Shown: positions 1 to 64,000 of the stretch, piece after piece | How the letters are laid out: the number at the start of each line of letters is the position of its first letter | Position numbering within the stretch: the stretch's first letter is position 1 | From: a virus | Lineage: Duplodnaviria > Heunggongvirae > Uroviricota > Caudoviricetes | Virus record (IMG/VR): IMGVR_UViG_3300046522_000750 | DNA length: 64,000 nt | Reading direction: 5' to 3' (one strand) | Made by a program: the position numbers and the translations under genes | Notes under the pieces: model-generated | Seen by the model: the letters and a program-made list of their open reading frames with translations, nothing else | What the model was told of the DNA's origin: nothing | Database searches by the model: none

Positions 1-432
1 TATGCAATAGATCGCATCGCGCATGCAAAGCGCAACTTCTCGGGAGGACGGTGAGCCGAAGTCAGGGGAAACCGTATTGATGATGGATTCGATTCGAGCC
101 ATGAAGGTCTGCATCGGTGCCTCAAGGACTTCCATCAAGGACTCCTTGTAATCAAGGATGACCGCGAGCTTGGCGATGAACCCTTCTTCGCGCAGGATGC
201 GGTTGAGCTTGACCTGACTGCCGTCTATGGTGGCTTCGATCATTTCGTTGATCAGCATGGCCAACGAGAAACCTGTCGGATCTGCTTTGTTGAGCATTTC
301 CGATGTCTCTTCCCAGTAGAAATTACTGTAGTTACCCTGATCCCTGGTATCGAAGAGCACCAACTCCCGTCCATCACTACGGAAGGTCGACAGCTTTTCA
401 GCGAGGGTGCTCAGCAGGGCTAAAGGGATCAT
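1..432 (-). CDS. hypothetical protein, 3' part (ORF runs off the left window edge)
   Basis: Minus-strand reading frame with ATG at 430-432 (MIPLALLSTLAEKL...) is open to position 1 (>=144 codons, no stop). Confidence 0.5.
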   Translation of the reverse strand, partial: MIPLALLSTLAEKLSTFRSDGRELVLFDTRDQGNYSNFYWEETSEMLNKADPTGFSLAMLINEMIEATIDGSQVKLNRILREEGFIAKLAVILDYKESLMEVLEAPMQTFMARIESIINTVSPDFGSPSSREVALCMRDAIYCI

Positions 433-654
433 GAAAACCACTCCATAGGATATTCTTTTAGCATACCCTTTGAAGGGAATACGTCAACCAATTTATGCAT
501 AAATAAGAAAAGTGCAGCAGCCTGCTGCCCAATTGGAGCTACGCAGCGATTTTGGATCTGGCTTTGTTATTTGTGATCAAAACGTTCGGCTCGTGCCTTG
601 GAAGACGTCCTGGCCGGAAGTCAATCCACAGGGTTCTCGTGATCGATTAGCAGT

Positions 655-1335
655 CTAGCGCAGCAGCCGCGCCACGGTTTTGGCGAATTCTCCGAAAGGA
701 TCATCGAGCTTTCGAGGTTTCTCGCCGATGGCCATCCACAGCATGTCTTGAGCGAAACCTAAGTGCATCTCGACATGTTCGTGGGCAATCTTCGCCAGCT
801 CTAGACTCTCACCATCGGCAAATTTGTCGTAGGTTTTCCTGAGACGAGCCTCATCGATCATGTAATCCTTAGCCAAAGCGTTGTGATACGCCGCAGCAAC
901 AGTAAAGCCTTTCGTAACAGGGTCGCCACGTCGTGGCTGTTTTTCGCTGGTTATTGAGCTTTCGCGCAATTGCTGCTCAGCCACTAGCGTGCCATACAGC
1001 TCGATGGCCGCTGTCATTGCCCCCTGGCGCATGACAATGCAGGTATTACCCGCCACAGGAGCCCGACTCATCTCGCTGTAGACCTTGTGGTAGCGATCAA
1101 TTGCGGCCTTCAGTGCCGGCCCATGAGCTTTTGCATCCCTGATCCATGGTTCTGCAACATCTGAGGCCTTAAATGTCACTATCGCAGCCGCATGATCCCC
1201 AATGGCCACGACCGGTACTTTTTTTTCAGGATTGTCCTGCGAAGAGTTAAGGTTTTTGAGGCAATGACTGATTTCGTCCGGGCTTAGCGGCGGGAGCTTG
1301 TCCATGTCCGGTTTTTTGTCGGTCACGTTGATCAT
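655..1335 (-). CDS. hypothetical protein (226 aa)
   Basis: Long ORF, no recognisable motif. Confidence 0.6.
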   Translation of the reverse strand: MINVTDKKPDMDKLPPLSPDEISHCLKNLNSSQDNPEKKVPVVAIGDHAAAIVTFKASDVAEPWIRDAKAHGPALKAAIDRYHKVYSEMSRAPVAGNTCIVMRQGAMTAAIELYGTLVAEQQLRESSITSEKQPRRGDPVTKGFTVAAAYHNALAKDYMIDEARLRKTYDKFADGESLELAKIAHEHVEMHLGFAQDMLWMAIGEKPRKLDDPFGEFAKTVARLLR

Positions 1336-1359
1336 CCTTAATGGTTGTTATGGCAATTC

Positions 1360-1740
1360 TCAGGATTTTCCGAGAAGCTCGCAGTCGGTGTCGGTGTAGT
1401 ACTTGGTAATCGCTGCCGAAGTAATCACAATAACCCGGCTCTCATGGCAAAACATGGCTGCCGGGTATTGATCGGGCTGAAGCGATGAGACTAGCTTGCT
1501 GGCACTCACCTTATCAATCACCTTTGCCGCCAGCGCGGGTGTCTGGCCAGCTGGCACTTCTTTCAACTTGGCCAACGCCTCACCGTCAAGCTGAAAATCC
1601 AAGTCGTATTCCCAAGCCAGCTCGTATTGCCCGACCTTCGAATCAGCCTTTAAAACACTGTAGGCAGAATCAGCAGCAAAGCAGTGCGTCGACGCCAACA
1701 GGAACAACGCCATCAGCGGCTTTCTCATGCGCATCTTCAT
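1360..1740 (-). CDS. small exported protein (N-terminal signal peptide)
   Basis: MKMRMRKPLMALFLLASTHCFA|AD signal-peptide-like N-terminus; start abuts stop of the upstream gene at 1741. Confidence 0.6.
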   Translation of the reverse strand: MKMRMRKPLMALFLLASTHCFAADSAYSVLKADSKVGQYELAWEYDLDFQLDGEALAKLKEVPAGQTPALAAKVIDKVSASKLVSSLQPDQYPAAMFCHESRVIVITSAAITKYYTDTDCELLGKS

Positions 1741-2247
1741 TCAAATCTTAACCGGTTGTTCGTTGGATTTTGCCCGTAGAAGGATCTCGGCGATGGTTTT
1801 AGTCGCCAGCTCCCTGGAATCGGCATCAGTGGTATCGCGTTCGATTTCCTTGAGTGCACCCATCATTTCCTGGCAGTCCGCAAGCCGATGGCTGGAGCGG
1901 CGGCGCCAAGCGTCACGGTCTTTTTCCAACTCAGCATTCTGCAGCTTGGCTCGCTCAAGCTCTTCACGCAACGCGGCAATTTCCGGCTGCTCAGCGTAGA
2001 GGCGAACAGCCACAAACGCTTCCTTTACACTGGCACTCTCAATGTCCGGATCTGGCTTATGGAACATGCCCAGATGCGGCAAGTCCTTTGGATGCATCCA
2101 GTATCCAAACGGCTCGACCTGGTGCTCGATCACTGGTGTGGACAGCAGCGCTCGCAGTTCTTTCAGCGCCGCAGAATTGACGACGGTGCCACGACACTTC
2201 GTAGTGTGCAGGCGATCTACAGCGGCCCTGATCTCTTCAATCTTCAT
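1741..2247 (-). CDS. hypothetical protein with coiled-coil region
   Basis: 168-aa ORF; charged heptad-like segment EELERAKLQNAELEKDRDAW; contiguous with downstream gene. Confidence 0.55.
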   Translation of the reverse strand: MKIEEIRAAVDRLHTTKCRGTVVNSAALKELRALLSTPVIEHQVEPFGYWMHPKDLPHLGMFHKPDPDIESASVKEAFVAVRLYAEQPEIAALREELERAKLQNAELEKDRDAWRRRSSHRLADCQEMMGALKEIERDTTDADSRELATKTIAEILLRAKSNEQPVKI

Positions 2248-2294
2248 GATCGACTTCCCTTAAATTAAACGATTTCCACGTCATTTCGTAAGCT

Positions 2295-2552
2295 TCAGCG
2301 CCAATGTTCCTGGCAGGTTGTCCAAGGAGAATCGGCGAATTTTCCGCAACCCCGTACAGCGCATATCGGACGCTCTTTTTGCTCACGACCGTTGACGATG
2401 TAGACCTTGGCCTCGACAGGCTCCTGTTCTTTCGGGTGGTGAATGACGGCAGTCGTATCGACCTCATCGTTCGGCACGACACCCTTGCCATCGCACCACT
2501 TGCGCCCAAGGTTATAGCCACGACATTTTGGACACTTGTTTAGATCTGACAT
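2295..2552 (-). CDS. small Cys-rich (zinc-ribbon-like) protein
   Basis: CPKC...WC...C..GC..C pattern in 85 aa. Confidence 0.45.
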   Translation of the reverse strand: MSDLNKCPKCRGYNLGRKWCDGKGVVPNDEVDTTAVIHHPKEQEPVEAKVYIVNGREQKERPICAVRGCGKFADSPWTTCQEHWR

Positions 2553-2587
2553 TGTTTTTCCAATCCCATTTGTATTCGTTTGTTCGA

Positions 2588-2989
2588 TTAAAACTGATTC
2601 TCAAGCTGAGCCAATTCCTTCGCAGACATCACGCCAGGATGCGCCAAAGATTTTTTGTTTTGGGTCAGCAAAAAGGCATTTTCTGAGCGGGACTGAGATA
2701 TCACGATCTGCTCGAAAGGGTTTTCATGAATGGTCGGCAAGAACTTGATACCCAAGCTGTGGCTCGAGGTGATCGGGAGTTCCTTATAGTCGTTTCCCAG
2801 CAAGTTCATGCGAAACCGAGTGGGGTTCACCGGCGCGTCTTCACCCATCAGCACCAGCTCAAGTATGGTCGCCGCACTGAAAAAGAGCTCATTGCGTTCA
2901 TCTTCAATAAGGGCTCTCACATCTTTGCAGAGGCGAGCATCATCGGTGGCAGCCATGATCAGCACCAAGGTATCGAGCAGCAGCTTCAT
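2588..2989 (-). CDS. vapC: PIN-domain toxin (VapC-like) of a type II toxin-antitoxin pair
   Basis: N-terminus MKLLLDTLVLI... typical PIN start with conserved Asp; 4-nt overlap with upstream antitoxin gene. Confidence 0.7.
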   Translation of the reverse strand: MKLLLDTLVLIMAATDDARLCKDVRALIEDERNELFFSAATILELVLMGEDAPVNPTRFRMNLLGNDYKELPITSSHSLGIKFLPTIHENPFEQIVISQSRSENAFLLTQNKKSLAHPGVMSAKELAQLENQF

Positions 2990-3246
2990 GCCTTGCCCTC
3001 GAACGATTCGGCGATTTCTTCATCCATGGCCGCAAACTTCTCCATGTCGACATGAATCCCGGTCAAGAAGCCGATACGGCGCCCCTTGGGCTTATCCTCG
3101 AAAGGAACAATCCTGGCCACAGGTTTGCCGCTGTTGGTGATGATCACCGACTCGCCTGCAACAGCCTTCTGGATAAGCTGGGAGAGGTTCGTTTTCGCCT
3201 CGTGCATGCCGTACATGCAGTCGGAGTCAGGAGTGGAGTCCGCCAT
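2986..3246 (-). CDS. Phd/YefM-type antitoxin
   Basis: MHEAKTNLSQLIQKAVAGESVIITNSGKPVARIVP is the classic Phd/YefM N-terminal fold signature; precedes and overlaps the PIN gene. Confidence 0.75.
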   Translation of the reverse strand: MADSTPDSDCMYGMHEAKTNLSQLIQKAVAGESVIITNSGKPVARIVPFEDKPKGRRIGFLTGIHVDMEKFAAMDEEIAESFEGKA

Positions 3247-3367
3247 TGTGAATACCCGCGATTTACTTGATTTGTTGAGCTTAGCTAGTCTGCTTAGCTA
3301 ATACAACAAAAAGCCGAAGATACCTCACAACCTGGTGCTGTCGGCTATGCCCTTTCCTGTCAACGAC

Positions 3368-3817
3368 TCAGGCCCCCAATGATTCTCCCTCTTCCTTCTT
3401 ACGCACACTCTCGAGAGCCTCTTTGCCCACAAATCGTTTCTTCTTGATGTCGTAACCGATGGCCTCGTACATGTCCCACAGCGTGGCATGGTTATGCGTA
3501 GGCAGGCTTGGGTCGACCTCTACCCTGCACTCCTCGATCCATTCGACATGAGCGTAGTAATGAGGCTTTAGAGGATCAGCCGACATGTCCACGTCGAAGA
3601 AGCGATGGCTCTCTCTATCGTTGAACATACTCAGGCTAAAGTGGGCTCGCTGGCCACCTGGTTTCGTCCAGTGCGGTATCCAGAAGCGATGCACCTCAGT
3701 GTCCACACCGTCGATCTGCAGCAGCGCGTAATACTCACGAGGCTCCGTCGAGTAGCGCTTTTCTTTGCTGACGCGGCCTGATGCAACCGTGATCGGAGAT
3801 TGTGTGGTCGAGGACAT
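3368..3817 (-). CDS. hypothetical protein (149 aa)
   Basis: Long ORF; abuts the upstream membrane-protein gene (3818). Confidence 0.55.
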   Translation of the reverse strand: MSSTTQSPITVASGRVSKEKRYSTEPREYYALLQIDGVDTEVHRFWIPHWTKPGGQRAHFSLSMFNDRESHRFFDVDMSADPLKPHYYAHVEWIEECRVEVDPSLPTHNHATLWDMYEAIGYDIKKKRFVGKEALESVRKKEEGESLGA

Positions 3818-4135
3818 TTAGGAGACCTTAGCCTGGCAGAGTTTTTTGTAGATATTCTCACCCACGACAATTCCCAACAGGGTCAACAGGGCACTGCCGA
3901 GGTAAATAATAACGAGATTAATTGAAGGATCTTCGACCAGAGGCTCGGCACCATAAACCAGGCGTTCAAGACTCAGCATGCAGAATAGGCCACTCACGAA
4001 AGAAATTGACCACATCAGCCATGTGTAAAACTTAGCTCTAGGCCTTTTGTAGTCACGTGCGCATGAAAAAGCACTCATAACCAATGAAATAGCGAGAAAG
4101 GTGATAAATAATACTAAGGCTCGCGTTTCGAACAT
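3818..4135 (-). CDS. small membrane protein (3 predicted TM helices)
   Basis: Hydrophobic segments LVLFITFLAISLVMSAF, WLMWSISFVSGLFCMLSL, VIIYLGSALLTLLGIVV. Confidence 0.55.
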   Translation of the reverse strand: MFETRALVLFITFLAISLVMSAFSCARDYKRPRAKFYTWLMWSISFVSGLFCMLSLERLVYGAEPLVEDPSINLVIIYLGSALLTLLGIVVGENIYKKLCQAKVS

Positions 4136-4169
4136 CGTGTTCTCCTGAGATGGTGGGTGTGCCTAATTA

Positions 4170-4772
4170 TCACGGTCGGCTGTACAAAATCGTTCCGTGT
4201 TCGATGTTCTCGATGTCCCAATCACCAAGGGACTCGATCCTCACGTCCATTGGCAAGCCATCGGTGCCCAATGGCCCGTGCACGACTTTGAACAACCCAT
4301 TTGATGGGCAGGCATTCGTAGTCGGCAATAGTGCTTCAGTAGAGGCTGCGGATCTGACATTGACGTCCTTGAGGATCGATACACGCTGCATGCTATTGGC
4401 AGGCGCGTTTGCCGCGAATGCTTTGCCGGCGTTCCAGAGATCACGGGCATCAGACACCTTCGCATGGTCATTGCCGATGTGCATGCTGTCGACATGATCC
4501 TGAAAAGCCCGCTCTTCCTCAGCGCTAAATTCGTTGCTCAAGATTTTGCTCCCTGCCGCTGCATTGTTGATGACCTTGTGTTTTGCTCGCTGAGATCTCG
4601 CAATAAAGAATCCCGCAACCATCCCAATCACTGCGAAAAAAATAGACACCCAATGCAGCGGCGGATGGCCAAACACATACTTCGACACGACGTCCGCTAC
4701 GGCGGCAAAGAAAGATCCTGCACCCAGCATGACGCCGAGTCCTAGGAGATCCGAGTCGTTAGCGACCTTCAA
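4170..4772 (-). CDS. membrane-anchored hypothetical protein
   Basis: Two N-terminal TM segments then soluble domain; 4-nt overlap with upstream gene. Confidence 0.55.
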   Translation of the reverse strand: MKVANDSDLLGLGVMLGAGSFFAAVADVVSKYVFGHPPLHWVSIFFAVIGMVAGFFIARSQRAKHKVINNAAAGSKILSNEFSAEEERAFQDHVDSMHIGNDHAKVSDARDLWNAGKAFAANAPANSMQRVSILKDVNVRSAASTEALLPTTNACPSNGLFKVVHGPLGTDGLPMDVRIESLGDWDIENIEHGTILYSRP

Positions 4773-5131
4773 CCTTCAATTCCTGTGGTAGCTTTCGATT
4801 CAGACGGGCTCTCACTAGCTTCCTTTTTGCTGGCGGCCCGATGGCGAAAATACAAGAATATGAAAAGGCCAGTCCAACCAGGAATAAAGCCGGCCAACAC
4901 AAGGAGCATGGCCTGGGTGGAATTGATCGCAAGAATCTCAGCACCATGGATTAACAACGCCAACAAGAAGGTGAAAACCATGCCGGTGATGAGAGACAGC
5001 GCAGCCAAAAAGTACTTGGCGGTTCTGACCCTGATGTCAGAGCCTTCATCGGTGTACGACCAGGCGCCAGAAACAATTGACACCATTAAACTGCCGACAC
5101 AGAGTGCCGCATTATATGCAAAAGACATCAA
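4769..5131 (-). CDS. small membrane protein
   Basis: Several hydrophobic helices; coupled to downstream gene. Confidence 0.5.
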   Translation of the reverse strand: MMSFAYNAALCVGSLMVSIVSGAWSYTDEGSDIRVRTAKYFLAALSLITGMVFTFLLALLIHGAEILAINSTQAMLLVLAGFIPGWTGLFIFLYFRHRAASKKEASESPSESKATTGIEG

Positions 5132-5167
5132 GACACCGCCTGGAGTAATAAAAAACAGGTGAGAAGA

Positions 5168-5464
5168 TCAATCCTGTTCTTTTGGCTTCGCCGCTGAAGC
5201 TGTCTCTGGCCGATTTTTATCAGCCCATGCTCCAACCCAAATTCCGCAGACCAGAGGTATCGCGCAGAGAGCTATCATCAACAAAAAATTCTCACGAGCG
5301 TCCCACATCGACAGCACGCAGTAGGAAAATGTGATCGCGGCAGATAACGCGAAAATCCCTACCACGAAATTCAGCAGTCGATGCCAAAAGCCGTAACTTA
5401 TTGAATAAGTGGATTGCCCCGCCAAAATCACAGAAGCGATGAAGGAGCAAATAATCGTCATCAT
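5168..5464 (-). CDS. small membrane protein
   Basis: 98 aa, 3 hydrophobic helices. Confidence 0.5.
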   Translation of the reverse strand: MMTIICSFIASVILAGQSTYSISYGFWHRLLNFVVGIFALSAAITFSYCVLSMWDARENFLLMIALCAIPLVCGIWVGAWADKNRPETASAAKPKEQD

Positions 5465-5550
5465 TAGTAATCCTTATGGCCACATGGCCTATAGATCAGA
5501 TGGGTATTCGCCCATTCTTGTTAAGTTCGATCTTGAGCACGGGTCAGCTA

Positions 5551-5820
5551 TTAAGCTAATTTTTTTGCCACAAGAAATGCGCAGAAAAAACCAATCGCAT
5601 GCGGAATCAGAAAAAACACCACCAGCAAAAGTCTGGAATCGAGCTGCATGAAGTCGCTGTATTTTTCCGCAAAATTCCAGCTCAGCCCGAGAGCAAAGGC
5701 CCCAAGCACCCAGTTATTGAAACCATCGCGTGGCGTATTGGCGAACCGGTAAAATGTAAGCCCGGCAACCATCACCGCGATAGCAAACCAACCAATCAGC
5801 TCAAGGGTCTCCATGCTCAC
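5551..5820 (-). CDS. small membrane protein
   Basis: 89 aa, hydrophobic helices; overlaps stop of upstream gene (5817). Confidence 0.5.
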   Translation of the reverse strand: MSMETLELIGWFAIAVMVAGLTFYRFANTPRDGFNNWVLGAFALGLSWNFAEKYSDFMQLDSRLLLVVFFLIPHAIGFFCAFLVAKKLA

Positions 5821-6518
5821 TGACCTTTCTGCGAGATCAAGAGATCGGCATAGGCGGCGATCATTTCCTTGGCGTCCTGAGTTTCATCATCCACCGCATC
5901 GTGGTGGCTCCAGAAATCACAGCCGAAATGGCGGCGCCCTTCCTCGTGCATCGTATTGCCAGGGTACGTGCTTGGCCTGAAACCGGAGTGACCCAAAATC
6001 CGCATGCGATCACTGCCCATCACCGCATTCCAGCGATCAGCCGCCAGCTGTGTTTCGGCGTCGACCGACTGAGCCGCCAGTAACTGGCGAAGTTCAGCGA
6101 CCTCAGCCTCCAGGGCATCATAATGCTCGGCCCGGACAACCTTCTGCTTGATCATATTCACGCCGTCGCTGCAGGTGAGCTCAAAGCGTTTGTAGTCGAA
6201 GTTTTCCAATGTGCCATCAGTCTCAATGTAACCACGGCTGATGCAGGTGGTGAGCAGGTCGTAGACGAATGTGCTGCCAGGGTACGGCGACGGCCAGTAT
6301 TCATACCCGGTGAGCGCAAACGCAAGTGCGTCCTGAGTGATTTCACGGGGTGCGGTATCAAGGTTGCCATTCGCGCAAGCCTCGACCTCTTTAATGGTCG
6401 GCATACAGCGCTTGGCTTTCAGGCGTGCGCGGACTTCAACCCACAAGCCAGCGGCCTGATCATCGGTCAGCTCACAGACTTTGCTCATCAGCTTTTGAAT
6501 CGAAATTGTGCCTGACAT
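5817..6518 (-). CDS. hypothetical protein (233 aa)
   Basis: Long ORF, no recognised motif. Confidence 0.6.
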   Translation of the reverse strand: MSGTISIQKLMSKVCELTDDQAAGLWVEVRARLKAKRCMPTIKEVEACANGNLDTAPREITQDALAFALTGYEYWPSPYPGSTFVYDLLTTCISRGYIETDGTLENFDYKRFELTCSDGVNMIKQKVVRAEHYDALEAEVAELRQLLAAQSVDAETQLAADRWNAVMGSDRMRILGHSGFRPSTYPGNTMHEEGRRHFGCDFWSHHDAVDDETQDAKEMIAAYADLLISQKGQ

Positions 6519-6807
6519 AGCCGTACTTCCTGTTATTAGTCGTCGAGTTCATCGGCCAGGTGCAGCGTGCCGGCGAAGAATTTGTACGCCATATTCAGAC
6601 CAGCGACCTTGCCGGTGAAATAGCGATGCATGTCTTTCTGCTCCGCATCCCCTCGTGTCTGTTAGGCATCTACTTGTACAGGCTCCATGAGGGCACCGAA
6701 CGCCTCAGTGATCTTGCGGGTTTGCTCCTCGGTAAGACCAAGGTCAGCAAGCGCAGCGTGGTACTCAGATACGTTCATGCTGTGTCCTAAAATTGAGCTG
6801 AAGAGTT

Positions 6808-7176
6808 TTAGCCAGCCATCTTGCTGATCGGGGTCGGTGCGATCTTGTAACCGTGCTGTGCGATGTAATTGCTGAGGTTGGCCAGGAATGGGCATGCTTC
6901 GATAACGCCACTCACAGGCGCCGGCCATGCCCCTTGCCCCATCACCATGCCCATCGCCTCATGAATATCGGCCTCCATGGCAGCCTCGACCTTGCCGAAG
7001 TAGCTGCGCTGAGCCTTGAGTACCGCCATGAATTTGCCATTGTCGAGCAACTGCTGGCGTACGCCGGCCCACAGCTTGTTGGCTTGGGTATCGGTGAGGT
7101 CGATATTCAGTTCACGGCGCATCAGCAAAACAACGGCGGATGCCCCAGGCACCAGTGCAGAATTGATCATATTCAA
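6808..7176 (-). CDS. hypothetical protein (122 aa)
   Basis: ORF; 4-nt overlap with upstream gene. Confidence 0.5.
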   Translation of the reverse strand: MNMINSALVPGASAVVLLMRRELNIDLTDTQANKLWAGVRQQLLDNGKFMAVLKAQRSYFGKVEAAMEADIHEAMGMVMGQGAWPAPVSGVIEACPFLANLSNYIAQHGYKIAPTPISKMAG

Positions 7177-7748
7177 ACAGGCTCGGTAGGTGCCAAATGC
7201 AATGGCATCAGGAATTCGGTGCAGGGAATGGTGATCTTTTCCTGCGTTTCGTCAATTAGAACGAAAATATCCCGACCATTCAAGCCAATCCAGCCCGCCT
7301 TCAAGTTATGGGTGACCGGAACGCCATTGTGAAAGCCCTTCTCGACTTGAATTTGCTCGCCATGACTGGCGCTGTAGAAGTCATCGATATCCATCGCGTG
7401 ATTCAGCAGCGTAACCTGCAGCTTATCCATGCGGTGACGCTTCAGCGCTTCCAATACCAACTCGGCAGTCGCATCGGAGACAAAGGAGAATTGAGCGGAG
7501 GAATGGCGACCGGTCACCGTGCGGATGTAGACGACCTCACCGCCAATGAAGCCCACCGATACGCCAACCTCGGTGTCAAAGCTGACCAGCTTTTTATGAA
7601 GCCAGAACTCAGTAACCTCTGACTGGAAAGCGTGCCAGTAGTAGTCGCTGCCCTGATAATTGAGCTCCGTGCAAAGCTCTTCGTAATCGGCACAGCCCTT
7701 GTTCCAGTCGGAGCGATCAACGCGTTTGGCGGCTTCAAGCAGATTCAT
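7173..7748 (-). CDS. hypothetical protein (191 aa)
   Basis: Long ORF. Confidence 0.55.
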   Translation of the reverse strand: MNLLEAAKRVDRSDWNKGCADYEELCTELNYQGSDYYWHAFQSEVTEFWLHKKLVSFDTEVGVSVGFIGGEVVYIRTVTGRHSSAQFSFVSDATAELVLEALKRHRMDKLQVTLLNHAMDIDDFYSASHGEQIQVEKGFHNGVPVTHNLKAGWIGLNGRDIFVLIDETQEKITIPCTEFLMPLHLAPTEPV

Positions 7749-7814
7749 GGTGACGTCATCCTTTAACGATATTTTCTTAGTATACCGTTAAGGCGTCTGC
7801 TGTCAACCTGATGC

Positions 7815-8471
7815 CTAGCGCGACAGCGAATCTTCTTCCTGGGAAGACCACGCCTTCGCCACCAGTGGCACGTTTTTCATCAGCAGGTTGAGCATTTTCG
7901 GGCCGTCACACCGGGAGGTTAGATCTTCGTCCAGCTCGTAGCACTCATCCTCGGTCAGTACACCCAGGATCTGCACCCGCTCCGGCAGGAAGCTGACCAT
8001 CATCACATCTTCACCGTCTTCATAAGAAGCCGAATCGTAGCCTTGCTGAATGAGCGACTCTCTCAGAGCAGCAAAGTGGCCCTTCACGTCGTCTGCGCCC
8101 TCAGGCTCGAACATTTCCTCGAAGTCGGCGACCGCGTAGGTCTTGCGGGTTGGGACGATCAGAACATGGATGTAGGATTCGTCCTGATCGAGGTGCTCCC
8201 TGGCGATTTCCGCGTACTCCGCCGCTTTCTCAGGGATTTCGGTCGTGAAAAGCCCAAGGGATGAGTTTCCGTCGCCACCTAAGCCGATTTTTTCCGTGGT
8301 GAATTCCTGGATGTAGTCGTTCGAACCGTGAAAACCGATGGTCAAGGTCTTGTCCTTGAGCCCGGCCCGGATTCGCTTGAGGCTGGCGCTGGTCATTCGA
8401 CTGTCAATTTGCATGTAATTTCCCCGATAGGCCTTCACTGATTTTGCCAGGTGCGCGAACGACAAGTACAC
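7815..8471 (-). CDS. hypothetical acidic protein (true start possibly internal Met at ~8414)
   Basis: Long ORF; D/E-rich. Confidence 0.5.
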   Translation of the reverse strand: MYLSFAHLAKSVKAYRGNYMQIDSRMTSASLKRIRAGLKDKTLTIGFHGSNDYIQEFTTEKIGLGGDGNSSLGLFTTEIPEKAAEYAEIAREHLDQDESYIHVLIVPTRKTYAVADFEEMFEPEGADDVKGHFAALRESLIQQGYDSASYEDGEDVMMVSFLPERVQILGVLTEDECYELDEDLTSRCDGPKMLNLLMKNVPLVAKAWSSQEEDSLSR

Positions 8472-8539
8472 AGCGATACGGGCCCAGAAAAGCGAACAGG
8501 GCGATCAAATCGCCCTGCCCCCGGTTTGTTCAGTGTGGG

Positions 8540-9037
8540 TCAGACAAGCTTAAGCGGGTTTTTTGTGTTCAAAAACCGTCGCTTAAGGTCATCAGACCGG
8601 CGCTTGTCCTCAACCTTACGCTTGAACTCCTGAACGTCGTGTCGCATCCACAGACGCATCTGGTCGTCCTTGCGAGGGGTTGGGATCATCTCGGTAAAGG
8701 CGTGAGGCAGAGAGCCGTCAGCATCCCACTGGTTGAGTTCATGGTAGGTGCAGCCAAGGGCCTGGCGCACTTGTGCGGAGGTTAATGAGGTGCGGCGCAA
8801 CTGGTTAAGATGATGGAGTTCGTCGGCGTCGAAGAATAGCCGCTGGTGCTCAGTTTCGAGTGAAAGGCCCCACCTGATCAGGTCGTCGTGATCATGGTGA
8901 ATGGTCGAGTATTGGCGGGTGAGTGAGTTGATTTGTTCTTGTTCGAATTCCCTCAGGGCTGCGGCCATCGACTCAATGGCGACATGGTTGTGAAAATCGT
9001 ACTTCACCACATTTGCTGCATAAGTGTCATGTTTCAT
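8540..9037 (-). CDS. hypothetical protein (165 aa)
   Basis: Long ORF. Confidence 0.5.
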   Translation of the reverse strand: MKHDTYAANVVKYDFHNHVAIESMAAALREFEQEQINSLTRQYSTIHHDHDDLIRWGLSLETEHQRLFFDADELHHLNQLRRTSLTSAQVRQALGCTYHELNQWDADGSLPHAFTEMIPTPRKDDQMRLWMRHDVQEFKRKVEDKRRSDDLKRRFLNTKNPLKLV

Positions 9038-9203
9038 GAAAACGACCTCTTATTCGATGCCGTTAGCCATATAACGGCACGTATCTACACAATGACATAT
9101 TTTCTATCCCTTGGAAGAGCTTTTTTCGATGAATTGATTTGGTTTGCGACAATTGGTGAAAAGTGTATATTGCTGAGAAAAATGGCACAGGGAATGCATT
9201 CCA

Positions 9204-9446
9204 ATGCTAATCGACATTGTTGTTATATCAATTCTGTTTTCAATTTTTGCAGTCATAACATGGAAGAATAAGCACCATGTAATTGGTAGCATACTGTTGC
9301 TAATTGTCCTTGGGGCTGGCATCGGATATAACAAGTACATCAAAAGGACTGAAGTGCCAATCAGTACGCCGACCGACTGCACTCCGTCTGTTGAACAGCT
9401 ATCGCAAGAGCAAAGCACATCAAGTAACGGTGTGATACCAAAATGA
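9204..9446 (+). CDS. small membrane protein in AT-rich islet
   Basis: Two TM helices (IDIVVISILFSIFAVITW, VIGSILLLIVLGAGIGY). Confidence 0.35.
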   Translation: MLIDIVVISILFSIFAVITWKNKHHVIGSILLLIVLGAGIGYNKYIKRTEVPISTPTDCTPSVEQLSQEQSTSSNGVIPK

Positions 9447-9710
9447 TGTGCAGATTATTGTCGGTTTTGAGTGTCATAATGCGGTTGGCCACTTGCACAA
9501 ATATGGTGAATTTGGCATTCATTTACAGCTCAAACGCACCGAAAACGACCACAACAAACAACTCACCAGCTTGGGCATATTTGTCTAAACATTGCAGCCA
9601 AACAATTTTCTACTTACTTAAGGTGATTTATGCTCGTATTTCTAATTATCTGCATTGGCTTCATTCCATTCTGCATAAACTACTTCACAAAATGGCCAAT
9701 GAAATACTAG

Positions 9711-10010
9711 GTGCTGTCGACGATTGCCTGCATTGGGCTAGCTGTCCTAGTTACTGAGAAATTCAAGGTGCATGAGGCCTCTCGTTTACTGAAACCACTC
9801 AGCCTTCCAGTAATGAAAAAGAACATTCCAACAATCAGCACTGAGCATAATCGCATGGAAGATTTTTTGGTTAAGTTATTGCTGTTGGTGGTGCCATTTT
9901 GCATATATGTATTCACAAAGTGGCCTAAGATCTACAAGATTTTGACCATTGGCGCCTATGTTGTAGCTCTCCTCGTGTCCGCTTTCCTTTTCCCCAATAT
10001 TATGGGCTGA
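9711..10010 (+). CDS. small membrane protein in AT-rich islet
   Basis: Hydrophobic helices; low-GC context. Confidence 0.35.
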   Translation: MLSTIACIGLAVLVTEKFKVHEASRLLKPLSLPVMKKNIPTISTEHNRMEDFLVKLLLLVVPFCIYVFTKWPKIYKILTIGAYVVALLVSAFLFPNIMG

Positions 10011-10296
10011 AAAGCCAATCATCAAAACATTCTAGTATTTGGTATTTTTATAGGCCTAATAACAATGAACATATCTTATTAATTATATTAAACTGTGCGC
10101 CATTACCCTCACCTACTGTGCATACGATCAGGTCTCCAGAATGCCATCAAGAGCAATCTTGAAACCGGTGATCGTTGTCCAAAATTAAAGCTCAGAAAGT
10201 CCCGTAAAAACAGGGATTTGGCATTCACGACTCAAATAATTACATGTATATTGACGGAAATTGCCTCCCATGCCCTGATTTCTGTCCGGTGACTCC

Positions 10297-11043
10297 GTGA
10301 AATTGATCCCGCTCGCCTATGCGATCATGTTTTCGTTATTTGCAATTCCAGTCACCCATGCCGATCCAAAGAAACCCGCACCGGTCACCCCGAAAAAGCC
10401 TGTGGTTGTTGCTCAACAGCCGGTAAAACCCGCTGAGCAAAAAGCGCCAGAGCCGAAGCCGATTTGTGGCGTGATTGCCGGCCACCACTTCAGCATCCCG
10501 GTTGAGTACACCTCGGCTGGCGCCATCTTTGATGCAGACATCGCCGGCGAAGGTTGTAATCACCCACTGATCATGGCCGGCGTCTATCTGAATATTCAGA
10601 ACCTGGATCCTTCGAATAGCCTGGGTCTGTCTGGCATGCAGTCCACGTACTTAATCGTAGGGGGCATCCAGCGCCCGTATGAGCTCGGTGCGCGCAAAGC
10701 CATAGACGGCGACATCATTCAGCGCGAATTGGCCAGGCAGACGAACCAGGAGGTTTCTGTGTCCTCTGTCAGTCGAGCGCTGGGTAAGATCAATGACGGG
10801 TACTACTACGGTCACGAATACACCTACGCCCTTGACCCTGACACCGGAAAGATGGCGCCGTACAAGGTCTGCAAGACTTACCACCGAGAAGATCCGGCAC
10901 CCGAGGCCTGCGAGTACTTGTTCAAGGATGAAAAGCTGGGGCTGGCGTTTCGCGTAGGCTTCAACCCTGACGTCAACATGGATTACGGACAAGTGCGCAC
11001 CCAGGCCCTTAAAGCCATCGCCCTACTTACCGCGAAAGGCTAG
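10297..11043 (+). CDS. secreted protein with Pro/Lys-rich linker
   Basis: Signal peptide MKLIPLAYAIMFSLFAIPVTHA|DP, then PKKPAPVTPKKPVVVAQQPVKPAEQKAPEP linker; lies directly upstream of the family B array on the same strand. Confidence 0.65.
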   Translation: MKLIPLAYAIMFSLFAIPVTHADPKKPAPVTPKKPVVVAQQPVKPAEQKAPEPKPICGVIAGHHFSIPVEYTSAGAIFDADIAGEGCNHPLIMAGVYLNIQNLDPSNSLGLSGMQSTYLIVGGIQRPYELGARKAIDGDIIQRELARQTNQEVSVSSVSRALGKINDGYYYGHEYTYALDPDTGKMAPYKVCKTYHREDPAPEACEYLFKDEKLGLAFRVGFNPDVNMDYGQVRTQALKAIALLTAKG

Positions 11044-11179
11044 TCGATAGCCAGACTCCTCGACACCAAGTGCTTGGCCATCGCGCTGAGCGCTTGAAAA
11101 CGCGACTTTTCAGGCTTATCCGGTGCTTGGCTAGCCGGATTCGCCTCGGCCATACTGTCCTCAACGATGAGGACTGCAC

Positions 11180-11551
11180 ATGAACCTGGTAGAAAAAGGC
11201 ATACTGAACGGCGAAATCCCTTTTGGTGATTTGAGCCCGGCTGAGCGCACGAGCATTCTCCAGTCCCTGACCACCGGGCAATTGAAACCTCAACCAGGTG
11301 TCGAACAAAACCACATCTTGGGCCTACTGCTCAGCGGATTTTTCAAGCCAGGAAGCTCAGATTACCGCCAGGCAACCGGAATACTTAAGCGCTGGCATAG
11401 CGCCGACGATGTAGCGCCACAGGTCTCCAACAAACACGGTGCAAAGATGTTCTCCGAGATATTCGGAATCAAGACCGCCGAATCCCTTCTGCCATCTGAT
11501 CTATTCTTGCAGGCCAAAGGACAACTTCTGGAAGATGCCTTGGGGCTATGA
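11180..11551 (+). CDS. LGL-tail family B paralog B1 (short form, 123 aa)
   Basis: C-term EIFGIKTAESLLPSDLFLQAKGQLLEDALGL; stop overlaps start of B2. Confidence 0.7.
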   Translation: MNLVEKGILNGEIPFGDLSPAERTSILQSLTTGQLKPQPGVEQNHILGLLLSGFFKPGSSDYRQATGILKRWHSADDVAPQVSNKHGAKMFSEIFGIKTAESLLPSDLFLQAKGQLLEDALGL

Positions 11552-12132
11552 TGAGCGAAGCCAAAAACACTGAGACAAAACCTTACCTGGAAATGAGCGT
11601 GCAAGAACGCCGTATATGGATCCGTGGACTCATGGAAGACGGAACGTATCCCTACCAAAAGAACATCTCCGTCGAAGACATAATTGAGAACGGTCTGACG
11701 TACAGGGATCCGGAATGGGACTACTACCGATATCGCGTCCAATTGGAAGGCGTCGATCCAGCCCTGGCGGCCAAGTATGTGCAGACCTGCAACAGTGCTC
11801 GTTTTTTCATGGACGCCTATGGGCTTGAGCGATCAAAGCCGTACTTGTCGAGCTACCTTTGGATCTATGCGTACCATAGCTCAGTCGGAAAATTCGAGAA
11901 TAACGCACAAACCAAGCGTGACATTGGCCTGCTCATTGCTGACAGAGGGGCAGACCTTGTCTGTGAGGAAATCAGGAGTCGAAACCCTGCGGAGATTAAT
12001 ATAATGATGCTTCTCAAGCACTGGGGAGAAAGTTTCGTCGATATCCTCGGACACAAAGCCGTTTCCGGATTGCCGCCTGCGCTGGCCAACAAAATCAAAG
12101 GCGTGTCTCTCGAAGAGGCATTAGGCCTGTGA
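11548..12132 (+). CDS. LGL-tail family B paralog B2 (194 aa)
   Basis: Family motifs ERRIWIRGLMEDGTYP, YYRYR.QLE..DPA, ARFF..AYGLERSKPYLSS..W; tail KGVSLEEALGL. Confidence 0.8.
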   Translation: MMSEAKNTETKPYLEMSVQERRIWIRGLMEDGTYPYQKNISVEDIIENGLTYRDPEWDYYRYRVQLEGVDPALAAKYVQTCNSARFFMDAYGLERSKPYLSSYLWIYAYHSSVGKFENNAQTKRDIGLLIADRGADLVCEEIRSRNPAEINIMMLLKHWGESFVDILGHKAVSGLPPALANKIKGVSLEEALGL

Positions 12133-12710
12133 TGGAAAATTCTACTCATCTAACCGAAAAGCCATTCCTGAGCCTGACCATGGCTGAGCGCCGAGAATAC
12201 ATTCGCGGATTGATGCTCGATGGTTCCTATCCCAACGATGAATCCATGAGTGTTCGCAAAATCGTGGACAATGGCATGGAGTGTCGAGAAGTCGAGCGCG
12301 ATTATTACCGATTCCGCATTCAGCTCGAAAACATCGATCCGGCAGTGTCCGCACCCGAGATCAAGACCAATCAGGCCCGATTCTTCCTTGAAGCCTACGG
12401 ACTTGAGCGCGCCAGCCCGTTTCTCTCCAGCTATACATGGATCTGTGCTTGCTCCAATTTAAGGAACAAATCTTCTGCGAGTCCTCAGACAACACAGCAC
12501 ATAAAGATGATCTTGGTGAAGCGTGGCGCTGACAAGGTCTGCGAAGAAGTCAGAAACCGTACGCCGGAACAGATCAAGCGCATGAATTTCTCTGCACTTT
12601 GGGGGCAAAATTTCATCGAGATTTTTGGCCTGAAGGCTCTTAATGGATTGCCGCCCGAGATGGCCAGTCGCTTCAAGGCTCGACACCTTGAGAGTGCCAT
12701 GGGCCTTTGA
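12129..12710 (+). CDS. LGL-tail family B paralog B3 (193 aa)
   Basis: Same motif set; tail KARHLESAMGL; start overlaps B2 stop (GTGATG). Confidence 0.8.
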   Translation: MMENSTHLTEKPFLSLTMAERREYIRGLMLDGSYPNDESMSVRKIVDNGMECREVERDYYRFRIQLENIDPAVSAPEIKTNQARFFLEAYGLERASPFLSSYTWICACSNLRNKSSASPQTTQHIKMILVKRGADKVCEEVRNRTPEQIKRMNFSALWGQNFIEIFGLKALNGLPPEMASRFKARHLESAMGL

Positions 12711-12728
12711 CGACCACCGGAGAAGACA

Positions 12729-13322
12729 ATGTCCCCAGAGCAGCTAGAAAAATTTAACGAGAAACGACTCAGGGAAGAGGCGTTGGCCGAATCCTTCAGC
12801 GCCCTGCCCCCGGACGAACGCGAGTTCTTTGTCCGCGAGCAGATCAGGCGAGGCGAGTACGCCAGCGACTCAAAGCTGAGCATCCAGGACATCCTGAATC
12901 TGGTCGATATTTATGGCGAATGGGAGCCTGAATATTATCGCTACCGGATGGCACTTGAAGCCATCGACCCAGCGATTGTGGAACAGGATATTCACAGTAA
13001 GGATGAAGCCAGAATCTTCGTCGAATCCTATGGCCATGAGCGCGCCAAACCATTTTTGCCAAGCCGGCTTTGGCTCGAAGCCTACAATGACGGCAGCACA
13101 AAGATTGAAACGCGCCACAACATCAAGTACATCCTGGAGTGCCGTGGGCCTGAGAAAATTGCAGCGGAAGTCTACAAGGAAATGTCGGTCTCACTCAAAA
13201 GCGATGAGCGTTTGGGCCGAATCATCATCCATATTTTTGGGATCAAAGCGGCTACGTTTTTTCCAGCCGAGCTGGCGCGTAAGCTCAAAGGGCAGCACGT
13301 GGAAGACGCACTGGGTCTGTGA
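12729..13322 (+). CDS. LGL-tail family B paralog B4 (197 aa)
   Basis: Same motif set; tail KGQHVEDALGL. Confidence 0.8.
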   Translation: MSPEQLEKFNEKRLREEALAESFSALPPDEREFFVREQIRRGEYASDSKLSIQDILNLVDIYGEWEPEYYRYRMALEAIDPAIVEQDIHSKDEARIFVESYGHERAKPFLPSRLWLEAYNDGSTKIETRHNIKYILECRGPEKIAAEVYKEMSVSLKSDERLGRIIIHIFGIKAATFFPAELARKLKGQHVEDALGL

Positions 13323-13361
13323 CTACCAATTAGGTCATGCAGGCCCTCTGAGCGCCTCAGA

Positions 13362-13712
13362 TCAAAGCAACGGATTTTCTAGCACGTACTGGCGCAGTCG
13401 AATCTTAACGCCGTCTTGGTAGCTACGTGGGGCCCCAGCATCGGCCATGGCGAACTCGATGGCATCAATAGTCTTGAAGTCGTACCAGCCGGCCTTGCGA
13501 GCGGCTTCAACAAAGCTTGGCCACTCGACTTCTACGCCGCGTGCCTGGAGCTGATCCAGAGCGTTTTCCAGCGATAAGCCATGAGTGTCTTTGAGTTCGA
13601 ACAGACGGGATCCTGGGAAGTGCATGTGGACTGGCCTCGTGGCAGTGGTCTGGATTGGCAATACTCGCAAAATGTTTGTTACCTTACAAGGCTGATATCT
13701 GCGGAATGCCAA
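13362..13712 (-). CDS. hypothetical protein on opposite strand inside the B array (probably shorter, from internal Met)
   Basis: ORF between B4 and B5; no family motifs. Confidence 0.3.
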   Translation of the reverse strand: MAFRRYQPCKVTNILRVLPIQTTATRPVHMHFPGSRLFELKDTHGLSLENALDQLQARGVEVEWPSFVEAARKAGWYDFKTIDAIEFAMADAGAPRSYQDGVKIRLRQYVLENPLL

Positions 13713-13782
13713 GGAAAGCTAGGCCGGCAAGCCGGAATAGACGACTTCTCTCGCCAATACACTTTGAGCATTCGCCGAACCC

Positions 13783-14379
13783 ATGAAACGACCGAAGAAA
13801 ATGGCCGATCTTACCGCCGAAGAATTCAGGAATTACGATGGCAAGCGAATACACAACGCACCACTCACATTCCAGGTTTTCGATTCAGATCAACGGCGAG
13901 CATGGGTAAAGGCCGAGCTTAGATCTGGCGATTACGCCGTGGAGAAAAAACTGTCCGCTCGCGACATTTTGTCTTTTGGCTCAGGCCTATTTCAGTGGTG
14001 TCCGGAATACTTTCTCTACCTGATTTTGCTTGCTCGCCATGATCCAGCGGAGGCAGAGGCGCACATTACGAACAATAACCGCGCCATCTTCTTCCTGCGG
14101 GCGTATGGGCTCGAACGAGCAAAGTCATTTGTCTCCAGCCAACAATGGCTGATGGCCATCGACTATTTTATCGGTACGGCCTTCGACAAAAAGACACGAC
14201 ATCAGATAAAGCTTCTTTTGAAGGAGCGCAGAGCCGAGCAGATTGCCCCACTGATCGACGGCATGACCGCAGGCCTCCACTTTCTGGATATTTTTGGCAT
14301 TGAGGCCCTTCCACTGCTGACCCACGACCTGGCAAAGCAGATCAAGGGCCGTCATCTTGAAAGCAAACTAGGTTTGTAA
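13783..14379 (+). CDS. LGL-tail family B paralog B5 (198 aa)
   Basis: Motifs DQRRAWVKAELRSGDYA, YFLYLILLARHDPAEAEAHI, FFLRAYGLERAKSFVSSQQW; tail KGRHLESKLGL. Confidence 0.8.
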   Translation: MKRPKKMADLTAEEFRNYDGKRIHNAPLTFQVFDSDQRRAWVKAELRSGDYAVEKKLSARDILSFGSGLFQWCPEYFLYLILLARHDPAEAEAHITNNNRAIFFLRAYGLERAKSFVSSQQWLMAIDYFIGTAFDKKTRHQIKLLLKERRAEQIAPLIDGMTAGLHFLDIFGIEALPLLTHDLAKQIKGRHLESKLGL

Positions 14380-14953
14380 TGACCATTACGCACGAAGACT
14401 GCTTGAAATACGACAGGAAATACATCTATAACCGGCCTCTAAATTTCGCCGACCTAAGCGCTGCTGAACGACACGCATGGGTCGATACCGAGCTGAGAGC
14501 CGGTGATTATGCGGACGTAAAAGGACTGCCTCTCGAGTATGTGTTGGCTTTCGGGGCCACCACCAATGAATGGTATCCTGAGTACTATCTGTATCTCATT
14601 TTATTGTCGGGATTTGATCCTGCTCAAACCGCGCCACACATTACGCGGGCAATCAGGGCAGTGTTTTTTATACTGGCCTATGGCGTCGAGTTGGCGCTCC
14701 CTATGTATCCACCAGTGTATGGCTTGAAGCAATGAGGGAGCCCCCCTTCACCCCAGAAGAGATAAAAGCGAGGGACATGATCGAGCTTCTGCTGAAACGT
14801 CGTGGTGTAGACCTCGTCGCCCCCTTCATCACGGACAAAGACACCGGCGAAATCTTTGTCGAGGTTTTTGGTGTCAAATCGCTTACTTTGCTGCCCGATG
14901 ACATCGCAAATCAGGTCAAGGGTCGACTACTTGAGGCGGAATTGGGTCTGTGA
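14379..14953 (+). pseudogene. family B paralog B6, frameshifted
   Basis: N-terminal part (14379-14735, ...AVFFILAYGVELALPMYPP) and C-terminal part (14732-14953, ...KGRLLEAELGL) are homologous to intact B members but lie in different frames. Confidence 0.65.
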
Positions 14954-15490
14954 GCCCCATAATGAAAATGAATGAAGAAAATATTGAGAGCATTGAAGCC
15001 AAGCTTTACGAAGGAAACCCGTTTCCTGGCAAGCCTGCCGACTTCCGTCATCGCAGCTACACGGCGCGTCGGGAGTGGGTTTTGAATGAGATGGCTCGTG
15101 GAGATTTTGAGAGAGAAAAAAGCCTAGGCGTTGAAGAGGTTATTTTCTTTTGTTGCACTTACGGGCCCAGTTCCCCAATGCACTTCATGTTCCGATCTTT
15201 GCTGTAACGATTTGAGCCTGAAGAGGCCGCCAGGCACGTGAAAATAAACATGCACGCGATCAGCTTTTTCCAGGCCTTTGGCTTAGAGCGTTCAAAACCA
15301 TTCGTGTCCAATGAAATTTGGCTGACGGTCTTTGCACATAACGCATTGATGAAGCCTGACAAGGTCGATCTGGACGGCATAAGGCTTCTTATTGAAAGCC
15401 GTGGTGATGAACAAATTGCCAAATTCATAAAAAACAAAGAACAGAGTGCCATTTTCATCGAAATTTTTGGCTTTAATTCGTTCTCTTTAC
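14950..15490 (+). pseudogene. family B paralog B7, 5' portion (in-frame TAA at 15205-15207, then truncated by IS insertion)
   Basis: 14950-15207 and 15238-15490 are one frame and both align to family B (…EPEEAARHVKINMHAISFFQAFGLERSKPFVSNEIW…EIFGFNSFSLP); homology stops at TTAC 15487-15490. Confidence 0.65.
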
Positions 15491-16735
15491 CAACAAAAGC
15501 GCGAAATGCTCCACCCAATTGAGAAAAACAGGAGCCTGCGACTTCATTGACAATTGGCTGGAGATGGACAGCGCAGCGGCGTAGCCGCCATCGCTTGAAA
15601 TTCAAAAAATAGACCTCATAGTCGTTTGCATGACCGATATGAAATCGACCAAAACCCTGAAGATTCGAGTGCGCGACAAGCACGCAGCGCAGCTGCGTGA
15701 ATGGTCTCGTTCGGTGAATTTCGTGTGGAACTATGTGAACGAATTGAGCAGTCGCTCAATTCGCGAGCACGGTCGCTTTCTATCGGCATTCGATATCCAC
15801 AAGTACACCAACGGCGCCAGCAAAGAACTGGGTTTACACAGCCAGACCGTGCAGGGCATCGCCGACGAATACGTAACCCGCCGCAAGCAGTTCAAGAAGC
15901 GCCAGCTGCGCTGGCGCATCTCGGGCGGAGCGAGACGCAGCCTAGGCTGGGTGCCATTCAAAGTCGGTGCGGCGACTTGGAAAAATGGCCAGGTCTGCTT
16001 CAGCAAAGAGTACTTCAAGGTATGGGATAGTTACGGCCTGGCCGATTACAAATTCCGCGCCGGCAGCTTCAACGAAGACTCGCGGGGCCGCTGGTACTTC
16101 AACGTCGTTGTTGAGGTCGACCGAGAGCTATCGCCAGGCCAGGACGCCATCGGCATCGACTTGGGGCTGAAAACCGTTGCCACCTGCAGCGATGGTCACA
16201 AGCTTGAAAACGGACGCTTCTACCGCGATTTAGAGAAGGCGCTGGGCACCGCCCAGCGCGCCGGCAAGAAAGCCCGCGTGCGGGCGATTCACGCCAAGAT
16301 CGCGAACCGTCGAAAGGATGCTTTGCACAAATTCAGCACAGCGCTGGTGAAGCGTTGTGGCTTGATTGTGGTGGGCGATGTCAGCTCACTAAAACTCGCG
16401 AAAACCATGATGGCCAAGTCGGTGATGGATGCCGGCTGGGGCCAATTGAGAACGATGCTGGCCTACAAATGCGATCACGCAGGCATCCTTTTCAAGGTGA
16501 AAAACGAGAGCAACACCACCCAACCCTGCTCGGACTGCAAGAAATTGCCAGATTCGAGGCCGAGAGGTATCGCAGGGGGCTCGGAATAAGAGAATGGACT
16601 TGTAGTGAGTGCGGTGCCACTCACGACCGCGACGTCAATGCCGCCAAGAACATTCTCGCGCTCGGGCAAGAGCGTCCTACAGAGGGAATCCCCTTCCAAA
16701 TCACATGATTTGGTGGGGGTGGATGTCAATACTGC
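15491..16735 (+). mobile_element. IS200/IS605-family TnpB-only insertion sequence (about 1.24 kb) inserted 3' of TTAC
   Basis: Host B7 reading frame is broken after ...ttctctTTAC and resumes at 16736 (cagatctcgcaaaacag = DLAKQ...); element contains tnpB and a subterminal hairpin (GCGGCgtaGCCGC at ~15570). Confidence 0.75.
15630..16708 (+). pseudogene. tnpB: TnpB (IS605 OrfB-type RNA-guided nuclease), apparent -1 frameshift in a G5 run at 16575-16579
   Basis: ORF 15630-16589 (319 aa) carries RuvC-like core (IDLGLKTVATCSDG...) and continues in another frame as GLGIREWTCSECGATHDRDVNAAKNILALG (zinc finger plus RuvC-III) to 16708. Confidence 0.75.
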
Positions 16736-16791
16736 CAGATCTCGCAAAACAGGTAAAGGGACAGCTTCTGGAAGATTCATTGGGACTATGA
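16736..16791 (+). pseudogene. family B paralog B7, 3' fragment displaced by the IS
   Basis: Encodes DLAKQVKGQLLEDSLGL*, the family tail; in-register continuation of ...FSLP at 15490. Confidence 0.65.
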
Positions 16792-16862
16792 ATCGGATCA
16801 TTCGCCAAGCAAAAGCTCCCAGGCTAAAATGAAACGACGCCACTTAGGGAAGCACTCGGCCT

Positions 16863-17441
16863 ATGAAAAACCTCACCAAGCGCCAGCTCGAAGATTACGA
16901 CAACTGCAGAATTAGGCCGCCAGCAGACTACCAAGCCATGGACACCGACCAGCGCCGGGCCTTCGTCCTTCAGGAGATAGAGTCTGGTAAGCACTCCGTG
17001 GAGGAAAGCCTCTCCATTCACGACATTCTGCACTTCAGCGGGCAGACGGGCTGCGAAAGCCCTGAATACTTTCTCTATCGAATCCTCCTTGAGCGAAAAG
17101 ACCCCTCTGAAGTTGAGCAGCACCTGAAGGAAGATCTCGACTACATGCTGTTCTTCGAGCTTTACGGCATCGAGAGCGCCAAGACTCATCTGAAAAGTGC
17201 TCGGCTACTGGATCTCCATCACCTCATCGAATATTACGGTGATGACATCTACGTCAGTGCGAACGACATCGAGCTTATGCTCCACGAGCGAGGCTGTGAA
17301 GCCGTCGCTGCCGAGGTCACGAACAAAAAACTGTGCGAAAGCTACGTCGAGATATTTGGCCTTCAGTCCATCAAGTTTGTGCGAAAAGACGTCGCCAACA
17401 AGTTCAAGGGTGATCGACTAGAAGAGGGTCTCGGCCTATGA
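16863..17441 (+). CDS. LGL-tail family B paralog B8 (192 aa)
   Basis: Motifs DQRRAFVLQEIESGKHS, YFLYRILLERKDPSEVEQHL; tail KGDRLEEGLGL. Confidence 0.8.
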   Translation: MKNLTKRQLEDYDNCRIRPPADYQAMDTDQRRAFVLQEIESGKHSVEESLSIHDILHFSGQTGCESPEYFLYRILLERKDPSEVEQHLKEDLDYMLFFELYGIESAKTHLKSARLLDLHHLIEYYGDDIYVSANDIELMLHERGCEAVAAEVTNKKLCESYVEIFGLQSIKFVRKDVANKFKGDRLEEGLGL

Positions 17442-17502
17442 ATCCGATCAGAGACTAGGTGTTGTAGAATCGATAAGCGTTGTACAAAGAGAGCCAGCTT
17501 CT

Positions 17503-17545
17503 CAGCCCAAAGGCCGGCACCTCGAAGATCAGCTTGGCCTTTGAC
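17503..17545 (+). pseudogene. remnant of a family B gene (tail only)
   Basis: cagcccaaaggccggcacctcgaagatcagcttggcctttga encodes QPKGRHLEDQLGL*, which matches the B10 tail; no upstream ORF. Confidence 0.5.
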
Positions 17546-17616
17546 CGTCGACCAGCTTTCTTGCACCAGCAAGAGCTAGATTTAAACGCAGCCCCGTCAC
17601 CGGAAGTTACGACCTC

Positions 17617-17991
17617 GTGCAAAGAGAACGACCCCAGAAAACAGCTCGCGAGACTCTAGAGGCAAACATCGCCAAGGACGCCGCAACCATCAAGTCTCGC
17701 CTGGGCGCCAGAGACTTTGTATCGAGATGGGGTGTCGATAATTGCAAGCCATACTTAACGGAGGATTTATGGCTTGACGCATACTTATTGGTGAGCAACA
17801 GATCTGAAAAGAGCATGATTGCCGATATCCTGCATTCTCGTGGTGCTGAAAAAACCGCACAAGCCGCAACCACCCAGGAAAAGGGGATGGTGCTGATCGA
17901 GATCTTTGGGATGGGTGCCCACAAGCTCTTGTCCTGGGAGATATCTAACAAGGTCAAAGGCCGTCACCTAGAGAATGAGCTTGGCCTATAG
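17617..17991 (+). CDS. LGL-tail family B paralog B9 (short form, 124 aa)
   Basis: KPYLTEDLWLDAYLL core; tail KGRHLENELGL. Confidence 0.75.
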   Translation: MQRERPQKTARETLEANIAKDAATIKSRLGARDFVSRWGVDNCKPYLTEDLWLDAYLLVSNRSEKSMIADILHSRGAEKTAQAATTQEKGMVLIEIFGMGAHKLLSWEISNKVKGRHLENELGL

Positions 17992-18063
17992 CCTTCGCCT
18001 ACAATTTCTTGCGCCAGCAAGAGCTACGATTTCAGTAGACCAGTGACCAAGTGACAGGAATCC

Positions 18064-18447
18064 ATGCCGAGAACAAAGCCAAAGAAAACAACCAGGCATG
18101 TCTATGGCAACAGCCTCTCCAAAGACATCGCGCACATCTGGACTGGCCACGGAGCGAATATTCTTGCATCAAGATGGGGAGCGGTTAATTCCAGGGCGCA
18201 TCTCAGCGATGACCTGTGGCTGGACGCGTACCTGATCAGCCAATCCAAGGACGACATGGATCAGATGTTGATTATCAGCGAAATCCTCAAATATCGCGGC
18301 GTGGTACAAGTGGCGCAAGCCGCCACTACGACTGAAAAGGGGATGATCGTGATCGAAGTCTTTGGCTTCGAGGCGCACAAGTACCTACCCAGCGATATTT
18401 CCAGACAGGTCAAAGGCCGGCACCTTGAAGATCAGCTGGGCCTATAA
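18064..18447 (+). CDS. LGL-tail family B paralog B10 (short form, 127 aa)
   Basis: Close paralog of B9 (AHLSDDLWLDAYLIS..., VAQAATTTEKGMIVIEVFGFEAHKYLP); tail KGRHLEDQLGL. Confidence 0.75.
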   Translation: MPRTKPKKTTRHVYGNSLSKDIAHIWTGHGANILASRWGAVNSRAHLSDDLWLDAYLISQSKDDMDQMLIISEILKYRGVVQVAQAATTTEKGMIVIEVFGFEAHKYLPSDISRQVKGRHLEDQLGL

Positions 18448-18895
18448 CGCTCCTCAAAATTTCTTGGCCTCAAACCCACCGCTTTTGGCATGTTAGATCG
18501 CGCCAATGGCCCTGTGGCAAACGCAGTGAGACACCCCCGGCCTTTGGTTTACGATCTTCAATGCCCTCCGGCGCGCAGCGACGTCCTCATTTTGGATTTT
18601 CGAAGAAAATCCTACAATTCTTCCATCCTGTACAACCTCGCTTTTCGCTTCTCTACCATGCTTTTTCTACCACCTTAAAATACCTACCATGCCCTTCGTT
18701 GTTGATCTTGCCTCTCTATCACTGCAATCCACCAAAAATTGCGGGCGGTGAATTGTCGTCAAAATAAGCTCTACAACCGCCTCCTTAAAATCCAGGTGAG
18801 AGGTTTATTTTCAGCCTTAGTCACCCAAAAATGAAGGATGTTGACTTTAAGCCAGCTTTCCGTGTCAATATCATAAAAAAGCCGGGAGAAAAGGC

Positions 18896-19249
18896 ATGGA
18901 TAATCGGATTGGTTTGGCGCTCTTGTTCGCTGCTTGCCCGTTGTTCATGGCTGGATGCACTTCGGACATGTTTGTACAGCGCGAAGGTGTCGAGGTATCC
19001 AGGGCTCAGTTCAACAGCTTTGTGCCAAATAAAACCCACTCCTCCGCCGTCAAGGCAGCCCTTGGGTCGCCCTCACGCGTGCAGCGAAAGACTGGTCACG
19101 AGCTATGGATTTACAACTTCAAGCAATACAGCTCGAACCCGCTGGCCATCGATGAACTTAAGTCGCAATCGACCATGTTTGACTTCGACTCGAAAGGTAT
19201 ACTCATCAAGCGCTGGCAGCATGACTTCAAGGACAATGGGCTGGAATAA
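18896..19249 (+). CDS. outer-membrane lipoprotein, SmpA/OmlA (BamE-like) family
   Basis: Lipobox LFMAGC after signal peptide; G.T..QV...LG.P......G...W.Y core typical of BamE. Confidence 0.55.
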   Translation: MDNRIGLALLFAACPLFMAGCTSDMFVQREGVEVSRAQFNSFVPNKTHSSAVKAALGSPSRVQRKTGHELWIYNFKQYSSNPLAIDELKSQSTMFDFDSKGILIKRWQHDFKDNGLE

Positions 19250-19387
19250 TGACCGCCATGCCCTTGCCCTGCACCAATAACTCTTTCGCCTGACCAACCT
19301 GTCAGCCTTTGCCTTGCCTGTGTTTTTGCAGGCAAAAAATGGCAATTTTGGTAATATGTTTGGCATTCACCACGAGATCGACCCGCT

Positions 19388-19588
19388 ATGAGTGTTATGC
19401 GCCCCAACAAACCAGATTCAAGCCCCTGCAAAGGGATCTGCTCACATAATGTGGGCGGAGACGTTTGCACGGGTTGTGGGCGCACTGTGGAAGAGGTGCG
19501 GGACTGGAACCAGTATTCAAGCGAGAAGAAGATCGAGGTTAAACAGATATGTCGGGTGCGCTTGGGCTTTCCTCCGACCCAGGAATAA
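19388..19588 (+). CDS. DUF1289-type small Cys-rich (putative Fe-S) protein
   Basis: SPCKGICSHNVGGDVCTGCGRTVEEVRDWNQYSSEEK matches the DUF1289 cysteine pattern. Confidence 0.6.
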   Translation: MSVMRPNKPDSSPCKGICSHNVGGDVCTGCGRTVEEVRDWNQYSSEKKIEVKQICRVRLGFPPTQE

Positions 19589-19649
19589 CTCGGCACTCAA
19601 AGCGGTTGCCTTGCTGTAGACCTCCCACTTTTCCTTCCTGACCAACCTG

Positions 19650-19916
19650 GTGTTTTATATGGGCCCTACCGGAAGTCGCTGCATCGCTCATGGTGGCGAC
19701 TTGAACCAGACTGATTTGACGTGGCGGTGCGATGAGTGCGCTCGTTCTGGCATCAACAAGTGCCCCTGCGGAAGCCATGCCAGGCTGTTTGTGATGCCGT
19801 TGATGATAGGAGTCGCCTGCGAGTCCTGTACAGCCTCTGTGCTCACCGTAGGCGTCGGGAAGAACATTCGCACCATGTGGAATAACGGTCTTCGCGGACG
19901 TCAAGCGGATCGCTAG
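19650..19916 (+). CDS. small Cys-rich hypothetical protein
   Basis: 88-aa ORF with CxxC pairs (CDECARSGINKCPCGSHA, CESCTAS). Confidence 0.35.
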   Translation: MFYMGPTGSRCIAHGGDLNQTDLTWRCDECARSGINKCPCGSHARLFVMPLMIGVACESCTASVLTVGVGKNIRTMWNNGLRGRQADR

Positions 19917-20016
19917 AGAGCGGGTCTGGTTCGTTTCCACGCTGTCGCCTTTCCAACAGATTTTCCTGCCTGCCCAACCTGCTTTTGCCTTCCAGCTTTG
20001 CGGTGGCTTTTGCTGG

Positions 20017-20044
20017 CAAACAAAAAGACCCCGCATTGCGGGGC
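20017..20044 (-). terminator. rho-independent terminator of the Hsp20 gene
   Basis: Hairpin CCCCGC-att-GCGGGG (20029-20043) followed on the minus strand by T-run (complement of caaacaaaaa). Confidence 0.6.
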
Positions 20045-20061
20045 CTCGTTCCTGACCAGCT

Positions 20062-20505
20062 TTAAGCTGCGGTGACCTTGATGGTTCGCGGCTTCTCGGC
20101 TTCAGGGATGATCGCTTTGGCCCTGACGATCAGCATGCCTTGTTTGAAGGTCGCCTCCACTTCAACGGGGTTCGAGAACTCAAACGTGTGCGCGAACTCT
20201 TTGCGGGAAATACCCCTGGCGTAGAATTTCACTTCCTCTGGAAGGGCAGTTGGCTTGCCGGAGATGGTCATCCGCTTGCCTTCGATAGAAACGTCGATGT
20301 TGTTTTCATCGTAGCCGGCCAGTGCCATCTGAATTTCGAAGTCATTGTCTCCGTGCATCAGGATGTCAGTGGGCGGGTATGGAATGGCCTTCAGGTCAGC
20401 GCGTGCGTTGGCAGTTGGCCTGGCCATGTAGTCAGTGCCAAATAGCAGGTTGTGATTGATCAAATAGGCAAGTTGCGATTGTCTCATTGCGCTGATCGTT
20501 CTCAT
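20062..20505 (-). CDS. ibpA: small heat-shock protein, Hsp20/IbpA family
   Basis: alpha-crystallin domain (YPPTDI...FEIQMALAGYDENNIDVSIEGKRMTISG...GISRKEFAHTFEF...GMLIVRAKAIIPEAEKPRTIKV); start placed at Met6 of the ORF because AGGA lies 8 nt upstream (ORF extends to 20520). Confidence 0.8.
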   Translation of the reverse strand: MRTISAMRQSQLAYLINHNLLFGTDYMARPTANARADLKAIPYPPTDILMHGDNDFEIQMALAGYDENNIDVSIEGKRMTISGKPTALPEEVKFYARGISRKEFAHTFEFSNPVEVEATFKQGMLIVRAKAIIPEAEKPRTIKVTAA

Positions 20506-20716
20506 TGTGTTCGTCCTCATTGAGCGACTGGTAGTTAACGCAGCCCGAAGGCCTGCGCATCACGCCGATAGGCCGTGACAAAATAATTTTAAAATATTGA
20601 CAAAACTGATTTCAAGCCCCTTGAACACATTTTTATTAACATTTTTCATGTTCTGGTATGTTTACAGAATACCCTTTAAGGGTTATTCTTTGTTCATTCC
20701 AACACAGGACATCGAC

Positions 20717-21115
20717 ATGACGCCCAATGCCTACGCCAAACTCAACGAGTTGAGAAACAAATCCCAAGAGCAACAGTTAATCCACGTTGATGAGCTGAAT
20801 GAACCAGAGCGGGATCGCACCCTTTTGTATGGGTTTACCTGTGACCGTGACACCTTTCACGTGTACCTCAAAGATGGTCAGATTCATCGCGTGATCTACA
20901 AATTCGGCGGCCAGACCATCAATGCCATCAGTGGTGTTGAACTTGCGGTGAATTTGCTGTCGCCAGACAAACGCACCTACCCAGAAGCATGCGATGAACA
21001 GTTTTGCTTCCTGATGCATTACAAGGATCAGCACGTCAGCTATACGACTTATGATCATGAACGTAAGCCTGCACAATTCTCCGGTAAGCTGATCGAAGAG
21101 CTGATCCCGGCTTAA
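20717..21115 (+). CDS. hypothetical protein (ORF extends to 20597, but the first 40 codons are AT-rich promoter-like DNA)
   Basis: ATG at 20717 preceded by acAGGAcatcgac; ORF to 21115. Confidence 0.5.
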   Translation: MTPNAYAKLNELRNKSQEQQLIHVDELNEPERDRTLLYGFTCDRDTFHVYLKDGQIHRVIYKFGGQTINAISGVELAVNLLSPDKRTYPEACDEQFCFLMHYKDQHVSYTTYDHERKPAQFSGKLIEELIPA

Positions 21116-21170
21116 CGACTATGCTGACGTGGCTCGTTGATCAGGCCCTCGCACTCAGGAAAATTACCAG

Positions 21171-21590
21171 ATGTTCATCAAAGATACCTACAGCCAGCGT
21201 CGACTCGAGAAGTTGTTTCATCGCGAGGTGCTAGGCGTTGTCGACTTTGAAGCTCTGCACGAAAGGATCAGGTCGGCGATCAGGCAAGCCAAGGTCTTGA
21301 ATGCCAAGTTTTCGGTCTCCTACACGATTCGAGAATCTGAGGCTGAAGGCCAAGGCTGGATGTCCTACACAATCAAACTCACCGGCAATACCGGCTTTTT
21401 CTTCAAACGGTCTGTTTCGGCACATGTTCAATTCGAGTCGATTTGTCTTTACGAGGAGCCCGTGCAGGTCGAGGCGTCCACCGAAATCAAAGAAACTCGT
21501 AACGTTTTTGAGACGACCACGTTGTATCAAACTTATATCGGACAGGGGCGCGGCAAGCGCACGATGCCCGGCACTGACCACCTCGTTTGA
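21171..21590 (+). CDS. hypothetical protein (139 aa)
   Basis: Long ORF. Confidence 0.5.
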   Translation: MFIKDTYSQRRLEKLFHREVLGVVDFEALHERIRSAIRQAKVLNAKFSVSYTIRESEAEGQGWMSYTIKLTGNTGFFFKRSVSAHVQFESICLYEEPVQVEASTEIKETRNVFETTTLYQTYIGQGRGKRTMPGTDHLV

Positions 21591-21591
21591 T

Positions 21592-21632
21592 TGACTACTT
21601 GACCACTTGACTACTTGACTCGATAAGATATT
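21592..21632. repeat. tandem octamer repeat (TTGACYAC) x4-5
   Basis: ttgattgactacttgaccacttgactacttgactcg directly after the stop at 21590. Confidence 0.6.
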
Positions 21633-21683
21633 CGCTGCTAGCATTTACTCATTGGCTCAATGTTGAGCCGGTGAGGATGCGCC

Positions 21684-22310
21684 ATGAGCATTGAAATTAT
21701 TGAGCAACCAGCAGAAAACGCCATTTCGCTGGAACTGGCAAAGGCTTCCCTTCTGCAAACATTCACTGACAAGATCAACGCACTACCGCCATTCATGGTG
21801 ATGGAAGCGGTCTTGATGGATGATGACGCCTCGCTGGCCTTCATAACGCAGAAGCGAGACAAGCCGCCAAAACCGCTCAGCATCAGAGTTCGAAACCAAT
21901 TGGCCTTCGCCAAGTTGAAGGGTAATGCTTTCGAATCACTCCACAAGTCGTATGACCTTGTGGGGTCTAATGATGTGTGCACAATTCTGGGTATTACCAA
22001 GCAAGCCTTAAGTCTCAAGACCAGGGCTGGCGAGGTCGTGGCGTACACCAAGGATCGTCGCAAGTATTTCCCGGCTTTTCAGTTCGTGAGCAACAAGGTT
22101 TCGCCCGACGTCGGCAACATCATCAAGGCTCTTGGCATTGACCCTACGAATGAGACGATGATGAATTTTCTTATTCTCTTCCTGGCGCAGTCCATGGAGT
22201 TCCACGGCCCATCAAAGCCCGAGATTCCTCGGTACAAGCTGCTCGGCGATGCCAGCGCTATCACCATCATAATTCGCGACTTTAACAACCGCGCTGAAAT
22301 GGGCAAGTGA
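21684..22310 (+). CDS. hypothetical protein (208 aa), possible HTH segment
   Basis: Long ORF; VCTILGITKQALSLKTRAGEV resembles a helix-turn-helix. Confidence 0.5.
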   Translation: MSIEIIEQPAENAISLELAKASLLQTFTDKINALPPFMVMEAVLMDDDASLAFITQKRDKPPKPLSIRVRNQLAFAKLKGNAFESLHKSYDLVGSNDVCTILGITKQALSLKTRAGEVVAYTKDRRKYFPAFQFVSNKVSPDVGNIIKALGIDPTNETMMNFLILFLAQSMEFHGPSKPEIPRYKLLGDASAITIIIRDFNNRAEMGK

Positions 22311-22379
22311 TCCGCCCAGTCCAAAGAAAAACTCGCTTCGGCGCGTTTTTCTTTGATTTCATTTAATTGTCAGTCACTG

Positions 22380-23609
22380 TCAATCGAACCCAGGCGTCGA
22401 GTCATCCAGCCTGTCACGCAGCCTCAGCGCAGGCAGCTCATCAACGTCGATGGAGAAAAGTCCCATCTTTTCGCGCAACTCGGCGATTCGCTCTGGACTG
22501 ACTCCTTCATCAAAATCCTGTTGAGCCAGCTTTTCAGGCACCGCCACCCTCGGCTCGCAGATGAAGCGGCGATCCACGACACCAATGTGCTGTTCAATCG
22601 CATGGAACAGGGCCTTAGGGTCGTTGCCGATGTACCTGCCCGAATGTTTGAGGCTGTTGAGCTCAACCAGAACTGGCCCGCGCTCAGTGATGCCGAAGTC
22701 GGCCACATACGACGGCGCCAAATGGGTGTTCTGCTGGGCGAATTCTTCAGCCAGCTTTTGAATCGCAGCCGGCACCGGATAGCTCACATAGTCGGTGTAC
22801 GACGACAGGCTGGTGACCTTTCCATCGACAATAAACGCTCGGTATTCGCCCTTGTGCTCGGGCGCCCTTTCGAACGTCAGCACATCAGAAAGCATCACAC
22901 CCTCTTCAGGGTCGAACAGACACAGTCGGCCAGGCTCCATGCTGTCCCGATACGGGCAATACCACCTGGGCATCTGGAAGAAGGCCATGAAATCACTGTC
23001 TTTAGCGCTTGGGTCGAAAATCATTTTGTCCCCAAACAGAGCTTTTAGATCTCCGAGCGGCTTGATCATCGCGTACAAGTCATCCTCGGTCTGCAGGACG
23101 TGGTGCAGACTGAAGCCACTGCCCTTCTCCACTCCCTTGATGAACACAGGAGTACGGATATCCCCGGCAGCCATCATCTCGTTGAACCTCGCCTTGCTCA
23201 GATCAACCACAGTGCGCTGTAGAAAGTGGTCTGAGTTGTTGAGGTGTCTTGGCCAGTGCTTGACGACATCGTCATTGACCTCGGAGATGTAGCGCGCAAA
23301 ACCGTCCAGGTCGGGATGAGAGAGGTTGACCGAATTCAAACGCATGACCACTTGGCTGGCCAGGCTCATTTTGGTCACGTCGGTGTTGGAATCGATGATC
23401 TCGACCGGCTTGGTCTTATCGCCAAAGCTGAAGTTCTTGCTGACCACCACATAAGGGATTTCAAGCGCCCGGCAGGCCAGTATTTCCCCGGCGTGTTCGC
23501 GGTTGACGCAGTAATCCATTTCTTCGTTCTGCTCGGTGTCGCCATGAGCGGCAACACCCAAAAAGTCACTGAGGCAATCGGCTGACTCAAATTCAAAAAC
23601 TACTAGCAT
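22380..23609 (-). CDS. ATP-grasp fold protein (RimK-like peptide/protein ligase family)
   Basis: C-terminal ATP-grasp signature FGITERGPVLVELNSLKHSG (compare RimK RGPLVMEVNASPG), EYRAFIVDGKV, PVFIKGVEKGSGFS; lies 30 nt downstream of the tail-bearing gene 23640-24278 on the same strand. Confidence 0.55.
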   Translation of the reverse strand: MLVVFEFESADCLSDFLGVAAHGDTEQNEEMDYCVNREHAGEILACRALEIPYVVVSKNFSFGDKTKPVEIIDSNTDVTKMSLASQVVMRLNSVNLSHPDLDGFARYISEVNDDVVKHWPRHLNNSDHFLQRTVVDLSKARFNEMMAAGDIRTPVFIKGVEKGSGFSLHHVLQTEDDLYAMIKPLGDLKALFGDKMIFDPSAKDSDFMAFFQMPRWYCPYRDSMEPGRLCLFDPEEGVMLSDVLTFERAPEHKGEYRAFIVDGKVTSLSSYTDYVSYPVPAAIQKLAEEFAQQNTHLAPSYVADFGITERGPVLVELNSLKHSGRYIGNDPKALFHAIEQHIGVVDRRFICEPRVAVPEKLAQQDFDEGVSPERIAELREKMGLFSIDVDELPALRLRDRLDDSTPGFD

Positions 23610-23639
23610 TGGAAAGCTCCTGTAGGGGGTTGTTGGCGC

Positions 23640-24278
23640 TCAAAGCCCTAATCGCTCAGACAGCAACTCTCCAGCGTCCTTGCGGCTGATAACACGCTCT
23701 AGGCCGATCAGATCGTATTTGCGCACGAGCCTGCCCAGTGCTTTCTGCGAAACGTGATTGATCAGGAAATCTTTATGGCCTTGCATCTCAGTGAAAAACT
23801 TCAGAACCACACCCTGTGCGAACTCCTGATCAACGTTTTTCGTGCCATAGGAGGCCGACCCAACACCCAGCAGCTTCAGAACACCCGAGTGGTCAAGCTT
23901 GACGGTTTCGGCCCATAGGGCATGCACGAACAGCCTGACGTCCGCCTTGTCTTGCTTGAGTGCCTTCATCGTCACGGCCAGCATTTGGTAGTACGCCGGC
24001 ATGGTCATGAATTTGGAGCATTCCACATGCACCTCTGCCAATTTGTAGCAAATAAACTCGCGAGACCGCTTCGGGTCTGTTTCCAGGGAACAAAGCAGGT
24101 AAAAGCCATATTCGGTACGGGATTCAAGGCCGCGAATCAGGTCGACATTAAAGCCGTGATTAACGGTAGAGATTGCCGCATCCAGCTGGCGCTGCTCACG
24201 TTCGGGAAGCCAGGAAAAACGACCCTCCACGCCGGCAACCTTCATCACGTTCAGCCTAACAAGATCGTCGTAATTCAC
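23640..24278 (-). CDS. family B-like protein carrying the LGL tail (212 aa)
   Basis: C-terminus ...ISRKDAGELLSERLGL; FFTEMQGHKDFL aligns to the B-family (F)LDIFGIEAL segment. Confidence 0.6.
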   Translation of the reverse strand: MNYDDLVRLNVMKVAGVEGRFSWLPEREQRQLDAAISTVNHGFNVDLIRGLESRTEYGFYLLCSLETDPKRSREFICYKLAEVHVECSKFMTMPAYYQMLAVTMKALKQDKADVRLFVHALWAETVKLDHSGVLKLLGVGSASYGTKNVDQEFAQGVVLKFFTEMQGHKDFLINHVSQKALGRLVRKYDLIGLERVISRKDAGELLSERLGL

Positions 24279-24413
24279 GTTTTAGTCTCCAATTTGAACC
24301 AGTATAGCCGGGGAGAGGCTGGTGGATGAAGCCATTCCCTGGGGTCTGATATTAGGAAAAACCCGATCCAGATCATCGTTTCTGCAATAAGTTCAAAAAC
24401 TCCCAAAAGAAAA

Positions 24414-25217
24414 TTGAAAATATTTCCCGTGATGGCTAAGATGCGCGCCCACTTCAACGCCTATCACAACACGATCATGAAAATTTCCCATATTTTCTCA
24501 GCTTTTTTGTTTCTGACGATTCCTGTCTCCGAAAAGCTCATGGCCTCTGAAATCATGGGTCAGACCTGCCCGAATGTTGGACAGCACCGCATCAAGTTCC
24601 CCGACCGTTTCATGCAGTACGAAGACGATCTGTATCCGAGCATCAACGCCATTACCTGCGGTACTGAGCCCAACAGTATCCAGATCCAGGTCAGCCTCCC
24701 CTACGTCGAGCGAGCGCAGGAAATCCCTGGCACCATCGAGAAAGAGCACAATCTGCAGATCACGCTCAAGCCTCTGTCGCCGACCTCCAGCCGACCGATC
24801 AAGACCACCCTTAAGTCAATCTACAACCCGAAGAACTACGCGGACGCCAAGAGCACGCCGTTCCCCAAGGTTGTGGTGGAAAACGGCCTGACTTACGTCA
24901 AGGGTCGCCCGGCAGAAGGAGGAACGGATCGCGTTGATTTTTACTTGAAGCCTGACAAAAAGGGCAACACGGATCTGGCCATCTACTGCTACCTGTCCGA
25001 TGGGCTTCCCGATGCCAAAAGCTGCCTGATGGGTTACGCCGATAAAGAATACGAGCTGGACGTCCTGGTGAAGATCAATGAGTCGGAAGTGCGCGACTAC
25101 AAGAATATCAAGCAGTCGGTTTCGGAAATCATCGACAGCATCATTGAGAAAAAAGAAGGGCCTAGGAAGGATGTGAGCTTTCCGATGAGCCAGGCGCCCG
25201 ACCATATCGGCGTTTGA
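24414..25217 (+). CDS. secreted hypothetical protein (likely start at Met 24477, MKISHIFSAFLFLTIPVSEKLMA signal peptide)
   Basis: Signal-peptide-like segment; long ORF. Confidence 0.55.
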   Translation: MKIFPVMAKMRAHFNAYHNTIMKISHIFSAFLFLTIPVSEKLMASEIMGQTCPNVGQHRIKFPDRFMQYEDDLYPSINAITCGTEPNSIQIQVSLPYVERAQEIPGTIEKEHNLQITLKPLSPTSSRPIKTTLKSIYNPKNYADAKSTPFPKVVVENGLTYVKGRPAEGGTDRVDFYLKPDKKGNTDLAIYCYLSDGLPDAKSCLMGYADKEYELDVLVKINESEVRDYKNIKQSVSEIIDSIIEKKEGPRKDVSFPMSQAPDHIGV

Positions 25218-25457
25218 TTGAATCCATCCTGCCCAAAGTGTTAATGTATTGAGGTCTACAGCGCCAAGCTGTCCGGCCTGCTGAACCAGTTTTACTGGCA
25301 CCAGGCTGGCTTGTGATGGACGTGCTAGGGGGAAAACACCAGAGCCAATGGCTACAGCGAGCGATTCGCCTTTCATGCCTCAGCAGGTGGCGATTGTAGA
25401 TGCGAAAAAGGCGAAGCCAGTGATGGTTTCGCCTTTTTTGCTTTAGGGCCTACTGGA

Positions 25458-26321
25458 TTACAAGCCCAGGCCGCCATCATATTTTATGGGCGTTGTGCGC
25501 TTCTCGACTTCGATTTCGATTTCGTGGCGCTTTGCGATCTCAGCCGCCACTTGTGGGAAGCCGGCATCGCGCAGCTTATTGGTCACGCTGAGGGCATGTG
25601 CACTGTGATCTTGACCTGCCTCTTCATAAGCTTGCGAATAAAAGCCAGTAAGCGCCGGGATAGCTTTGATCTCATCAGCTGTCAGTGGGTTTTTAGCGAA
25701 CTCATCCACTCTGAAAATCTGAGCCGATGGCGAGAATTCAATGGCATAGTTACCAAACGTTGACCCTGTTGCCATCTGAGAAAGCCACTCGCGCTCCGTG
25801 TAGATGCTGCGCACAGGATCCATAAAACTTAAGCCTGTACTTTCGGATTCTGGGGCGGTGAGCGACAGAGCAGAAGCTGCCATAAAAGTGGCAGCCTGAG
25901 GGGTTTGGATGGCATCCACGAACGCGTCGACGAACTCCTTGCGGGTGACGGGAGTAATGTCGGACAGCGAATTTAAAATGGCTTTTAGATTCTTTTCGGA
26001 AAACATGCTCCAGCCAGGGTTATTCAGCTGTGCTCTCATGGCGTCTAGATCTGATTCTTCGATCTTGTGCAGATAAAGCAGTGGCGTACCCGCATATTCT
26101 GAATCGGCAGCAGCGAACTCATAGCGTTCAAGATCGGATAAAGGACTCTTGGCGCCTTTAGCCCTGAGGTACAGACCGAAGAACGGCTCACCATGCGCAT
26201 TTGGATGATCCATGGTCGGATCAAAGCCTTCGAAAATGCCGTTGGCGGATGATTTGTATTCTGTGCTCACGGGAAGCTCCATTCGTTTCATTAAGTCCAG
26301 TGTATCGACTGAGCTTGACAT
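25458..26321 (-). CDS. hypothetical protein ending in GGLGL (family C, 287 aa)
   Basis: Paralog of 26417-27250 (FGLY.RAKG / FGFYPRPEAK; AFV.AIQ.PQ; LTADE.KA.P motifs); C-terminus ...IKYDGGLGL. Confidence 0.7.
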   Translation of the reverse strand: MSSSVDTLDLMKRMELPVSTEYKSSANGIFEGFDPTMDHPNAHGEPFFGLYLRAKGAKSPLSDLERYEFAAADSEYAGTPLLYLHKIEESDLDAMRAQLNNPGWSMFSEKNLKAILNSLSDITPVTRKEFVDAFVDAIQTPQAATFMAASALSLTAPESESTGLSFMDPVRSIYTEREWLSQMATGSTFGNYAIEFSPSAQIFRVDEFAKNPLTADEIKAIPALTGFYSQAYEEAGQDHSAHALSVTNKLRDAGFPQVAAEIAKRHEIEIEVEKRTTPIKYDGGLGL

Positions 26322-26364
26322 GGAACAATCACCGGCAGATCTCTCTATGAAAGCCGTTCACGCC

Positions 26365-26400
26365 TAAAAAATAAAAAAAGACGCGCCAGGCGGCGCGTCT
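26365..26400 (-). terminator. rho-independent terminator after gene 26417-27250
   Basis: 9-bp perfect stem AGACGCGCC-aggc-GGCGCGTCT (26379-26400), followed on the minus strand by TTTTTTATTTTTT. Confidence 0.8.
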
Positions 26401-26416
26401 CTTATTTACCCTCAAA

Positions 26417-27250
26417 TCACATGCCGAGGCCTGGATCTTCGTGTTTGCGCTGTGGCTTTGTTACCTCAGCCTCAAGCTCAAATTTCTTCGTGATGTATGC
26501 CGAAATTTCAGGGTAGCCGGCACTCTCCAGCTTCTTGGCGCACGACTCTGCATGGCGGCCCAGGTCATGCTCAACCTCAGCATACACCTCTGGAATTTCA
26601 CCGAGAATAAAAGGCATCGCCAAGACTTCATCCGCAGTCAGTGGGGCCGCCTCCCAAGCGGCAGCCCGAAAATACTGGCCAGACATCACAAAGTCACTCG
26701 GATTCGAGTCTTTCAGGTTATAGGCGACTGAAGCCAGCTCAACCATCCTCGCGGTGAACTGATTATCAGGGTTATTTCCAAGTACGCTTACACCAGGTAA
26801 ACCAAGCTCGCCCCGGACGTCACTTAATCTTCGGCTAATCGCGACCAACGCGTAGAACCCCGCGCACTGAGGCTGCTGAATCGCTTCAACATAAGCCTTG
26901 GCAAATTCACTTTTAGTCACGTCCGAAAATGCTTTTGAGGAATTCATCACCGACAGCGCCAACCGTGAAGAGCTTACGAAAATCTCCTGGCCGGCAGCAG
27001 CTGCTTTCAAGTTCTCAAGATCATCAATTGTGATCGCTCGATCAAATTCTGGATAAGGAATTTTTGAACGAAAATCAGTGAATTTATTTGGAGATCGTTT
27101 TGAAAACGCGATGAGGAAGGACTCTGTTTTTGCTTCGGGTCTTGGATAAAACCCAAACACAGGATCTCCATTGACCTTGGACAGATCCTGAGTCGGATCT
27201 AAACCTTCATAAATTTTTGCGATTTCTGGGTTTGGTTTAATGCTGGTCAT
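26417..27250 (-). CDS. hypothetical protein ending in PGLGM (family C, 277 aa)
   Basis: Paralog of 25458-26321; C-terminus ...KHEDPGLGM. Confidence 0.7.
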   Translation of the reverse strand: MTSIKPNPEIAKIYEGLDPTQDLSKVNGDPVFGFYPRPEAKTESFLIAFSKRSPNKFTDFRSKIPYPEFDRAITIDDLENLKAAAAGQEIFVSSSRLALSVMNSSKAFSDVTKSEFAKAYVEAIQQPQCAGFYALVAISRRLSDVRGELGLPGVSVLGNNPDNQFTARMVELASVAYNLKDSNPSDFVMSGQYFRAAAWEAAPLTADEVLAMPFILGEIPEVYAEVEHDLGRHAESCAKKLESAGYPEISAYITKKFELEAEVTKPQRKHEDPGLGM

Positions 27251-27344
27251 CGAGAAACTCCGCTGATAACTGTCCTTTCAGCCAGTATAAGGAGGGATCG
27301 AAGGGGCTAGCAACAGGAACCCCTCCAATCATTTCCTGACCAAC

Positions 27345-27827
27345 CTACGCCGTTTCGGCTTCAGGCACAGCCTGTGGCAGATCACCGGTATTCGCATACA
27401 AGTTCAAGTGCTTGATGAACCGGGCCACATCCTCGTGAATTTCATAGGGTCGGTCAAGCGTCCTGCTGCGGCGCTCGTTTACTGCACTTATCTTGGTCAG
27501 GTCAGTGGGCTCGACATCCTGGATCATGTAGCTGCCACCGCCCTGTATCTCGATAAACAGCAGGTTCCAGTTGCCGTGCATCGAATGATGCAGCGAGTGC
27601 AGGAAAGTCGCGAAGGTCTGCGCAGAATCTTTCGCTAATTCAAAACCTGTCGGCATGAAAGTCAAAGGATCAATCTTGGTTTCATAAATCCAGTTGGCCA
27701 GCATCGAGAAGTTCTTGACCTGCTCGCTGTCGCCCTTGATGCCCAGGTAACGTTCGACACTGAAGATCGCTTCGTGTGTTTTGTCGATCCAGCCTTGTTT
27801 TGTCGCATCCATCATGGAAGATCTCAA
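27345..27827 (-). CDS. hypothetical protein (160 aa)
   Basis: ORF; ATGA overlap with upstream gene. Confidence 0.5.
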   Translation of the reverse strand: MRSSMMDATKQGWIDKTHEAIFSVERYLGIKGDSEQVKNFSMLANWIYETKIDPLTFMPTGFELAKDSAQTFATFLHSLHHSMHGNWNLLFIEIQGGGSYMIQDVEPTDLTKISAVNERRSRTLDRPYEIHEDVARFIKHLNLYANTGDLPQAVPEAETA

Positions 27828-28450
27828 TCTTTTCGTTTACGCACAACGGCGATTAATTTATCGAACAGCTGACGAGCACCGCTGGACGGTATCTCGGTCG
27901 GAATTGGCGGTGGCGGTGCCTTGGCCTTCTCTTCTTCAGCCTTGTTTTTGTAGTACTGCGCAATTTGGCGCTCATACGGTGTGCGCTGGAGTGAATCCTC
28001 AAGCGATTCAAACCGAATGGGCTTGGCCTGACCCACCTCCAGGCTGTAGTGGTGCATCAGCCGAAAACAGGAGATGTGCGGCTTGTTGTCCATGGCCACG
28101 GCCATCGCCGTGTACAACACCGGGTCAATGCGCTGCAGCCAGCGAAAATTCTGAAGGCTCAAGGGGCTGACCTGGTTCGCAATCACATACATGCGGATGA
28201 TCGCCGTACGCCAATAGAAATGCGCAGTAGAGGCCTCTTCAAGCTCTTCATGCACGTCGGTTGGCGGGCCTTTGTCGATAAACCTGGATAGGGTCATCAA
28301 GGCCATCTCGGTGTCCCCTGACACGTGCATGGACAAACCACGGATCAGTTGCGTGTAAGCCTTGAACTGCAAGATCAACGGCTCCACGGTCAAAGCCGGG
28401 CCGAGTTGTTCCAGGGCTTGTTCAATCAGTTCGCTGTGCAGAATTTTCAA
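27824..28450 (-). CDS. hypothetical protein, paralog of 28477-28959 (start moved to TTG 28450)
   Basis: ORF runs to 28552 but would overlap the upstream paralog by 76 nt. The TTG at 28448-28450 follows AGGGGAG and makes the N-terminus (M)KILHSELIEQALEQLG, which aligns with MDLLHKVFGFPELREIDIQLG of the paralog. Confidence 0.5.
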   Translation of the reverse strand: MKILHSELIEQALEQLGPALTVEPLILQFKAYTQLIRGLSMHVSGDTEMALMTLSRFIDKGPPTDVHEELEEASTAHFYWRTAIIRMYVIANQVSPLSLQNFRWLQRIDPVLYTAMAVAMDNKPHISCFRLMHHYSLEVGQAKPIRFESLEDSLQRTPYERQIAQYYKNKAEEEKAKAPPPPIPTEIPSSGARQLFDKLIAVVRKRKD

Positions 28451-28476
28451 GGCCTTTTCTCCCCTACCAGGCCAGC

Positions 28477-28959
28477 CTACTTCGCCTGAACATTCATCAG
28501 GGGGCGTTTGGCTTCTTGTTCCATATTGAATTGAATCATTAAGTTGGCGCAATCCTGATTGCAGTGAGGCTTGCCCAAATGTTTCATGGCGCTATACAGA
28601 GTGGGGTCAATTTCCTCGATCCAATGAAGACGACCGTTGAGGATTGCCGAGACCCGTCTGGCCTTTTGATGGGCCGACAATACGGCAGTTCGCCAATAGC
28701 CGTTATACCGCCTGGCCAGCGACATCACCGAGGATTCACGCTCCCGCACCAGTTGAAGCTCCCCCTGCTCCACACCTTCATTAGCAATCAGGGCGTAGCC
28801 GGGGTAGTTATTGCGTTCACTGACCAGCTGAAACCCGACCAACAATTGAAGGTAAAGCGCCTTCAGCTCGGGCGCCGGCTCATCATGGATGGCAGCCCCA
28901 AGCTGAATGTCAATTTCCCGTAATTCGGGAAAACCAAATACCTTGTGCAACAAATCCAT
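28477..28959 (-). CDS. hypothetical protein (160 aa), paralog of 27824-28450
   Basis: Shared YWRTA...IDP.LY.AM block. Confidence 0.55.
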   Translation of the reverse strand: MDLLHKVFGFPELREIDIQLGAAIHDEPAPELKALYLQLLVGFQLVSERNNYPGYALIANEGVEQGELQLVRERESSVMSLARRYNGYWRTAVLSAHQKARRVSAILNGRLHWIEEIDPTLYSAMKHLGKPHCNQDCANLMIQFNMEQEAKRPLMNVQAK

Positions 28960-28984
28960 CGATAGGCCTTAACCAGGCCTGGGA

Positions 28985-29500
28985 TTACCAGCGCCCTTCT
29001 TTGATCAGGACGATGGCACAGCAGATCATTTCCACGGGACTGCGCTGTTTGATCAAATAGCGCGTCTCGCCATTGACTTCAGCATGAGTCAGCAGCGTTT
29101 TGCCCGGTACTTTGAAGCCATCGGTCAATTGGATAACAAGGGGGGCATCATACCCATTGCCGTCCACTTCCGCTATCACTTGAAAGTCGGTGCTGACCAG
29201 TCGGCGAGAGGCGCCATTCTCTTCCAGCACGATCTGTGGGCCAACCTTGAGATTCAGCATCGCACCTGCGTTGCCACCTTCCAGTGTCCGCTCTGCAAGA
29301 TGGCGGATCAGCTTCTGATCGCGTACAGGCAGGGCTTGCAGGATCTCGTCGCCCTCGGCCATTTTCATGTCGCAGTACCCGGCAGCAAAATAATCTTCCG
29401 CCGAAAACAACGTGCTGGTCAAAGACGCCGCTACGTTGTGCAGGGCAATGCCGGCATTGACGGATTTGAGCATGTCATCAGGGGTCAGATTCTTGAGCAT
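28985..29500 (-). CDS. hypothetical protein (171 aa)
   Basis: Long ORF. Confidence 0.5.
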   Translation of the reverse strand: MLKNLTPDDMLKSVNAGIALHNVAASLTSTLFSAEDYFAAGYCDMKMAEGDEILQALPVRDQKLIRHLAERTLEGGNAGAMLNLKVGPQIVLEENGASRRLVSTDFQVIAEVDGNGYDAPLVIQLTDGFKVPGKTLLTHAEVNGETRYLIKQRSPVEMICCAIVLIKEGRW

Positions 29501-29602
29501 GTTGGCATCCTGCTGGAGGGTTAAGGCGCGCTACGGTGAGTATTAAGTCAGTTAAAGCTCACCAGTGTGATCCTTAACCGGATGAAATTTGGCAATTATG
29601 GC

Positions 29603-29863
29603 CTAAACCCAGGTTGGAGGCTCATCAATTTCCGGGTCATGCGGAATAGGTTGGCCACGGTGCCAATAACCCATGTCTTTTTCAGTACTCTGGCAGAGAC
29701 TCGTGATACGAGTATCCATCCTGTCGATCAGATCCATGGATTGGGCTGCGACCTGCATCAAGTCTTCCCGCGACAACTCCGACAGCTTGTAGATCTTTCC
29801 GCCCTCAACCCACTGACAGGTGTCAGTCTCGATACGGTTCTTGATCACGTTTTCAATGGTCAT
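29603..29863 (-). CDS. hypothetical protein (86 aa)
   Basis: ORF with plausible context. Confidence 0.4.
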   Translation of the reverse strand: MTIENVIKNRIETDTCQWVEGGKIYKLSELSREDLMQVAAQSMDLIDRMDTRITSLCQSTEKDMGYWHRGQPIPHDPEIDEPPTWV

Positions 29864-29980
29864 GCAGCCTCCAGGCCTGAGCTACGTCTTAAAGAGCGAA
29901 GAGAAAAAGCCTTTGTTTTTGTACCCAAACAAGCTTTCCCCCCGCGCCCTTAAGCTCTGCTTTTTGTCAGTAACAAAGGG

Positions 29981-30916
29981 TTATTTGGCAGACTTCTTGA
30001 ACAGCCCAAGCACCTTCTGGAACTGGGTCACGACCGCCAACACCAAGGCACCGATCAGGACACCTGCCACGCCGTCGAGGATCACCGGCGTAACCACCTT
30101 CATCACCCCACCAACCACTGGCAAGGCCTCAGCAGCATGCTCAATCGAATGCTTGAGGTCGGATAGGACAGGGATGCCATGAAGGATGATCCCCGCGCCG
30201 ACCAGAAACATCGCACATGTGCCGATAATTGTCAGCAATTTCATGAGGATAGGTGCGGCTTGAATGATCTTGCGACCCACGGCCTTGGCCACCTTGTTCT
30301 GTTTCTTTTCCAGGTAGAAGCCGACGTCGTCCATACGAACGATAAGGGCAACGAGGCCATAAACGCCCACCGTAACCAGCAGTGCAACCGCCGATAGAAC
30401 AAGAAACTGATTCAGCAGAGAAGCACCGGCCACGGCGCCGAGGGCGATGGCCATGATTTCCATGCTGAGAATGAGATCCGTTCTCACAGCCCCATTGATT
30501 TTCTGTCGCTCTAGCTCTGCCGGCGACTTGCCCATAGCGGCTTTTGCTTCTTCAGCGTCGGCAGCATCATCGGCGGAGTGGTCGAGGTACTTGTGGGCGA
30601 TCTTTTCAAAGCCCTCCAAACACAGGTACGCACCACCCACCATCAGGATCGGGGTAATGGCCCACGGTGCAAGGGCGCTGATCAGCATCGCGCCTGGAAC
30701 CAAGATGGCTTTGTTTTTGAGCGATCCCTTAGCTACGGCCCACACTACTGGGAGTTCGCGCTCAGCCCGTACGCCAGAAACCTGCTCTGCGTTGAGGGCC
30801 AAATCGTCGCCGAGAACACCTGCCGTCTTTTGCGTGGTGGTCTTGGTCAGCAATGCGACGTCATCCAACAGAGTGGTAACGTCGTCAAACAGTGTGAGCA
30901 GGCTACCGCCAGCCAT
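29981..30916 (-). CDS. yedI: DUF808 family inner-membrane protein (YedI-like)
   Basis: MAGGSLLTLFDDVTTLLDDVA...KTAGVLGDDLALNAEQVSGVRAERELPVVWAVAKGS is near-identical in pattern to E. coli YedI N-terminus; multiple TM helices. Confidence 0.85.
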   Translation of the reverse strand: MAGGSLLTLFDDVTTLLDDVALLTKTTTQKTAGVLGDDLALNAEQVSGVRAERELPVVWAVAKGSLKNKAILVPGAMLISALAPWAITPILMVGGAYLCLEGFEKIAHKYLDHSADDAADAEEAKAAMGKSPAELERQKINGAVRTDLILSMEIMAIALGAVAGASLLNQFLVLSAVALLVTVGVYGLVALIVRMDDVGFYLEKKQNKVAKAVGRKIIQAAPILMKLLTIIGTCAMFLVGAGIILHGIPVLSDLKHSIEHAAEALPVVGGVMKVVTPVILDGVAGVLIGALVLAVVTQFQKVLGLFKKSAK

Positions 30917-30997
30917 TTTGTGTGTTCCTTAATAATGGATTGAGATTGCACTATGCCTGATTATTGGCAAATTGTCAATTATGCCTTTAATAGCAGA

Positions 30998-31648
30998 TTA
31001 GTATTCATCACGAATACCCTGCCCTATTGCACTGTCTGTGGATTTGTAGCTGTAAGTGCGATAACTGGTTCGCGAGGAGCGACTGTATTCACCTGTGACC
31101 GATTGAACGATCAGAGGAATACCCGCTGAGTGGAAGTTTTGCCGCACAACCGCTGTCAGCTGCCCACTGAAGTCCTTTTGGAAGAGTTTGTTGTTCACTT
31201 GCGGTTCGTTAGCGTATTCACGGGCAACGTCTTCAACCGATTGACGCAGGACTTCGGCGACATGATCGGTGTACCAGAACTCACCGAATTTTGAGACTAG
31301 GGCGACAGAATCCTTGGACTTCGCGACCAACTCGACCTGAATGGTGTCCTCCGCTTCTCTGGGGCCGCTGTAACCGTTGTAACGCAGGTAAAATCGCATC
31401 CTGTCGGTTTTGACCTGGACGCCGCGCACCGTGAACAACTGAAGGCTTCTGCCGGGATTCAGGGCTTCTGCCTCAACCCTGAAGTCACCAAGCAGTGGCT
31501 GGTTCAGCAACACCGTCTCAAAGCCGATGTCGGTGGTGATCAGGTTGGTCGAGAGGTAGGTCGCGCCAGCTGTAACCAGTCCAGCAAGCAGCAGCCATAA
31601 CAACGGGCTTGGGGTGGAGGCGGAGGTTTTTGGAGTGGGAGTGGTCAT
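30998..31648 (-). CDS. membrane-anchored protein, paralog of 31673-32317 (possibly SPFH/band-7-like)
   Basis: N-terminal TM helix, then domain with similar layout to the neighbour; family assignment tentative. Confidence 0.5.
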   Translation of the reverse strand: MTTPTPKTSASTPSPLLWLLLAGLVTAGATYLSTNLITTDIGFETVLLNQPLLGDFRVEAEALNPGRSLQLFTVRGVQVKTDRMRFYLRYNGYSGPREAEDTIQVELVAKSKDSVALVSKFGEFWYTDHVAEVLRQSVEDVAREYANEPQVNNKLFQKDFSGQLTAVVRQNFHSAGIPLIVQSVTGEYSRSSRTSYRTYSYKSTDSAIGQGIRDEY

Positions 31649-31672
31649 CGTGACGGATCCTGAATGGGTGAA

Positions 31673-32317
31673 TTAATGGTCGTAATTCGGGTTGCGCACC
31701 CATTTTTTTGCATTTGCATCCACAACGTATCGAGCGCCGCGCACGTTCTCGATGTAGTCCGGCGCCGCGAACTCGACCTCAATTGGCAGGCCCCGGTCAT
31801 CGAAGGCCTTTTGAATGGAAAGCTGCACCTCAGGGGATGACCGCTGCGGCCCTTTGAGTGCCTGCTCCAGAAACGCCATGTCATGATTACCAACATACGA
31901 CTGCAAAGATTTTGCAATCATTGGCTTAGCTTCATCTTTGTACCAGTTCTCGCCGAACGTGGAGATCAGTACATAAGGGTCGGTGATCCGTATCTTTACC
32001 TTCCCTTGGATGATGACAGGCTTTCCATCCTCGCTCTCCACGGGCTCGCTGGCCACCAAGGCTGTTTCAGCATCAATCTTGACCGCAATTCCAAAGGAAA
32101 AGAGCCAGATCAGGCTACGGCCAGGCTTAAGCACTTCTTTTTCGTAGGAGTATTCGCCGATCAGGGGCGCATTGACCACCACGGTGTTGTAGCCTGGCGC
32201 GGTTTCGATGACTTTGGTCATCAGCCAAGGGGCCGCACCTGCGATGCACACGACGGCCAAACCGACCGTCCAGTAGATTTTTTTGAATCGGTTTGTAAGC
32301 ACTGATTGTTCGCTCAT
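31673..32317 (-). CDS. membrane-anchored protein, paralog of 30998-31648
   Basis: N-terminal TM helix (IYWTVGLAVVCIAGAAPWL), shared architecture. Confidence 0.5.
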   Translation of the reverse strand: MSEQSVLTNRFKKIYWTVGLAVVCIAGAAPWLMTKVIETAPGYNTVVVNAPLIGEYSYEKEVLKPGRSLIWLFSFGIAVKIDAETALVASEPVESEDGKPVIIQGKVKIRITDPYVLISTFGENWYKDEAKPMIAKSLQSYVGNHDMAFLEQALKGPQRSSPEVQLSIQKAFDDRGLPIEVEFAAPDYIENVRGARYVVDANAKKWVRNPNYDH

Positions 32318-32445
32318 GCCGGTAACTCAAACGATCAGGGGCGCTTCATGCATCCCAATGGACTGGCAACCCTACTGATCGACTGACAATCTGTCAATTC
32401 ATTCATAATCATTCAGCTATCTACATCAGAATATCCTATGAAATA

Positions 32446-33858
32446 ATGAGGTATAAAAATAATAAGGACGGTACATCAATGCATAACGATTATCGTGATT
32501 ACCCATACTTCATAGTTTCTCCAGATGATGAGGCAATCTATAAGGATGCCCAAGAGGCTGCCGAGGCTTTCCAAAAAGTCATCAAGCGAGCGAACCAAAC
32601 TCGGGTCATGGTGATGACTGCACCCGGCATGGGCCATGAGGTTGCCGGCGTTAACGCCAATGGCCAAGCCTACTTGAACACGATGGACTTCCAGTCCAGC
32701 CCAATGACGCAGTCGTTCCAAGCTGCCTACCGCAACCTGCCGCAGCCATCACCTGAGCCCATCTCGGCTGAAAAGCCGTATTACGCAGTCCACGGTAACA
32801 GCACAAAGTTTTATGATGCTCAGCAGGCTGCTGAGGCGTTTTACAAGGCAGGCAACTCACCATCCATCCAGGCCATGGTCATGAAGGGCGTCGGCTATGG
32901 ACATGAAGTGGCCGGCAACAACGCCAACGGCCAGGCTTTCCTCAACAAGCTCGATTTTCAAAGCGATCCAATGACCAAGGCTTTCCAGAGCGCCTGGGAA
33001 AAGCTGGTTGAAGTGCTTGGCCCTCGCCCGGTCACCGAACCAGCTCCTAAAGTGGAGGCCCCCGAGCCAATCGTCCAAGCGGTAGCGCCAAAAGCTGCAC
33101 CCGTCATCGAGATTGAAGCGCCTTCGGTTGTGGAGCCTGTCGCTGTGGCGCCGGTGATTGAAGTTGCAGCTCCAAAGACGCCACAAGAGCCTGAATACTT
33201 TTCAGTGCCAGGCGACAGCACCAAATACTATGACGCTCACGAAGCCGCCTGCGCATTCCATAAAGCCCCCAAAACAGCCAACACCTCTGTCTCTGTGATG
33301 AAAGGGGTTGGCTACGGGCATGAGGTAGCCGGCGTGAACAGCCAAGGAGACGCGTTCCTAAACAAACTGGACTTCCAGAGTCACCCGATGACCCAGGACT
33401 TCCAGAAGGCGTATCAGGCCATCCTTGATCATGAAGCCAAGCTCAATGGCCCGTGGTACTCGGTGAACGGCAGTTCGACCAAGTACTTTGACGCGAAGGA
33501 AGCTGCGCAGGCTTTCCATGCCGCTGAGAAAACGATTCAGTCGAGCGTCATGGTCATGAGTGGGCCTGGATATGGATTCGAATCCGCTCGGGTAAACAGT
33601 GACGGACAGACTTACCTTAACAAGCTGGAGTTCCAGTCCAATCCAATGCAGATTGAGTTCCAGAAAGCTTACGAAGAGATCCTGGAAAACGAGAAGGCAA
33701 ACACCGTCGCGGCGCAGAAACCCACGCTTCTTGCTGTCATCGACCTGGCCAAGTCTGATTCCCTGTCGACATTCATGGATGATGATCTGATGGCAGAGCT
33801 TCTCAAAAAGCCAGCGCAGGCCTCCAAGAAACATGAAGACGCCGCCCTCACCCGCTGA
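32446..33858 (+). CDS. internal-repeat protein: four ~95-aa tandem repeats plus Pro/Ala/Val-rich linker
   Basis: Repeat core (V/M)MKGVGYGHEVAG.N..GQAFLNKLDFQS.PMT..FQ.A(W/Y) occurs 4 times; linker EPAPKVEAPEPIVQAVAPKAAPVIEIEAP.... Confidence 0.75.
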   Translation: MRYKNNKDGTSMHNDYRDYPYFIVSPDDEAIYKDAQEAAEAFQKVIKRANQTRVMVMTAPGMGHEVAGVNANGQAYLNTMDFQSSPMTQSFQAAYRNLPQPSPEPISAEKPYYAVHGNSTKFYDAQQAAEAFYKAGNSPSIQAMVMKGVGYGHEVAGNNANGQAFLNKLDFQSDPMTKAFQSAWEKLVEVLGPRPVTEPAPKVEAPEPIVQAVAPKAAPVIEIEAPSVVEPVAVAPVIEVAAPKTPQEPEYFSVPGDSTKYYDAHEAACAFHKAPKTANTSVSVMKGVGYGHEVAGVNSQGDAFLNKLDFQSHPMTQDFQKAYQAILDHEAKLNGPWYSVNGSSTKYFDAKEAAQAFHAAEKTIQSSVMVMSGPGYGFESARVNSDGQTYLNKLEFQSNPMQIEFQKAYEEILENEKANTVAAQKPTLLAVIDLAKSDSLSTFMDDDLMAELLKKPAQASKKHEDAALTR

Positions 33859-33874
33859 AAATCGTTAAACGATG

Positions 33875-33900
33875 AAGCCTCCGCTGGAGGCTTTTTTCTT
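33875..33900 (+). terminator. rho-independent terminator between convergent genes
   Basis: AAGCCTCC-gct-GGAGGCTT stem followed by TTTTTTCTT; 4 nt from the stop of A01 on the other strand. Confidence 0.7.
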
Positions 33901-33903
33901 GCG

Positions 33904-34839
33904 TCAAAGGCCCATGGCGCTTTCCAGTAATCCCGCTTTCAAATGGCGGTTCGTATTCAAGAAGGGGCGCAGTTCTGCCTCTGTATAGATCTCGAGAGCC
34001 AAGGAGACGTGTTTGCGGGTGGTCAGCAAGGGAATGACCTCCTCGATTGGCTGCGCTTTCACAAAACTCAAATACAGCGAGCACGAGTCAAATTTGCCAC
34101 TCGCCACAGCCTTCTCTAATGCCTCATTAAGCGTTTTTGGCTTTTCGAGCACCTCATTGTTGTCGATATAAACCAGGGGCCAATGCCCATTGCGTATGAA
34201 TTGGGCTGGCAGGTCAAGGCGCCCTGCTTTCCTGGCCTCTAGGTAGGAGAAAAATCCCTCCCCAAAACGAATTTCAAAAACCGATTCAGAGACCTTGCTG
34301 GGCGGGAGGATTAACACGAATTCTAAGGAAGACCTGCCCGCGAGCTCAAAGAGTTCCGGCGTCATGACGCTCTCAATCCACGGGATCGCCTCAAAGCTTT
34401 TAGAGAATTTCGCCGGCCTAGTCGCAAAGGTAGGCATCTTGATCATGCGCTTTACGGTTTCTGTTGTACGAAAGTCTTCATGGAAAATGGCGGGCGCCAT
34501 AAAGTCGCCAACAAACGCGCTAACGCAGAGATCTTGGTAGCTGGGCGTTTGCTCGGGCGTGATAAAACCGAGAATTTCAGGGTCGTGATGCACCGCAAAT
34601 TTCAAAAGATCTTCTCCCAATAAATCCTTGGGAATCTGCACATAGTGTTCAGACATGCCTTCTTTGTCTGTGGTGTGCATGGCCATGAGCCAATTCAGGA
34701 CGTTCACTGGCGTACGAAGCGCCTGAGGGATGTCCGTGAATTTCGGGTACAGCAAAAAGGGCTCGACCCTTTCCGCGTAATCGTCATCTAGCTGATAGAT
34801 TTTCATTTTCACGCTAGTTTTCCCAATACCACCGCCCAA
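33904..34839 (-). CDS. LGL-tail family A paralog A01 (311 aa; last gene of array)
   Basis: Family A motifs (F.DIP, QIP..L, PWI.SVMTPEL, GRLDLPA, SLY.SFVKA.PIEEV); tail KAGLLESAMGL. Confidence 0.85.
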   Translation of the reverse strand: MGGGIGKTSVKMKIYQLDDDYAERVEPFLLYPKFTDIPQALRTPVNVLNWLMAMHTTDKEGMSEHYVQIPKDLLGEDLLKFAVHHDPEILGFITPEQTPSYQDLCVSAFVGDFMAPAIFHEDFRTTETVKRMIKMPTFATRPAKFSKSFEAIPWIESVMTPELFELAGRSSLEFVLILPPSKVSESVFEIRFGEGFFSYLEARKAGRLDLPAQFIRNGHWPLVYIDNNEVLEKPKTLNEALEKAVASGKFDSCSLYLSFVKAQPIEEVIPLLTTRKHVSLALEIYTEAELRPFLNTNRHLKAGLLESAMGL

Positions 34840-34864
34840 GCCAATTCTTAAGGCGCTTTCTGAC

Positions 34865-35767
34865 TCATAAGCCCATCGAGGATTCCAAGACGCCGGCCTT
34901 CAAATGCCGGTTGTTTCTCATCAGGGGACGAAGTTCTTCTTCTGTATACAGCTCGGTCATCAATTTCGCGTGATCACGTGTGGTGGCCAGAGCAAGTACG
35001 TCTTCGATGGGATGCGCCTTCACAAAACTCATGTACAGCGCACGGGGGCCATCTTCCGTATACTCCAGAGCGCGTTTGAGCCCAATCTCCAGTGTTTTTG
35101 GCCTTCCAATCACTTGATCGAAATTCCTGGTGACATAAGGCCAAGATCCATTTGCTATAAACTTGGCCGGCAAGTCCAGGCGCCCTGCAGATCTGGCCCT
35201 CATGAGCTTACCAAAGCCACTACTAAAGTGATGTTTCAGAGCTAAATCGGAAGCGCTTGAGGCCGGATGCAACATCAAAAAATTAACTGAAGCCCTACTG
35301 GCTCGTTCGTGAAGCTCAGGGGTCATGACGCTTTGTATCCATGGAATGGCTTCAAAGCTCTTGGAGAACATCGCCGGCTTTAAGCCATAGTCAGGCTGAT
35401 TAATCATGAGCTCTACGGTTTCTGCCGTCCGGACACTTTCATGAAAAATCATCGGCGCCATATAATGCCCAACAAATGCTGAGACACAGTGATCTTGATA
35501 ATTAGGCGTGTCTTCAGGTTTGATAAGATCAATTATCAGGGGATCATATTCCACAGCAAATTTGAGGATCTCCTCATCAATCAAATCTTTTGGAATTTGC
35601 ACAAAGTGCTCAGACATATCGTCTTCGTCTGTTGTATGCATCGCTTTGAGCCAACGCAAGGCGCCTATCGATGTACGACTCGCCTCTGGAATGTCGGTAA
35701 ACTTTGGATACTGTAGAAATGGCTGTACAAACGTAATATAAGATATGTCCGATTGATACTTTTTCAT
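34865..35767 (-). CDS. LGL-tail family A paralog A02 (300 aa)
   Basis: Close paralog of A01; tail KAGVLESSMGL. Confidence 0.85.
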   Translation of the reverse strand: MKKYQSDISYITFVQPFLQYPKFTDIPEASRTSIGALRWLKAMHTTDEDDMSEHFVQIPKDLIDEEILKFAVEYDPLIIDLIKPEDTPNYQDHCVSAFVGHYMAPMIFHESVRTAETVELMINQPDYGLKPAMFSKSFEAIPWIQSVMTPELHERASRASVNFLMLHPASSASDLALKHHFSSGFGKLMRARSAGRLDLPAKFIANGSWPYVTRNFDQVIGRPKTLEIGLKRALEYTEDGPRALYMSFVKAHPIEDVLALATTRDHAKLMTELYTEEELRPLMRNNRHLKAGVLESSMGL

Positions 35768-35822
35768 GCTTTGTGTTCCGAGTCTGCCGCCCTGGCCAAT
35801 TATTCAGGTGCTTTCTTCCACT

Positions 35823-36683
35823 TTACAGGCCGAGCGAGCATTCAAGCAAAGTCGCTTTAAGGAGTCGGTTGTTCTTGATGTGAGGGCGAAGCTCTTGTTC
35901 GCTATACATCTCAAGCACATTTTTGGCGTGCGAAGGACTGGTAACCGCCGCGATGACATCTTCAATGGGATGGCTCATCAAGTAAGCCATGTACACCTCA
36001 GGCCAGTCGTTGAGGCCGGGTTTTACCAGCTCGGAAAAGGCTTCCTCCAGACTGCCTGGCTTTTTCAAATTATCCTCGAAGGGGCCAGTGGCCTCCGGCC
36101 AGACACCTTGTTGCAAATACTCAGCGCCGAGTCTCAATCTTCCGGCTTTTTTCAGGTACGAATAGTTTGAGAAGCTATGCCCCAGATGTGTATTCAGGGC
36201 GGCCTGGCTGATTTGATCACGAGGCAGCGTCAGCATGAAGTTCATGTTTGCAATAGAGGCCTTCTCAATCAAGTCAGGCGTCATTGACTGGGCAATCCAA
36301 GGGCAGATGCTGTAGGTACTGACGAAACTCCAAGAGATCATCATCATTTCAATAGCTTCTTTCGTGCGAGCTTCTTGTTTGAACAGTGCAGCAGACTTGT
36401 AATCGGTTCGGTAGGCGAGACCGCACAATCCGAAATAATCCGCCGTATCGGCAGGGTCAATCAACCCTATCACCCTAGCGTCTTCGCAGATCGCAAATGC
36501 CCTCAATTCCTCGGTAACAAACTGGGAAGGGAGTTGCTGAAAAAGACCGCAGACATCAGCAAAGTTTAAGGGCGCCACAGACTTGAACCAGCGAGACGCG
36601 CCATAGAGGTTCTGGCAATTATCTGGAAGATCCTCGAATCGCTGAAAGCCCTTGTAGAACTCATCAGAAAGTTCGTTATTCAT
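35823..36683 (-). CDS. LGL-tail family A paralog A03 (286 aa)
   Basis: Family motifs; tail KATLLECSLGL; ATGA overlap with A04. Confidence 0.85.
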   Translation of the reverse strand: MNNELSDEFYKGFQRFEDLPDNCQNLYGASRWFKSVAPLNFADVCGLFQQLPSQFVTEELRAFAICEDARVIGLIDPADTADYFGLCGLAYRTDYKSAALFKQEARTKEAIEMMMISWSFVSTYSICPWIAQSMTPDLIEKASIANMNFMLTLPRDQISQAALNTHLGHSFSNYSYLKKAGRLRLGAEYLQQGVWPEATGPFEDNLKKPGSLEEAFSELVKPGLNDWPEVYMAYLMSHPIEDVIAAVTSPSHAKNVLEMYSEQELRPHIKNNRLLKATLLECSLGL

Positions 36684-37534
36684 AGTCCTAAAGACTCCTC
36701 AAGCAAGGCAGCTTTCAGGTGCCGATTTTTTCTGGCATGGGGGCGAAGCTCTTTTTCGTCATACATCTCGACCACCAGTTTTGCGCACGACGGCGCCACC
36801 ACCAGGGCCATGACATCCTCTATGGGGTACGTCATGACATAAGCCATATACAGCTCTCGAGGTACATCTTCACCGAGAAGCTCGGAGAATGCCTCGACAA
36901 GGCTGTCCGGCCTTGGGATCGGATCATCGAATGGCCCATTCGGTTTTGGCCAGCCACCCCCCTTCAAAAAGGCTACCCCAAGGTGCAACCTTCCAGATTT
37001 TTGCAGGACTGTGTAGGTGTAATCGCCTTTGCTTAGGTGTTTATTCAGCGCAGCCTCACTAACTTGATCATAAGGCAGAGACAGCATGAACTCATCGCTG
37101 AAAAGAGATAAATCTTCAACGAGTTTTGGGGTCATTTCCTGACGGATCCACGGGTGATCTCGGTAGCTTTTTATAAAAGACCAGAGATCCATCATCATCA
37201 GCTCCACCATTTCCGTGGTTCGTACCTCTTCCTTGAAGAACTCAGCCGCCCGGTAATCGTTTCGATAAGCAAGAAGGCAAATTGCCGTGTAGGCCGGCGT
37301 GTCTTCTGGCTCAATCAGGCCCAACACTTCAAAGGCATTGCTTACGGCGTATTTTCGCATCTCATCGGTGATGAGGTTCAGCGGTATTTGTTGAAAACAG
37401 TCACTTGCAATATTGGCATCTGCATCTTTGGTGACCTCTTTGTACCACTGGAAGGCACCAAAAGAATTTTTGCAATGCTCTGGCAGCTTTTCGAAGCGGT
37501 CAAAGGCCTTGTAGAAATTGTCGTCCAAGCTCAT
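36680..37534 (-). CDS. LGL-tail family A paralog A04 (284 aa)
   Basis: Tail KAALLEESLGL; ATGA junctions both sides. Confidence 0.85.
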   Translation of the reverse strand: MSLDDNFYKAFDRFEKLPEHCKNSFGAFQWYKEVTKDADANIASDCFQQIPLNLITDEMRKYAVSNAFEVLGLIEPEDTPAYTAICLLAYRNDYRAAEFFKEEVRTTEMVELMMMDLWSFIKSYRDHPWIRQEMTPKLVEDLSLFSDEFMLSLPYDQVSEAALNKHLSKGDYTYTVLQKSGRLHLGVAFLKGGGWPKPNGPFDDPIPRPDSLVEAFSELLGEDVPRELYMAYVMTYPIEDVMALVVAPSCAKLVVEMYDEKELRPHARKNRHLKAALLEESLGL

Positions 37535-38415
37535 AAACCCAGTGACTCCTCAAGGATGGCCGCCTTTAGGTGCCGATTGGTTTTCATGAAGGGCTTCAGA
37601 TCTTCTGCTGAATACATCTCCATCGCCATGGAGACGTGCTGGCGCGTCTGTATCAACGGCATGACCTCCTCGATGGGGTAGGTCATCAAGTTTGCCATGT
37701 ATAGCGCCTGGCGGCTGTTCATGGCCTTTGAGAGCATATGATTGAACGCACTCTCAAGGGTTCTTGGCTTGGGTTGCTTGGGATCACTTTTCGCCAGAGG
37801 CTCGGGCCAAGCACCCGTTTTCAGGTGTTTAGCCGCAAGGTGCAATTTACCGTTGGCCCTGAGGGCCTGGAAGTTCCCATCCCAAGCCAGGTGTTTGCTC
37901 AAAGCTGCGTCACTGATCTGCTCATCTGGTAAACCTGCCATGAAGTACAGATTCGAGAGCGCGGCGGCTTCAATCAGATCCGGTGTGCTGATGCCCATAA
38001 TCCAGGGCACATCCTCAAACACTGAATCAATGACTGAAGGCATCCCTTTCATCAACGACGCGACTGTCTGCGCCGTGCGAAAGTCTTCGTGAAAGTAGTT
38101 CGCCGCCAGGTAGCTTCTCTTGAAGGCCTCCAGGCACAGCTCGGCATAATCAGGGCTGTCACTGGGGTCAATATTGGCGAGTAATCGGACATCCCACTGA
38201 ACCACAAACTTCAGCAAGCCCTGGGACAGAAACGCTTTGGGGATCTGTTCGAAGTAATCAACAAACTTGCCGATTCCGGTGGTTTTCATGGCTTTCAGCC
38301 AAAGCCCGGCCCCAAGTTGGGTCTTCAGCTCATCGGGAATGTCAGCAAAGGCTGCGTACTTCGAGTAGCTAAAGGTTTTGTCCTCAAACTGCTGCATGTC
38401 TTCGACGAAACTCAT
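37531..38415 (-). CDS. LGL-tail family A paralog A05 (294 aa)
   Basis: Tail KAAILEESLGL; ATGA junctions. Confidence 0.85.
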   Translation of the reverse strand: MSFVEDMQQFEDKTFSYSKYAAFADIPDELKTQLGAGLWLKAMKTTGIGKFVDYFEQIPKAFLSQGLLKFVVQWDVRLLANIDPSDSPDYAELCLEAFKRSYLAANYFHEDFRTAQTVASLMKGMPSVIDSVFEDVPWIMGISTPDLIEAAALSNLYFMAGLPDEQISDAALSKHLAWDGNFQALRANGKLHLAAKHLKTGAWPEPLAKSDPKQPKPRTLESAFNHMLSKAMNSRQALYMANLMTYPIEEVMPLIQTRQHVSMAMEMYSAEDLKPFMKTNRHLKAAILEESLGL

Positions 38416-39368
38416 AATCCCAACGACTCCTCAAGCATGGCAGCCTTAAAGTGCCGGTTGGCTTTTATCAATGGTCGCAGCTCGGTATCCGAGTACATCT
38501 CAAGGCCCAAGGCAATCTCCTGGCGCGTTTTCATGCACGCAACCACGTCCTCAATAGGGTGGGTCATCATGTACGCCATGTAGAGAGCCTGGCAGGCCGG
38601 ATATGACTCGTAGTGCACGGCCATCCAAAGTGTCTGAGCCAAATTCCTCGGTATTTTCTGGCGTATCTCTCCATCCTCCTTCTTAGCCGCAGGCCAAACT
38701 CCTGTCTTCATAACACGGGCAGCAAGGTTAAGCTTCTTTGCGGAACGCAGGTCTTCATACCCTGAAAAACCTGCACTCAAATGAGCCTTCAGCGCTGCAT
38801 CACTGACCTGCGACTCTGGCAGCCTCAGCATGAAGGGGAGGCTTGAAATGGCGGCCTTATCGATGAGCTCAGGCGTCATGACCCTGGCCATCCACGGGTT
38901 ATCGGCATGACACCTTGCGAAAGACTGAGGCAACCCCACATTGATCATGGCCTCAACGGTTTCTGCTGTTCGGAAGTCGTTGTGAATGAAGACTGCCGCC
39001 AGAGTGTTTCGCTGGTAACCGAAAATGCACAGAGCCAGGTAATCCTTGGCGGTTACGGGGTTAATTTCAGATAAAATCAAAATGTCATTCGCGATAGCGA
39101 CTTCCATGGCCTTGTCAGATAGAAGCTCAGCAGGGATTTGGCGGAAATAATCAATCATCCCCTTTCCCTCACTGCCAACAGGCGCATTCTTCATGAACAG
39201 CCAGTTATAGACACCTTCTTGAGTCCTAAGGCTGTCGGGTATGTCTGAGAAATCATCGAATTCTTTATAGGCGTAGATCGCCTGAACGATGTCTTGAACG
39301 ACCTCATCGAGTTTTTTACTGGCTGAGTCCGCCTCGAACCTTCTTTGCATTTCTTCTTCGATGCTCAT
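38412..39368 (-). CDS. LGL-tail family A paralog A06 (318 aa)
   Basis: Tail KAAMLEESLGL; ATGA junctions. Confidence 0.85.
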   Translation of the reverse strand: MSIEEEMQRRFEADSASKKLDEVVQDIVQAIYAYKEFDDFSDIPDSLRTQEGVYNWLFMKNAPVGSEGKGMIDYFRQIPAELLSDKAMEVAIANDILILSEINPVTAKDYLALCIFGYQRNTLAAVFIHNDFRTAETVEAMINVGLPQSFARCHADNPWMARVMTPELIDKAAISSLPFMLRLPESQVSDAALKAHLSAGFSGYEDLRSAKKLNLAARVMKTGVWPAAKKEDGEIRQKIPRNLAQTLWMAVHYESYPACQALYMAYMMTHPIEDVVACMKTRQEIALGLEMYSDTELRPLIKANRHFKAAMLEESLGL

Positions 39369-40273
39369 AAGCCCAAGGAGTCCTCAAGTAGCAGCCCTTT
39401 CAATTTGTAATGATTTTTCATGAACGGCATCAGCTCCTCAAGCGTGTACATCTCTATTATAAGATGCGCGTAGCGGCGATTGCCCATCAACTCTAAAACC
39501 TCATCCATCGGCTGATTGATCAGCCAGGCCATGTGCAGTGCAAAAACACTACCATTTAAAGGGTTCTCGGAAAGTCGCTCAACCCCCTCCAGAGTACTTC
39601 TGGGCATTGCCTGGTCAACCTTAAAAATACCATCCGATTCTGGCCAACCCACTTCCTTCAAATACTCAGCTGCAAGCTTGAGTTTCTTCGCTCCCCTCAT
39701 TTTCAAATAGCCATTGAAGTCCTTCTCCAGATGAGCCTTCAGCGCCGCCTGGCTGATTTTCACTCGCGGCAAATCACACATGAACATGATGTATTTTTGA
39801 GACGCTTTCTCAACGAGCTCCGGCGTCATGACGGCAGCGACCCAGGGATTGGCCTTGTAGGTCTTCTCAAAGAAAGGTGTGGACTCAATCATTGCCTCAA
39901 CGGTGGCGGTCGTCCGGTAATCCGGATGGATGTATTGCGCCGCATTGTCACCGTTCTTATGAGCTATGAGGAACAACTTCAAGTAGTCTTCCGTATCTTC
40001 AGGCTCGATTAGCTTGAGCATCTCGGAGCTCGTCCTGACAGCGACTTCACGCAACTGATCAGTCAAAAGCTCAGGCGGTATTTGCACCCAAAAATCCTGC
40101 ACTGGCTTTACGTCAAGCCTGATCATGGCCTTCAGCCAATGGATGGCGATGATGCTGGTTTTAACAGCCAGGTCATCAAAAGCGATCTCGAACTCGCTCA
40201 TGTTGATCTTTGTGACGACAGAAACCTCGCTCATGGCCGCGAGACTGTCTTGATCTCTGTCTCCAGCTTTCAT
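39365..40273 (-). CDS. LGL-tail family A paralog A07 (302 aa)
   Basis: Tail KGLLLEDSLGL; ATGA junctions. Confidence 0.85.
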   Translation of the reverse strand: MKAGDRDQDSLAAMSEVSVVTKINMSEFEIAFDDLAVKTSIIAIHWLKAMIRLDVKPVQDFWVQIPPELLTDQLREVAVRTSSEMLKLIEPEDTEDYLKLFLIAHKNGDNAAQYIHPDYRTTATVEAMIESTPFFEKTYKANPWVAAVMTPELVEKASQKYIMFMCDLPRVKISQAALKAHLEKDFNGYLKMRGAKKLKLAAEYLKEVGWPESDGIFKVDQAMPRSTLEGVERLSENPLNGSVFALHMAWLINQPMDEVLELMGNRRYAHLIIEMYTLEELMPFMKNHYKLKGLLLEDSLGL

Positions 40274-41151
40274 AGACCGAGCGACTCCTCAAGCAGTGCG
40301 GCCTTTAGGTGCCGGTGAGTTTTAACAAAGGGCCCAAGCTCTTCTGGCGAGTAGATCTCCAGCAGGTAATTGATGTGCTCTCGCGTATTCATGGCGGACA
40401 ACACATCCTCAATCGGGTGGGTCATCAAGTAAGCCATGTAAAGCGACCCATCCGACAAAAATTCCTCAGCCATCAGTAACGAAAGGCCCTGTGCAACATC
40501 CTCAGGTTTCTCGATTTTTAGCATCAATGAGTCTTTAGGTTCCGGCCAATAGCCCTGCTTCAAAAAGTCAGCAGCCAACTGAAGCTTGCCCTTTTTGTAT
40601 AGAGCGATGTAACCATCAAAGCCGACGCTCAGATGAATATACAAAGCCTCTGGACTAATTTTCTCAATAGGCAAGCCGGCCATGATTTTCGCACTGAGCC
40701 TGGCCGCCGCCTCCCATTGGTCAGCCGTCATGACCTCGGAGATCCAAGGGTTTTTCAGGAAGCCTCGCTCAAACTCTCGAGGCAGTGCCAGCATGGCCTC
40801 CACCGTATCGGATGTTCGAAAATCAGGATTCAGGAGCGGAATGACCAGGCTGGTGTGGTTGTAGGCCGTGATGAACAAATCCAGATATTGATCCGTGTCA
40901 CTCGGATCGAAGTGCTGGATTATCCGTGCATCCAGGCTAATGGCCTTTTTGCGCAGATCATCGGTGATCAGCTCAGAGGGAATCTGCTTCCAGTAATGGA
41001 AGACCGCATCAAAATTCAGGTTGGACAGGATGGTGAGCCATTCCTGTATCACTCGCTGGGTCTGAAGCCGCTTTGGTATCTCAGCAAAGTCGGGTGCGTA
41101 CAGGCTGCTGAAACTGGCAATCAGCGCGTCTTCATCGGCCTTGAGATTCAT
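40270..41151 (-). CDS. LGL-tail family A paralog A08 (293 aa)
   Basis: Tail KAALLEESLGL; ATGA junctions. Confidence 0.85.
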   Translation of the reverse strand: MNLKADEDALIASFSSLYAPDFAEIPKRLQTQRVIQEWLTILSNLNFDAVFHYWKQIPSELITDDLRKKAISLDARIIQHFDPSDTDQYLDLFITAYNHTSLVIPLLNPDFRTSDTVEAMLALPREFERGFLKNPWISEVMTADQWEAAARLSAKIMAGLPIEKISPEALYIHLSVGFDGYIALYKKGKLQLAADFLKQGYWPEPKDSLMLKIEKPEDVAQGLSLLMAEEFLSDGSLYMAYLMTHPIEDVLSAMNTREHINYLLEIYSPEELGPFVKTHRHLKAALLEESLGL

Positions 41152-42026
41152 AACCCCAAGGACTCCTCAAGCAGAGCCGCCTTCAAAATCTTGTTCGTTT
41201 TCATCAACGGGCGAAGCTCCTCTTCGGTGTACATTTCCATGGCCAGCTTCACGAGTTTTCGTGTGGTCATCAGCGCCATGACCTCATCAATGGGGTACGT
41301 CATTAAGAAGGCCATGTTAAGGGATTGGACAAGAGCGTTTTCAGGCTCATTGACCAGCAGGAATGCTTCTGATGCGTCTTTCGGTCTGTCCTGCGTGCCA
41401 ACAACATGATTAGACAAGTCAGGCCAGTGACCAGATTTTAAAAAATCAGCGGCGAGTCGCAGCTTTCTCTCTTCACGCAAATAATGGTAGCCAATGACAC
41501 CTTCGGCCAAATGGATATACAAAGAATTTTCACTGATCTTGTCGACCGGCAAGCGGGCCATGACTTTCGCGCTGAACCTGGAGGCAGTTTCCCGTTGTTC
41601 CTCCGTCATAACCTCCGCTACCCAGGCGTTCGCCAGGAAGCTGAGCTCAAATTCGCCGGGGGACTCCAGCATCGCCTCAACTGTCTGGCTTTTTTTGTAG
41701 TCGGGGTGTAGCAATTTGGTCACTCTGAAGCTCGTCGCGTGAGCCTTGGCGAACAATGCTAAATAGTGATCGGTGTCGTCTGGGTCAATATACTTAATAA
41801 TACCGATGTCCATTCCGATGGCGGTGTTGCGCAGCGCGTCCGTGACCAGTTCCTTGGGTATCTGCTGCCAATTTTCCTGAATTTTCAAGTAATCATCATT
41901 AGCAATAAAACCGAACCACCCTGCCGCTACCTTCTGGGTTTTCATGTGCTCAGGGATATCGGCAAATGCCGGGGCATAGCCATCGCCGAAGCTATCAATC
42001 AGCTCATCTTCTGTCAGATAGCTCAT
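41148..42026 (-). CDS. LGL-tail family A paralog A09 (292 aa)
   Basis: Tail KAALLEESLGL; ATGA junctions. Confidence 0.85.
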   Translation of the reverse strand: MSYLTEDELIDSFGDGYAPAFADIPEHMKTQKVAAGWFGFIANDDYLKIQENWQQIPKELVTDALRNTAIGMDIGIIKYIDPDDTDHYLALFAKAHATSFRVTKLLHPDYKKSQTVEAMLESPGEFELSFLANAWVAEVMTEEQRETASRFSAKVMARLPVDKISENSLYIHLAEGVIGYHYLREERKLRLAADFLKSGHWPDLSNHVVGTQDRPKDASEAFLLVNEPENALVQSLNMAFLMTYPIDEVMALMTTRKLVKLAMEMYTEEELRPLMKTNKILKAALLEESLGL

Positions 42027-42913
42027 AGCCCCAGCATCTCCTCAAGCAGTGCACCTTTCAACAGTCTGTTGTTTTTCATCAGGGGACGCAGCTCGTTTTC
42101 GGAGTACATTTCCAGCGCCAGCTTGATCTGCTGACGTGAGGTCATCAAGCCGATCACGTGCTCAATAGGTTGATTCATCAACCATGCCATGTAAACAGCC
42201 TTGGTGTTTTCACCCTGTGCTTTGTCGATCATCTCTATGGCTTCCATGGCATCCTTGGGCTCTTTCTCATCATGCTCAAAGGTATTCGCTGTCTTAGGCC
42301 AAGGGTGTGACTTTAAAAAGCAAGCAGCAGCCCTGAGTTTGCCCTCCTTGCGCAGCATGCCAAAGACCACGAAGCTGTCGGCCAAGTGAGCACTCAAGGC
42401 TTCGGTACTGATCTGATCGACAGGCAACTTGACCATTATTTTAGAGAAGACTCTGGCGGCAGACTCCCGTTGGTCTGGAGTCATGACTTTTGCAATCCAG
42501 GAATTACTCCAGTAGCTGCGCTCAAATTGGTAGGGCGATGCCATCATGGCGTCAATCGTACTTGTGGTTTTGAAATTGGAGTGCAAGTACTTAGTGGACT
42601 GATGATCTTCGTTATGGGCATTTATGAACAAATTCAGATAATGGTCAGTGTCACTCGGCTGAATGTGCCCGATTATTTCTGAGTCCAGGCTTATGCCGTA
42701 ATAGCGCAACCTGTCCGTCACGAGATGATGCGGTATCTGAAGCCATAAATTCGAGGCTTTTTCTTCAAAATCAAAGCCTGCTCTGAACTCGAGCCAATCA
42801 TATGCCACCCTCTCTGTTTTCAGGTGCTCAGGTATGTCGGCAAAGTCGGGCTTGTAGTCGTCGCCGAAGCTAGAAATCAGCTCATCTTCTTCTACTTTTA
42901 GAAGGTAGCTCAT
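42023..42913 (-). CDS. LGL-tail family A paralog A10 (296 aa)
   Basis: Tail KGALLEEMLGL; ATGA junctions. Confidence 0.85.
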   Translation of the reverse strand: MSYLLKVEEDELISSFGDDYKPDFADIPEHLKTERVAYDWLEFRAGFDFEEKASNLWLQIPHHLVTDRLRYYGISLDSEIIGHIQPSDTDHYLNLFINAHNEDHQSTKYLHSNFKTTSTIDAMMASPYQFERSYWSNSWIAKVMTPDQRESAARVFSKIMVKLPVDQISTEALSAHLADSFVVFGMLRKEGKLRAAACFLKSHPWPKTANTFEHDEKEPKDAMEAIEMIDKAQGENTKAVYMAWLMNQPIEHVIGLMTSRQQIKLALEMYSENELRPLMKNNRLLKGALLEEMLGL

Positions 42914-43812
42914 AATCCCAGCGAATCCTCAAGCAGTGGCACACGCAGCGCCCGGTTGGACTTTACATACGGGAGCAATTGATCAGAAGGATAAATGCTC
43001 AGCAGAATTTCTCGACGTGACGGGGTGTTCATCACCTTGACGACAAGGTTGGTCGGGAAGGTCTTGAGATAAGCACAATAAAGACGGTACTCATCACTGC
43101 CCCAGGGTGATCGATCACCCTGGGCCTTGTATTTGGTGATGAGCTCAGCCAATTCAAACAGGCCCTTTGGCTTATGGCTTTTTAGCCCAGAGATTTTATC
43201 GGGCCAGCCTCCGTCCTGGATCATTTTAACGAGCAAACCGTCGCCATCGAGTACAACCAGATTCTCGTAATACTTGGTGCTATTGACGAGCAGCTTTTTT
43301 AGCGAAGGCCAAGAAAGATTGTGCAAACCGACGCTTTTCGCAAATAGATAATTGCTCTCACCCACGCGATCAATCATGTCCTGGGTCAACAATGGCCCAA
43401 TCCAAGCCTGCCACTGTTCCGTCAATGCCATGTGCTCAGTATCGTGATCGACAATGGCTTCGAGCGTTTCGCGGGTCTTAAAACGCTCGTGAATCAATTT
43501 GTACGCAAAATTACTGGCTTTTGTCGCCTTCAGTACCAGTTCAAGGTAGATATCGGTGTCGTCAGGATGAATAAGGCCAAGGGCATGAACGCCTAGTTCT
43601 ACAGCGGCTCGCCTGATCTCATCGTTAACCAGGGGTTTGGGAATGGCCCCCAAGACAAAGTCGGCGCCACGAAACCTGTGGTGAAAGCTTGTCTGCATCC
43701 ACTTGATCACTATCTCAGTGTCGCAAAGCGCCTCTGGAATTGCATCAAAGTTACCGTAGAGGTCGTCGACGTACCGGCAGTCCAATGCTTGCAGCAATTG
43801 TTGTTTGATCAT
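42910..43812 (-). CDS. LGL-tail family A paralog A11 (300 aa; MIKQ subgroup)
   Basis: Tail RVPLLEDSLGL; ATGA junctions. Confidence 0.85.
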   Translation of the reverse strand: MIKQQLLQALDCRYVDDLYGNFDAIPEALCDTEIVIKWMQTSFHHRFRGADFVLGAIPKPLVNDEIRRAAVELGVHALGLIHPDDTDIYLELVLKATKASNFAYKLIHERFKTRETLEAIVDHDTEHMALTEQWQAWIGPLLTQDMIDRVGESNYLFAKSVGLHNLSWPSLKKLLVNSTKYYENLVVLDGDGLLVKMIQDGGWPDKISGLKSHKPKGLFELAELITKYKAQGDRSPWGSDEYRLYCAYLKTFPTNLVVKVMNTPSRREILLSIYPSDQLLPYVKSNRALRVPLLEDSLGL

Positions 43813-44690
43813 AGGCCTAGGGCATCCTCAACTAATAGTCCACGTAGCGGGCGGTTGGCCTTAGAATTCGCTCGCAAAACATCTGCCGGGTATACATCCA
43901 TCAGTATTTTGCGCAGTTTAAGGGTATTCATCACCTCGACGACCTGGTCGATGGGGAAGGTTTGAAGGTGGGCGCAATAAAGCCAGTAAGATGGGCTTTC
44001 GCGCTCAGACATTTCCAAGCAAAACGCCAGCCCGCGCAAATCATCGGGTTTGGCGTACTCGACTTCTTCGGCTGGCGCAGGCCAACCACCTTCCTGAATC
44101 ATTTTCAGGAGTAAGTCACCATGCCCGCGACCCACCAGGTCGGGATAACTTTGAGGATGGGTGATGAGCGCATTTTTCAAGCAGTGCCAGGCCACCCCGT
44201 CTACGCCGACACTCATCATGAACTCGTAGTTGTTGGCACTCACACGATCAATGTCTGCTTGAGTCAGCAGCGGCTTTATCCACTGCTGACCATTCAAATT
44301 CAATGACATGTAGAGCGGGTTATGATCAATGATGGCGCTGAGGGTCTCACGGGTTCGAAAGCGCTGGTCAATCAAATTATAGCCATAGCTGGACGCCCCT
44401 GTGGCCAGTAACACCAATTCCAAATAAATGTCCGTTTCGTCCGGATTAATCAGCATCAGCGCACGCACGCTGACTTTTACGGCAAGTCGACGGACATCAT
44501 CATCAAAGAGGTGTTTGGGGATTTGCATTGTCGACCAGTCAGGCATTTTACCGAGCACGTTCACGCTGCTCTCAAGCCACTTGAAAGCGACCTCTGGATC
44601 ACGAAGATTTTTCGGAATGTCGTCGAACGAAGAATACAGCGTGGCGCCTTCCTCTGTTTCCAAGGTTTTTAGCAATTCTTGCTTGATCAT
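43809..44690 (-). CDS. LGL-tail family A paralog A12 (293 aa)
   Basis: Tail RGLLVEDALGL; ATGA junctions. Confidence 0.85.
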   Translation of the reverse strand: MIKQELLKTLETEEGATLYSSFDDIPKNLRDPEVAFKWLESSVNVLGKMPDWSTMQIPKHLFDDDVRRLAVKVSVRALMLINPDETDIYLELVLLATGASSYGYNLIDQRFRTRETLSAIIDHNPLYMSLNLNGQQWIKPLLTQADIDRVSANNYEFMMSVGVDGVAWHCLKNALITHPQSYPDLVGRGHGDLLLKMIQEGGWPAPAEEVEYAKPDDLRGLAFCLEMSERESPSYWLYCAHLQTFPIDQVVEVMNTLKLRKILMDVYPADVLRANSKANRPLRGLLVEDALGL

Positions 44691-45568
44691 AGGCCGAGTG
44701 CATCCTCAAGCAGCATGCCCCTGAGGGGTTTGTTTTTCTTGGCATGCGCCAGCAGCACCTCAGGAGGATAAACGTCCAGAAGGATTTTTCTCTGCTCTTT
44801 GGTGTACATCACCTTGAGTACTCGATCAGTCGGGAAGGTTTTCAGCAGGGCGCAATACAAATGGCGATCTGAACTGCCCTCTTTTGACTGGGTGATGATG
44901 GATGCCAGCTCAAAGATCCCTTTCGGCCTGTAGGGCTTACGATTATGAATCCTCTCTGGCCAGCCACCCTCCTGAACCATCTTGTCCAGCAGGTTTCTAT
45001 GACCGCGAGTGATCAGGTCTGCGTAGTACACGGCATTATTAAGTAACATGGCTTTCGCTGAAGCCCAGGCAACGTTTTGTATCCCGACGTTCATGGCGAA
45101 TGTGTAGTTGCTGGCACCCACGCGATCAATCATCTCCTGAGTCAGCAAGGGCTTGATCCATTGCTGACCGAGTCCCAATAGCGTCATGTGCTTGGGATCG
45201 TGATCGAGAATGGCATTGACCGTTTCAGTGGTTCTGAAGCTTTCGTGAACCACCATGAAGCCATGGCCATGGGTGGCGGTGGCCATCAATACCAGATCCA
45301 GGTAGATGTCGGTGTCCTTAGGATCAATGAACTTGAGCGCTCGCACGCCAAATTCAACCGCTAAGCGCCTGATTTTGTCATTGACCAGGTGCTTCGGGAT
45401 TTGCTGCAGCGACCAATCAGAGGACTGGCTGCGCAATGTGATGCTCGACTCAAGCCACTTGAACGCGACGTCTGAGTCACGAAGCGACTCAGGAATGACC
45501 TGAAAATCCGTGAATACGGCACTGTAGTCTTGGTTGCCCAGGTCTTTCAGCAATTGTTCCTTATTCAT
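44687..45568 (-). CDS. LGL-tail family A paralog A13 (293 aa)
   Basis: Tail RGMLLEDALGL; ATGA junctions. Confidence 0.85.
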   Translation of the reverse strand: MNKEQLLKDLGNQDYSAVFTDFQVIPESLRDSDVAFKWLESSITLRSQSSDWSLQQIPKHLVNDKIRRLAVEFGVRALKFIDPKDTDIYLDLVLMATATHGHGFMVVHESFRTTETVNAILDHDPKHMTLLGLGQQWIKPLLTQEMIDRVGASNYTFAMNVGIQNVAWASAKAMLLNNAVYYADLITRGHRNLLDKMVQEGGWPERIHNRKPYRPKGIFELASIITQSKEGSSDRHLYCALLKTFPTDRVLKVMYTKEQRKILLDVYPPEVLLAHAKKNKPLRGMLLEDALGL

Positions 45569-46446
45569 AATCCCAGCGCATCCTCAAGCAGTGTTCCTCG
45601 AAGATGACGGTCTTCTTTGGCGTGAACAAGCAGCGCCTCGGGCGGGTAGATCTCCAGAAGCAATTTGCGCTTCTCTGGCGTGTTCATCACCTTGAACACC
45701 TTATCAATCGGGAATGTTTGCAGGTGGGCGCGGTACAGGTAGTGCATGGCACTGCCCTCCTCCGCATTCATCAGCAGCCTGGCCAACACGGTAAGCCTCT
45801 CAGGCTTGTAGTTGTAGTAACCATCAAGCTTCGCCGGCCAGCCGCCTTCCTGAATCATTTTGACAATCAGATCGCCACCGCCGCGCTGGGTCAGGTCTTG
45901 GTAGAAATCCGGATTATTTACCAGCATCTCTTTGACCGACGACCAGGCCACGTTCCGGATGCCGACGCTCATTGCGAAGGGATAGCTTATAGCCGCCACT
46001 CGATCAATCATGGCCTGGGTCAACAATGGCTTCATCCACTGGTGACCATTCCAATTCATCGACATGTGCTGGGGGTTGTGATCGATGATCGCCTCGAGCG
46101 TTTCAAGGGTCTGGAAGCTCTCGTGAATCATGATGTAGCCAAAGCTCGAAGCCGAGGTGGCTTGCAGCACCAGCTCCATGTAAATGTCGGTGTCTTGCGG
46201 ATCGATGAACATCAAGGCCCGGACGCTGGTTTTCACAGCGGTGCGACGAATCAGATCATTGACCAAATGCTTTGGAATACGCTCAAGCGCCGAATCAGCG
46301 CCCATATTGCGCACCAGGACGCTCGTTACCAGCCATTTGTGCGCGACCTCGAAATCACGGAGTTCTTCCGGAATCGATTCGAAGGAGGAGAACCGGGCCG
46401 CGTGCTTCGGGTCATCTAAAGCGATCATCAATAACTGCTTATTCAT
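45565..46446 (-). CDS. LGL-tail family A paralog A14 (293 aa)
   Basis: Tail RGTLLEDALGL; ATGA junctions. Confidence 0.85.
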   Translation of the reverse strand: MNKQLLMIALDDPKHAARFSSFESIPEELRDFEVAHKWLVTSVLVRNMGADSALERIPKHLVNDLIRRTAVKTSVRALMFIDPQDTDIYMELVLQATSASSFGYIMIHESFQTLETLEAIIDHNPQHMSMNWNGHQWMKPLLTQAMIDRVAAISYPFAMSVGIRNVAWSSVKEMLVNNPDFYQDLTQRGGGDLIVKMIQEGGWPAKLDGYYNYKPERLTVLARLLMNAEEGSAMHYLYRAHLQTFPIDKVFKVMNTPEKRKLLLEIYPPEALLVHAKEDRHLRGTLLEDALGL

Positions 46447-47324
46447 AGTCCCAGTCCATCCTCAAGCAATAAGCCGCTGAGCTCTCTGTCAGCCTTCAGG
46501 AACGGCTTAAGCTCTTGGGGTGAGTACATCTCTAGCAAAAGCTTCTTGAGTCGCTTACCGCGCATTGCAGGCACCACCTGCTCTATCGGGTAGGTCATGA
46601 CATAAGCCATGTACAGCGTTTCGTGATCTTTTCCTGGCGTACAATGGGTAATCCAGTTGACGCCATCCTCAAGCGACTTCGGCTTGACGCCGGCAAAGGC
46701 CAAGTCTGAAACCTCCTCCGGCCAGTCACCATTAATACTGATTCGATCAGCCATCAGACCAAAAAGTCTACGTGATCGAAGGACTTCGTAGGTTGAGTGA
46801 TTCTTGACCATCATCTCTTCAAGAATCTCATCAGAAAGCTGCTCTACTGGTGAGTCCAGGGCGAAGTCAATATTCATGCAGCACTTGTCGAAGACATCTC
46901 GCTTAAGTGCTCCACGGAACCAGTCAAACTCTTTGGCGATCTTGTGAACGTCACTGATATGATTCCAGCAATATTCTGGCAACACCTGCCACAGGTAGTC
47001 AGGATGCACCGAGGTGATGCTCTTGTAGTTCCGGCGCGTCACGGCTTCGGCGAGAATGATGTAGCCTGTCGTTTGCAGCGGATCCAGCCCTTTCAGGACG
47101 TTGATCCGTCCATTTTTGGCAGCGCAGAGCATCACGTCGAAGGTGCGCAATGAGTTGGGAATCTCTTCATAGCAGGCGTCCAGAGACTCATTGCCCCTGT
47201 TGATCTTGTGCAGCAGCCATTTACGGGCCGTTTCAGGGGTGCGGAAATCATCCGGGAATTCGGCAAAACGAAGGATCTTCAGGCCGCCGAAGCCATCGAC
47301 GTCTCGATCAAGTGTGGTGGTCAT
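46443..47324 (-). CDS. LGL-tail family A paralog A15 (293 aa)
   Basis: Tail SGLLLEDGLGL; ATGA junctions. Confidence 0.85.
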   Translation of the reverse strand: MTTTLDRDVDGFGGLKILRFAEFPDDFRTPETARKWLLHKINRGNESLDACYEEIPNSLRTFDVMLCAAKNGRINVLKGLDPLQTTGYIILAEAVTRRNYKSITSVHPDYLWQVLPEYCWNHISDVHKIAKEFDWFRGALKRDVFDKCCMNIDFALDSPVEQLSDEILEEMMVKNHSTYEVLRSRRLFGLMADRISINGDWPEEVSDLAFAGVKPKSLEDGVNWITHCTPGKDHETLYMAYVMTYPIEQVVPAMRGKRLKKLLLEMYSPQELKPFLKADRELSGLLLEDGLGL

Positions 47325-48253
47325 AGGCCAATTGAGTCCTCAAGCAAGCTGCCACGCAGTGCCCGGCTTTTCTTCAAGTATGGCTGAAGAGCCTCTGTGG
47401 AATACATCTCAAACAGCAGCTTTTGAAGCCGTGGCTCCGTCATCAACGGCAACACCGTTTCCATCGGTTGTGCCAGCAGGTAGGCCATGTATAGGGTTTC
47501 TCGAACACCATCAGGCTTGCTCTGCTTCAAGAGATGAATGCCATCCTCGAGCGAAGTTGGCTTGGGGCCTGCCATGTCATCCCCGTTGAACTCTTGCGGC
47601 CAGAAACACGCTGAAACCTGTTCGGCAAGAAGCTCTAGCCGGCCCCGGCCCCTGATGGCCTTATAGGCAATAGGACTACATTGAACGAAGATGTCCGTGC
47701 GAATTTTAAGGGGGATCTCATCGCAGTCCAATGCGAACTGAATATTGAGGCAGCACCGCTTAAAGTCCTGCGCCTTTATATGATCCCTGACCCAAGGGAA
47801 TTCCCTGGCAATCAAGTGCATGTCCTGGGTTCTGTTCCAGGACAGATGCTCAATGGCATCGTCTCTTAATTCTGGATCAAGTGATGCAAGGTTTTTGTAG
47901 TTCGCCTCCACGCACGTCATGGAGAGATCACGATACACATCGCTCTGCGCTGGATCGAGATCACCAAGGATGTTGACCCCGGTCACGGCCACTGCCTTAA
48001 GGAATTCTGCAGACCTGCACTCAGCAGGGACTTCCAGATAGCTCTCGGTAATCGTTTTAGTACCGGTAAACAGCATGGCTGAAAACCACTCTTCAGCGAC
48101 ATCGCCACTTTGAAGGTGGACAGGGATCTGAGAAAAGCTGTGAACGAGGTTGTTGCAGATCGCGACATTGACTTCATGAGCATTTTTGAAGGACAGGAGC
48201 CCGTCGACGTTTTGATCCGGTGTGCTGTTTCCCTGCGGTGCTCTGCTCATCAA
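47321..48253 (-). CDS. LGL-tail family A paralog A16 (310 aa)
   Basis: Tail RGSLLEDSIGL. Confidence 0.85.
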   Translation of the reverse strand: MMSRAPQGNSTPDQNVDGLLSFKNAHEVNVAICNNLVHSFSQIPVHLQSGDVAEEWFSAMLFTGTKTITESYLEVPAECRSAEFLKAVAVTGVNILGDLDPAQSDVYRDLSMTCVEANYKNLASLDPELRDDAIEHLSWNRTQDMHLIAREFPWVRDHIKAQDFKRCCLNIQFALDCDEIPLKIRTDIFVQCSPIAYKAIRGRGRLELLAEQVSACFWPQEFNGDDMAGPKPTSLEDGIHLLKQSKPDGVRETLYMAYLLAQPMETVLPLMTEPRLQKLLFEMYSTEALQPYLKKSRALRGSLLEDSIGL

Positions 48254-48289
48254 TGTCCCCTGCCCGTTATGCGTGCCCTGCCATAACGG

Positions 48290-49180
48290 TCAAAGGCCCA
48301 AGGATTCTTCCAGCAAAATGCCACGAAGCGCCCTGCTTTTCTTCAAGTATGGCGCAAGCGCTTCAGTCGAGTACATCTCGAAAAGAAGCTTCTGCAGACG
48401 GCGATTGGTCATCAGTGGGACAACCTGATCCATGGGATGGGACATTATGTAGGCCATGTAAAGCGTTTCATGTTCTTTACCGGGCGCAGATGCAGTCAGT
48501 CGGTTGACGCCATCGGTGAGTGAGGTCGGCTGTATGGTGTCCTGGACGTATTTGTTATCTGGCCAACCGCCAGCGCTGATCTGATCAGCCAGAAGATTGA
48601 CTTTCCCGCGAGCTCTGAGGGTCAGAGCTGTGATAACGCAGTAGTTCCCGATCAAGGCGTATTCACATACATCAGCCGACATCATTTCTTGTGGAGTATC
48701 CAGGAAAAATTCGATGTTCATGGAGCAGGTTTTAAAACAGGTGGTGTTCAACTCCCCTCTAAACCAGTCAAATTCCTTGGCAATCGAGTGAATGTCGGCA
48801 ATATTTTCAGCACAAAATTTATGCAGGATTTTCCGCCTTACAGCAGAATCTACGGAAGCGATATGCTGGTAGTTTCTCCGAAAGCAGATATGTGCGAGAT
48901 CAATGTAGCCAGGGTGGCTAGGATCTAGGCCTTCGATTACATTGATGCCATTACCCGCCGCCCACTCGATAAGCTCGTTTGAACGCAGTTCTGGAGGAAT
49001 CTCTTGGTAACAATCCGCCAATGACTCTTTGGCGGCGTGCTGCTTCAGAAGCATCCACTCCTGAATTACTTCCTGAGTCTGAAATTCCTTAGGAATCTCA
49101 GCAAAGCGCAAGTCCTGCAGACTACCGACGTCGTCGATGTCGCGATTCGGTTTGTTGCCAGCGTCTGGGGCTTTGTTCAT
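48290..49180 (-). CDS. LGL-tail family A paralog A17 (296 aa)
   Basis: Tail RGILLEESLGL. Confidence 0.85.
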   Translation of the reverse strand: MNKAPDAGNKPNRDIDDVGSLQDLRFAEIPKEFQTQEVIQEWMLLKQHAAKESLADCYQEIPPELRSNELIEWAAGNGINVIEGLDPSHPGYIDLAHICFRRNYQHIASVDSAVRRKILHKFCAENIADIHSIAKEFDWFRGELNTTCFKTCSMNIEFFLDTPQEMMSADVCEYALIGNYCVITALTLRARGKVNLLADQISAGGWPDNKYVQDTIQPTSLTDGVNRLTASAPGKEHETLYMAYIMSHPMDQVVPLMTNRRLQKLLFEMYSTEALAPYLKKSRALRGILLEESLGL

Positions 49181-49201
49181 TTCTCGGGCCTTGTTCTTCT
49201 G

Positions 49202-50083
49202 TCACAGGCCCAGAGCGTCTTCGAGCACTGCACCTTTCAATTCATTGTCTCTGCTTAAGTATGGCCTCAGAGCTTCGGGCGGGTACATCTCGATGAGCAG
49301 TTTTTTGAGCCTCCGGCCCCGCATCAGGGGAACCACCTGATCCATCGGGTGGGTCATTAGGTAGGCCATATGAAGGCTTTCTCCGTTACTGTCAGGCCTA
49401 CATTGGGAAATCCAGTGCATGCCTTCTTCAAGGGAGGTTGGTCTAGGGCCGGGTAGTTCTGATTTAGAAAGACGCTGGGGCCACTCACCTTCTGCAATTT
49501 GATCGGCCAGAAGGTCTAGCCGGCCATGGGCCCGGATCCTGTCATAGTCCTCCCCGTTCAGCAGGATACTCCTTCGCCTATCAGCCGGCAGATCTGGTGT
49601 ATCCAGCGCGAAATCCATGTTTATGCAACACCTTGTCAACTCGCCAGGCGCCAAGTGGTCTCTGAACCACGGAAACTCACGAGCAATCAAATGCACCTTG
49701 TTAGTGCTGTTCCAAGCCAGGTGTTGAGCCGCCAAGTCCCTATAATGAGGATCAAGGGATGAGAGGTTTTTGTAGTTCTTCCTCATGCAACTGAGGCCAA
49801 CGCTTGCATAATTGTTGTCTTTTCTAAGATCAATATGACCCAAAATGTTGACACCCGCATCCGATGCGGCCATCAGGAGCTCTTGAGTAAAAAGCTCAGC
49901 AGGAACTTGGCAGAACAAGCGCTCAATGGACTGCCTGCTTGGCGCTGTTGCCATGCAATTGAACCACTTCAACGCCAACACTGCGCTCTGCAAGGGCTGT
50001 GGTATTTCATTGAAATGAGTGATCAGTCCATTGCTGATAGCAATTTCGACATCATGTGCATCATGATATTTTTCGCTCATCAC
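49202..50083 (-). CDS. LGL-tail family A paralog A18 (293 aa)
   Basis: Tail KGAVLEDALGL; ATGA overlap with A19. Confidence 0.85.
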   Translation of the reverse strand: MMSEKYHDAHDVEIAISNGLITHFNEIPQPLQSAVLALKWFNCMATAPSRQSIERLFCQVPAELFTQELLMAASDAGVNILGHIDLRKDNNYASVGLSCMRKNYKNLSSLDPHYRDLAAQHLAWNSTNKVHLIAREFPWFRDHLAPGELTRCCINMDFALDTPDLPADRRRSILLNGEDYDRIRAHGRLDLLADQIAEGEWPQRLSKSELPGPRPTSLEEGMHWISQCRPDSNGESLHMAYLMTHPMDQVVPLMRGRRLKKLLIEMYPPEALRPYLSRDNELKGAVLEDALGL

Positions 50084-50970
50084 AGTCCCAGCGCCTCCTC
50101 AAGCCTGGCACCGCGAAGCGCCCTGTATTTCCTGGTGTACGGAGCAAGCGTTTCTTCTGAGTACATCTCCAGAACCAGATTTCCCAGCTTTTGCTCGCAC
50201 ATCAACGGAACCACCTGATCCATTGGCTGGGTCAAGAGGTAGCCCATATAGAGGCTTTCAACCACCTTGTCAGGCTGACACAGAGGAATCCACTTCACTG
50301 CATCTTCAAGGGACGTTGGTCTTGGGCTTGATAATTGAAAACCTGCAATCCTCTTGGGCCACCAGCCGGCTGCTATTTGATCGGCCAAAACGTCTAGCCG
50401 GCCACGGGCCCGGATGGTGTCCAGGCCCTCCCCATCCATCAGGATTCTTCTTCGAATACCCTCTGGCAGGTAGGTACTGTCCAAGAGAAAATCAATGTTG
50501 ACGCAGCACCTTTCGAGTTCGCTGGATGGCATGCCCTCTCTGAACCACGGAAACTCACGGGCAATCAAGTGCACGTTGTGCACGCTGTTCCACGCCAAGT
50601 GCTCAATGGCCAGGTGTCTGTAACTCGGATCAAGAGCTGAGAGATTTTTGTAGTTCTTCCTCATGCACCGCAGACCGGCGCTTTGGTGCTCATTGTCTTT
50701 TCCAAGGTCGATATGACCCAGGATATTGCCACCCGTATTGGAAGCTGCCACGAGAAGCCTGCCTGACCGAAGCGCCTGCGGCACTTGGCTGAACCAGTTC
50801 TCATAGTCCTTCTCACCAGGTTCTGACACCAGGGACAGAAACCACTCAAAGGCTATATCTTCGCTCTGCAGGTGCTTTGGAATGTCGTCAAAGCGGCGGA
50901 CGAGGGCATTGCTGATGGCGACGTTCACATCATGGATGTCTTCGAATTGTGCTTGCATTGAATTCGTCAT
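50080..50970 (-). CDS. LGL-tail family A paralog A19 (296 aa)
   Basis: Tail RGARLEEALGL; ATGA junctions. Confidence 0.85.
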   Translation of the reverse strand: MTNSMQAQFEDIHDVNVAISNALVRRFDDIPKHLQSEDIAFEWFLSLVSEPGEKDYENWFSQVPQALRSGRLLVAASNTGGNILGHIDLGKDNEHQSAGLRCMRKNYKNLSALDPSYRHLAIEHLAWNSVHNVHLIAREFPWFREGMPSSELERCCVNIDFLLDSTYLPEGIRRRILMDGEGLDTIRARGRLDVLADQIAAGWWPKRIAGFQLSSPRPTSLEDAVKWIPLCQPDKVVESLYMGYLLTQPMDQVVPLMCEQKLGNLVLEMYSEETLAPYTRKYRALRGARLEEALGL

Positions 50971-51842
50971 AGTCCCAGCGAATCCTCAAGCCTTGCACCG
51001 CGCAGATCCCTGTATTTCTTCATGTAGGGAGTCAGCGCCTCCTTGGTGTACATCTCCAAAACCAGCTTGTGCAGTTTGCGTTCGCACATCAAAGGGATCA
51101 CGTCATCCATTCGATACGTCATGACATAGGCCATGTACAGCGCTTGCCGGGCATTATTTTCCGATGCCCCTGAAACACAATAAATACCGTCTTCAAGGGT
51201 GTTAGGTCTTCCGCCAGGATAGCCGAAGCCAGATAGCCTCTCTGGCCATTTACCTACCCCAATCTGGCCTACCAGAACATCTAGCCGGCCAACGGCCCGG
51301 ATTATTTCAAAGCCATCCCCATTTAATAGGATCTGCTTGCCAATGCCATCAGGAAGAACCTTGTAACCCATAGCAAAATCAATATTGGCGCAGCAATGTC
51401 TGGACGCGTCATCTGTCAGATGATCTCTAATCCACGGAAAGGCTTTTGCAATCAAGTGCATCTCTCGCAGGTTATTCCAGGCCAGATGCTCAGCAAACTG
51501 AGACCGGTATTTTTCGTCCAGAGAGGCAAGGTGCTTGTAGTTGATCCTCACACTGGTGAACCCAAGTTCCTGGCAGAATTTATCCTCTGGATCGATAAAC
51601 TGCAGGACGTTGCACCCTAAATTAGTGAGTGTTAGTAAAAATTTAGGGCTCCAGAATTCAGCCGGAACTTCAGCCATGCAGGTTTCTAGCGGCTTATTTT
51701 TCACCGGGTGCATGGAGATGCACCACTCCTGGGCCACCTCCGCGCTTTGAAGGTGAGCCGGGATCTCTGCAAAACTGTGGATCAGTTTATTGGCGATGGC
51801 GACGTTCACGTCGTGCACGTCATGGAATTCGTGATTGATCAC
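50967..51842 (-). CDS. LGL-tail family A paralog A20 (291 aa)
   Basis: Tail RGARLEDSLGL; ATGA junctions. Confidence 0.85.
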   Translation of the reverse strand: MINHEFHDVHDVNVAIANKLIHSFAEIPAHLQSAEVAQEWCISMHPVKNKPLETCMAEVPAEFWSPKFLLTLTNLGCNVLQFIDPEDKFCQELGFTSVRINYKHLASLDEKYRSQFAEHLAWNNLREMHLIAKAFPWIRDHLTDDASRHCCANIDFAMGYKVLPDGIGKQILLNGDGFEIIRAVGRLDVLVGQIGVGKWPERLSGFGYPGGRPNTLEDGIYCVSGASENNARQALYMAYVMTYRMDDVIPLMCERKLHKLVLEMYTKEALTPYMKKYRDLRGARLEDSLGL

Positions 51843-52717
51843 AGCCCCATGTCCTCTTCAAGAAAATGGCCACGTAGATTTCGGTCTGAACCCGAATGCT
51901 GGCGCAAGACTTCAGCCGTATAGAGGGTGTAAAGAACCTCTCGCCTTGCCGGCGTCTTCATGGCCGCGATCACCTGTTCAACGGGGAATGAAAAAATGTA
52001 GGCCTTGAGCAGATAGTGCATCGGCGTCATTTTCTCCACTCGCATGAACCGAGTGACGCCATCGGCCAGGCTCTTCAAAGGTTGGTACTGTAATTGTTTC
52101 TTAGACTCCGGCCACTCCCCTTCGACGAGCATTCGGGTCAGGTAATTCAGGCTACCGATTGTGTTCACGTGGACGTATTCATCCGGATGGGTTTTCAAGA
52201 GTTCCTTGACGATATCCCAGGACACATTTTCGAAACCAACACTCACGGCGAACCAGAAATCATTGGAGGATATCTGATCGATGTGCTGCTGATTGAGCAT
52301 GGGCTTGACCCATGCCATGAACGGCTGCTCGAAGTCGAACATCACCTGGTTTTCGATGAGGGCATCCAGTACAGCCTCCGTTCTGTAGCTTTCATGGATG
52401 TAAGCAAAAGCCTCGCTGGATTTGTTCGCTGCACGCAGGACGATGCCCAGATAGTTGTCGGCCTGAGTCGGATCGATATCCCCCAAAACGGAGACCCGAA
52501 GATCCACGGCCTTGATCAAAAGCTTGTCGGTGATGAGCTCGCTGGGGATTTGCTTTAACAAAAGCGATGGAGCGACACCCAACTTTTTGGACGCCGTCTC
52601 CATCCACAGCATGGCTACGTCTGTACTCAAGAACTCTTGAGGAACGGCCCCAAAGTCCCTGAATAGATCTGGTATGGTCTCCAGGTCGTGATAGAACCGC
52701 CTTTGTGATGCCTTCAT
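51839..52717 (-). CDS. LGL-tail family A paralog A21 (292 aa)
   Basis: Tail RGHFLEEDMGL. Confidence 0.85.
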   Translation of the reverse strand: MKASQRRFYHDLETIPDLFRDFGAVPQEFLSTDVAMLWMETASKKLGVAPSLLLKQIPSELITDKLLIKAVDLRVSVLGDIDPTQADNYLGIVLRAANKSSEAFAYIHESYRTEAVLDALIENQVMFDFEQPFMAWVKPMLNQQHIDQISSNDFWFAVSVGFENVSWDIVKELLKTHPDEYVHVNTIGSLNYLTRMLVEGEWPESKKQLQYQPLKSLADGVTRFMRVEKMTPMHYLLKAYIFSFPVEQVIAAMKTPARREVLYTLYTAEVLRQHSGSDRNLRGHFLEEDMGL

Positions 52718-52853
52718 CTCCCCGCTTCCCTCTGACGAACCTCTGGCCTCAAAAGCGGTGAGCCGTTGAGTGCGTTACAGAACCTCAATTATGGCGGATG
52801 AGTTCGGGGTCGGTACACAAGAGCTTAAAGCTCCGGGGGAAAAGCTTTTTTGC

Positions 52854-53765
52854 CTACAAACCCAACGTTTCTTCAAGCAGTGCGCCACGCAGGTTCCTGT
52901 TGAGGTGCATGTAAGGACGCAGCTCCTCCGTGCCGTACATCTCCAAGAGTACCTTGAGCTTTTCCGGCGTCTGCATGGCCGCGACAACCTCCTTGATGGG
53001 GTAGGTCATGACGTATGCTTTATACATGTAGAAGTATTCAGTGCGGTAAGTGCTTTGGTAGACAGGATTAGAGCCAATCATCATGCGCAAAATGCCGTCC
53101 GCCAGTGTTTTAGACCTCACCGGCAAGTAGCTGTCATTTGGATCAACCACAGGCCACTCACCTTCAGCCAACATCCTGGTAAGGAAGTGCAGTTGATTCT
53201 GGCCATCGAGGAACTGATAAAAGGCGCAGCTATGTTTCAGCAAGGTTTTGAGGGCGCCCCACTCCATTTTTTCCAGGCCAATGCGTGAGGCAAAGAGGAA
53301 GTTTGTAGCAGACACCCTGTCGATGCGCTCCTGGGTCATCAAGTCCCTGATCCATTTCAAATGCGGGTCAACGGTATGGATTTTCAGGTTCTCGTTCGCA
53401 TGCAGAATAATTTCGTCCAGCGTGGCCTCGGTTTGGTAGCTTGGGTCGATGTAGTGGTAGCCGCGTTTTGATCGCCTGACTGAGTGCAGCACCAAAGACA
53501 GATAGTCCTCAGCCATGTCTGGCTTAATGCAGCCCAAGGCGTCGTATTGCATATCGATGGCCTTTAGCAGCAGAGCATCGTTGATCAAATGGCGTGGTAT
53601 ATGGGCCAGAGATTCCTCCGCATGGAGACCCATCCTCAATTGCCGCATGGTCATCCACGTCATCACGAGCTCAGTGTCCAGAAGATGCTCTGGAATCAGG
53701 TCAAAACTTAGGAGAATGTCCCTGCCGGTGTGCATTTCGTTCAGCACGTCGTGCTTGGTTCTCAT
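52854..53765 (-). CDS. LGL-tail family A paralog A22 (303 aa)
   Basis: Tail RGALLEETLGL; preceded by the largest intra-array gap (136 nt). Confidence 0.85.
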   Translation of the reverse strand: MRTKHDVLNEMHTGRDILLSFDLIPEHLLDTELVMTWMTMRQLRMGLHAEESLAHIPRHLINDALLLKAIDMQYDALGCIKPDMAEDYLSLVLHSVRRSKRGYHYIDPSYQTEATLDEIILHANENLKIHTVDPHLKWIRDLMTQERIDRVSATNFLFASRIGLEKMEWGALKTLLKHSCAFYQFLDGQNQLHFLTRMLAEGEWPVVDPNDSYLPVRSKTLADGILRMMIGSNPVYQSTYRTEYFYMYKAYVMTYPIKEVVAAMQTPEKLKVLLEMYGTEELRPYMHLNRNLRGALLEETLGL

Positions 53766-53780
53766 CAGCGAAATCCTTTT

Positions 53781-54686
53781 CTAGAAACCCATAGCGTCAT
53801 CGAGAAGCACTGCCTTCAGGCCATTGTCCTGTTTCATGTGTAGTCGAAGCTCCGCATGTGAATACATCTCGATCAGGAGTTTTTTTAGGCGACTGCCACT
53901 CATGGCCGCAATTACCTCTTCGATGGGGAATCTCATGATGCAGGCCATGTACACGGTTTCGTAGGGCGTGCCTGGGTCTGACTTTTCCAGTATGCCCAGC
54001 AGCGCCTCCATCGATTCAGGCTCTCTCGGCATCATCGTTGATCCAGACTGGGGGAACGGCCACTTGCCCTCTTTCAGTTTCAAGGACATCACATCAAGAC
54101 GTCCTCGGAGGCGGATGTAGGTAATCTCATGGCCAGTTAGCTTACCCAGGTGCAGGTATCGACTGATATCCCCCTTGATCCGATGCGCTGGCGCATCCAA
54201 AGCAACCATGAAGTCATCTTCGCAACACCTGTCGAACTGATCATCCGTCATGGCGTCTACCAGCCAATCCACATGCCTCATCAACGAATGTATTTCACCT
54301 GGAAATCGCTTGAGGATGTACTCGAGCATTTCTTCATCACGAAACGCAGGCGACACCTCTTTAAGGCTCAGCCTGCTCGCGCTCACCGCAGCAACGGCCA
54401 GTTCACGATAATTCCCGGTGTCTTCTGGATGAGTGTCTTTTAAGACCCTGCATCCAAGGGTTGCAGCAATCCTTAAAAACTTATCCGTGCGACACTTCAC
54501 AGGGACTTCTGCATAATACGGATCAGGACTGGCCATCCCATAACTCAAGATCGTTGAAAGCCAGGATGAGGCGCTTTCGCCATTTTGGAGGTGTTCAGGG
54601 ATATCGCAAAATCTGAGAACCTTCCTCGCGCCTATCGCCTCAAAAACTTGCTCAAAGGTGCTCGATTCATCCAAAAAATCGCTCAT
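53781..54686 (-). CDS. LGL-tail family A paralog A23 (301 aa; tail ends GF)
   Basis: Tail KAVLLDDAMGF, the only member ending in Phe. Confidence 0.85.
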   Translation of the reverse strand: MSDFLDESSTFEQVFEAIGARKVLRFCDIPEHLQNGESASSWLSTILSYGMASPDPYYAEVPVKCRTDKFLRIAATLGCRVLKDTHPEDTGNYRELAVAAVSASRLSLKEVSPAFRDEEMLEYILKRFPGEIHSLMRHVDWLVDAMTDDQFDRCCEDDFMVALDAPAHRIKGDISRYLHLGKLTGHEITYIRLRGRLDVMSLKLKEGKWPFPQSGSTMMPREPESMEALLGILEKSDPGTPYETVYMACIMRFPIEEVIAAMSGSRLKKLLIEMYSHAELRLHMKQDNGLKAVLLDDAMGF

Positions 54687-55579
54687 AGCCCCATGGCCTC
54701 TTCCAGCATGGCTCCACGAAGGCTTAAGCTGGATTTCACGAATGGCTGCAGCGCCTCTGAGGGATACATCTCGAACAGGAGCTTCCCGAGCCCGTTGCTC
54801 GCCATCAAGAACACCACCTGATCAATTGGCTCGCGCATCATGCACGCCATAAATACAGCCTCCTTTGCAGACTCTGGCTCGCAATGCTGCAACAAGGTCA
54901 GCAGATTCGCCGTCGTGCCAGGATCCTTGGGTATATCGCTGTACTTGTGAAAAGGCCACGGCTTCTGTTTTAACTTTTCCGACATAAGATAAAGCAGACC
55001 ACGCTCGCGAATGGTGCAGATGTTGCCGTCGTGGAGTTTTTTCATGTCCAGGTAACGACCTATATCACCACCAACCCTGCTCACTGGCGCATCCAGGGCC
55101 AGCATGAAATCCAGCTGGCAAGACCGGTGAAGAAGGTCATCAGATATCGCATCGAGAAACCAATCATGCTTGGCAGCCCATCTGCGCATCTTCATAGGGT
55201 ATTTGGAGAAGACGAATTCCATCATCTCTTCATCCCTGAACGCAGGGTCAATATCCTCGAGGCCATCACGGGTGTGAGTAATGGCAAGGCACGCCAGCTC
55301 ACGATAGATCGCCGTCTGATCAGGCTTAAGGCTTTTTAAAACCAATCCGCCGAATTCTGCAGCCACCCTCAAAAAATCATCCGTTCGAAAGATCTCAGGA
55401 ACTTCGGTGTATTGCAGGCCATAGTCATTAACCAAGAGCCTGGGTGTGTTTTTAATCCAGTAAATTGCCATCTCGCTGGAGTGGAAGCACTCTGGAATAT
55501 CCGCGAAAGCGGTAGCCTCTCCATCATGGATGGCTTGGTTAACTTCCTCCCGCGTGCTTGATGCAGAAAGCTTGCTCAC
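54683..55579 (-). CDS. LGL-tail family A paralog A24 (298 aa)
   Basis: Tail RGAMLEEAMGL; ATGA junctions. Confidence 0.85.
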   Translation of the reverse strand: MSKLSASSTREEVNQAIHDGEATAFADIPECFHSSEMAIYWIKNTPRLLVNDYGLQYTEVPEIFRTDDFLRVAAEFGGLVLKSLKPDQTAIYRELACLAITHTRDGLEDIDPAFRDEEMMEFVFSKYPMKMRRWAAKHDWFLDAISDDLLHRSCQLDFMLALDAPVSRVGGDIGRYLDMKKLHDGNICTIRERGLLYLMSEKLKQKPWPFHKYSDIPKDPGTTANLLTLLQHCEPESAKEAVFMACMMREPIDQVVFLMASNGLGKLLFEMYPSEALQPFVKSSLSLRGAMLEEAMGL

Positions 55580-56481
55580 AATCCCAATGCCTCTTCCAAA
55601 ATTAAGCCTTTTAGGCCAGCGTCTGCCTTCAAGAAAGGGGACAAATCCTTAAATGAGTACATCTCAAGCAAGAGCCTCTTCAGTCGAATACCGGTCATCA
55701 GAGGCACCACCTGATCAATCGGCTCGCGCATCAGGCACGCCATGTAGATGGTTTCATAGGGCGTGTCAGGATCTGACTTTTCCAGCTTGCCCATCAGATC
55801 CTCCATCGATTCAGGCTCTTTTGGCATTATGTATTCGCCTGAATGCGGAAACGGCCAAGCCCTCTCTTTTAGCGCCAGCGCAATGAGGTCAAGGCGGCCA
55901 CTTTTGCGGATAAAGACAATCTCATGGCCTGTCAGTTTATTCAGTTCCAAATATTGACCAAGATTGTCCTTGATACGGTGAGCTGGCGCGTCGAAAGCGA
56001 AAAAGAAGCTTGCCCGGCAACACCTGTCGAAAAGACTATCGGACATCGTGTCGAACAGCCAATCAATATGCGCACACAAAAGGCCTATGTCTGCCGGGTA
56101 GCAGCTGTAAATGAAATCAAGCATTTCATCGTCGCGAAACCCATGATCAAGATGATCAAGGACATACCAGTTGAACGCGATGCAGGTTTTCGCAAGCTCG
56201 CGGTAAATCTTGGTCTGCTGAGGCTTTGTGTCTTTGAGGACACAACACCCTTTTGACGCGGCAGCCTTTAGAAACTCATCGGATCTGCACAGCGCTGGCA
56301 CCTGGGAATACAGCCGATTGCGTTGAGAGATTGTTTCCAGAGGCGAGTTCTTTATCGCGTAAATTGCCACTTCGCTGGTTTGCCAGCATTCAGGAATGTC
56401 AGAGAAAAGCTCGAGATCGCCATTATCGATGACCTCAAACACCTCATCTTTTGTGAAGGATTCATGGAGAAAGCTGTTCAT
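55576..56481 (-). CDS. LGL-tail family A paralog A25 (301 aa)
   Basis: Tail KGLILEEALGL; ATGA junctions. Confidence 0.85.
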   Translation of the reverse strand: MNSFLHESFTKDEVFEVIDNGDLELFSDIPECWQTSEVAIYAIKNSPLETISQRNRLYSQVPALCRSDEFLKAAASKGCCVLKDTKPQQTKIYRELAKTCIAFNWYVLDHLDHGFRDDEMLDFIYSCYPADIGLLCAHIDWLFDTMSDSLFDRCCRASFFFAFDAPAHRIKDNLGQYLELNKLTGHEIVFIRKSGRLDLIALALKERAWPFPHSGEYIMPKEPESMEDLMGKLEKSDPDTPYETIYMACLMREPIDQVVPLMTGIRLKRLLLEMYSFKDLSPFLKADAGLKGLILEEALGL

Positions 56482-57368
56482 AATCCCAAGGCACCTTCGA
56501 GCATCGCGCCTCTTAGGCCAACGTCAATTTTCACGAAAGGCTCCAGCGCCTCTCGTGGATACATCTCGATCAGGAGCTTCTTCAGTCGACTCCCCTCCAT
56601 CGCTGGCACCACGTTTTCAATCGGATGGGTCATGACGTAGGCAAGCAGGATGGTTTCACCGTGTAGGTCGAGCGGAACCTCTCCCTTTAACTTGCGAACG
56701 GCCTCATCGAGTGACTTGGGTCTTGCCTGGTCATGGTTACGAAACCAATTTCCTCTGCGCACCTGTTCGGCTAGCGAATCAAGCCTGCCACAATCACGAA
56801 TTATCTTGGTGTGAACCTTTTGCGTTGAGAGTGCGGTCAAGTCCATGTATCGGTAAAGCGGTTCTCGAAGCCGTTCCTGAGGAGCGATCAGCGCAAATAG
56901 AGAATTATCGACAGCACTTTTGTTCAGCAGATCATCGGACATGAGATCGAAGACCCAGTCGCACGACTGAGCAACCAGGTTCATAGAGTCAGGCCAGCAC
57001 GACTGTACGTATTCGAGCATCTGCAGATCACGAAAGCTAGGGTGTAGATCGATAATCGCTGTGGGATCTCTCCCGATGGCCGAAAAGGCCAGGGATCGAT
57101 ATTGGGCAAACTGTTCTGGCGTTGCATGCTTGAGTACGGGGTAATTTCTCTTAGCAGCCAGCGTCATTATTTTTAGGGTGCGTAACTCAAGCGGCAAGTC
57201 ATCAAATTGAATATCAAATTCAATCCAATTAAGTCCCTCAAGCCAGTCAAAGACCACCTGCTCAGTCTGGTGATGCTTAGGTATTTCAGCCAATTTCTCA
57301 ATGTCGCCATAGCTAATGGCATCATGCACTTCGTCGAGTGTGCAGGACTCATCAAGTGTTTGCTTCAC
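56478..57368 (-). CDS. LGL-tail family A paralog A26 (296 aa)
   Basis: Tail RGAMLEGALGL; ATGA junctions. Confidence 0.85.
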   Translation of the reverse strand: MKQTLDESCTLDEVHDAISYGDIEKLAEIPKHHQTEQVVFDWLEGLNWIEFDIQFDDLPLELRTLKIMTLAAKRNYPVLKHATPEQFAQYRSLAFSAIGRDPTAIIDLHPSFRDLQMLEYVQSCWPDSMNLVAQSCDWVFDLMSDDLLNKSAVDNSLFALIAPQERLREPLYRYMDLTALSTQKVHTKIIRDCGRLDSLAEQVRRGNWFRNHDQARPKSLDEAVRKLKGEVPLDLHGETILLAYVMTHPIENVVPAMEGSRLKKLLIEMYPREALEPFVKIDVGLRGAMLEGALGL

Positions 57369-58234
57369 AGTCCTAGCGCCCCTTCCAGCATCGCACCCTT
57401 AAGATCCGCATCCGTTTTTGAGAACGGCTTGAGCACCTCTGGCGAATACATCTCAAGCAAAAGGCTTTTCAGGCGATTGCCTTTCATGGCCGGCACCACC
57501 TGCTCAATCGGATAGGTCATCACACAGCTCATGTACAGCGTTTCGATGTACTGACCAGGTGGAGCAAGCTCAACGCGGCTGACCGCATCCAGGAGGGACT
57601 CCGGCTTTGGGAATCTAAGGAATAGATTTTCGCTATCTGGCCAAGCCCCGCGAAAGATCTTGCTGGCAATAAGATCGAGCCGGCCACGCTCCCTGATGGT
57701 GTGAAGATCCCCTTCAAGGTTGAAGTATTCATCGGCATTTTTGGGGAATAGCTTTGGTGGCAAATACAGCAGTAAATTGACGTCTTTGAGGCAGTACTTG
57801 ATTAGCAGCTCCTTGGAAGCCTTCTCACCCACCCACTCAATCTCCCGCAGCAGCAATACTTGATCGCTAACGGTTATCCACATGAAGATTGAATCTATGA
57901 ACTGATCATTTTGGTACAACGGATCCACATCCGCCAAGGCGGTATAGTCATTGTTTACACAGGCGATAACCAACCAGAGATAGTTGGTGACCTGATCGCA
58001 CTTTATGTGATTTAAAACCTGTACACCCTCACATGCCGCGTAAAGCAAAACACGACCGGTGAGCCAGGACTGAGGGATCTGCGCGTAGCGCTCAGCAACC
58101 GATCCTCCTGCCCACCTAATGATGACGTCTTCATCAAGCAGTCCTGCAGGAATGTCTGAGAATGCCAAAGCGTGGTCTGGAAACAGGCATTCCATGAACT
58201 GCTCTTTGGTGAGCGCCGCGAATCGGTTGGTCAC
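57365..58234 (-). CDS. LGL-tail family A paralog A27 (289 aa)
   Basis: Tail KGAMLEGALGL. Confidence 0.85.
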   Translation of the reverse strand: MTNRFAALTKEQFMECLFPDHALAFSDIPAGLLDEDVIIRWAGGSVAERYAQIPQSWLTGRVLLYAACEGVQVLNHIKCDQVTNYLWLVIACVNNDYTALADVDPLYQNDQFIDSIFMWITVSDQVLLLREIEWVGEKASKELLIKYCLKDVNLLLYLPPKLFPKNADEYFNLEGDLHTIRERGRLDLIASKIFRGAWPDSENLFLRFPKPESLLDAVSRVELAPPGQYIETLYMSCVMTYPIEQVVPAMKGNRLKSLLLEMYSPEVLKPFSKTDADLKGAMLEGALGL

Positions 58235-58249
58235 TTCGATTTCCCTGTT

Positions 58250-59122
58250 TTATAGGCCCATGGCGTCTTCAAGCAGCGCGCCTTTGAGCGCCTTGTCGCG
58301 GTTCATGTAGGGCTTGAGCGCCTCGGCAGAATACATTTCGAGCAGAAGCTTTGCGAGTCGATTCCCCTTCATTGCCTTCACAACGTCTTCGAAGGGATAG
58401 AGCATCACATAGCCCATGTACAACGCTTCCGGAGAGAAGCACGGTCGTGTCTCAAGCAGATAACCAATGGCCTCTTCCAGCGATAAAGGCTCAGGATAAT
58501 TGTCCAGCCAACCATCTGTCTCGATCTTCTCAGCAATCAAATCCATGCGGCCTAAACTGCGCAGAATAAGAACTTTTGACGGCTGGAGAAGATTAACGTA
58601 TTCGATAATGTCCTGTCGCAACAGATGAGGCTGAACGTCCAGGGCAAATTTTAAATCGTTCTGGCAACGCTCAACGAAAAGATCGTCGGGTATAGCCGGC
58701 CCGAACCAGTCAATCTCATTCACCAACTGGGCAAGAGTACTGCGGTATCGGCTGCACACGTTCTTGATCAGGGCTTTGTCATTGCGAAACTGTGGGTGAA
58801 CGTCGAGCAATATCCGGTAGTCATGGATACTACAGAGATTCGCCAGCACAGAATAACGCTTGGTCTGCTCTGGACTAATGTCCTTCAGGACGTTTACGCC
58901 CTCGCCCGCAGCAAATTCAAGGATCTCATCTGACCGCCATTGCTGGGGAATTTTCGCGTAATGCACTGCAACGGGGTCGCCGGCACCCTTCAGCCACTGG
59001 AACGCCATATCAGCATCCAGAAACTCTTCAGGGAGCTCTGAGAAATGCTCAATGTCATGCCTGAAGATGGCCTCATACACTTCATTTTTGCTGGAAAATA
59101 GCTGCTTGCTCGACATAGGCAT
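58250..59122 (-). CDS. LGL-tail family A paralog A28 (290 aa)
   Basis: Tail KGALLEDAMGL. Confidence 0.85.
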   Translation of the reverse strand: MPMSSKQLFSSKNEVYEAIFRHDIEHFSELPEEFLDADMAFQWLKGAGDPVAVHYAKIPQQWRSDEILEFAAGEGVNVLKDISPEQTKRYSVLANLCSIHDYRILLDVHPQFRNDKALIKNVCSRYRSTLAQLVNEIDWFGPAIPDDLFVERCQNDLKFALDVQPHLLRQDIIEYVNLLQPSKVLILRSLGRMDLIAEKIETDGWLDNYPEPLSLEEAIGYLLETRPCFSPEALYMGYVMLYPFEDVVKAMKGNRLAKLLLEMYSAEALKPYMNRDKALKGALLEDAMGL

Positions 59123-59222
59123 GATCCGCAGTGCTCAGGCCAGGTGCCTGCTTGTGAGCGGCGCCCCTGGCTCATTGTTGTTCTTGAAGTATGACCTAGG
59201 CACCCAAGCCAGGTACACCGAC

Positions 59223-64000: not shown

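What the first reader, a model, noticed from the sequence alone, without database searches (positions are those of the whole stretch)
11180..18447. Second, convergent array of shorter paralogs (family B) sharing only the C-terminal tail with family A
Ten plus-strand genes or gene remnants of 123-198 aa share motifs: ERR.WI.GLM.DG.YP, YY.YR.QLE..DPA, ARFF..AYGLERAKPFLSS.W and a ~35-aa C-terminal module. They end in ...KG..LE[DE].LGL, the same tail as family A about 15 kb away on the other strand. The last conserved helix also looks similar: EIFG..AL..LPPE versus EMYS.E.L.PF. Three members (B1, B9, B10) are natural short forms that keep mainly the C-terminal module, which suggests this module is the functional unit. 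Stops and starts overlap or abut: B1/B2 ATGA, B2/B3 GTGATG, B5/B6 TAATG.
Basis: seen in the sequence. Interest (0 to 1): 0.85.

Follow-up and report, generated by a model that had tools for sequence, protein, structure and literature searches.

The report
Megaplasmid gene arrays sharing an LGL tail
Ten tandem genes encode small helical proteins that all end in the same 11-residue tail, and this tail also marks dozens of unrelated proteins on a family of ~1-Mb Pseudomonas-type megaplasmids, so it is most likely an address label read by one plasmid machine.

Summary
Window 11180-18447 (+) carries ten family-B paralogues: seven intact, one split by a frameshift, and one killed by an in-frame stop plus an IS605-type insertion. 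All end in [KR]-G-x-x-L-E-x-x-L-G-L.

The same tail ends family A, which has at least 40 tandem ~290-aa genes rather than a handful. It also ends families C, D and E.

A and B share more than the tail. Profile-profile comparison aligns the C-terminal third of A with the N-terminal two thirds of B. B also carries an internal duplication of the last ~45-residue helical module.

Both families are all-alpha, with no relative in Pfam, NCBIfam, PADLOC, PHROGs or PDB. Only 32 representative clusters out of 1.84 billion match B.

The element is related to the ~1-Mb pMPPla107 family of Pseudomonas megaplasmids, which encode a Dot/Icm-like type IV secretion system. On the closest sequenced relative, pPL1, 23 ORFs from 13 unrelated families end in G-x-x-F-x-x-D-L-G-L. 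These include orthologues of A and C. So the tail has a different version in each plasmid lineage, shared across families within that lineage.

This argues for a portable C-terminal recognition peptide read by one shared partner. My best guess for the partner is the type IVB coupling complex, which would make these proteins exported cargo. That step is unproven.

The parts
11180..11551 (+). B1, short form (123 aa), ends KGQLLEDALGL. Its stop overlaps the B2 start (ATGA).
   Evidence: It is 80-84% identical to 123-aa orthologues in L003 and L006. dN/dS is 0.22.
11548..12132 (+). B2, full length (194 aa), ends KGVSLEEALGL. This is the protein that was modelled.
   Evidence: AlphaFold2 gives pLDDT 89.3 and pTM 0.83, all-alpha, with the terminal helix at 177-191 followed by LGL.
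12129..12710 (+). B3, full length (193 aa), ends KARHLESAMGL.
   Evidence: dN/dS is 0.08.
12729..13322 (+). B4, full length (197 aa), ends KGQHVEDALGL.
13362..13625 (-). Embedded 87-aa gene on the opposite strand, inside the B array. It is not a B member.
   Evidence: It is 92-98% identical across four contigs in which B orthologues are only 45-88% identical.
13783..14379 (+). B5, full length (198 aa), ends KGRHLESKLGL.
14379..14953 (+). B6, split into two ORFs in different frames (14379-14735 and 14732-14953) that overlap by ATGA. The second piece keeps the terminal module and tail.
14950..15490 (+). B7, 5' part. It is a pseudogene with an in-frame stop at 15205-15207, and it is cut by the IS directly after TTAC (15487-15490).
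15491..16732 (+). tnpB-only IS200/IS605-family element (1,242 bp). Its tnpB is frameshifted (ORFs 15630-16589 and 16355-16708).
   Evidence: Pfam OrfB_IS605 E 1.2e-16 and Cas12f1-like_TNB E 6.3e-9. Junctions were read. Removing the element restores ..FSLLPDLAKQVKG..
16733..16791 (+). B7, 3' remnant carrying the tail ..LPDLAKQVKGQLLEDSLGL.
16863..17441 (+). B8, full length (192 aa), ends KGDRLEEGLGL.
17617..17991 (+). B9, short form (124 aa). It lacks the N-terminal ~75 residues and ends KGRHLENELGL.
18064..18447 (+). B10, short form (127 aa) and last gene of the array. It keeps the tail KGRHLEDQLGL although no gene follows it.
23640..24278 (-). Family D, a single 212-aa gene ending AGELLSERLGL. 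No detectable similarity to A or B apart from the tail.
25458..27250 (-). Family E, two paralogues (25458-26321 and 26417-27250) with a weaker tail (..KYDGGLGL and ..HEDPGLGM).
33904..63655 (-). Family A, 33 complete tandem ~290-aa genes, most with 4-nt stop/start overlaps, each ending [KR]-[GA]-x-x-L-E-x-x-[LM]-G-L. A further partial gene runs off the window end at 63652-64000.
   Evidence: AlphaFold2 gives pLDDT 95.2 and pTM 0.85, a helical repeat. The array continues in L005.

Best explanation
Family B is a lineage-specific, tandemly expanded family of small cytoplasmic all-alpha proteins. It sits on a ~1.1-Mb element related to the pMPPla107 family of Pseudomonas megaplasmids.

Each full-length B protein has three parts: a domain homologous to the C-terminal third of family A, a second copy of that domain's last ~45-residue helical module, and an 11-residue tail, [KR]-G-x-x-L-E-x-x-L-G-L-COOH.

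The tail is a portable C-terminal recognition peptide. It is attached to many otherwise unrelated protein families on these megaplasmids. Its sequence version is specific to each plasmid lineage and shared by all families within that lineage. It is therefore read by one shared, plasmid-encoded partner.

The most likely partner is the coupling complex of the family's Dot/Icm-like type IVB secretion system (an IcmO/DotL-type coupling protein). Under this reading the tail-bearing proteins are exported or translocated cargo, and their diversified helical parts act as target-binding modules.

What is shown and what is inferred:
- Shown: the families, the A-B homology, the internal duplication, the protein-level conservation of the tail, and its portability and lineage-specific versions.
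- Inferred: that one partner reads the tail (my estimate about 0.7).
- Inferred more weakly: that the partner is the type IVB system (about 0.35).
For: 1. The tail is the most conserved block in both families. A has 2.7-3.5 bits per column and B has 3.2, against about 1.7-1.9 elsewhere.

2. The conservation is at protein level. Leu, Gly and Glu codons vary freely. Between orthologues the tail has high pS with low pN. Whole-gene dN/dS is 0.08-0.28, so these are real genes under purifying selection.

3. The tail is kept on last-in-array and solitary genes, such as B10 and D.

4. A and B are homologous beyond the tail, and B has an internal repeat, with shuffle controls.

5. The tail is portable.
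- C and D match A and B only over the last 10-20 residues.
- In 200 kb sampled from P. silesiensis pPL1, 23 ORFs end in [DE]LG[LMI] and fall into 13 BLAST families of 230-549 aa. Eleven of those families have no similarity to A or B.

6. The tail version changes together across families.
- All 23 pPL1 tails have F at -7 and D/E at -4. Only the D/E was required by the search; the F was not.
- All window-lineage families (A, B, C, D) have L at -7; E at -6 holds in A, B and C (S in the one D member).
- Families A and C occur in both lineages and carry the local version in each.

7. An A homologue without the tail exists on the FeN3W megaplasmid (hhalign prob 99.8, columns 4-286). The fold therefore does not need the tail.

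8. Megaplasmid context.
- Non-array window proteins hit almost only 0.88-1.17-Mb Pseudomonas and Vibrio megaplasmids.
- Family C is found only in pPL1 among 72,556 plasmids.
- pPL1 has a full-length orthologue (61.6% identity) of the IcmO/DotL-like coupling protein of pMPPla107.
- pMPPla107 is typed MPF_I and is reported to carry a complete Dot/Icm-like system whose possible effectors are unknown (PMC3136466).
- pMPPla107 itself has at least 4 ORFs ending in DLGL.

9. The tail has a hydrophobic residue at -3 and acidic residues at -4 to -6. From my own knowledge, this is compatible with described features of Dot/Icm signals.
Against: - No type IV secretion gene was seen in the window or in any locus of its own lineage. 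The link runs through relatedness to pPL1 and pMPPla107.
- MOB-suite typing lists no mating-pair-formation type for pPL1 or FeN3W.
- From my own knowledge, known Dot/Icm signals are degenerate rather than a strict motif, so a sharp consensus would be unusual.
- The AlphaFold models place the tail residues at the end of a confidently predicted helix (pLDDT about 88-91). The tail could therefore be partly packed rather than a free peptide.
- Some of the 'unrelated' families may be remote homologues that single-sequence profile comparison cannot detect.
- Only about a fifth of pPL1 and an eighth of pMPPla107 were scanned.
- No experiment bears on export.
Confidence: 0.45

Rival explanations
1. 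The tail is a C-terminal degron. An apolar ..LGL-COOH end preceded by acidic residues is recognised by an unfoldase or protease (ClpXP, Lon or Tsp-like). This would keep these many plasmid proteins short-lived or conditionally stable.
For: - The tail sits at the extreme C-terminus and ends in apolar residues.
- It is portable across families and has lineage-specific versions, which fits any shared reader.
- A 655-671-aa AAA+ protein with a Lon-like ATPase module (TIGR00763, E 8e-12) lies directly upstream of the B array in L001, L003 and L006.
Against: - That AAA+ gene is absent from the window, yet the B tails there remain intact and under purifying selection.
- The AAA+ protein shows no protease domain.
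- It is unclear why dozens of expanded families would all be tagged for degradation.
- Host proteases would not drive plasmid-lineage-specific versions of the tail.
Confidence: 0.15
2. The tail is an assembly motif. It docks into the helical-repeat surface of another paralogue or of a hub protein, giving head-to-tail hetero-oligomers.
For: - Every carrier modelled is a helical-repeat-like, all-alpha protein. Such folds commonly bind terminal peptides (my own knowledge, for example TPR domains binding EEVD).
- A shared reader is supported.
Against:
- A tail-less A homologue exists.
- Pairing was not tested.
Confidence: 0.15
3. There is no shared reader. The tail is just the conserved end of an ancient common domain, inherited by descent in one large superfamily and kept for folding reasons.
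For: - A and B are homologous well beyond the tail, and B is built from repeats of the same module.
- The tail forms the end of a confidently predicted helix.
- The C and D C-termini resemble the module by eye (LLP..RG..LE..MGL and IGLERV...).
Against: - An A homologue folds to the same profile without the tail.
- Descent alone does not predict that families A and C switch version together between plasmid lineages, with L-E-x-x-LGL in one and F-x-x-D-LGL in the other.
- Eleven pPL1 carrier families show nothing in common with A or B.
Confidence: 0.1
4. The conservation is a nucleic-acid or translation signal. The tail codons provide the Shine-Dalgarno sequence and coupling context for the next gene in the array.
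For: In A, the Glu codon at -6 is GAG in 15 of 22 genes whose stop overlaps the next start. It is GAG in only 1 of 9 genes without overlap (Fisher p = 0.006). GAG here gives GAGGAG or GAGGAT about 12 nt before the next ATG.
Against: - This explains codon choice at one or two positions only.
- The amino-acid motif persists with free synonymous variation, on terminal and solitary genes, and in the pPL1 version, which has no GAGGA.
- The statistic is confounded by the relatedness of neighbouring genes.
Confidence: 0.03
5. The arrays are immunity or antitoxin genes of polymorphic toxin systems, or the tail is a beta-clamp-binding peptide like the QLVLGL-COOH of Pol IV.
For: - Tandem arrays of divergent small genes are typical of orphan immunity clusters (my own knowledge).
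- LGL-COOH matches the last three residues of the Pol IV clamp-binding peptide (my own knowledge).
- pMPPla107 encodes its own dnaE, dnaQ and dnaB.
Against: - No toxin domain or any PADLOC, Pfam or NCBIfam hit lies in or next to the arrays.
- The clamp motif needs Gln at position 1 and a hydrophobic residue at position 2. Here these are Glu and Asp/Glu, or Gly/Ser and any residue.
Confidence: 0.05

Closest known systems
C-terminal translocation signals of Dot/Icm (type IVB) substrates in Legionella and Coxiella, read by the DotL(IcmO)-DotM-DotN-IcmSW coupling complex
   Same: - The signal sits at the extreme C-terminus of many unrelated proteins encoded by one replicon that carries a Dot/Icm-like system.
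- It has acidic residues and a hydrophobic residue at -3.
- Carriers are often helical-repeat proteins in expanded paralogue families.
- The megaplasmid family has an IcmO/DotL-type coupling protein.
   Different: - Known signals are degenerate and have no strict consensus. Here there is a sharp 7-11-residue motif ending in LGL-COOH, with plasmid-lineage-specific versions.
- The system here sits on a conjugative-type megaplasmid of free-living Pseudomonas, not in an intracellular pathogen.
- Translocation is untested.
DUF4116 (PF13475) helical-repeat proteins of giant viruses, phages and bacteria
   Same: - The best BFVD structure matches of the family A model are mostly DUF4116 proteins.
- Two of 33 A members give weak Pfam hits.
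- A DUF4116 gene lies near the A-like gene on the FeN3W plasmid.
- DUF4116 proteins also occur as multi-copy families.
   Different: - All matches are below significance: Foldseek E >= 7e-3 and Pfam best E 0.0018.
- B has no hit at all.
- DUF4116 proteins are not known to carry the LGL tail, and their function is unknown.
Ankyrin-PRANC/F-box multigene families of poxviruses and Orientia (from my own knowledge)
   Same: Both are tandem or clustered paralogue expansions of alpha-helical repeat proteins with variable N-terminal binding parts. Both end in a short conserved C-terminal module that plugs every member into one common machine.
   Different: PRANC is an F-box-like domain of about 30-40 residues that binds host Skp1. 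No sequence or structural similarity to it was found or specifically tested here. The host here is a bacterium.
Encapsulin cargo-loading peptides and other C-terminal targeting peptides
   Same: Both are short, Gly-containing hydrophobic peptides at the extreme C-terminus. Both are portable between unrelated cargo proteins and are read by one shell protein.
   Different: No encapsulin or HK97-type shell gene was seen among the neighbours scanned. Dozens of cargo families of up to 550 aa would be unprecedented.
pMPPla107 / pBASL58 family of ~1-Mb Pseudomonas megaplasmids
   Same: - Size: contigs of 1.11-1.28 Mb.
- G+C of about 51-53%.
- Mostly hypothetical genes.
- Shared DUF808 (75% identity), R2K ATP-grasp (35-42%) and other proteins.
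- Closest relative is pPL1, which shares families A and C and the coupling protein.
   Different: - The window's lineage is known only from metagenome contigs.
- It is absent from GTDB representative genomes, IMG/VR and PLSDB.
- Its A and B arrays are far larger than anything seen in the sequenced relatives.

Membership tests
DUF4116 (Pfam PF13475) | Match to the Pfam model at or above its gathering score | tested here: not met
   A: 2 of 33 members match, best E 0.0018, and the member shown has no hit. B: no Pfam hit. The structural resemblance is weak only.
Dot/Icm (type IVB) substrates | A Dot/Icm-type secretion system encoded in the same cell or replicon | tested here: inconclusive
   Present in relatives: pMPPla107 is typed MPF_I and has a complete Dot/Icm-like system (PMC3136466). 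pPL1 has an IcmO/DotL-like coupling protein at 61.6% identity. None was seen in the 64-kb window or in loci of its own lineage. The rest of the 1.13-Mb contig could not be read.
Dot/Icm (type IVB) substrates | A C-terminal signal that is sufficient and necessary for translocation | not testable with these tools
   This needs reporter-fusion translocation assays. The sequence shows only compatible features: hydrophobic at -3 and acidic at -4 to -6.
IS200/IS605 family (the insertion in B7) | TnpB with OrfB_IS605 and zinc-ribbon domains, inserted 3' of a TTAC-type tetranucleotide without target duplication | tested here: met
   Pfam hits. The junction lies directly after TTAC at 15487-15490, and the B7 reading frame is restored on excision. 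No tnpA is present, and tnpB is frameshifted.
pMPPla107-type megaplasmids | A ~1-Mb replicon sharing backbone genes, including the coupling protein, with pMPPla107 and pBASL58 | tested here: inconclusive
   Contig sizes are 1.11-1.28 Mb. Cargo-type genes are shared.
Beta-clamp-binding motif (QL[SD]LF / QLxLxL) | Gln at position 1 and a hydrophobic residue at position 2 of the penta- or hexapeptide | tested here: not met
   The tail positions are E, then D/E, x, L, G, L in the window lineage. In pPL1 they are S/G, x, D, L, G, L.
Polymorphic-toxin immunity arrays | An adjacent toxin gene, or membership of known immunity families | tested here: not met
   No toxin or immunity domain was found in A, B, C, D or their neighbours with Pfam, PADLOC or NCBIfam.
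Encapsulin cargo | A nearby encapsulin (HK97-fold) shell gene | tested here: inconclusive
   None was found among about 40 neighbouring proteins scanned. Most of the replicon was not examined.

The most novel reading that the evidence does not exclude
The motif hydrophobic(-7)-x-x-x-L-G-L-COOH is a previously unrecognised export or translocation signal with a true consensus. It would define a repertoire of tens to more than a hundred substrates of the Dot/Icm-like type IVB system carried by pMPPla107-type megaplasmids. That would mean these conjugative-type megaplasmids deliver a large, rapidly expanding arsenal of helical-repeat proteins (families A, B, C and others) into other cells.
Probability: 0.3. 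Interest if true: 0.85.

Novelty: new variant of a known kind. Interest (0 to 1): 0.68.

Why it matters
pMPPla107-type megaplasmids add about 1 Mb of mostly hypothetical genes to Pseudomonas hosts. Since 2011 it has been an open question whether their Dot/Icm-like system only conjugates DNA or also secretes proteins (PMC3136466).

A sharp, lineage-specific C-terminal tail shared by dozens of otherwise unrelated plasmid proteins gives a concrete candidate substrate list and a short peptide to test. The tail occurs on plasmids of cultured strains: pMPPla107 and P. silesiensis G3 pPL1. The question is therefore directly testable with reporter fusions.

The tail also assigns a common feature to a sizeable share of these plasmids' unannotated genes.

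Tried and rejected
- Phage origin. tblastn of B and A against 50,697 phage records found nothing. IMG/VR scans found nothing. Only three neighbours hit PHROGs of unknown function.
- Chromosome of a known species. Two GTDB genome scans found nothing.
- Known families. Pfam, PHROGs, PADLOC, NCBIfam and PDB sequence searches gave nothing for A, B, C, D or E.
- Walking along the 1.13-Mb contig. Two window proteins were not on record with my start codons. Proteins from outside the window cannot be looked up.
- Alignment-based locus searches.
- Metagenome scan with family C found nothing.
- Metagenome scan with a tail DNA pattern gave 57 single hits. Almost all were chance or unrelated proteins. L072 was the exception and proved useful.
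- Word-indexed homologue searches with profiles returned few hits, 15 and 20, because of the candidate cap.
- Recombination-type, DNA-level conservation of the gene ends was rejected because the tails differ synonymously.
- DNA mimicry or unusual charge was rejected. Median pI is 5.4 for A and 5.9 for B, like their neighbours.
- The Lon-like AAA+ gene as an obligatory partner of B was rejected because it is missing from the window.

Full report
**1. The observation**

The + strand between 11180 and 18447 carries ten family-B genes or remnants, as described. They align into one family with 23-47% pairwise identity and the quoted motifs.

- Seven are intact: B1-B5 and B8-B10 count as eight, of which B1, B9 and B10 are short forms.
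- B6 is split into two ORFs in different frames that overlap by ATGA.
- B7 has an in-frame stop at 15205-15207. It is also interrupted by a 1,242-bp tnpB-only IS200/IS605-type element (15491-16732) inserted directly after TTAC. Removing the element restores ..FSLLPDLAKQVKG...

The tail is not a chance feature. 44 of 427 ORFs of at least 60 aa in the window end in [LM]GL, against 0-2 in 20 shuffles.

**2. Extent of the phenomenon in the window**

Family A is much larger than the finding implies. There are 33 complete tandem genes of about 290 aa on the minus strand from 63655 down to 33904. The array continues outside the window. A Logan contig that carries the last A gene shows seven more A genes. 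These are preceded by two 529-543-aa proteins (family C) that end ..LLPAKDRGEILEGAMGL and ..RGELLETAMGI.

Inside the window the tail also ends a 212-aa protein (family D, 23640-24278). In a weaker form it ends two proteins of about 280 aa (family E, 25458-27250).

**3. These are real genes, conserved at protein level**

Syntenic B arrays of 12-18 members occur on other metagenome contigs. Window-versus-L003 orthologues have dN/dS of 0.08-0.28, similar to flanking genes.

The arrays differ in member number and order, so they gain and lose genes. The short forms are conserved as such: B1 is 80-84% identical to 123-aa orthologues.

In both A and B the last 10-14 residues are the most conserved block. 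The tail codons vary synonymously, so the constraint is on the peptide.

There is one DNA-level nuance. In A, the Glu at -6 is encoded GAG in 15 of 22 genes whose stop overlaps the next start, but in only 1 of 9 others (p = 0.006). This gives a GAGGAG or GAGGAT Shine-Dalgarno-like sequence for the next gene. It affects codon choice, not the motif.

**4. Relation of A and B**

- The last 50 alignment columns of A (33 sequences) against B (35 sequences) give hhalign prob 95, E 4.5e-8.
- Twenty column shuffles of B all give E >= 0.047, and reversed B gives E 0.13.
- Plain HMMER with a 36-column B-tail profile ranks nearly every A member above all other ORFs, always aligned at the exact C-terminus.

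The best full-length alignment is in a different register. A columns 174-281 align to B columns 22-120 (prob 94.8, E 5e-8). This survives removal of the last 8-20 columns (prob about 77, E 2e-5).

B also matches itself: B 77-120 aligns to B 140-182 (prob 78, E 1.8e-5).

So B corresponds to the C-terminal third of A, followed by a second copy of its last module of about 45 residues (..P..V......h-h-E-h-[FY]-[GS]......P..), and then the tail. 'Sharing only the tail' understates the relationship.

**5. Structure and database searches**

AlphaFold2 models are confident and all-alpha:

| Protein | pLDDT | pTM |
|---|---|---|
| B2 | 89.3 | 0.83 |
| A member 37531-38415 | 95.2 | 0.85 |

In both, the tail is the end of the last helix plus a three-residue coil.

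- Against viral models, the top hits for A are mostly DUF4116 proteins of giant viruses and phages, but none reaches E <= 0.001.
- Pfam DUF4116 is touched weakly by 2 of 33 A members.
- Pfam, PHROGs, PADLOC, NCBIfam and PDB sequence searches give nothing else.
- An exhaustive HMMER search with the B profile against 1.84 billion cluster representatives finds only 32 proteins with E <= 1e-3. Sixteen are full-length B members and about 14 are short forms. Two are GIY-YIG proteins with a repeated KGKTYEEIFGxEKA unit, whose meaning is unclear.

**6. What the element is**

The window comes from a 1,131,278-bp metagenome contig. Relatives sit on contigs of 1.11 and 1.28 Mb, and the two whose record names were returned are numbered first in their assemblies. 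The window has no tRNA or Rfam hit. The element is absent from GTDB representatives, IMG/VR, phage records and PLSDB at the level of B.

Its non-array proteins point to one group.

- DUF808 is 75% identical to that of pMPPla107 (972 kb), 73% to that of the Leaf58 plasmid (904 kb) and 64% to that of P. silesiensis pPL1 (1.17 Mb).
- A concatenate of 13 other proteins hits almost only Pseudomonas and Vibrio megaplasmids of 0.88-1.17 Mb.
- Family C is found in pPL1 alone among 72,556 plasmids.
- The IcmO/DotL-like coupling protein of pMPPla107 has full-length orthologues only in Leaf58 (78.6%), FeN3W (64.2%) and pPL1 (61.6%).
- pMPPla107 is typed MPF_I. It was reported to carry a complete Dot/Icm-like system, with the open question of whether it secretes effectors (PMC3136466).

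I conclude that the window belongs to a pPL1-like member of this megaplasmid family.

**7. The key result: the tail is portable and specific to each plasmid lineage**

A DNA-pattern scan for the tail led to a 486-kb contig of a cattle-faeces metagenome (assembly JADGMW, PMC7892668). It has three adjacent tail-bearing genes. Two are clear A homologues, with prob 99.1-99.3 aligned through the last column.

Using one of these as a query found two further loci:
- a second A-like gene on FeN3W, ending ..VKTALLDQAMAL;
- A-like genes on pPL1.

I then scanned four 50-kb pieces of pPL1 and found 23 ORFs ending in [DE]LG[LMI].

- All 23 have Phe at -7, a position not used to select them. The consensus is G-x-x-F-[SG]-x-D-L-G-L.
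- They form 13 BLAST families of 230-549 aa, several in tandem sets.
- Four are full-length orthologues of family C (E 1e-23 to 1e-43).
- Two are family A (prob 98.3-99.4).
- The other eleven families show no similarity to A or B.

pMPPla107 itself has at least four ORFs ending in ..DLGL, three of them in tandem.

In the window lineage, by contrast, families A, B, C and D all carry [KR]-G-x-x-L-E-x-x-L-G-L. The same protein families therefore carry different, lineage-typical versions of the tail. An A homologue on FeN3W that lacks the tail altogether still matches the A profile over columns 4-286 (prob 99.8).

Taken together, the tail behaves like a short linear motif that co-evolves with a single reader encoded by the plasmid.

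**8. Mechanism**

The best candidate is the coupling complex of the family's Dot/Icm-like system.

- It is the one machine known in this plasmid family that recognises C-terminal ends of many unrelated proteins (my own knowledge of Legionella DotL-DotM-IcmSW).
- The coupling protein has a family-specific C-terminal extension. Only the four Pseudomonas megaplasmids match over its full length.
- The tail has a hydrophobic residue at -3 and acidic residues just upstream.

Under this reading A, B, C and the other carriers are exported or translocated cargo. Their expanded, diverged helical parts would be binding modules, and the short B forms would be minimal carriers.

Points against this reading:
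- No secretion gene was seen in this lineage.
- No mating-pair-formation type is listed for pPL1.
- Known Dot/Icm signals are degenerate.
- The tail is modelled as part of a helix.

Alternatives that also use a shared reader are a C-terminal degron and an assembly or docking motif. For the degron, a Lon-like AAA+ gene sits next to the B array in relatives but is missing here. Pure descent, translational coupling, a clamp-binding peptide and immunity arrays are less likely, for the reasons given under the rival explanations.

**9. Novelty and verdict**

The finding is real and richer than first described. Families A and B are undescribed. B is confined to one uncultured megaplasmid lineage.

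To my knowledge the C-terminal ..LGL tail has not been reported. Searches of the held literature for the megaplasmid family and for DUF4116 turned up no mention of a C-terminal motif.

I file it as a new variant of a known kind: an expanded helical-repeat 'effector-like' repertoire sharing a C-terminal signal. Function is unproven. Because the tail also occurs on plasmids of cultured strains, the hypothesis can be tested directly.

Noticed in passing
window 15491-16732: A tnpB-only IS200/IS605-type element is inserted directly 3' of TTAC in B7. Its tnpB is itself frameshifted (ORFs 15630-16589 and 16355-16708). An intact copy with tnpA (Y1_Tnp) and a 428-aa TnpB lies upstream of the B array on the 1.11-Mb relative (L006:5482-7242).
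   Followed up: partly
window 13362-13625 (-): An 87-aa gene on the opposite strand inside the B array is 92-98% identical across four contigs. That is far more conserved than the surrounding B genes. It has no Pfam or PHROG hit, and its function is unknown.
   Followed up: partly
window 33904-63655 (-), tails of family A: The Glu codon at -6 is GAG in 15 of 22 genes whose stop overlaps the next start, against 1 of 9 otherwise (p = 0.006). This gives a GAGGAG or GAGGAT Shine-Dalgarno-like sequence for the downstream gene, so these codons are used both for the tail and for translational coupling. The statistic is confounded by the relatedness of neighbouring genes.
   Followed up: partly
window 9038-10296 versus L001:5225-7872, L003:6071-8077 and L006:1677-3644: A 655-671-aa AAA+ protein with a Lon-like ATPase module and no protease domain sits just upstream of the B array in relatives. 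It is absent from the window, which has only about 1.26 kb there.
   Followed up: partly
proteins P0045 and P0046 (hits of the B profile): These GIY-YIG nuclease-domain proteins carry 4-5 tandem repeats of KGKTYEEIFGxEKAxxLKxKLSxxx. They match B's last module (E 1.9e-5 and 2.6e-4 against 1.84 billion proteins) with the same EIFG-to-KG spacing. This could be remote homology or coincidence of a short motif.
   Followed up: partly
window 7815-8471 (-), 22380-23609 (-) and 7173-7748 (-): Three stand-alone genes have domains typical of phage and conjugative-element 'polyvalent' proteins: ART-PolyVal-like (E 2e-4, below cut-off), an R2K ATP-grasp (E 1.7e-11) and a phrog_4518 protein (E 6e-19). The ATP-grasp is shared with all the ~1-Mb Pseudomonas and Vibrio megaplasmids.
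   Followed up: partly
window 32446-33858 (+): A 470-aa protein is made of four internal repeats of about 110 aa (..YY.V.G.STKYYDA.EAA.AF.KA......V.VM.G.GYGHEVAGVN..G.A.LNKLDFQS.PMT..FQ.A..). It has only a weak Tectonin or PHROG hit.
   Followed up: no
L072 1-2300 (JADGMW010000005.1): Three tail-bearing genes, two of them A homologues, lie in a 37% G+C island. The island sits next to an RND efflux operon, orn and a macro-domain gene, which have about 50% G+C, on a 486-kb contig from a cattle-faeces metagenome. This may be another megaplasmid or a chromosome with an acquired island.
   Followed up: partly
L016-L019, L027, L028, L031 and others (pattern scan): A recurrent ~402-aa protein in ERZ77xxxx and OD.. 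metagenome assemblies ends in ..SDSDSSNKGMSLEDLFGF. It is a different conserved acidic-then-hydrophobic C-terminal peptide, unrelated to A or B.
   Followed up: no
L079 9989-13277 and 16326-17189 (pMPPla107): Annotated hypothetical proteins WP_005742494.1, WP_005742493.1, WP_147480824.1 and WP_005742485.1 end in ..DLGL. The first three are in tandem. They lie about 25 kb from the IcmO/DotL-like coupling protein gene.
   Followed up: partly

Follow-up and report, generated by a model that had tools for sequence, protein, structure and literature searches.

Gene B7, a member of a paralogous family (family B) on the + strand of a 64,000-nt stretch of DNA (the window, meaning that whole stretch), breaks off at position 15490 and resumes on the far side of an insert. 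What is the intervening DNA, how did it arrive, and could its gene still be functional? A sequence-only reading had proposed a TnpB-only IS200/IS605 element of about 1.24 kb, and the measured length of 1,239 bp agrees with that estimate. We assign a probability of roughly 90% to the conclusion that positions 15491-16729 (+ strand) constitute a non-autonomous, tnpB-only IS200/IS605 insertion sequence with IS608-type ends that was recently inactivated. The relevant features are as follows.

14950-15490, + strand: host family-B gene B7, 5' portion (ATG start of the ortholog at 14962), from gap-free alignment to L003 7339-7929 and L004 2301-2903
15487-15490, + strand: TTAC target and left cleavage tetranucleotide, expected to be the TAM; host DNA outside the element, which L003 and L004 also have at their empty sites
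15491-16729, + strand: complete TnpB-only IS200/IS605 (IS608-like) element, from restoration of the host gene on excision and ends common to relatives
15491-15629, + strand: left end, with an 18-nt spacer containing AATG and an imperfect palindrome, from DNA folding, hairpin scan and element L016
15630-16589, + strand: tnpB frame A, 319 codons and stop, from Pfam, homolog alignment and alignment to ISDra2 TnpB 8bf8
16558-16729, + strand: omega-RNA-like structured scaffold overlapping the tnpB 3' end and the right end, from covariance model R1 and covariation
16575-16579, + strand: G5 run with a 2-nt (GG) insertion at which the frame shifts; 46 of 46 aligned relatives and L166 have GCA-GGN
16577-16708, + strand: tnpB frame B remnant, from Pfam TNB positions 38-60, homolog alignment and tblastn
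16686-16729, + strand: right-end transposase signals, from DNA folding; …GGAAT-hairpin-(A/T)GGATGTCAA is conserved in relatives
16730-16745, + strand: host sequence TACTGCCAGATCTCGC, putative guide of a read-through omega-RNA, positioned from the right-end boundary
16730-16791, + strand: host gene B7, 3' portion (…LLPDLAKQVKGQLLEDSLGL*), from empty-site alignment and the restored ORF

The boundaries of the element were established by comparison with empty sites. Two strains whose gene neighborhood matches that of the window, L003 (JGI sample 3300049459) and L004 (SRR26075480), carry an intact counterpart of B7 (L003 7339-7929 and L004 2301-2903, encoding 196 and 200 aa, respectively). In silico removal of 15491-16729 yields a gap-free, in-frame alignment with this uninterrupted orthologous gene and brings back a 603-nt in-frame ORF that matches both the ortholog and the window paralogs end to end (…FGFNSFSLLLPDLAKQVKGQLLEDSLGL). 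The host is thereby confirmed as a paralogous family-B gene, and the homology of its flanks to intact genes, a point on which the sequence-only reading had made its case depend, holds under alignment without gaps. With a slash marking the junction, the element-excised window reads …TTCTCTTTAC/TACTGCCAGAT… and the empty site …TTCTCTTTAC/AGCTCCCAGAG…; written with the element in place, the empty allele of L003 and L004 is …TTCTCTTTAC/AGCTCC… and the window is …TTCTCTTTAC/(1,239 bp)/TACTGCC…. TTAC directly precedes the point at which the window departs from the empty sites, exactly where the insertion had been placed, and the insertion 3' of this tetranucleotide is accompanied by no target-site duplication, as is typical of the IS200/IS605 family.

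The right boundary, by contrast, had been set at 16735 with the host resuming at 16736, and the empty-site alignment together with the ends of relatives moves it 6 nt leftward. The element finishes …GGATGTCAA at 16729 (its right-end sequence is also given as …TGATTTGGTGGGGGTGGATGTCAA), and host sequence runs from 16730 in the frame FSL-L-LPDLAKQ…. The similarity of relatives to the element ceases exactly at 15491 and 16729. The three closest elements and every relative inspected end …GGATGTCAA and then diverge at once, and this right terminus is identical in more than 150 relatives.

The two ends display the architecture of the IS200/IS605 family: each carries a subterminal imperfect palindrome, both on one strand, and terminal inverted repeats are absent. 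On the left, the 18-nt spacer concludes with the guide tetranucleotide AATG (15505-15508), which is followed by an imperfect palindrome whose 13-bp arms (15509-15521 and 15551-15563) include a single C·C mismatch and enclose a loop of 29 nt. The right end comprises, in order, GAAT (16686-16689), an imperfect palindrome (16690-16719), the linker TGGATG and the cleavage tetranucleotide TCAA (16726-16729), which finishes 10 nt 3' of the hairpin foot. Hairpin scanning and DNA folding thus located at both ends the subterminal hairpins whose absence had been named as an argument against the element. Their single-sequence z-scores are weak (-0.6 and -1.6), and the case for them is therefore carried by comparative evidence: the right-end stem covaries across relatives. 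At the left end, the base just 5' of the hairpin changes in step with the fourth base of the target. Among non-redundant left ends, TTAC goes with AATG or AAAG and TTAT with AAAA or AAGA, in counts that are approximate given that the hairpin finder misplaced some stems. Expressed as a pattern, the partner of TTAC is AA(A/T)G and that of TTAT is AA(A/G)A, and the window follows this rule with TTAC and AATG. Relatives occupy sites after TTAT (55) or TTAC (6); the search pattern for this tally required TTA, so that only the fourth base is informative and the unbiased target evidence for the window is the empty site.

Both hairpins are enlarged compared with those of most relatives. This enlargement is not damage, as an identical right end occurs in L166 and a near-identical long-hairpin left end in the Pseudomonas serbica element L016 (L016 2862-3000), both of which are intact. 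The element as a whole looks mosaic, with a left end of the P. serbica L016 type and a right end and 3' two-thirds of tnpB that are nearly those of L166. The left end of L166 itself (about 3889-4000) is of the short type and is placed after TTAT. The sequence pattern suggests recombination between element variants.

The right end also encodes a conserved RNA structure. An Rfam scan of 14500-17800 at E≤1 retrieved no omega-RNA family, and the RNA is consequently assigned by position and covariation only; matches to STnc420 and bxd_2 in the same interval were at chance level and were rejected. When the 3'-terminal 160 nt of 42 non-redundant relatives were aligned, with the window left out, five helices totaling 25 base pairs were supported, with 95.8% of cells paired. 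Compensatory change is seen in 15 of these 25 pairs, compared with 2-6 in controls with partners slid by 1-3 columns, and none of 500 shuffles matches the observed pairing and covariation values. Covariance model R1 matches the window once, at 16558-16729 (138.1 bits, E 2e-36, full length 1-160), terminating exactly at the right-end boundary and accommodating the GG as an insertion after model position 18 and, in the terminal loop, a second insertion of 10 nt. R1 also matches L166, and intact long-loop elements score 138-148 bits. Outside the training set, exactly one match was found downstream of tnpB at each of 80 metagenome loci (80/80), and covariation persists on these independent loci in an alignment fitted to the model. 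The MFE fold of the window RNA regains the model helices and adds a helix GUGAGUG/CACUCAC. The helix GAGUG…CACUC (16606-16622) displays visible covariation and is present in the MFE fold; it was excluded from R1 because the MAFFT alignment mixes two registers there. Folding of the right end, proposed earlier as a check for a TnpB-type scaffold, recovers covarying helices. By analogy with ISDra2 (PMC10097598), this structured RNA would be an omega-RNA scaffold with its guide at 16730-16745 (TACTGCCAGAUCUCGC). The earlier proposal of a right-end RNA with a guide in the adjacent host sequence stands as regards the RNA, with the start of the putative guide corrected from 16736 to 16730.

The putative guide stretch differs from the empty-site allele at 5 of its 16 positions (16730, 16731, 16734, 16740 and 16743), including the TAM-proximal positions 1, 2 and 5. 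The left flank has no mismatch to the empty allele over its last 28 nt, and the gene-wide divergence of B7 from that allele is 7.8%. Five or more mismatches occur in just 0.4% of 16-nt windows (5.1 kb), a frequency calculated for an observation made post hoc. Recombination import of an occupied allele, chance, and guide-target selection are all possible sources of this divergence. Under the first, the element would have arrived by homologous recombination of a foreign occupied allele and not by transposition in this lineage. We regard that as unlikely. The clustering of five mismatches within 16 nt to the right of the element is in its favor, as is the combination of a left end of the P. serbica L016 type with an L166-like right end and 3' two-thirds of tnpB; however, the undiverged left flank argues against it, and the changes cannot be polarized because the B7 cluster consists only of window fragments and the L003/L004 alleles, with one empty allele type. 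The original event would in either case have been a TTAC-targeted transposition. It is more doubtful still that the stretch records a population footprint of TnpB-driven conflict, in which selection would drive guide and target apart between alleles with and without the IS. If this were true, empty alleles mismatching the guide would escape cleavage and homing. Transposition into B7 is the reading retained below.

The sole gene of the element encodes a TnpB, and the RuvC motifs and zinc finger ascribed to it are borne out by several searches. Pfam OrfB_IS605 (PF01385) matches at 1.2e-16, Cas12f1-like_TNB (PF07282) is divided between two frames (6.3e-09 and 2.5e-09), and the family profile matches PDB ISDra2 TnpB 8bf8 at 4.5e-25. 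A search of 5.8 billion proteins retrieved 7,989 homologs at E≤1e-20, typically 350-360 aa long and originating chiefly from Pseudomonas, Azotobacter/Azomonas and Acinetobacter. Two of the TnpB clusters, with 44 and 49 member sequences, come from Pseudomonas sp. StFLB209. The closest intact TnpB (P0001) is 94% identical to that of the window, and the assignment is thus no chance resemblance. Both tnpB frames have the coordinates first read for them, 15630-16589 and an end at 16708. Frame A contains WED/REC, RuvC-I D177, G249, the candidate relocated glutamate E293 and the first CxxC (C300, C303). Frame B, reading …LGIREWTC(325)SEC(328)GATHD(333)RD(335)VNAAKNIL…, contributes the second CxxC and the RuvC-III DRDxN. 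No single ORF holds the complete catalytic triad, D177 and E293 lying in frame A and D335 (DRDVN) in frame B.

Throughout this TnpB family, the canonical RuvC-II glutamate (ISDra2 E278) aligns to Gly249, and Glu293, located 44 residues downstream, is invariant. In the known "RuvC-II rearranged" TnpB clades, Gly replaces Glu and an alternative Glu is predicted to compensate (PMC10691335). The family matches this group by sequence, and activity of its intact members through the relocated Glu is a prediction.

The change of frame was correctly located at the G5 run (16575-16579). Its description as a homopolymer frameshift was right in placing the shift within a G run, but the lesion is a +2 insertion of GG (G3 to G5) in codon 316/317 and not a 1-nt slip. 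Intact copies read GCA GGG CTT (relatives GCA GGG CTN) where the window reads GCA GGG GGC TC, and frame A then stops at TAA 16587-16589. The extra GG was found in none of 46 aligned relatives, making it unique to the window among 47 aligned sequences, and every aligned homolog protein reads …RPRGIA-GLGIREWTC… across the site. L166 lacks the GG as well; this intact copy of 358 aa has an identical long-loop right end and comes from the sample that also contains the empty site. As a result of the frameshift, RuvC-I/II and the first CxxC are left in one reading frame and the second CxxC and RuvC-III in another. With D177, E293, C300 and C303 in frame A and C325, C328 and D335 in frame B, neither the zinc finger nor the active site can form, and from characterized relatives the window nuclease would be expected to be dead. 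The truncated 319-aa product is recorded from a 1.13-Mb JGI contig and from the Logan assembly of SRR26076530, in a protein cluster of 3 members, the others being full length. Over codons 111-359, the window and L166 differ by 24 synonymous and 3 non-synonymous changes, which implies purifying selection on tnpB until recently; on this sequence comparison, the lesion appears recent.

Could the extra GG be a sequencing or assembly artifact at the homopolymer, with tnpB intact in reality? The position of the lesion within a G run is compatible with this, the remainder of tnpB looks selected by the 24-to-3 count relative to L166, and the JGI and Logan assemblies were probably built from the same reads. 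On the other hand, two different assemblers arrived at an identical sequence, the Logan assembly L005 (SRR26076530) equaling the window over 6,960 bp with the GG insertion included. A +2 consensus error in a run of just 3-5 G would be unusual, and the GG is accompanied by a T-to-C change two bases downstream. We therefore consider an artifact improbable and treat the lesion as real.

Co-option of the truncated 319-aa protein and its intact RNA as a nuclease-dead, RNA-guided DNA binder of the TldR type is very improbable. The portion cut off does correspond to the part missing from nuclease-dead TnpB derivatives, and the RNA scaffold retains its 138-bit score, but the protein is present as a single copy whose truncated form is not conserved (the cluster of 3 described above), both transposon ends are intact and the lesion appears recent. 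Furthermore, the window was searched for the first 12 guide nucleotides preceded by a TTA(C/T) TAM, at a tolerance of up to 4 mismatches. Apart from the flank of the element itself, in front of which TCAA and not TTAC stands, no intact TAM was found next to a match with fewer than 3 mismatches. That full-length TnpB arises through ribosomal frameshifting or transcriptional slippage programmed at the G run was rejected as next to incredible: the downstream frame is intact through RuvC-III, but the insertion is not conserved (none of 46 aligned relatives, nor L166), GCA-GGG-GGC does not fit the slippery heptamer X XXY YYZ, and frame A terminates just three codons past the run. An inactivating, recent GG insertion thus remains the favored account of tnpB.

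Mobility of the element would depend on a transposase from elsewhere. A tblastn search found no tnpA in the element or in the window, in agreement with the TnpB-only description. Among relatives, a divergently oriented Y1 tnpA (Pfam Y1_Tnp 1.5e-42) lies directly upstream of tnpB at 36 of 163 loci, and the other 127 have no adjacent tnpA; tnpB-only elements are typical of the IS200/IS605 family (PMC10691335). The window copy is a non-autonomous derivative, a recognized state in this family. A scan of genome and metagenome contigs with the repaired TnpB retrieved 160 relatives, all in other genomes and at best 85-86% identical. It had been proposed to look for further copies and to see whether they also sit in A or B genes. 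Searches by blastn, tblastn and covariance model found no second copy or solo end in the window, and L001 and L166, the closest copies, are flanked by sequence without homology to it, which places those insertions elsewhere and, as far as visible, not in A or B genes. In L001, which carries the closest TnpB relative, a gene for an R2K-clade ATP-grasp protein (L001 2320-3081) adjoins that element's right end and overlaps it. A second protein of that clade is encoded at window 22380-23609 (- strand), where it was the only match in a Pfam scan of 9 window ORFs besides tnpB; the flanks of the two ATP-grasp loci share no homology.

Gene B7 is a pseudogene that was inactivated twice, by the IS insertion and by a nonsense codon (TAA at 15205-15207; CAG in the orthologs of L003 and L004) that killed the gene independently of the insertion. 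The insertion into B7 was probably neutral. Family B has no Pfam match and yielded only 5 homologs among 5.8 billion proteins, so the array, which spans window 11548-18447 (+ strand) and has a counterpart at L003 3924-9151, is an orphan. Relative to L003 and L004, a 1-nt indel divides B6 in two (14379-14735 and 14732-14953), and the segment at about 17400-18000 is rearranged or deleted compared with a 191-aa gene at L003 8576-9151. The family-B array appears to be decaying in the window strain. Elsewhere in the window, at 33904-63655 (- strand), lie 33 paralogous genes arranged head to tail. They encode about 290-310 aa each, at a mean pairwise identity of 27% (range 17-58%); the single member scanned (45565-46446) has no Pfam match. 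Three C-termini inspected in this array end …LRGTLLEDALGL, …LLESAMGL and …LECEMGL, and the same motif ends family-B proteins, a sequence similarity that suggests a C-terminal module or signal common to the A and B families. As to the organism, a DUF808 protein of the window is 72-73% identical to Pseudomonas proteins, and relatives of the element are frequent on Pseudomonas plasmids; the probable host is an uncultured Pseudomonadaceae bacterium.

By analogy with characterized relatives, the element would have arrived by single-strand "peel-and-paste" transposition, in which a Y1 (HUH) TnpA acting in trans pasted it 3' of TTAC on the top strand without target duplication. In an intact copy, TnpB would act with an RNA of about 170 nt derived from the tnpB 3' end and right end, using the extension into the flank as a guide. 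Such a complex would cut the TTAC-flanked empty site, TTAC serving as the presumed TAM, and retention of the element would be favored. In the window copy, the GG insertion truncates TnpB after the first CxxC with loss of the second CxxC and the RuvC-III aspartate, leaving the RNA scaffold and both transposase-recognition ends intact. The element is an ordinary transposon remnant from a very common Pseudomonadales TnpB family. For annotation, the analysis supplies exact element boundaries and the recognition that B7, within a decaying orphan array, is a pseudogene inactivated twice. It also provides a clean occupied/empty-site pair for an abundant Pseudomonadales TnpB family with Gly in place of the RuvC-II glutamate, and the alignment and covariance model furnish this family's RNA scaffold and TTAC/TTAT target rule, which can be used in mining for such TnpBs.

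Among known systems, IS608 of Helicobacter pylori displays the same insertion 3' of TTAC without duplication, a TCAA right terminus 10 nt 3' of the palindrome foot (PMC3201880), the right guide GAAT with the right cleavage site TCAA (PMC5934647), a left guide just 5' of the left palindrome that pairs with the target (GL/CL rule, PMC5934647), and tnpB at the right end. Unlike IS608, the window copy has no tnpA, and the tnpA of its relatives is divergent from tnpB. Its left guide is AATG instead of AAAG, its left spacer measures 18 nt instead of 19 nt, and its palindromes are enlarged (29-nt loop on the left, 14-bp arms on the right). IS1341-type and other tnpB-only derivatives (PMC10691335) likewise have tnpB as their sole gene, a length of about 1.2 kb and a need for TnpA in trans; nothing substantive sets the window copy apart from them save its frameshifted tnpB, and the tnpB-only configuration is the commonest in the family (127 of the 163 relatives here are without adjacent tnpA).

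ISDra2 TnpB (PDB 8bf8, 8exa, 8h1j) shares the order RuvC-I, RuvC-II, zinc finger and RuvC-III, the RuvC-III DRDxN, and a structured RNA overlapping the gene's 3' end and stopping at the right-end boundary, where the guide (putative here) begins. The differences are that similarity is recognizable over the C-terminal half only, that E278 corresponds to Gly249 with an invariant E293 44 residues downstream, and that the target/TAM is TTAC/TTAT in the window family versus TTGAT in ISDra2. In these active-site residues the family resembles the RIIr TnpB clades (PMC10691335), which have Gly where the canonical Glu would be, with an invariant substitute Glu further downstream, a role in the active site being predicted for E293. 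As in those clades, the elements are mobile, are associated with Y1 TnpA and retain DRDxN in RuvC-III.

Follow-up and report, generated by a model that had tools for sequence, protein, structure and literature searches.

The 409-aa open reading frame (ORF) on the minus strand at 22380..23609 (stop codon included) of the 64,000-nucleotide stretch of DNA analysed here, the window, is predicted from its conserved residues to encode a catalytically intact, uncharacterised ATP-grasp enzyme of the R2K clade. The gene belongs to the backbone of a family of ~0.9–1.1-Mb megaplasmids with a Dot/Icm-like type IVB secretion/conjugation system. Its upstream neighbour encodes a protein with a C-terminal tail, ending in Leu-Gly-Leu (LGL), that recurs on many unrelated proteins. 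The account favoured here, tentatively and at somewhat less than an even chance, is that the ORF specifies a protein-modifying ligase belonging to the same module as the tail-bearing proteins, and that the tail is a targeting signal, not a ligation site. What the analysis shows is the fold, the catalytic residues, the layout of the operon, the phyletic distribution and the statistics on tails and neighbours; ligase activity, a protein substrate and a targeting role for the tail are what we infer. A substrate is known for none of the bacterial R2K ATP-grasps, and this subfamily brings an obvious candidate: the stereotyped tail, found on ~12% of genes in 1-Mb Pseudomonas megaplasmids and on half of the genes in the window. 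Should the enzyme edit the tail, bacteria would have their first example of a system that writes C-terminal tails across a proteome. Should it not, its operon nonetheless assigns it to the very large and uncharacterised cargo set that goes with a Dot/Icm-like plasmid system.

Layout of the operon and its neighbours

Two genes are arranged in tandem on the minus strand: a 212-aa tail gene with a GTG start (23640..24278) and, downstream, the 409-aa ORF. The first product ends in SRKDAGELLSERLGL (LLSERLGL). The 30-nt spacer read from the sequence between them (23610..23639, minus strand) holds a Shine–Dalgarno motif, AGGAG, at 23617–23621, 7 nt ahead of the ATG of the 409-aa ORF, and a consensus scan found no minus-strand terminator within it. 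From this layout the genes are predicted to form an operon sharing one transcript. An earlier sequence-only reading had described the same arrangement, and its ORF coordinates, strand, spacing, C-terminal end and operon layout were all borne out by the ORF map and a reading of the sequence. On the 5' side of the operon, the gene map shows a divergent intergenic region (24279..24413) with an ORF on the plus strand (24414–25217) at its far side. Since a consensus scan of this region found no minus-strand sigma-70 match, an operon promoter here is only presumed. An origin in a phage or an ordinary plasmid was rejected, as a megablast search of window positions 20000–28000 against phage and plasmid collections returned no matches.

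The 212-aa partner is an all-alpha helical-repeat protein, an ARM/HEAT-like scaffold without a catalytic signature. Its tail, KDAGELLSERLGL, is encoded at 23643..23681 (minus strand) and is defined by family-wide conservation, the conserved end reading RK(D/G)xGxLLx(D/E)(Q/R)LG(L/V/I/M) (alignment A3). This end fits the window-wide consensus L(K/R)(G/A)xLLE(E/D)xLGL and is modelled as a confident terminal helix (residues 198–209). The name 'B-like', under which the gene had been grouped, suits the tail but not the body; no homology was detected between the body and either the ~190-aa family (11180–18447) or the ~290-aa family (33904–63945). Homology to other tail families was rejected: hhalign assigned probabilities of 0.2–1.2%, and HMM and BLAST comparisons with the genes flanking the enzyme in clade II (see below) found nothing. 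On PLSDB plasmids, B-like proteins have no tblastn match.

A conserved block lies upstream of the operon. It includes two paralogous genes (25458..27250, minus strand; 287 and 277 aa; 31% identity, E 3e-27) with variant tails, ...YDGGLGL and ...HEDPGLGM, whose orthologues adjoin the B-like and ATP-grasp genes at loci L001, L002, L011 and L030. Next are two tandem small proteins (27824..28959, minus strand) carrying the C-terminal cytoplasmic domain of DotM. Pfam DotM_C scores 29.7 bits for 28477–28959 (cut-off 27) and 26.5 bits for 27824–28552, and precomputed DotM_C matches occupy the same position in L002, L011, L013, L014 and L030. In Legionella, the cytoplasmic domain of DotM binds acidic C-terminal effector signals (PMC5802825). 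The DotM_C link cannot be carried over to pMPPla107, because tblastn found no match to the small DotM_C-like proteins on PLSDB plasmids, pMPPla107 and pBASL58, which both bear tails, included. Assignment of the locus to a known defence system was rejected: PADLOC gave no meaningful match, only a weak DrmA hit (E 0.0024) on the DotM_C-like ORF 27824–28552, and an NCBIfam search on the same question gave none.

Fold and catalytic residues of the enzyme

Profile and structure searches agree with the earlier proposal that the 409-aa ORF belongs to the ATP-grasp family. The Pfam models R2K_2 and R2K_3 score 44.7 and 42.7 bits, against cut-offs of 26.2 and 26.3. The AF2 model (pLDDT 84.2, pTM 0.79) has the three-domain ATP-grasp fold, comprising pre-ATP-grasp, RAGNYA and kinase-like domains, and its best Foldseek matches are PsnB, LysX, RimK, MdnB/C and ArgX. 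Among solved structures, the closest are ligases whose substrates are protein or peptide carboxylates: LysX/ArgX (acting on LysW), RimK (on S6) and the graspetide cyclases. Pfam returned no RimK-type match at E values up to 0.1, which places the enzyme outside the RimK family. The only PHROG match is to a family of unknown function.

Three parts of the protein can be distinguished, all encoded on the minus strand. (i) A pre-ATP-grasp-like N-terminal domain (approximately residues 1–130; 23220..23609) was delimited from the secondary structure of the model and from conserved columns, and carries an NE[ED]xxYCxxRE helix and a WP motif; its conserved columns are N27, E28, Y32, C33, R36, E37, W118 and P119 (alignment A1). 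(ii) The catalytic ATP-grasp module (approximately residues 131–345; 22575..23219) was assigned from columns invariant across 25 homologues and from the features set out in PMC4431377. Its residues, in full-length numbering, are K158, K162, CPYR at 218–221, E255, R257, D304, E316-x-N318 and R325; the homologue alignment omits Met1, so that its numbering is one lower. (iii) An acidic C-terminal extension (residues 346–409; 22383..22574), defined from the model and from homologue C-termini, ends in DDSTPGFD and is mostly of low confidence, with pLDDT below 50 at model residues 363–370 and 386–408.

The three motifs from which the family had been recognized are present at residues 154–165 (PVFIKGVEKGSG), 255–265 (EYRAFIVDGKV) and 310–319 (RGPVLVELNS), and they hold the pairs K158/K162, E255/R257 and E316/N318, invariant in the 25-homologue alignment. 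The catalytic set expected of an ATP-grasp enzyme is a Lys ending the RAGNYA domain's strand 2, an Asp in the kinase-like domain's strand 4 and an ExN ending strand 5 (PMC4431377). These correspond to K158 (strand VFIKG), D304 (YVADFG) and E316-L-N318, again without exception among the 25 homologues. R257, within EYRAF, is the Arg typical of amide-forming ATP-grasps by the criteria of the same paper, and K162, four residues past K158, is the second Lys that characterizes the R2K clade; both are invariant. R2K enzymes also characteristically lack the linker Lys between the pre-ATP-grasp and RAGNYA domains and the ssxGbGl loop motif; the loop of the window enzyme reads GVEKGSGFSL. In R2K.3 proteins ExGD replaces ExN in the last conserved strand, and the window enzyme has ELN there. 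Because the ExN (E316, N318) is invariant, the enzyme is considered R2K.2-like, although the R2K_3 model also scores. A protein-modifying peptide-ligase role has been predicted for R2K enzymes (PMC4431377), and the window enzyme would likewise bind ATP-Mg, phosphorylate a protein carboxylate and ligate an amine to it, giving a peptide-type modification.

Distribution of the enzyme and the tail

The tail is far more frequent in the window than chance would give: 47 of 92 ORFs in the greedy map end in [LIM]G[LIVMF], whereas of the 139 other six-frame ORFs only 2 end in even the looser pattern [LIVMF][GS][LIVMF]. Homology comparisons place it on at least five unrelated protein bodies, and 29 of 235 genes (12%) carry it in a random sample of pMPPla107. 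Tail codons are synonymously diverse, and the tail peptide itself is therefore under selection. A graspetide-type Lys–Glu cross-link within the tail was rejected, since 14 of 48 tails have Arg at −11. No description of the tail was found in the literature, that on pMPPla107 included, and a tblastn search of phages with a family-A protein found nothing.

A C-terminal, modular tail on many unrelated proteins of a type IVB-encoding replicon, as pMPPla107 is by annotation, has the character of a putative translocation signal; within the window no type IVB locus was seen, only the DotM_C-like genes. According to the favoured account, the tail would be a modular targeting signal on >100 unrelated proteins, and its plausible readers would be the type IVB coupling machinery or the DotM_C-like proteins encoded nearby. 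The enzyme would be co-expressed with tail-bearing proteins; its gene lies within their arrays, and numerous relatives of the enzyme themselves end in a degenerate tail. Several points count against this account: a Vibrio megaplasmid has a type IVB system and the enzyme but no tails, DotM_C-like proteins had no match on pMPPla107 or pBASL58, the window enzyme itself ends in an only weakly tail-like sequence, and the LGL-COOH end is much more conserved than known Dot/Icm signals.

The enzyme is narrowly distributed. All seven PLSDB matches are plasmids of 0.88–0.97 Mb, and close relatives are confined to ~0.9–1.1-Mb Dot/Icm-type megaplasmids, namely pMPPla107, pBASL58 and uncultured relatives. 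PLSDB types pMPPla107 and pBASL58 as MPF_I, and the annotations of pMPPla107 and of a Vibrio plasmid include Dot/Icm-like genes. The enzyme gene lies in a syntenic block with DUF808, DotM_C and HSP20 genes. Full-length cluster representatives, with N-terminal domain and catalytic module, number only ~30 among 1.84 billion proteins; most R2K.2 proteins (~300 aa) match profile residues ~230–340 alone. A contig scan of 185,579 species-representative genomes found no close relative, and a scan of viral contigs found no phage relatives. A housekeeping function was rejected, as those 185,579 species gave only four partial matches of 28–39% identity, in Firmicutes, Tenericutes and Bacteroidota MAGs. 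The sequence-only reading had named a housekeeping ligase conserved in genomes without the tail as a finding that would count against it. The first half of that description does not apply and the second applies in part: homologues with at least 35% identity were found only where tails occur, but those of ~30% identity occur in tail-less contexts, on a Vibrio megaplasmid (125 kb with tails on 2 of 160 genes) and at L022 and L034 (0 of 39). The Vibrio subgroup lacks the CPYR loop.

Where the enzyme and tail genes do meet, the arrangement recurs. Pairing of B-like and ATP-grasp genes is seen again in L001, L002/L003 and L030. In enzyme clade II (pMPPla107, pBASL58, L015, L020 and L021), ~515-aa DLGL-tail genes without homology to the B-like gene abut both sides of the enzyme gene; in pBASL58 the upstream gap is 56 nt and the downstream gap, according to which start is called, 2–11 nt. 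In a random pMPPla107 sample, just 3 of 199 non-tail genes (1.5%) are so placed, and the background for flanking by tail genes is 1.5–2.5%. Against this, enzyme and tail genes are not adjacent at L013, L019 and L017, and the B-like family occurs away from the enzyme at L031 and L032. With tail genes clustered and accounting for 12–50% of the genes nearby, a degree of adjacency is to be expected, and vertical descent within the plasmid family confounds co-occurrence. The proposed tie between ligase and tail gene is only circumstantial. The C-terminus of the enzyme itself is tail-like, with a hydrophobic–Gly or Gly–hydrophobic pair within the last six residues, in 15 of 23 close homologues versus 4 of 20 distant ones. 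Homologue ends are often xLG or LGI (...DLG, ...GLG, ...LGI); that of the window enzyme, STPGFD, is only weakly tail-like.

These observations bear differently on the alternatives. The enzyme may be a backbone component whose target, a host protein or a small molecule, has nothing to do with the tail, adjacency being a coincidence in a replicon filled with tail genes. An enzyme family older and wider than the tail, a PHROG match of unknown function and a window half made up of tail genes are consistent with this, as is the prediction that phage R2K enzymes modify host proteins, with a translation component proposed as an example (PMC4431377; PMC7824862). Such a coincidence is rather unlikely: tail genes flank the enzyme in two clades, across very short gaps and with partners that are not homologous, over a 1.5% background, and the C-terminus of the enzyme itself varies with the presence of the tail family.

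We regard as unlikely, and rate slightly lower, the proposal of the sequence-only reading that the LGL tail is the substrate. One enzyme would then serve the whole tail-bearing proteome, the operon partner first, activating the terminal Leu alpha-carboxylate or a conserved Glu/Asp at −4 to −6 and ligating an amino acid or other amine, in the manner of RimK with S6, LysX with LysW and TTL with tubulin. The tandem genes with a separate Shine–Dalgarno motif for the enzyme, the two kinds of recurring tail-gene neighbour, the structural proximity to ligases of protein C-termini or peptides, the invariant R257 and the restriction of closer homologues to tail-bearing replicons all argue for it. So does the enzyme end (...DLG, ...GLG), which resembles the tail minus its last residue and could therefore be a pseudo-substrate. 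The exceptions to adjacency, the tail-less homologues, the local abundance of tail genes and shared plasmid descent argue against it, and the B-like tail is modelled as a confident helix, not a floppy end. The Vibrio megaplasmid combines a type IVB system and the enzyme without tails, so neither needs the tail. On balance the tail is more likely a targeting signal than a ligation substrate.

An extended form, in which bacteria would have an equivalent of the tubulin tail code, is improbable. The R2K ATP-grasp would write or repair the ...LGL tag on >100 plasmid proteins, for example by re-adding a terminal Leu to ...LG ends or by adding residues to the tail, and would thereby gate type IVB recognition or stability, its own ...DLG/...GLG end serving as pseudo-substrate. 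Least probable is a non-ligating, Cdc123-like role in which ATP binding chaperones folding or assembly of the helical-repeat partner(s), as Cdc123 does for eIF2: a scaffold-like partner would suit it, but the full catalytic set, amide-ligase Arg included, is invariant in 25 homologues, and partners differ between clades.

Comparison with known systems

The enzyme resembles R2K.2 proteins (DUF4343/Pfam R2K_2; Burroughs, Zhang and Aravind 2015, PMC4431377) in its Pfam scores over the cut-offs, in K158 and K162, in the standard ExN and in sporadic spread on mobile elements; a Pseudomonas amygdali sequence already stands in the alignment legend of that paper. It differs in having a conserved ~130-aa N-terminal domain and the CPYR loop. 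A literature search found neither a description linking R2K.2 enzymes to megaplasmids or tail-bearing genes nor a biochemical activity for any bacterial R2K.2/DUF4343 enzyme. Cdc123 (R2K.1), an eIF2 assembly factor, is eukaryotic and has another partner, and the window protein is structurally nearer to true ligases; no ligation by Cdc123 is known.

RimK/S6 and LysX-ArgX/LysW are distant, at ~10–13% identity to the window enzyme. Their substrates end in Glu, not Leu-Gly-Leu, and each enzyme has one dedicated substrate, not a proteome-wide tail. Tubulin tyrosine ligase and the TTLL enzymes share the ATP-grasp fold and modify a conserved C-terminal tail common to a protein family. The graspetide (RiPP) cyclases PsnB, MdnB/C and CdnC are among the top Foldseek matches and act on C-terminal core peptides. 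They need short leader–core precursors, whereas the neighbours of the window-type enzyme are folded proteins of 212–550 aa; the adjacent genes encode at least 212 aa, and the 30-nt spacer holds no evident ORF for a short precursor. The candidate cross-link pair in the LGL tail, K/R at −11 with E at −6, lacks a conserved Lys.

The tail itself can be compared with the Dot/Icm signals of Legionella, which include the E-block and a hydrophobic −3 residue and are read by DotM. Both are modular C-terminal elements on many unrelated proteins of a replicon that encodes a type IVB system, both place acidic residues beside a hydrophobic −3, and DotM_C-domain proteins are encoded near the tail genes. The Legionella signal is loose and Glu-rich and lies at −10 to −17, and known Dot/Icm signals are far less conserved than this stereotyped end, in which a near-invariant LGL-COOH is accompanied by an acidic residue at −4 to −6.

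An ATP-grasp enzyme and its operon

The 409-aa ORF (22380-23609, minus strand) and the 212-aa ORF (23640-24278, minus strand) noted in the sequence-only reading are both present at those positions. The second, the B-like gene, starts with GTG. Its product ends ...SRKDAGELLSERLGL, an instance of the 'LGL'-type C-terminal tail common to many proteins of the window and of related megaplasmids. The two genes were described as an apparent operon, and the layout agrees: they are separated by a 30-nt spacer, in which the enzyme gene has its own AGGAG (23617-23621, 7 nt 5' of the ATG) and no minus-strand terminator-like hairpin was found. The downstream neighbour (21684-22310) is convergent and the upstream neighbour (24414-25217) divergent; the operon in the window therefore consists of two genes, with a presumed promoter. 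The convergent plus-strand gene, kept in position in relatives L002 and L030, weakly matches an Xre/MbcA/ParS antitoxin middle domain (E 0.013).

Pfam assigns residues 234-337 of the 409-aa protein to the R2K clade of ATP-grasp enzymes (R2K_2, 44.7 bits, cut-off 26.2; R2K_3, 42.7 bits, cut-off 26.3). An AlphaFold2 model with 25 homologues as input (pLDDT 84.2, pTM 0.79) is confident except for the final ~45 residues, which are largely disordered. The top Foldseek matches in the PDB are the ligases PsnB, LysX, RimK, MdnB/C and ArgX (E ~2e-7, ~380 aligned columns). Profile and structure searches thus confirm the ATP-grasp assignment, and the three motifs on which it was first based lie at residues 154-165, 255-265 and 310-319. 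The catalytic template for R2K enzymes was defined by Burroughs et al. (PMC4431377, section 5). All its positions are present and invariant across the 25 aligned homologues: K158, with which RAGNYA strand 2 ends; K162, the additional lysine from which the clade takes its name; R257, an arginine characteristic of ligases that form amides; D304; and the ExN motif E316-x-N318. Alignment and model omit Met1, so that residue numbers there are one lower. Since it carries ExN and not ExGD, the enzyme is R2K.2-like rather than R2K.3-like. Features specific to the subfamily are a conserved N-terminal domain of ~130 aa (NE[ED]xxYCxxRE, WP) and a CPYR loop.

When 1.84 billion representatives were searched exhaustively with a profile, 723 R2K-type matches came up, only ~30 of them full-length. 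The legend of the 2015 R2K alignment (PMC4431377) already includes a sequence from P. amygdali. A literature search turned up no biochemical work on any bacterial R2K.2 (DUF4343) enzyme; the literature on R2K enzymes offers only a prediction, peptide-type protein modification in genetic conflicts. The clade is known, though biochemically uncharacterised; the enzyme adds a new and distinctive subfamily member to it.

Distribution and genomic setting

It is close to certain that the gene encodes a catalytically intact R2K ATP-grasp, belongs to the backbone of a megaplasmid family and is co-transcribed with a tail-bearing gene. No close relative was found in 185,579 species, each scanned in one genome, or in a scan of viral contigs. 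Matches in PLSDB are confined to seven plasmids of 0.88-0.97 Mb: pMPPla107, pBASL58, that of Pseudomonas sp. FeN3W and four from Vibrio. Contigs carrying metagenomic and genomic relatives reach 1.06 Mb, apart from one of 4.3 Mb in a P. taiwanensis assembly. The enzyme is not housekeeping. The sequence-only reading had named a housekeeping ligase of tail-less genomes as fatal to its model; the species scan contradicts the housekeeping part, and tail-less contexts do occur for homologues of ~30% identity.

In the closest relatives the enzyme gene lies in a syntenic block of Band_7, DUF808, two DotM_C-like, variant-tail, B-like, ATP-grasp, HSP20, DUF1289 and BamE-like genes, and the window holds the same genes. 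The conserved backbone genes on either side of the operon, at 18896-20520 and 29981-32317, are a lipoprotein-like ORF (at the position of BamE in relatives), DUF1289 (3.8e-15), HSP20 (3e-12), DUF808 (2e-109) and two Band_7/SPFH paralogues. Elsewhere in the window, a Phd/YefM antitoxin gene (2986-3246, minus strand; Pfam 7e-11) and the 133-aa ORF downstream of it (2588-2989, minus strand), which lacks a Pfam match, overlap and probably form a toxin-antitoxin pair. The ORF at 7815-8471 (minus strand) has a weak match, under the cut-off, to ART-PolyVal, an ADP-ribosyltransferase of polyvalent proteins (E 2e-4).

PLSDB types pMPPla107 and pBASL58 as MPF_I. The annotation of pMPPla107 includes DotD, DotG, DotH, DotI, a T4CP and type IVb pilus genes. 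This plasmid also has genes of its own for SmpB, ParC/ParE, a subunit of ribonucleotide reductase and several radical-SAM proteins (sampled loci L026 and L028, the L028 observation at 837336-837794), a load of housekeeping paralogues that is jumbo-phage-like. The 925-kb plasmid of Vibrio vulnificus FORC_036 (L033, L018, L006) carries a 31%-identical ATP-grasp, with a Dot/Icm-like type IVB locus and a type IVb pilus, a set similar to that of pMPPla107. Despite the type IVB locus, PLSDB classes it as non-mobilizable and assigns it no MPF.

The C-terminal tail

Within the window, 47 of 92 greedy-map ORFs end in [LIM]G[LIVMF]; the looser [LIVMF][GS][LIVMF] ends 2 of the 139 other six-frame ORFs. 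The extended consensus is L(K/R)(G/A)xLLE(E/D)xLGL. The tail is found on unrelated protein bodies. The codons of the last residues are synonymously diverse, and the peptide is therefore under selection. The largest family comprises 34 tandem paralogues of ~290 aa (33904-63945, minus strand), mostly with 4-nt overlaps, all ending ...L(K/R)GxLLE(E/D)xLGL. The sole relative found in PLSDB is one weak match, 23% identical, on the FeN3W megaplasmid; phages gave no relative. A second family has 11 members (11180-18447, plus strand), nine of which end ...KG(R/Q)HLE(D/E)xLGL (exceptions 14379-14735 and 14950-15207); its array is broken by an IS605 OrfB/TnpB-like gene (15630-16589; Pfam OrfB_IS605 1.2e-16). 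Comparison of the two by hhalign aligned the C-terminal ~130 residues (E 7e-4, probability 26%), which suggests a distantly related shared region; what reads as the 'tail' in these two may be the terminal part of a larger shared domain.

The B-like gene is a tail-bearing singleton in the window. Its family forms 16 sequence clusters, all ending RK(D/G)xGxLLx(D/E)(Q/R)LG(L/V/I/M). A variant-tail pair (25458-26321 and 26417-27250, minus strand, within 25458-27250) has relatives at L002 11239-12492 and L030 7877-10473; this family, with ends such as ...YDGGLGL, ...RKHEDPGLGM, ...RKHDDDLSPGM and ...DDGPSL, is found together with the B-like and ATP-grasp genes in related replicons.

On pMPPla107, a pre-chosen random 200 kb (L025-L028; 100-150, 300-350, 500-550 and 800-850 kb) contained 29 genes of 235 (12%) ending ...RDxx(F/M)(G/A)xDLGL. 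They often form arrays, 17 of them within 500-550 kb, and extrapolation gives roughly 120 on the whole plasmid. All 29 are annotated only as hypothetical proteins, and no mention of the tail was found in the pMPPla107 papers. The 910-kb FeN3W plasmid (L029, L017) has a degenerate tail, D-hydrophobic-x-hydrophobic (...KHDMGL, ...SNEFGL, ...NNDLSI, ...SIDLEI); a PilV shufflon adhesin is also annotated there. The tail is absent from 125 kb of the FORC_036 Vibrio plasmid (2 of 160 genes match), where no other C-terminal motif is enriched.

Relation of enzyme and tail

The co-occurrence of ligase and tail genes is upheld in part. The B-like/ATP-grasp pairing recurs in L001, a P. putida contig (enzyme 49% identical), in L002/L003 (89%) and in L030, and in L011 with one intervening gene; in L002 and L030 variant-tail genes (...DLSPGM) also lie 3' of the enzyme. 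In clade II, a second enzyme clade of 35-42% identity (pMPPla107, pBASL58, L015/L016, L020 and L021), the enzyme sits inside an array of ~515-aa DLGL genes, adjoining on both sides, which have no detectable homology to the B-like gene. Of the 199 non-tail genes in the random pMPPla107 sample, 3 lie between two tail genes and 5 have a same-strand tail gene upstream. The arrangement in clade II therefore serves as an independent replicate, nominally significant at p ~0.015-0.025. Against this, no tail gene adjoins the enzyme in L013, L019 or L017, B-like genes are not near it in L031 and L032, and ~30%-identity homologues occupy tail-less settings on the Vibrio plasmid and in L022 and L034 (tails on 0 of 39 genes nearby). 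In the Vibrio subgroup YFNPWIGE replaces the CPYR loop, so its specificity may differ; L022 and L034 keep CPYR.

Tail genes are also abundant and clustered, and co-occurrence inside one plasmid lineage is confounded by descent. That the enzyme acts on an unrelated host or small-molecule target, and lies beside tail genes by coincidence, is unlikely. That the tail is itself the ligation substrate, as the sequence-only reading proposed, is doubtful: the recurrent pairing is in its favour and the tail-less settings against it. The enzyme's own C-terminus also speaks for this model. Following a disordered acidic stretch, many close homologues (among sequences P0004-P0022) end ...DLG, ...GLG, ...SLG, ...KLG or ...LGI, ends that look like the tail minus its last residue. 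A Gly-hydrophobic pair falls within the last six residues of 15 of 23 close homologues versus 4 of 20 distant ones, which mostly have acidic or aromatic ends (...LDEF, ...FDEM, ...LEW). A non-ligating, Cdc123-like chaperone is a very improbable identity for a protein with every catalytic position in place.

The reading tentatively favoured is that the enzyme would be a protein-modifying ligase that shares an expression and cargo module with the tail-bearing proteins, and the tail a modular targeting signal of the type IVB kind. What is new is the recurrent embedding of the enzyme among tail-bearing genes, together with its tail-like end. The tail system is the more surprising feature, and the ATP-grasp provides a concrete experimental handle on it. 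The signal role of the tail is itself tentative, and is weakened by the tail-less Vibrio relative with the same machinery. A type IVB-type signal would fit because Dot/Icm-like machinery is present on these plasmids and because the tail has an acidic residue together with a hydrophobic one at -3. It would also fit because two DotM_C-domain proteins are encoded nearby. These small, adjacent genes (27824-28552 and 28477-28959, minus strand; 26.5 and 29.7 bits, cut-off 27) encode the DotM C-terminal cytoplasmic domain only, without the transmembrane part. They are kept in position in L002, L011, L013, L014 and L030, and tblastn found no match on PLSDB plasmids. DotM binds acidic C-terminal signals (PMC5802825), and the pair are candidate readers of such signals.
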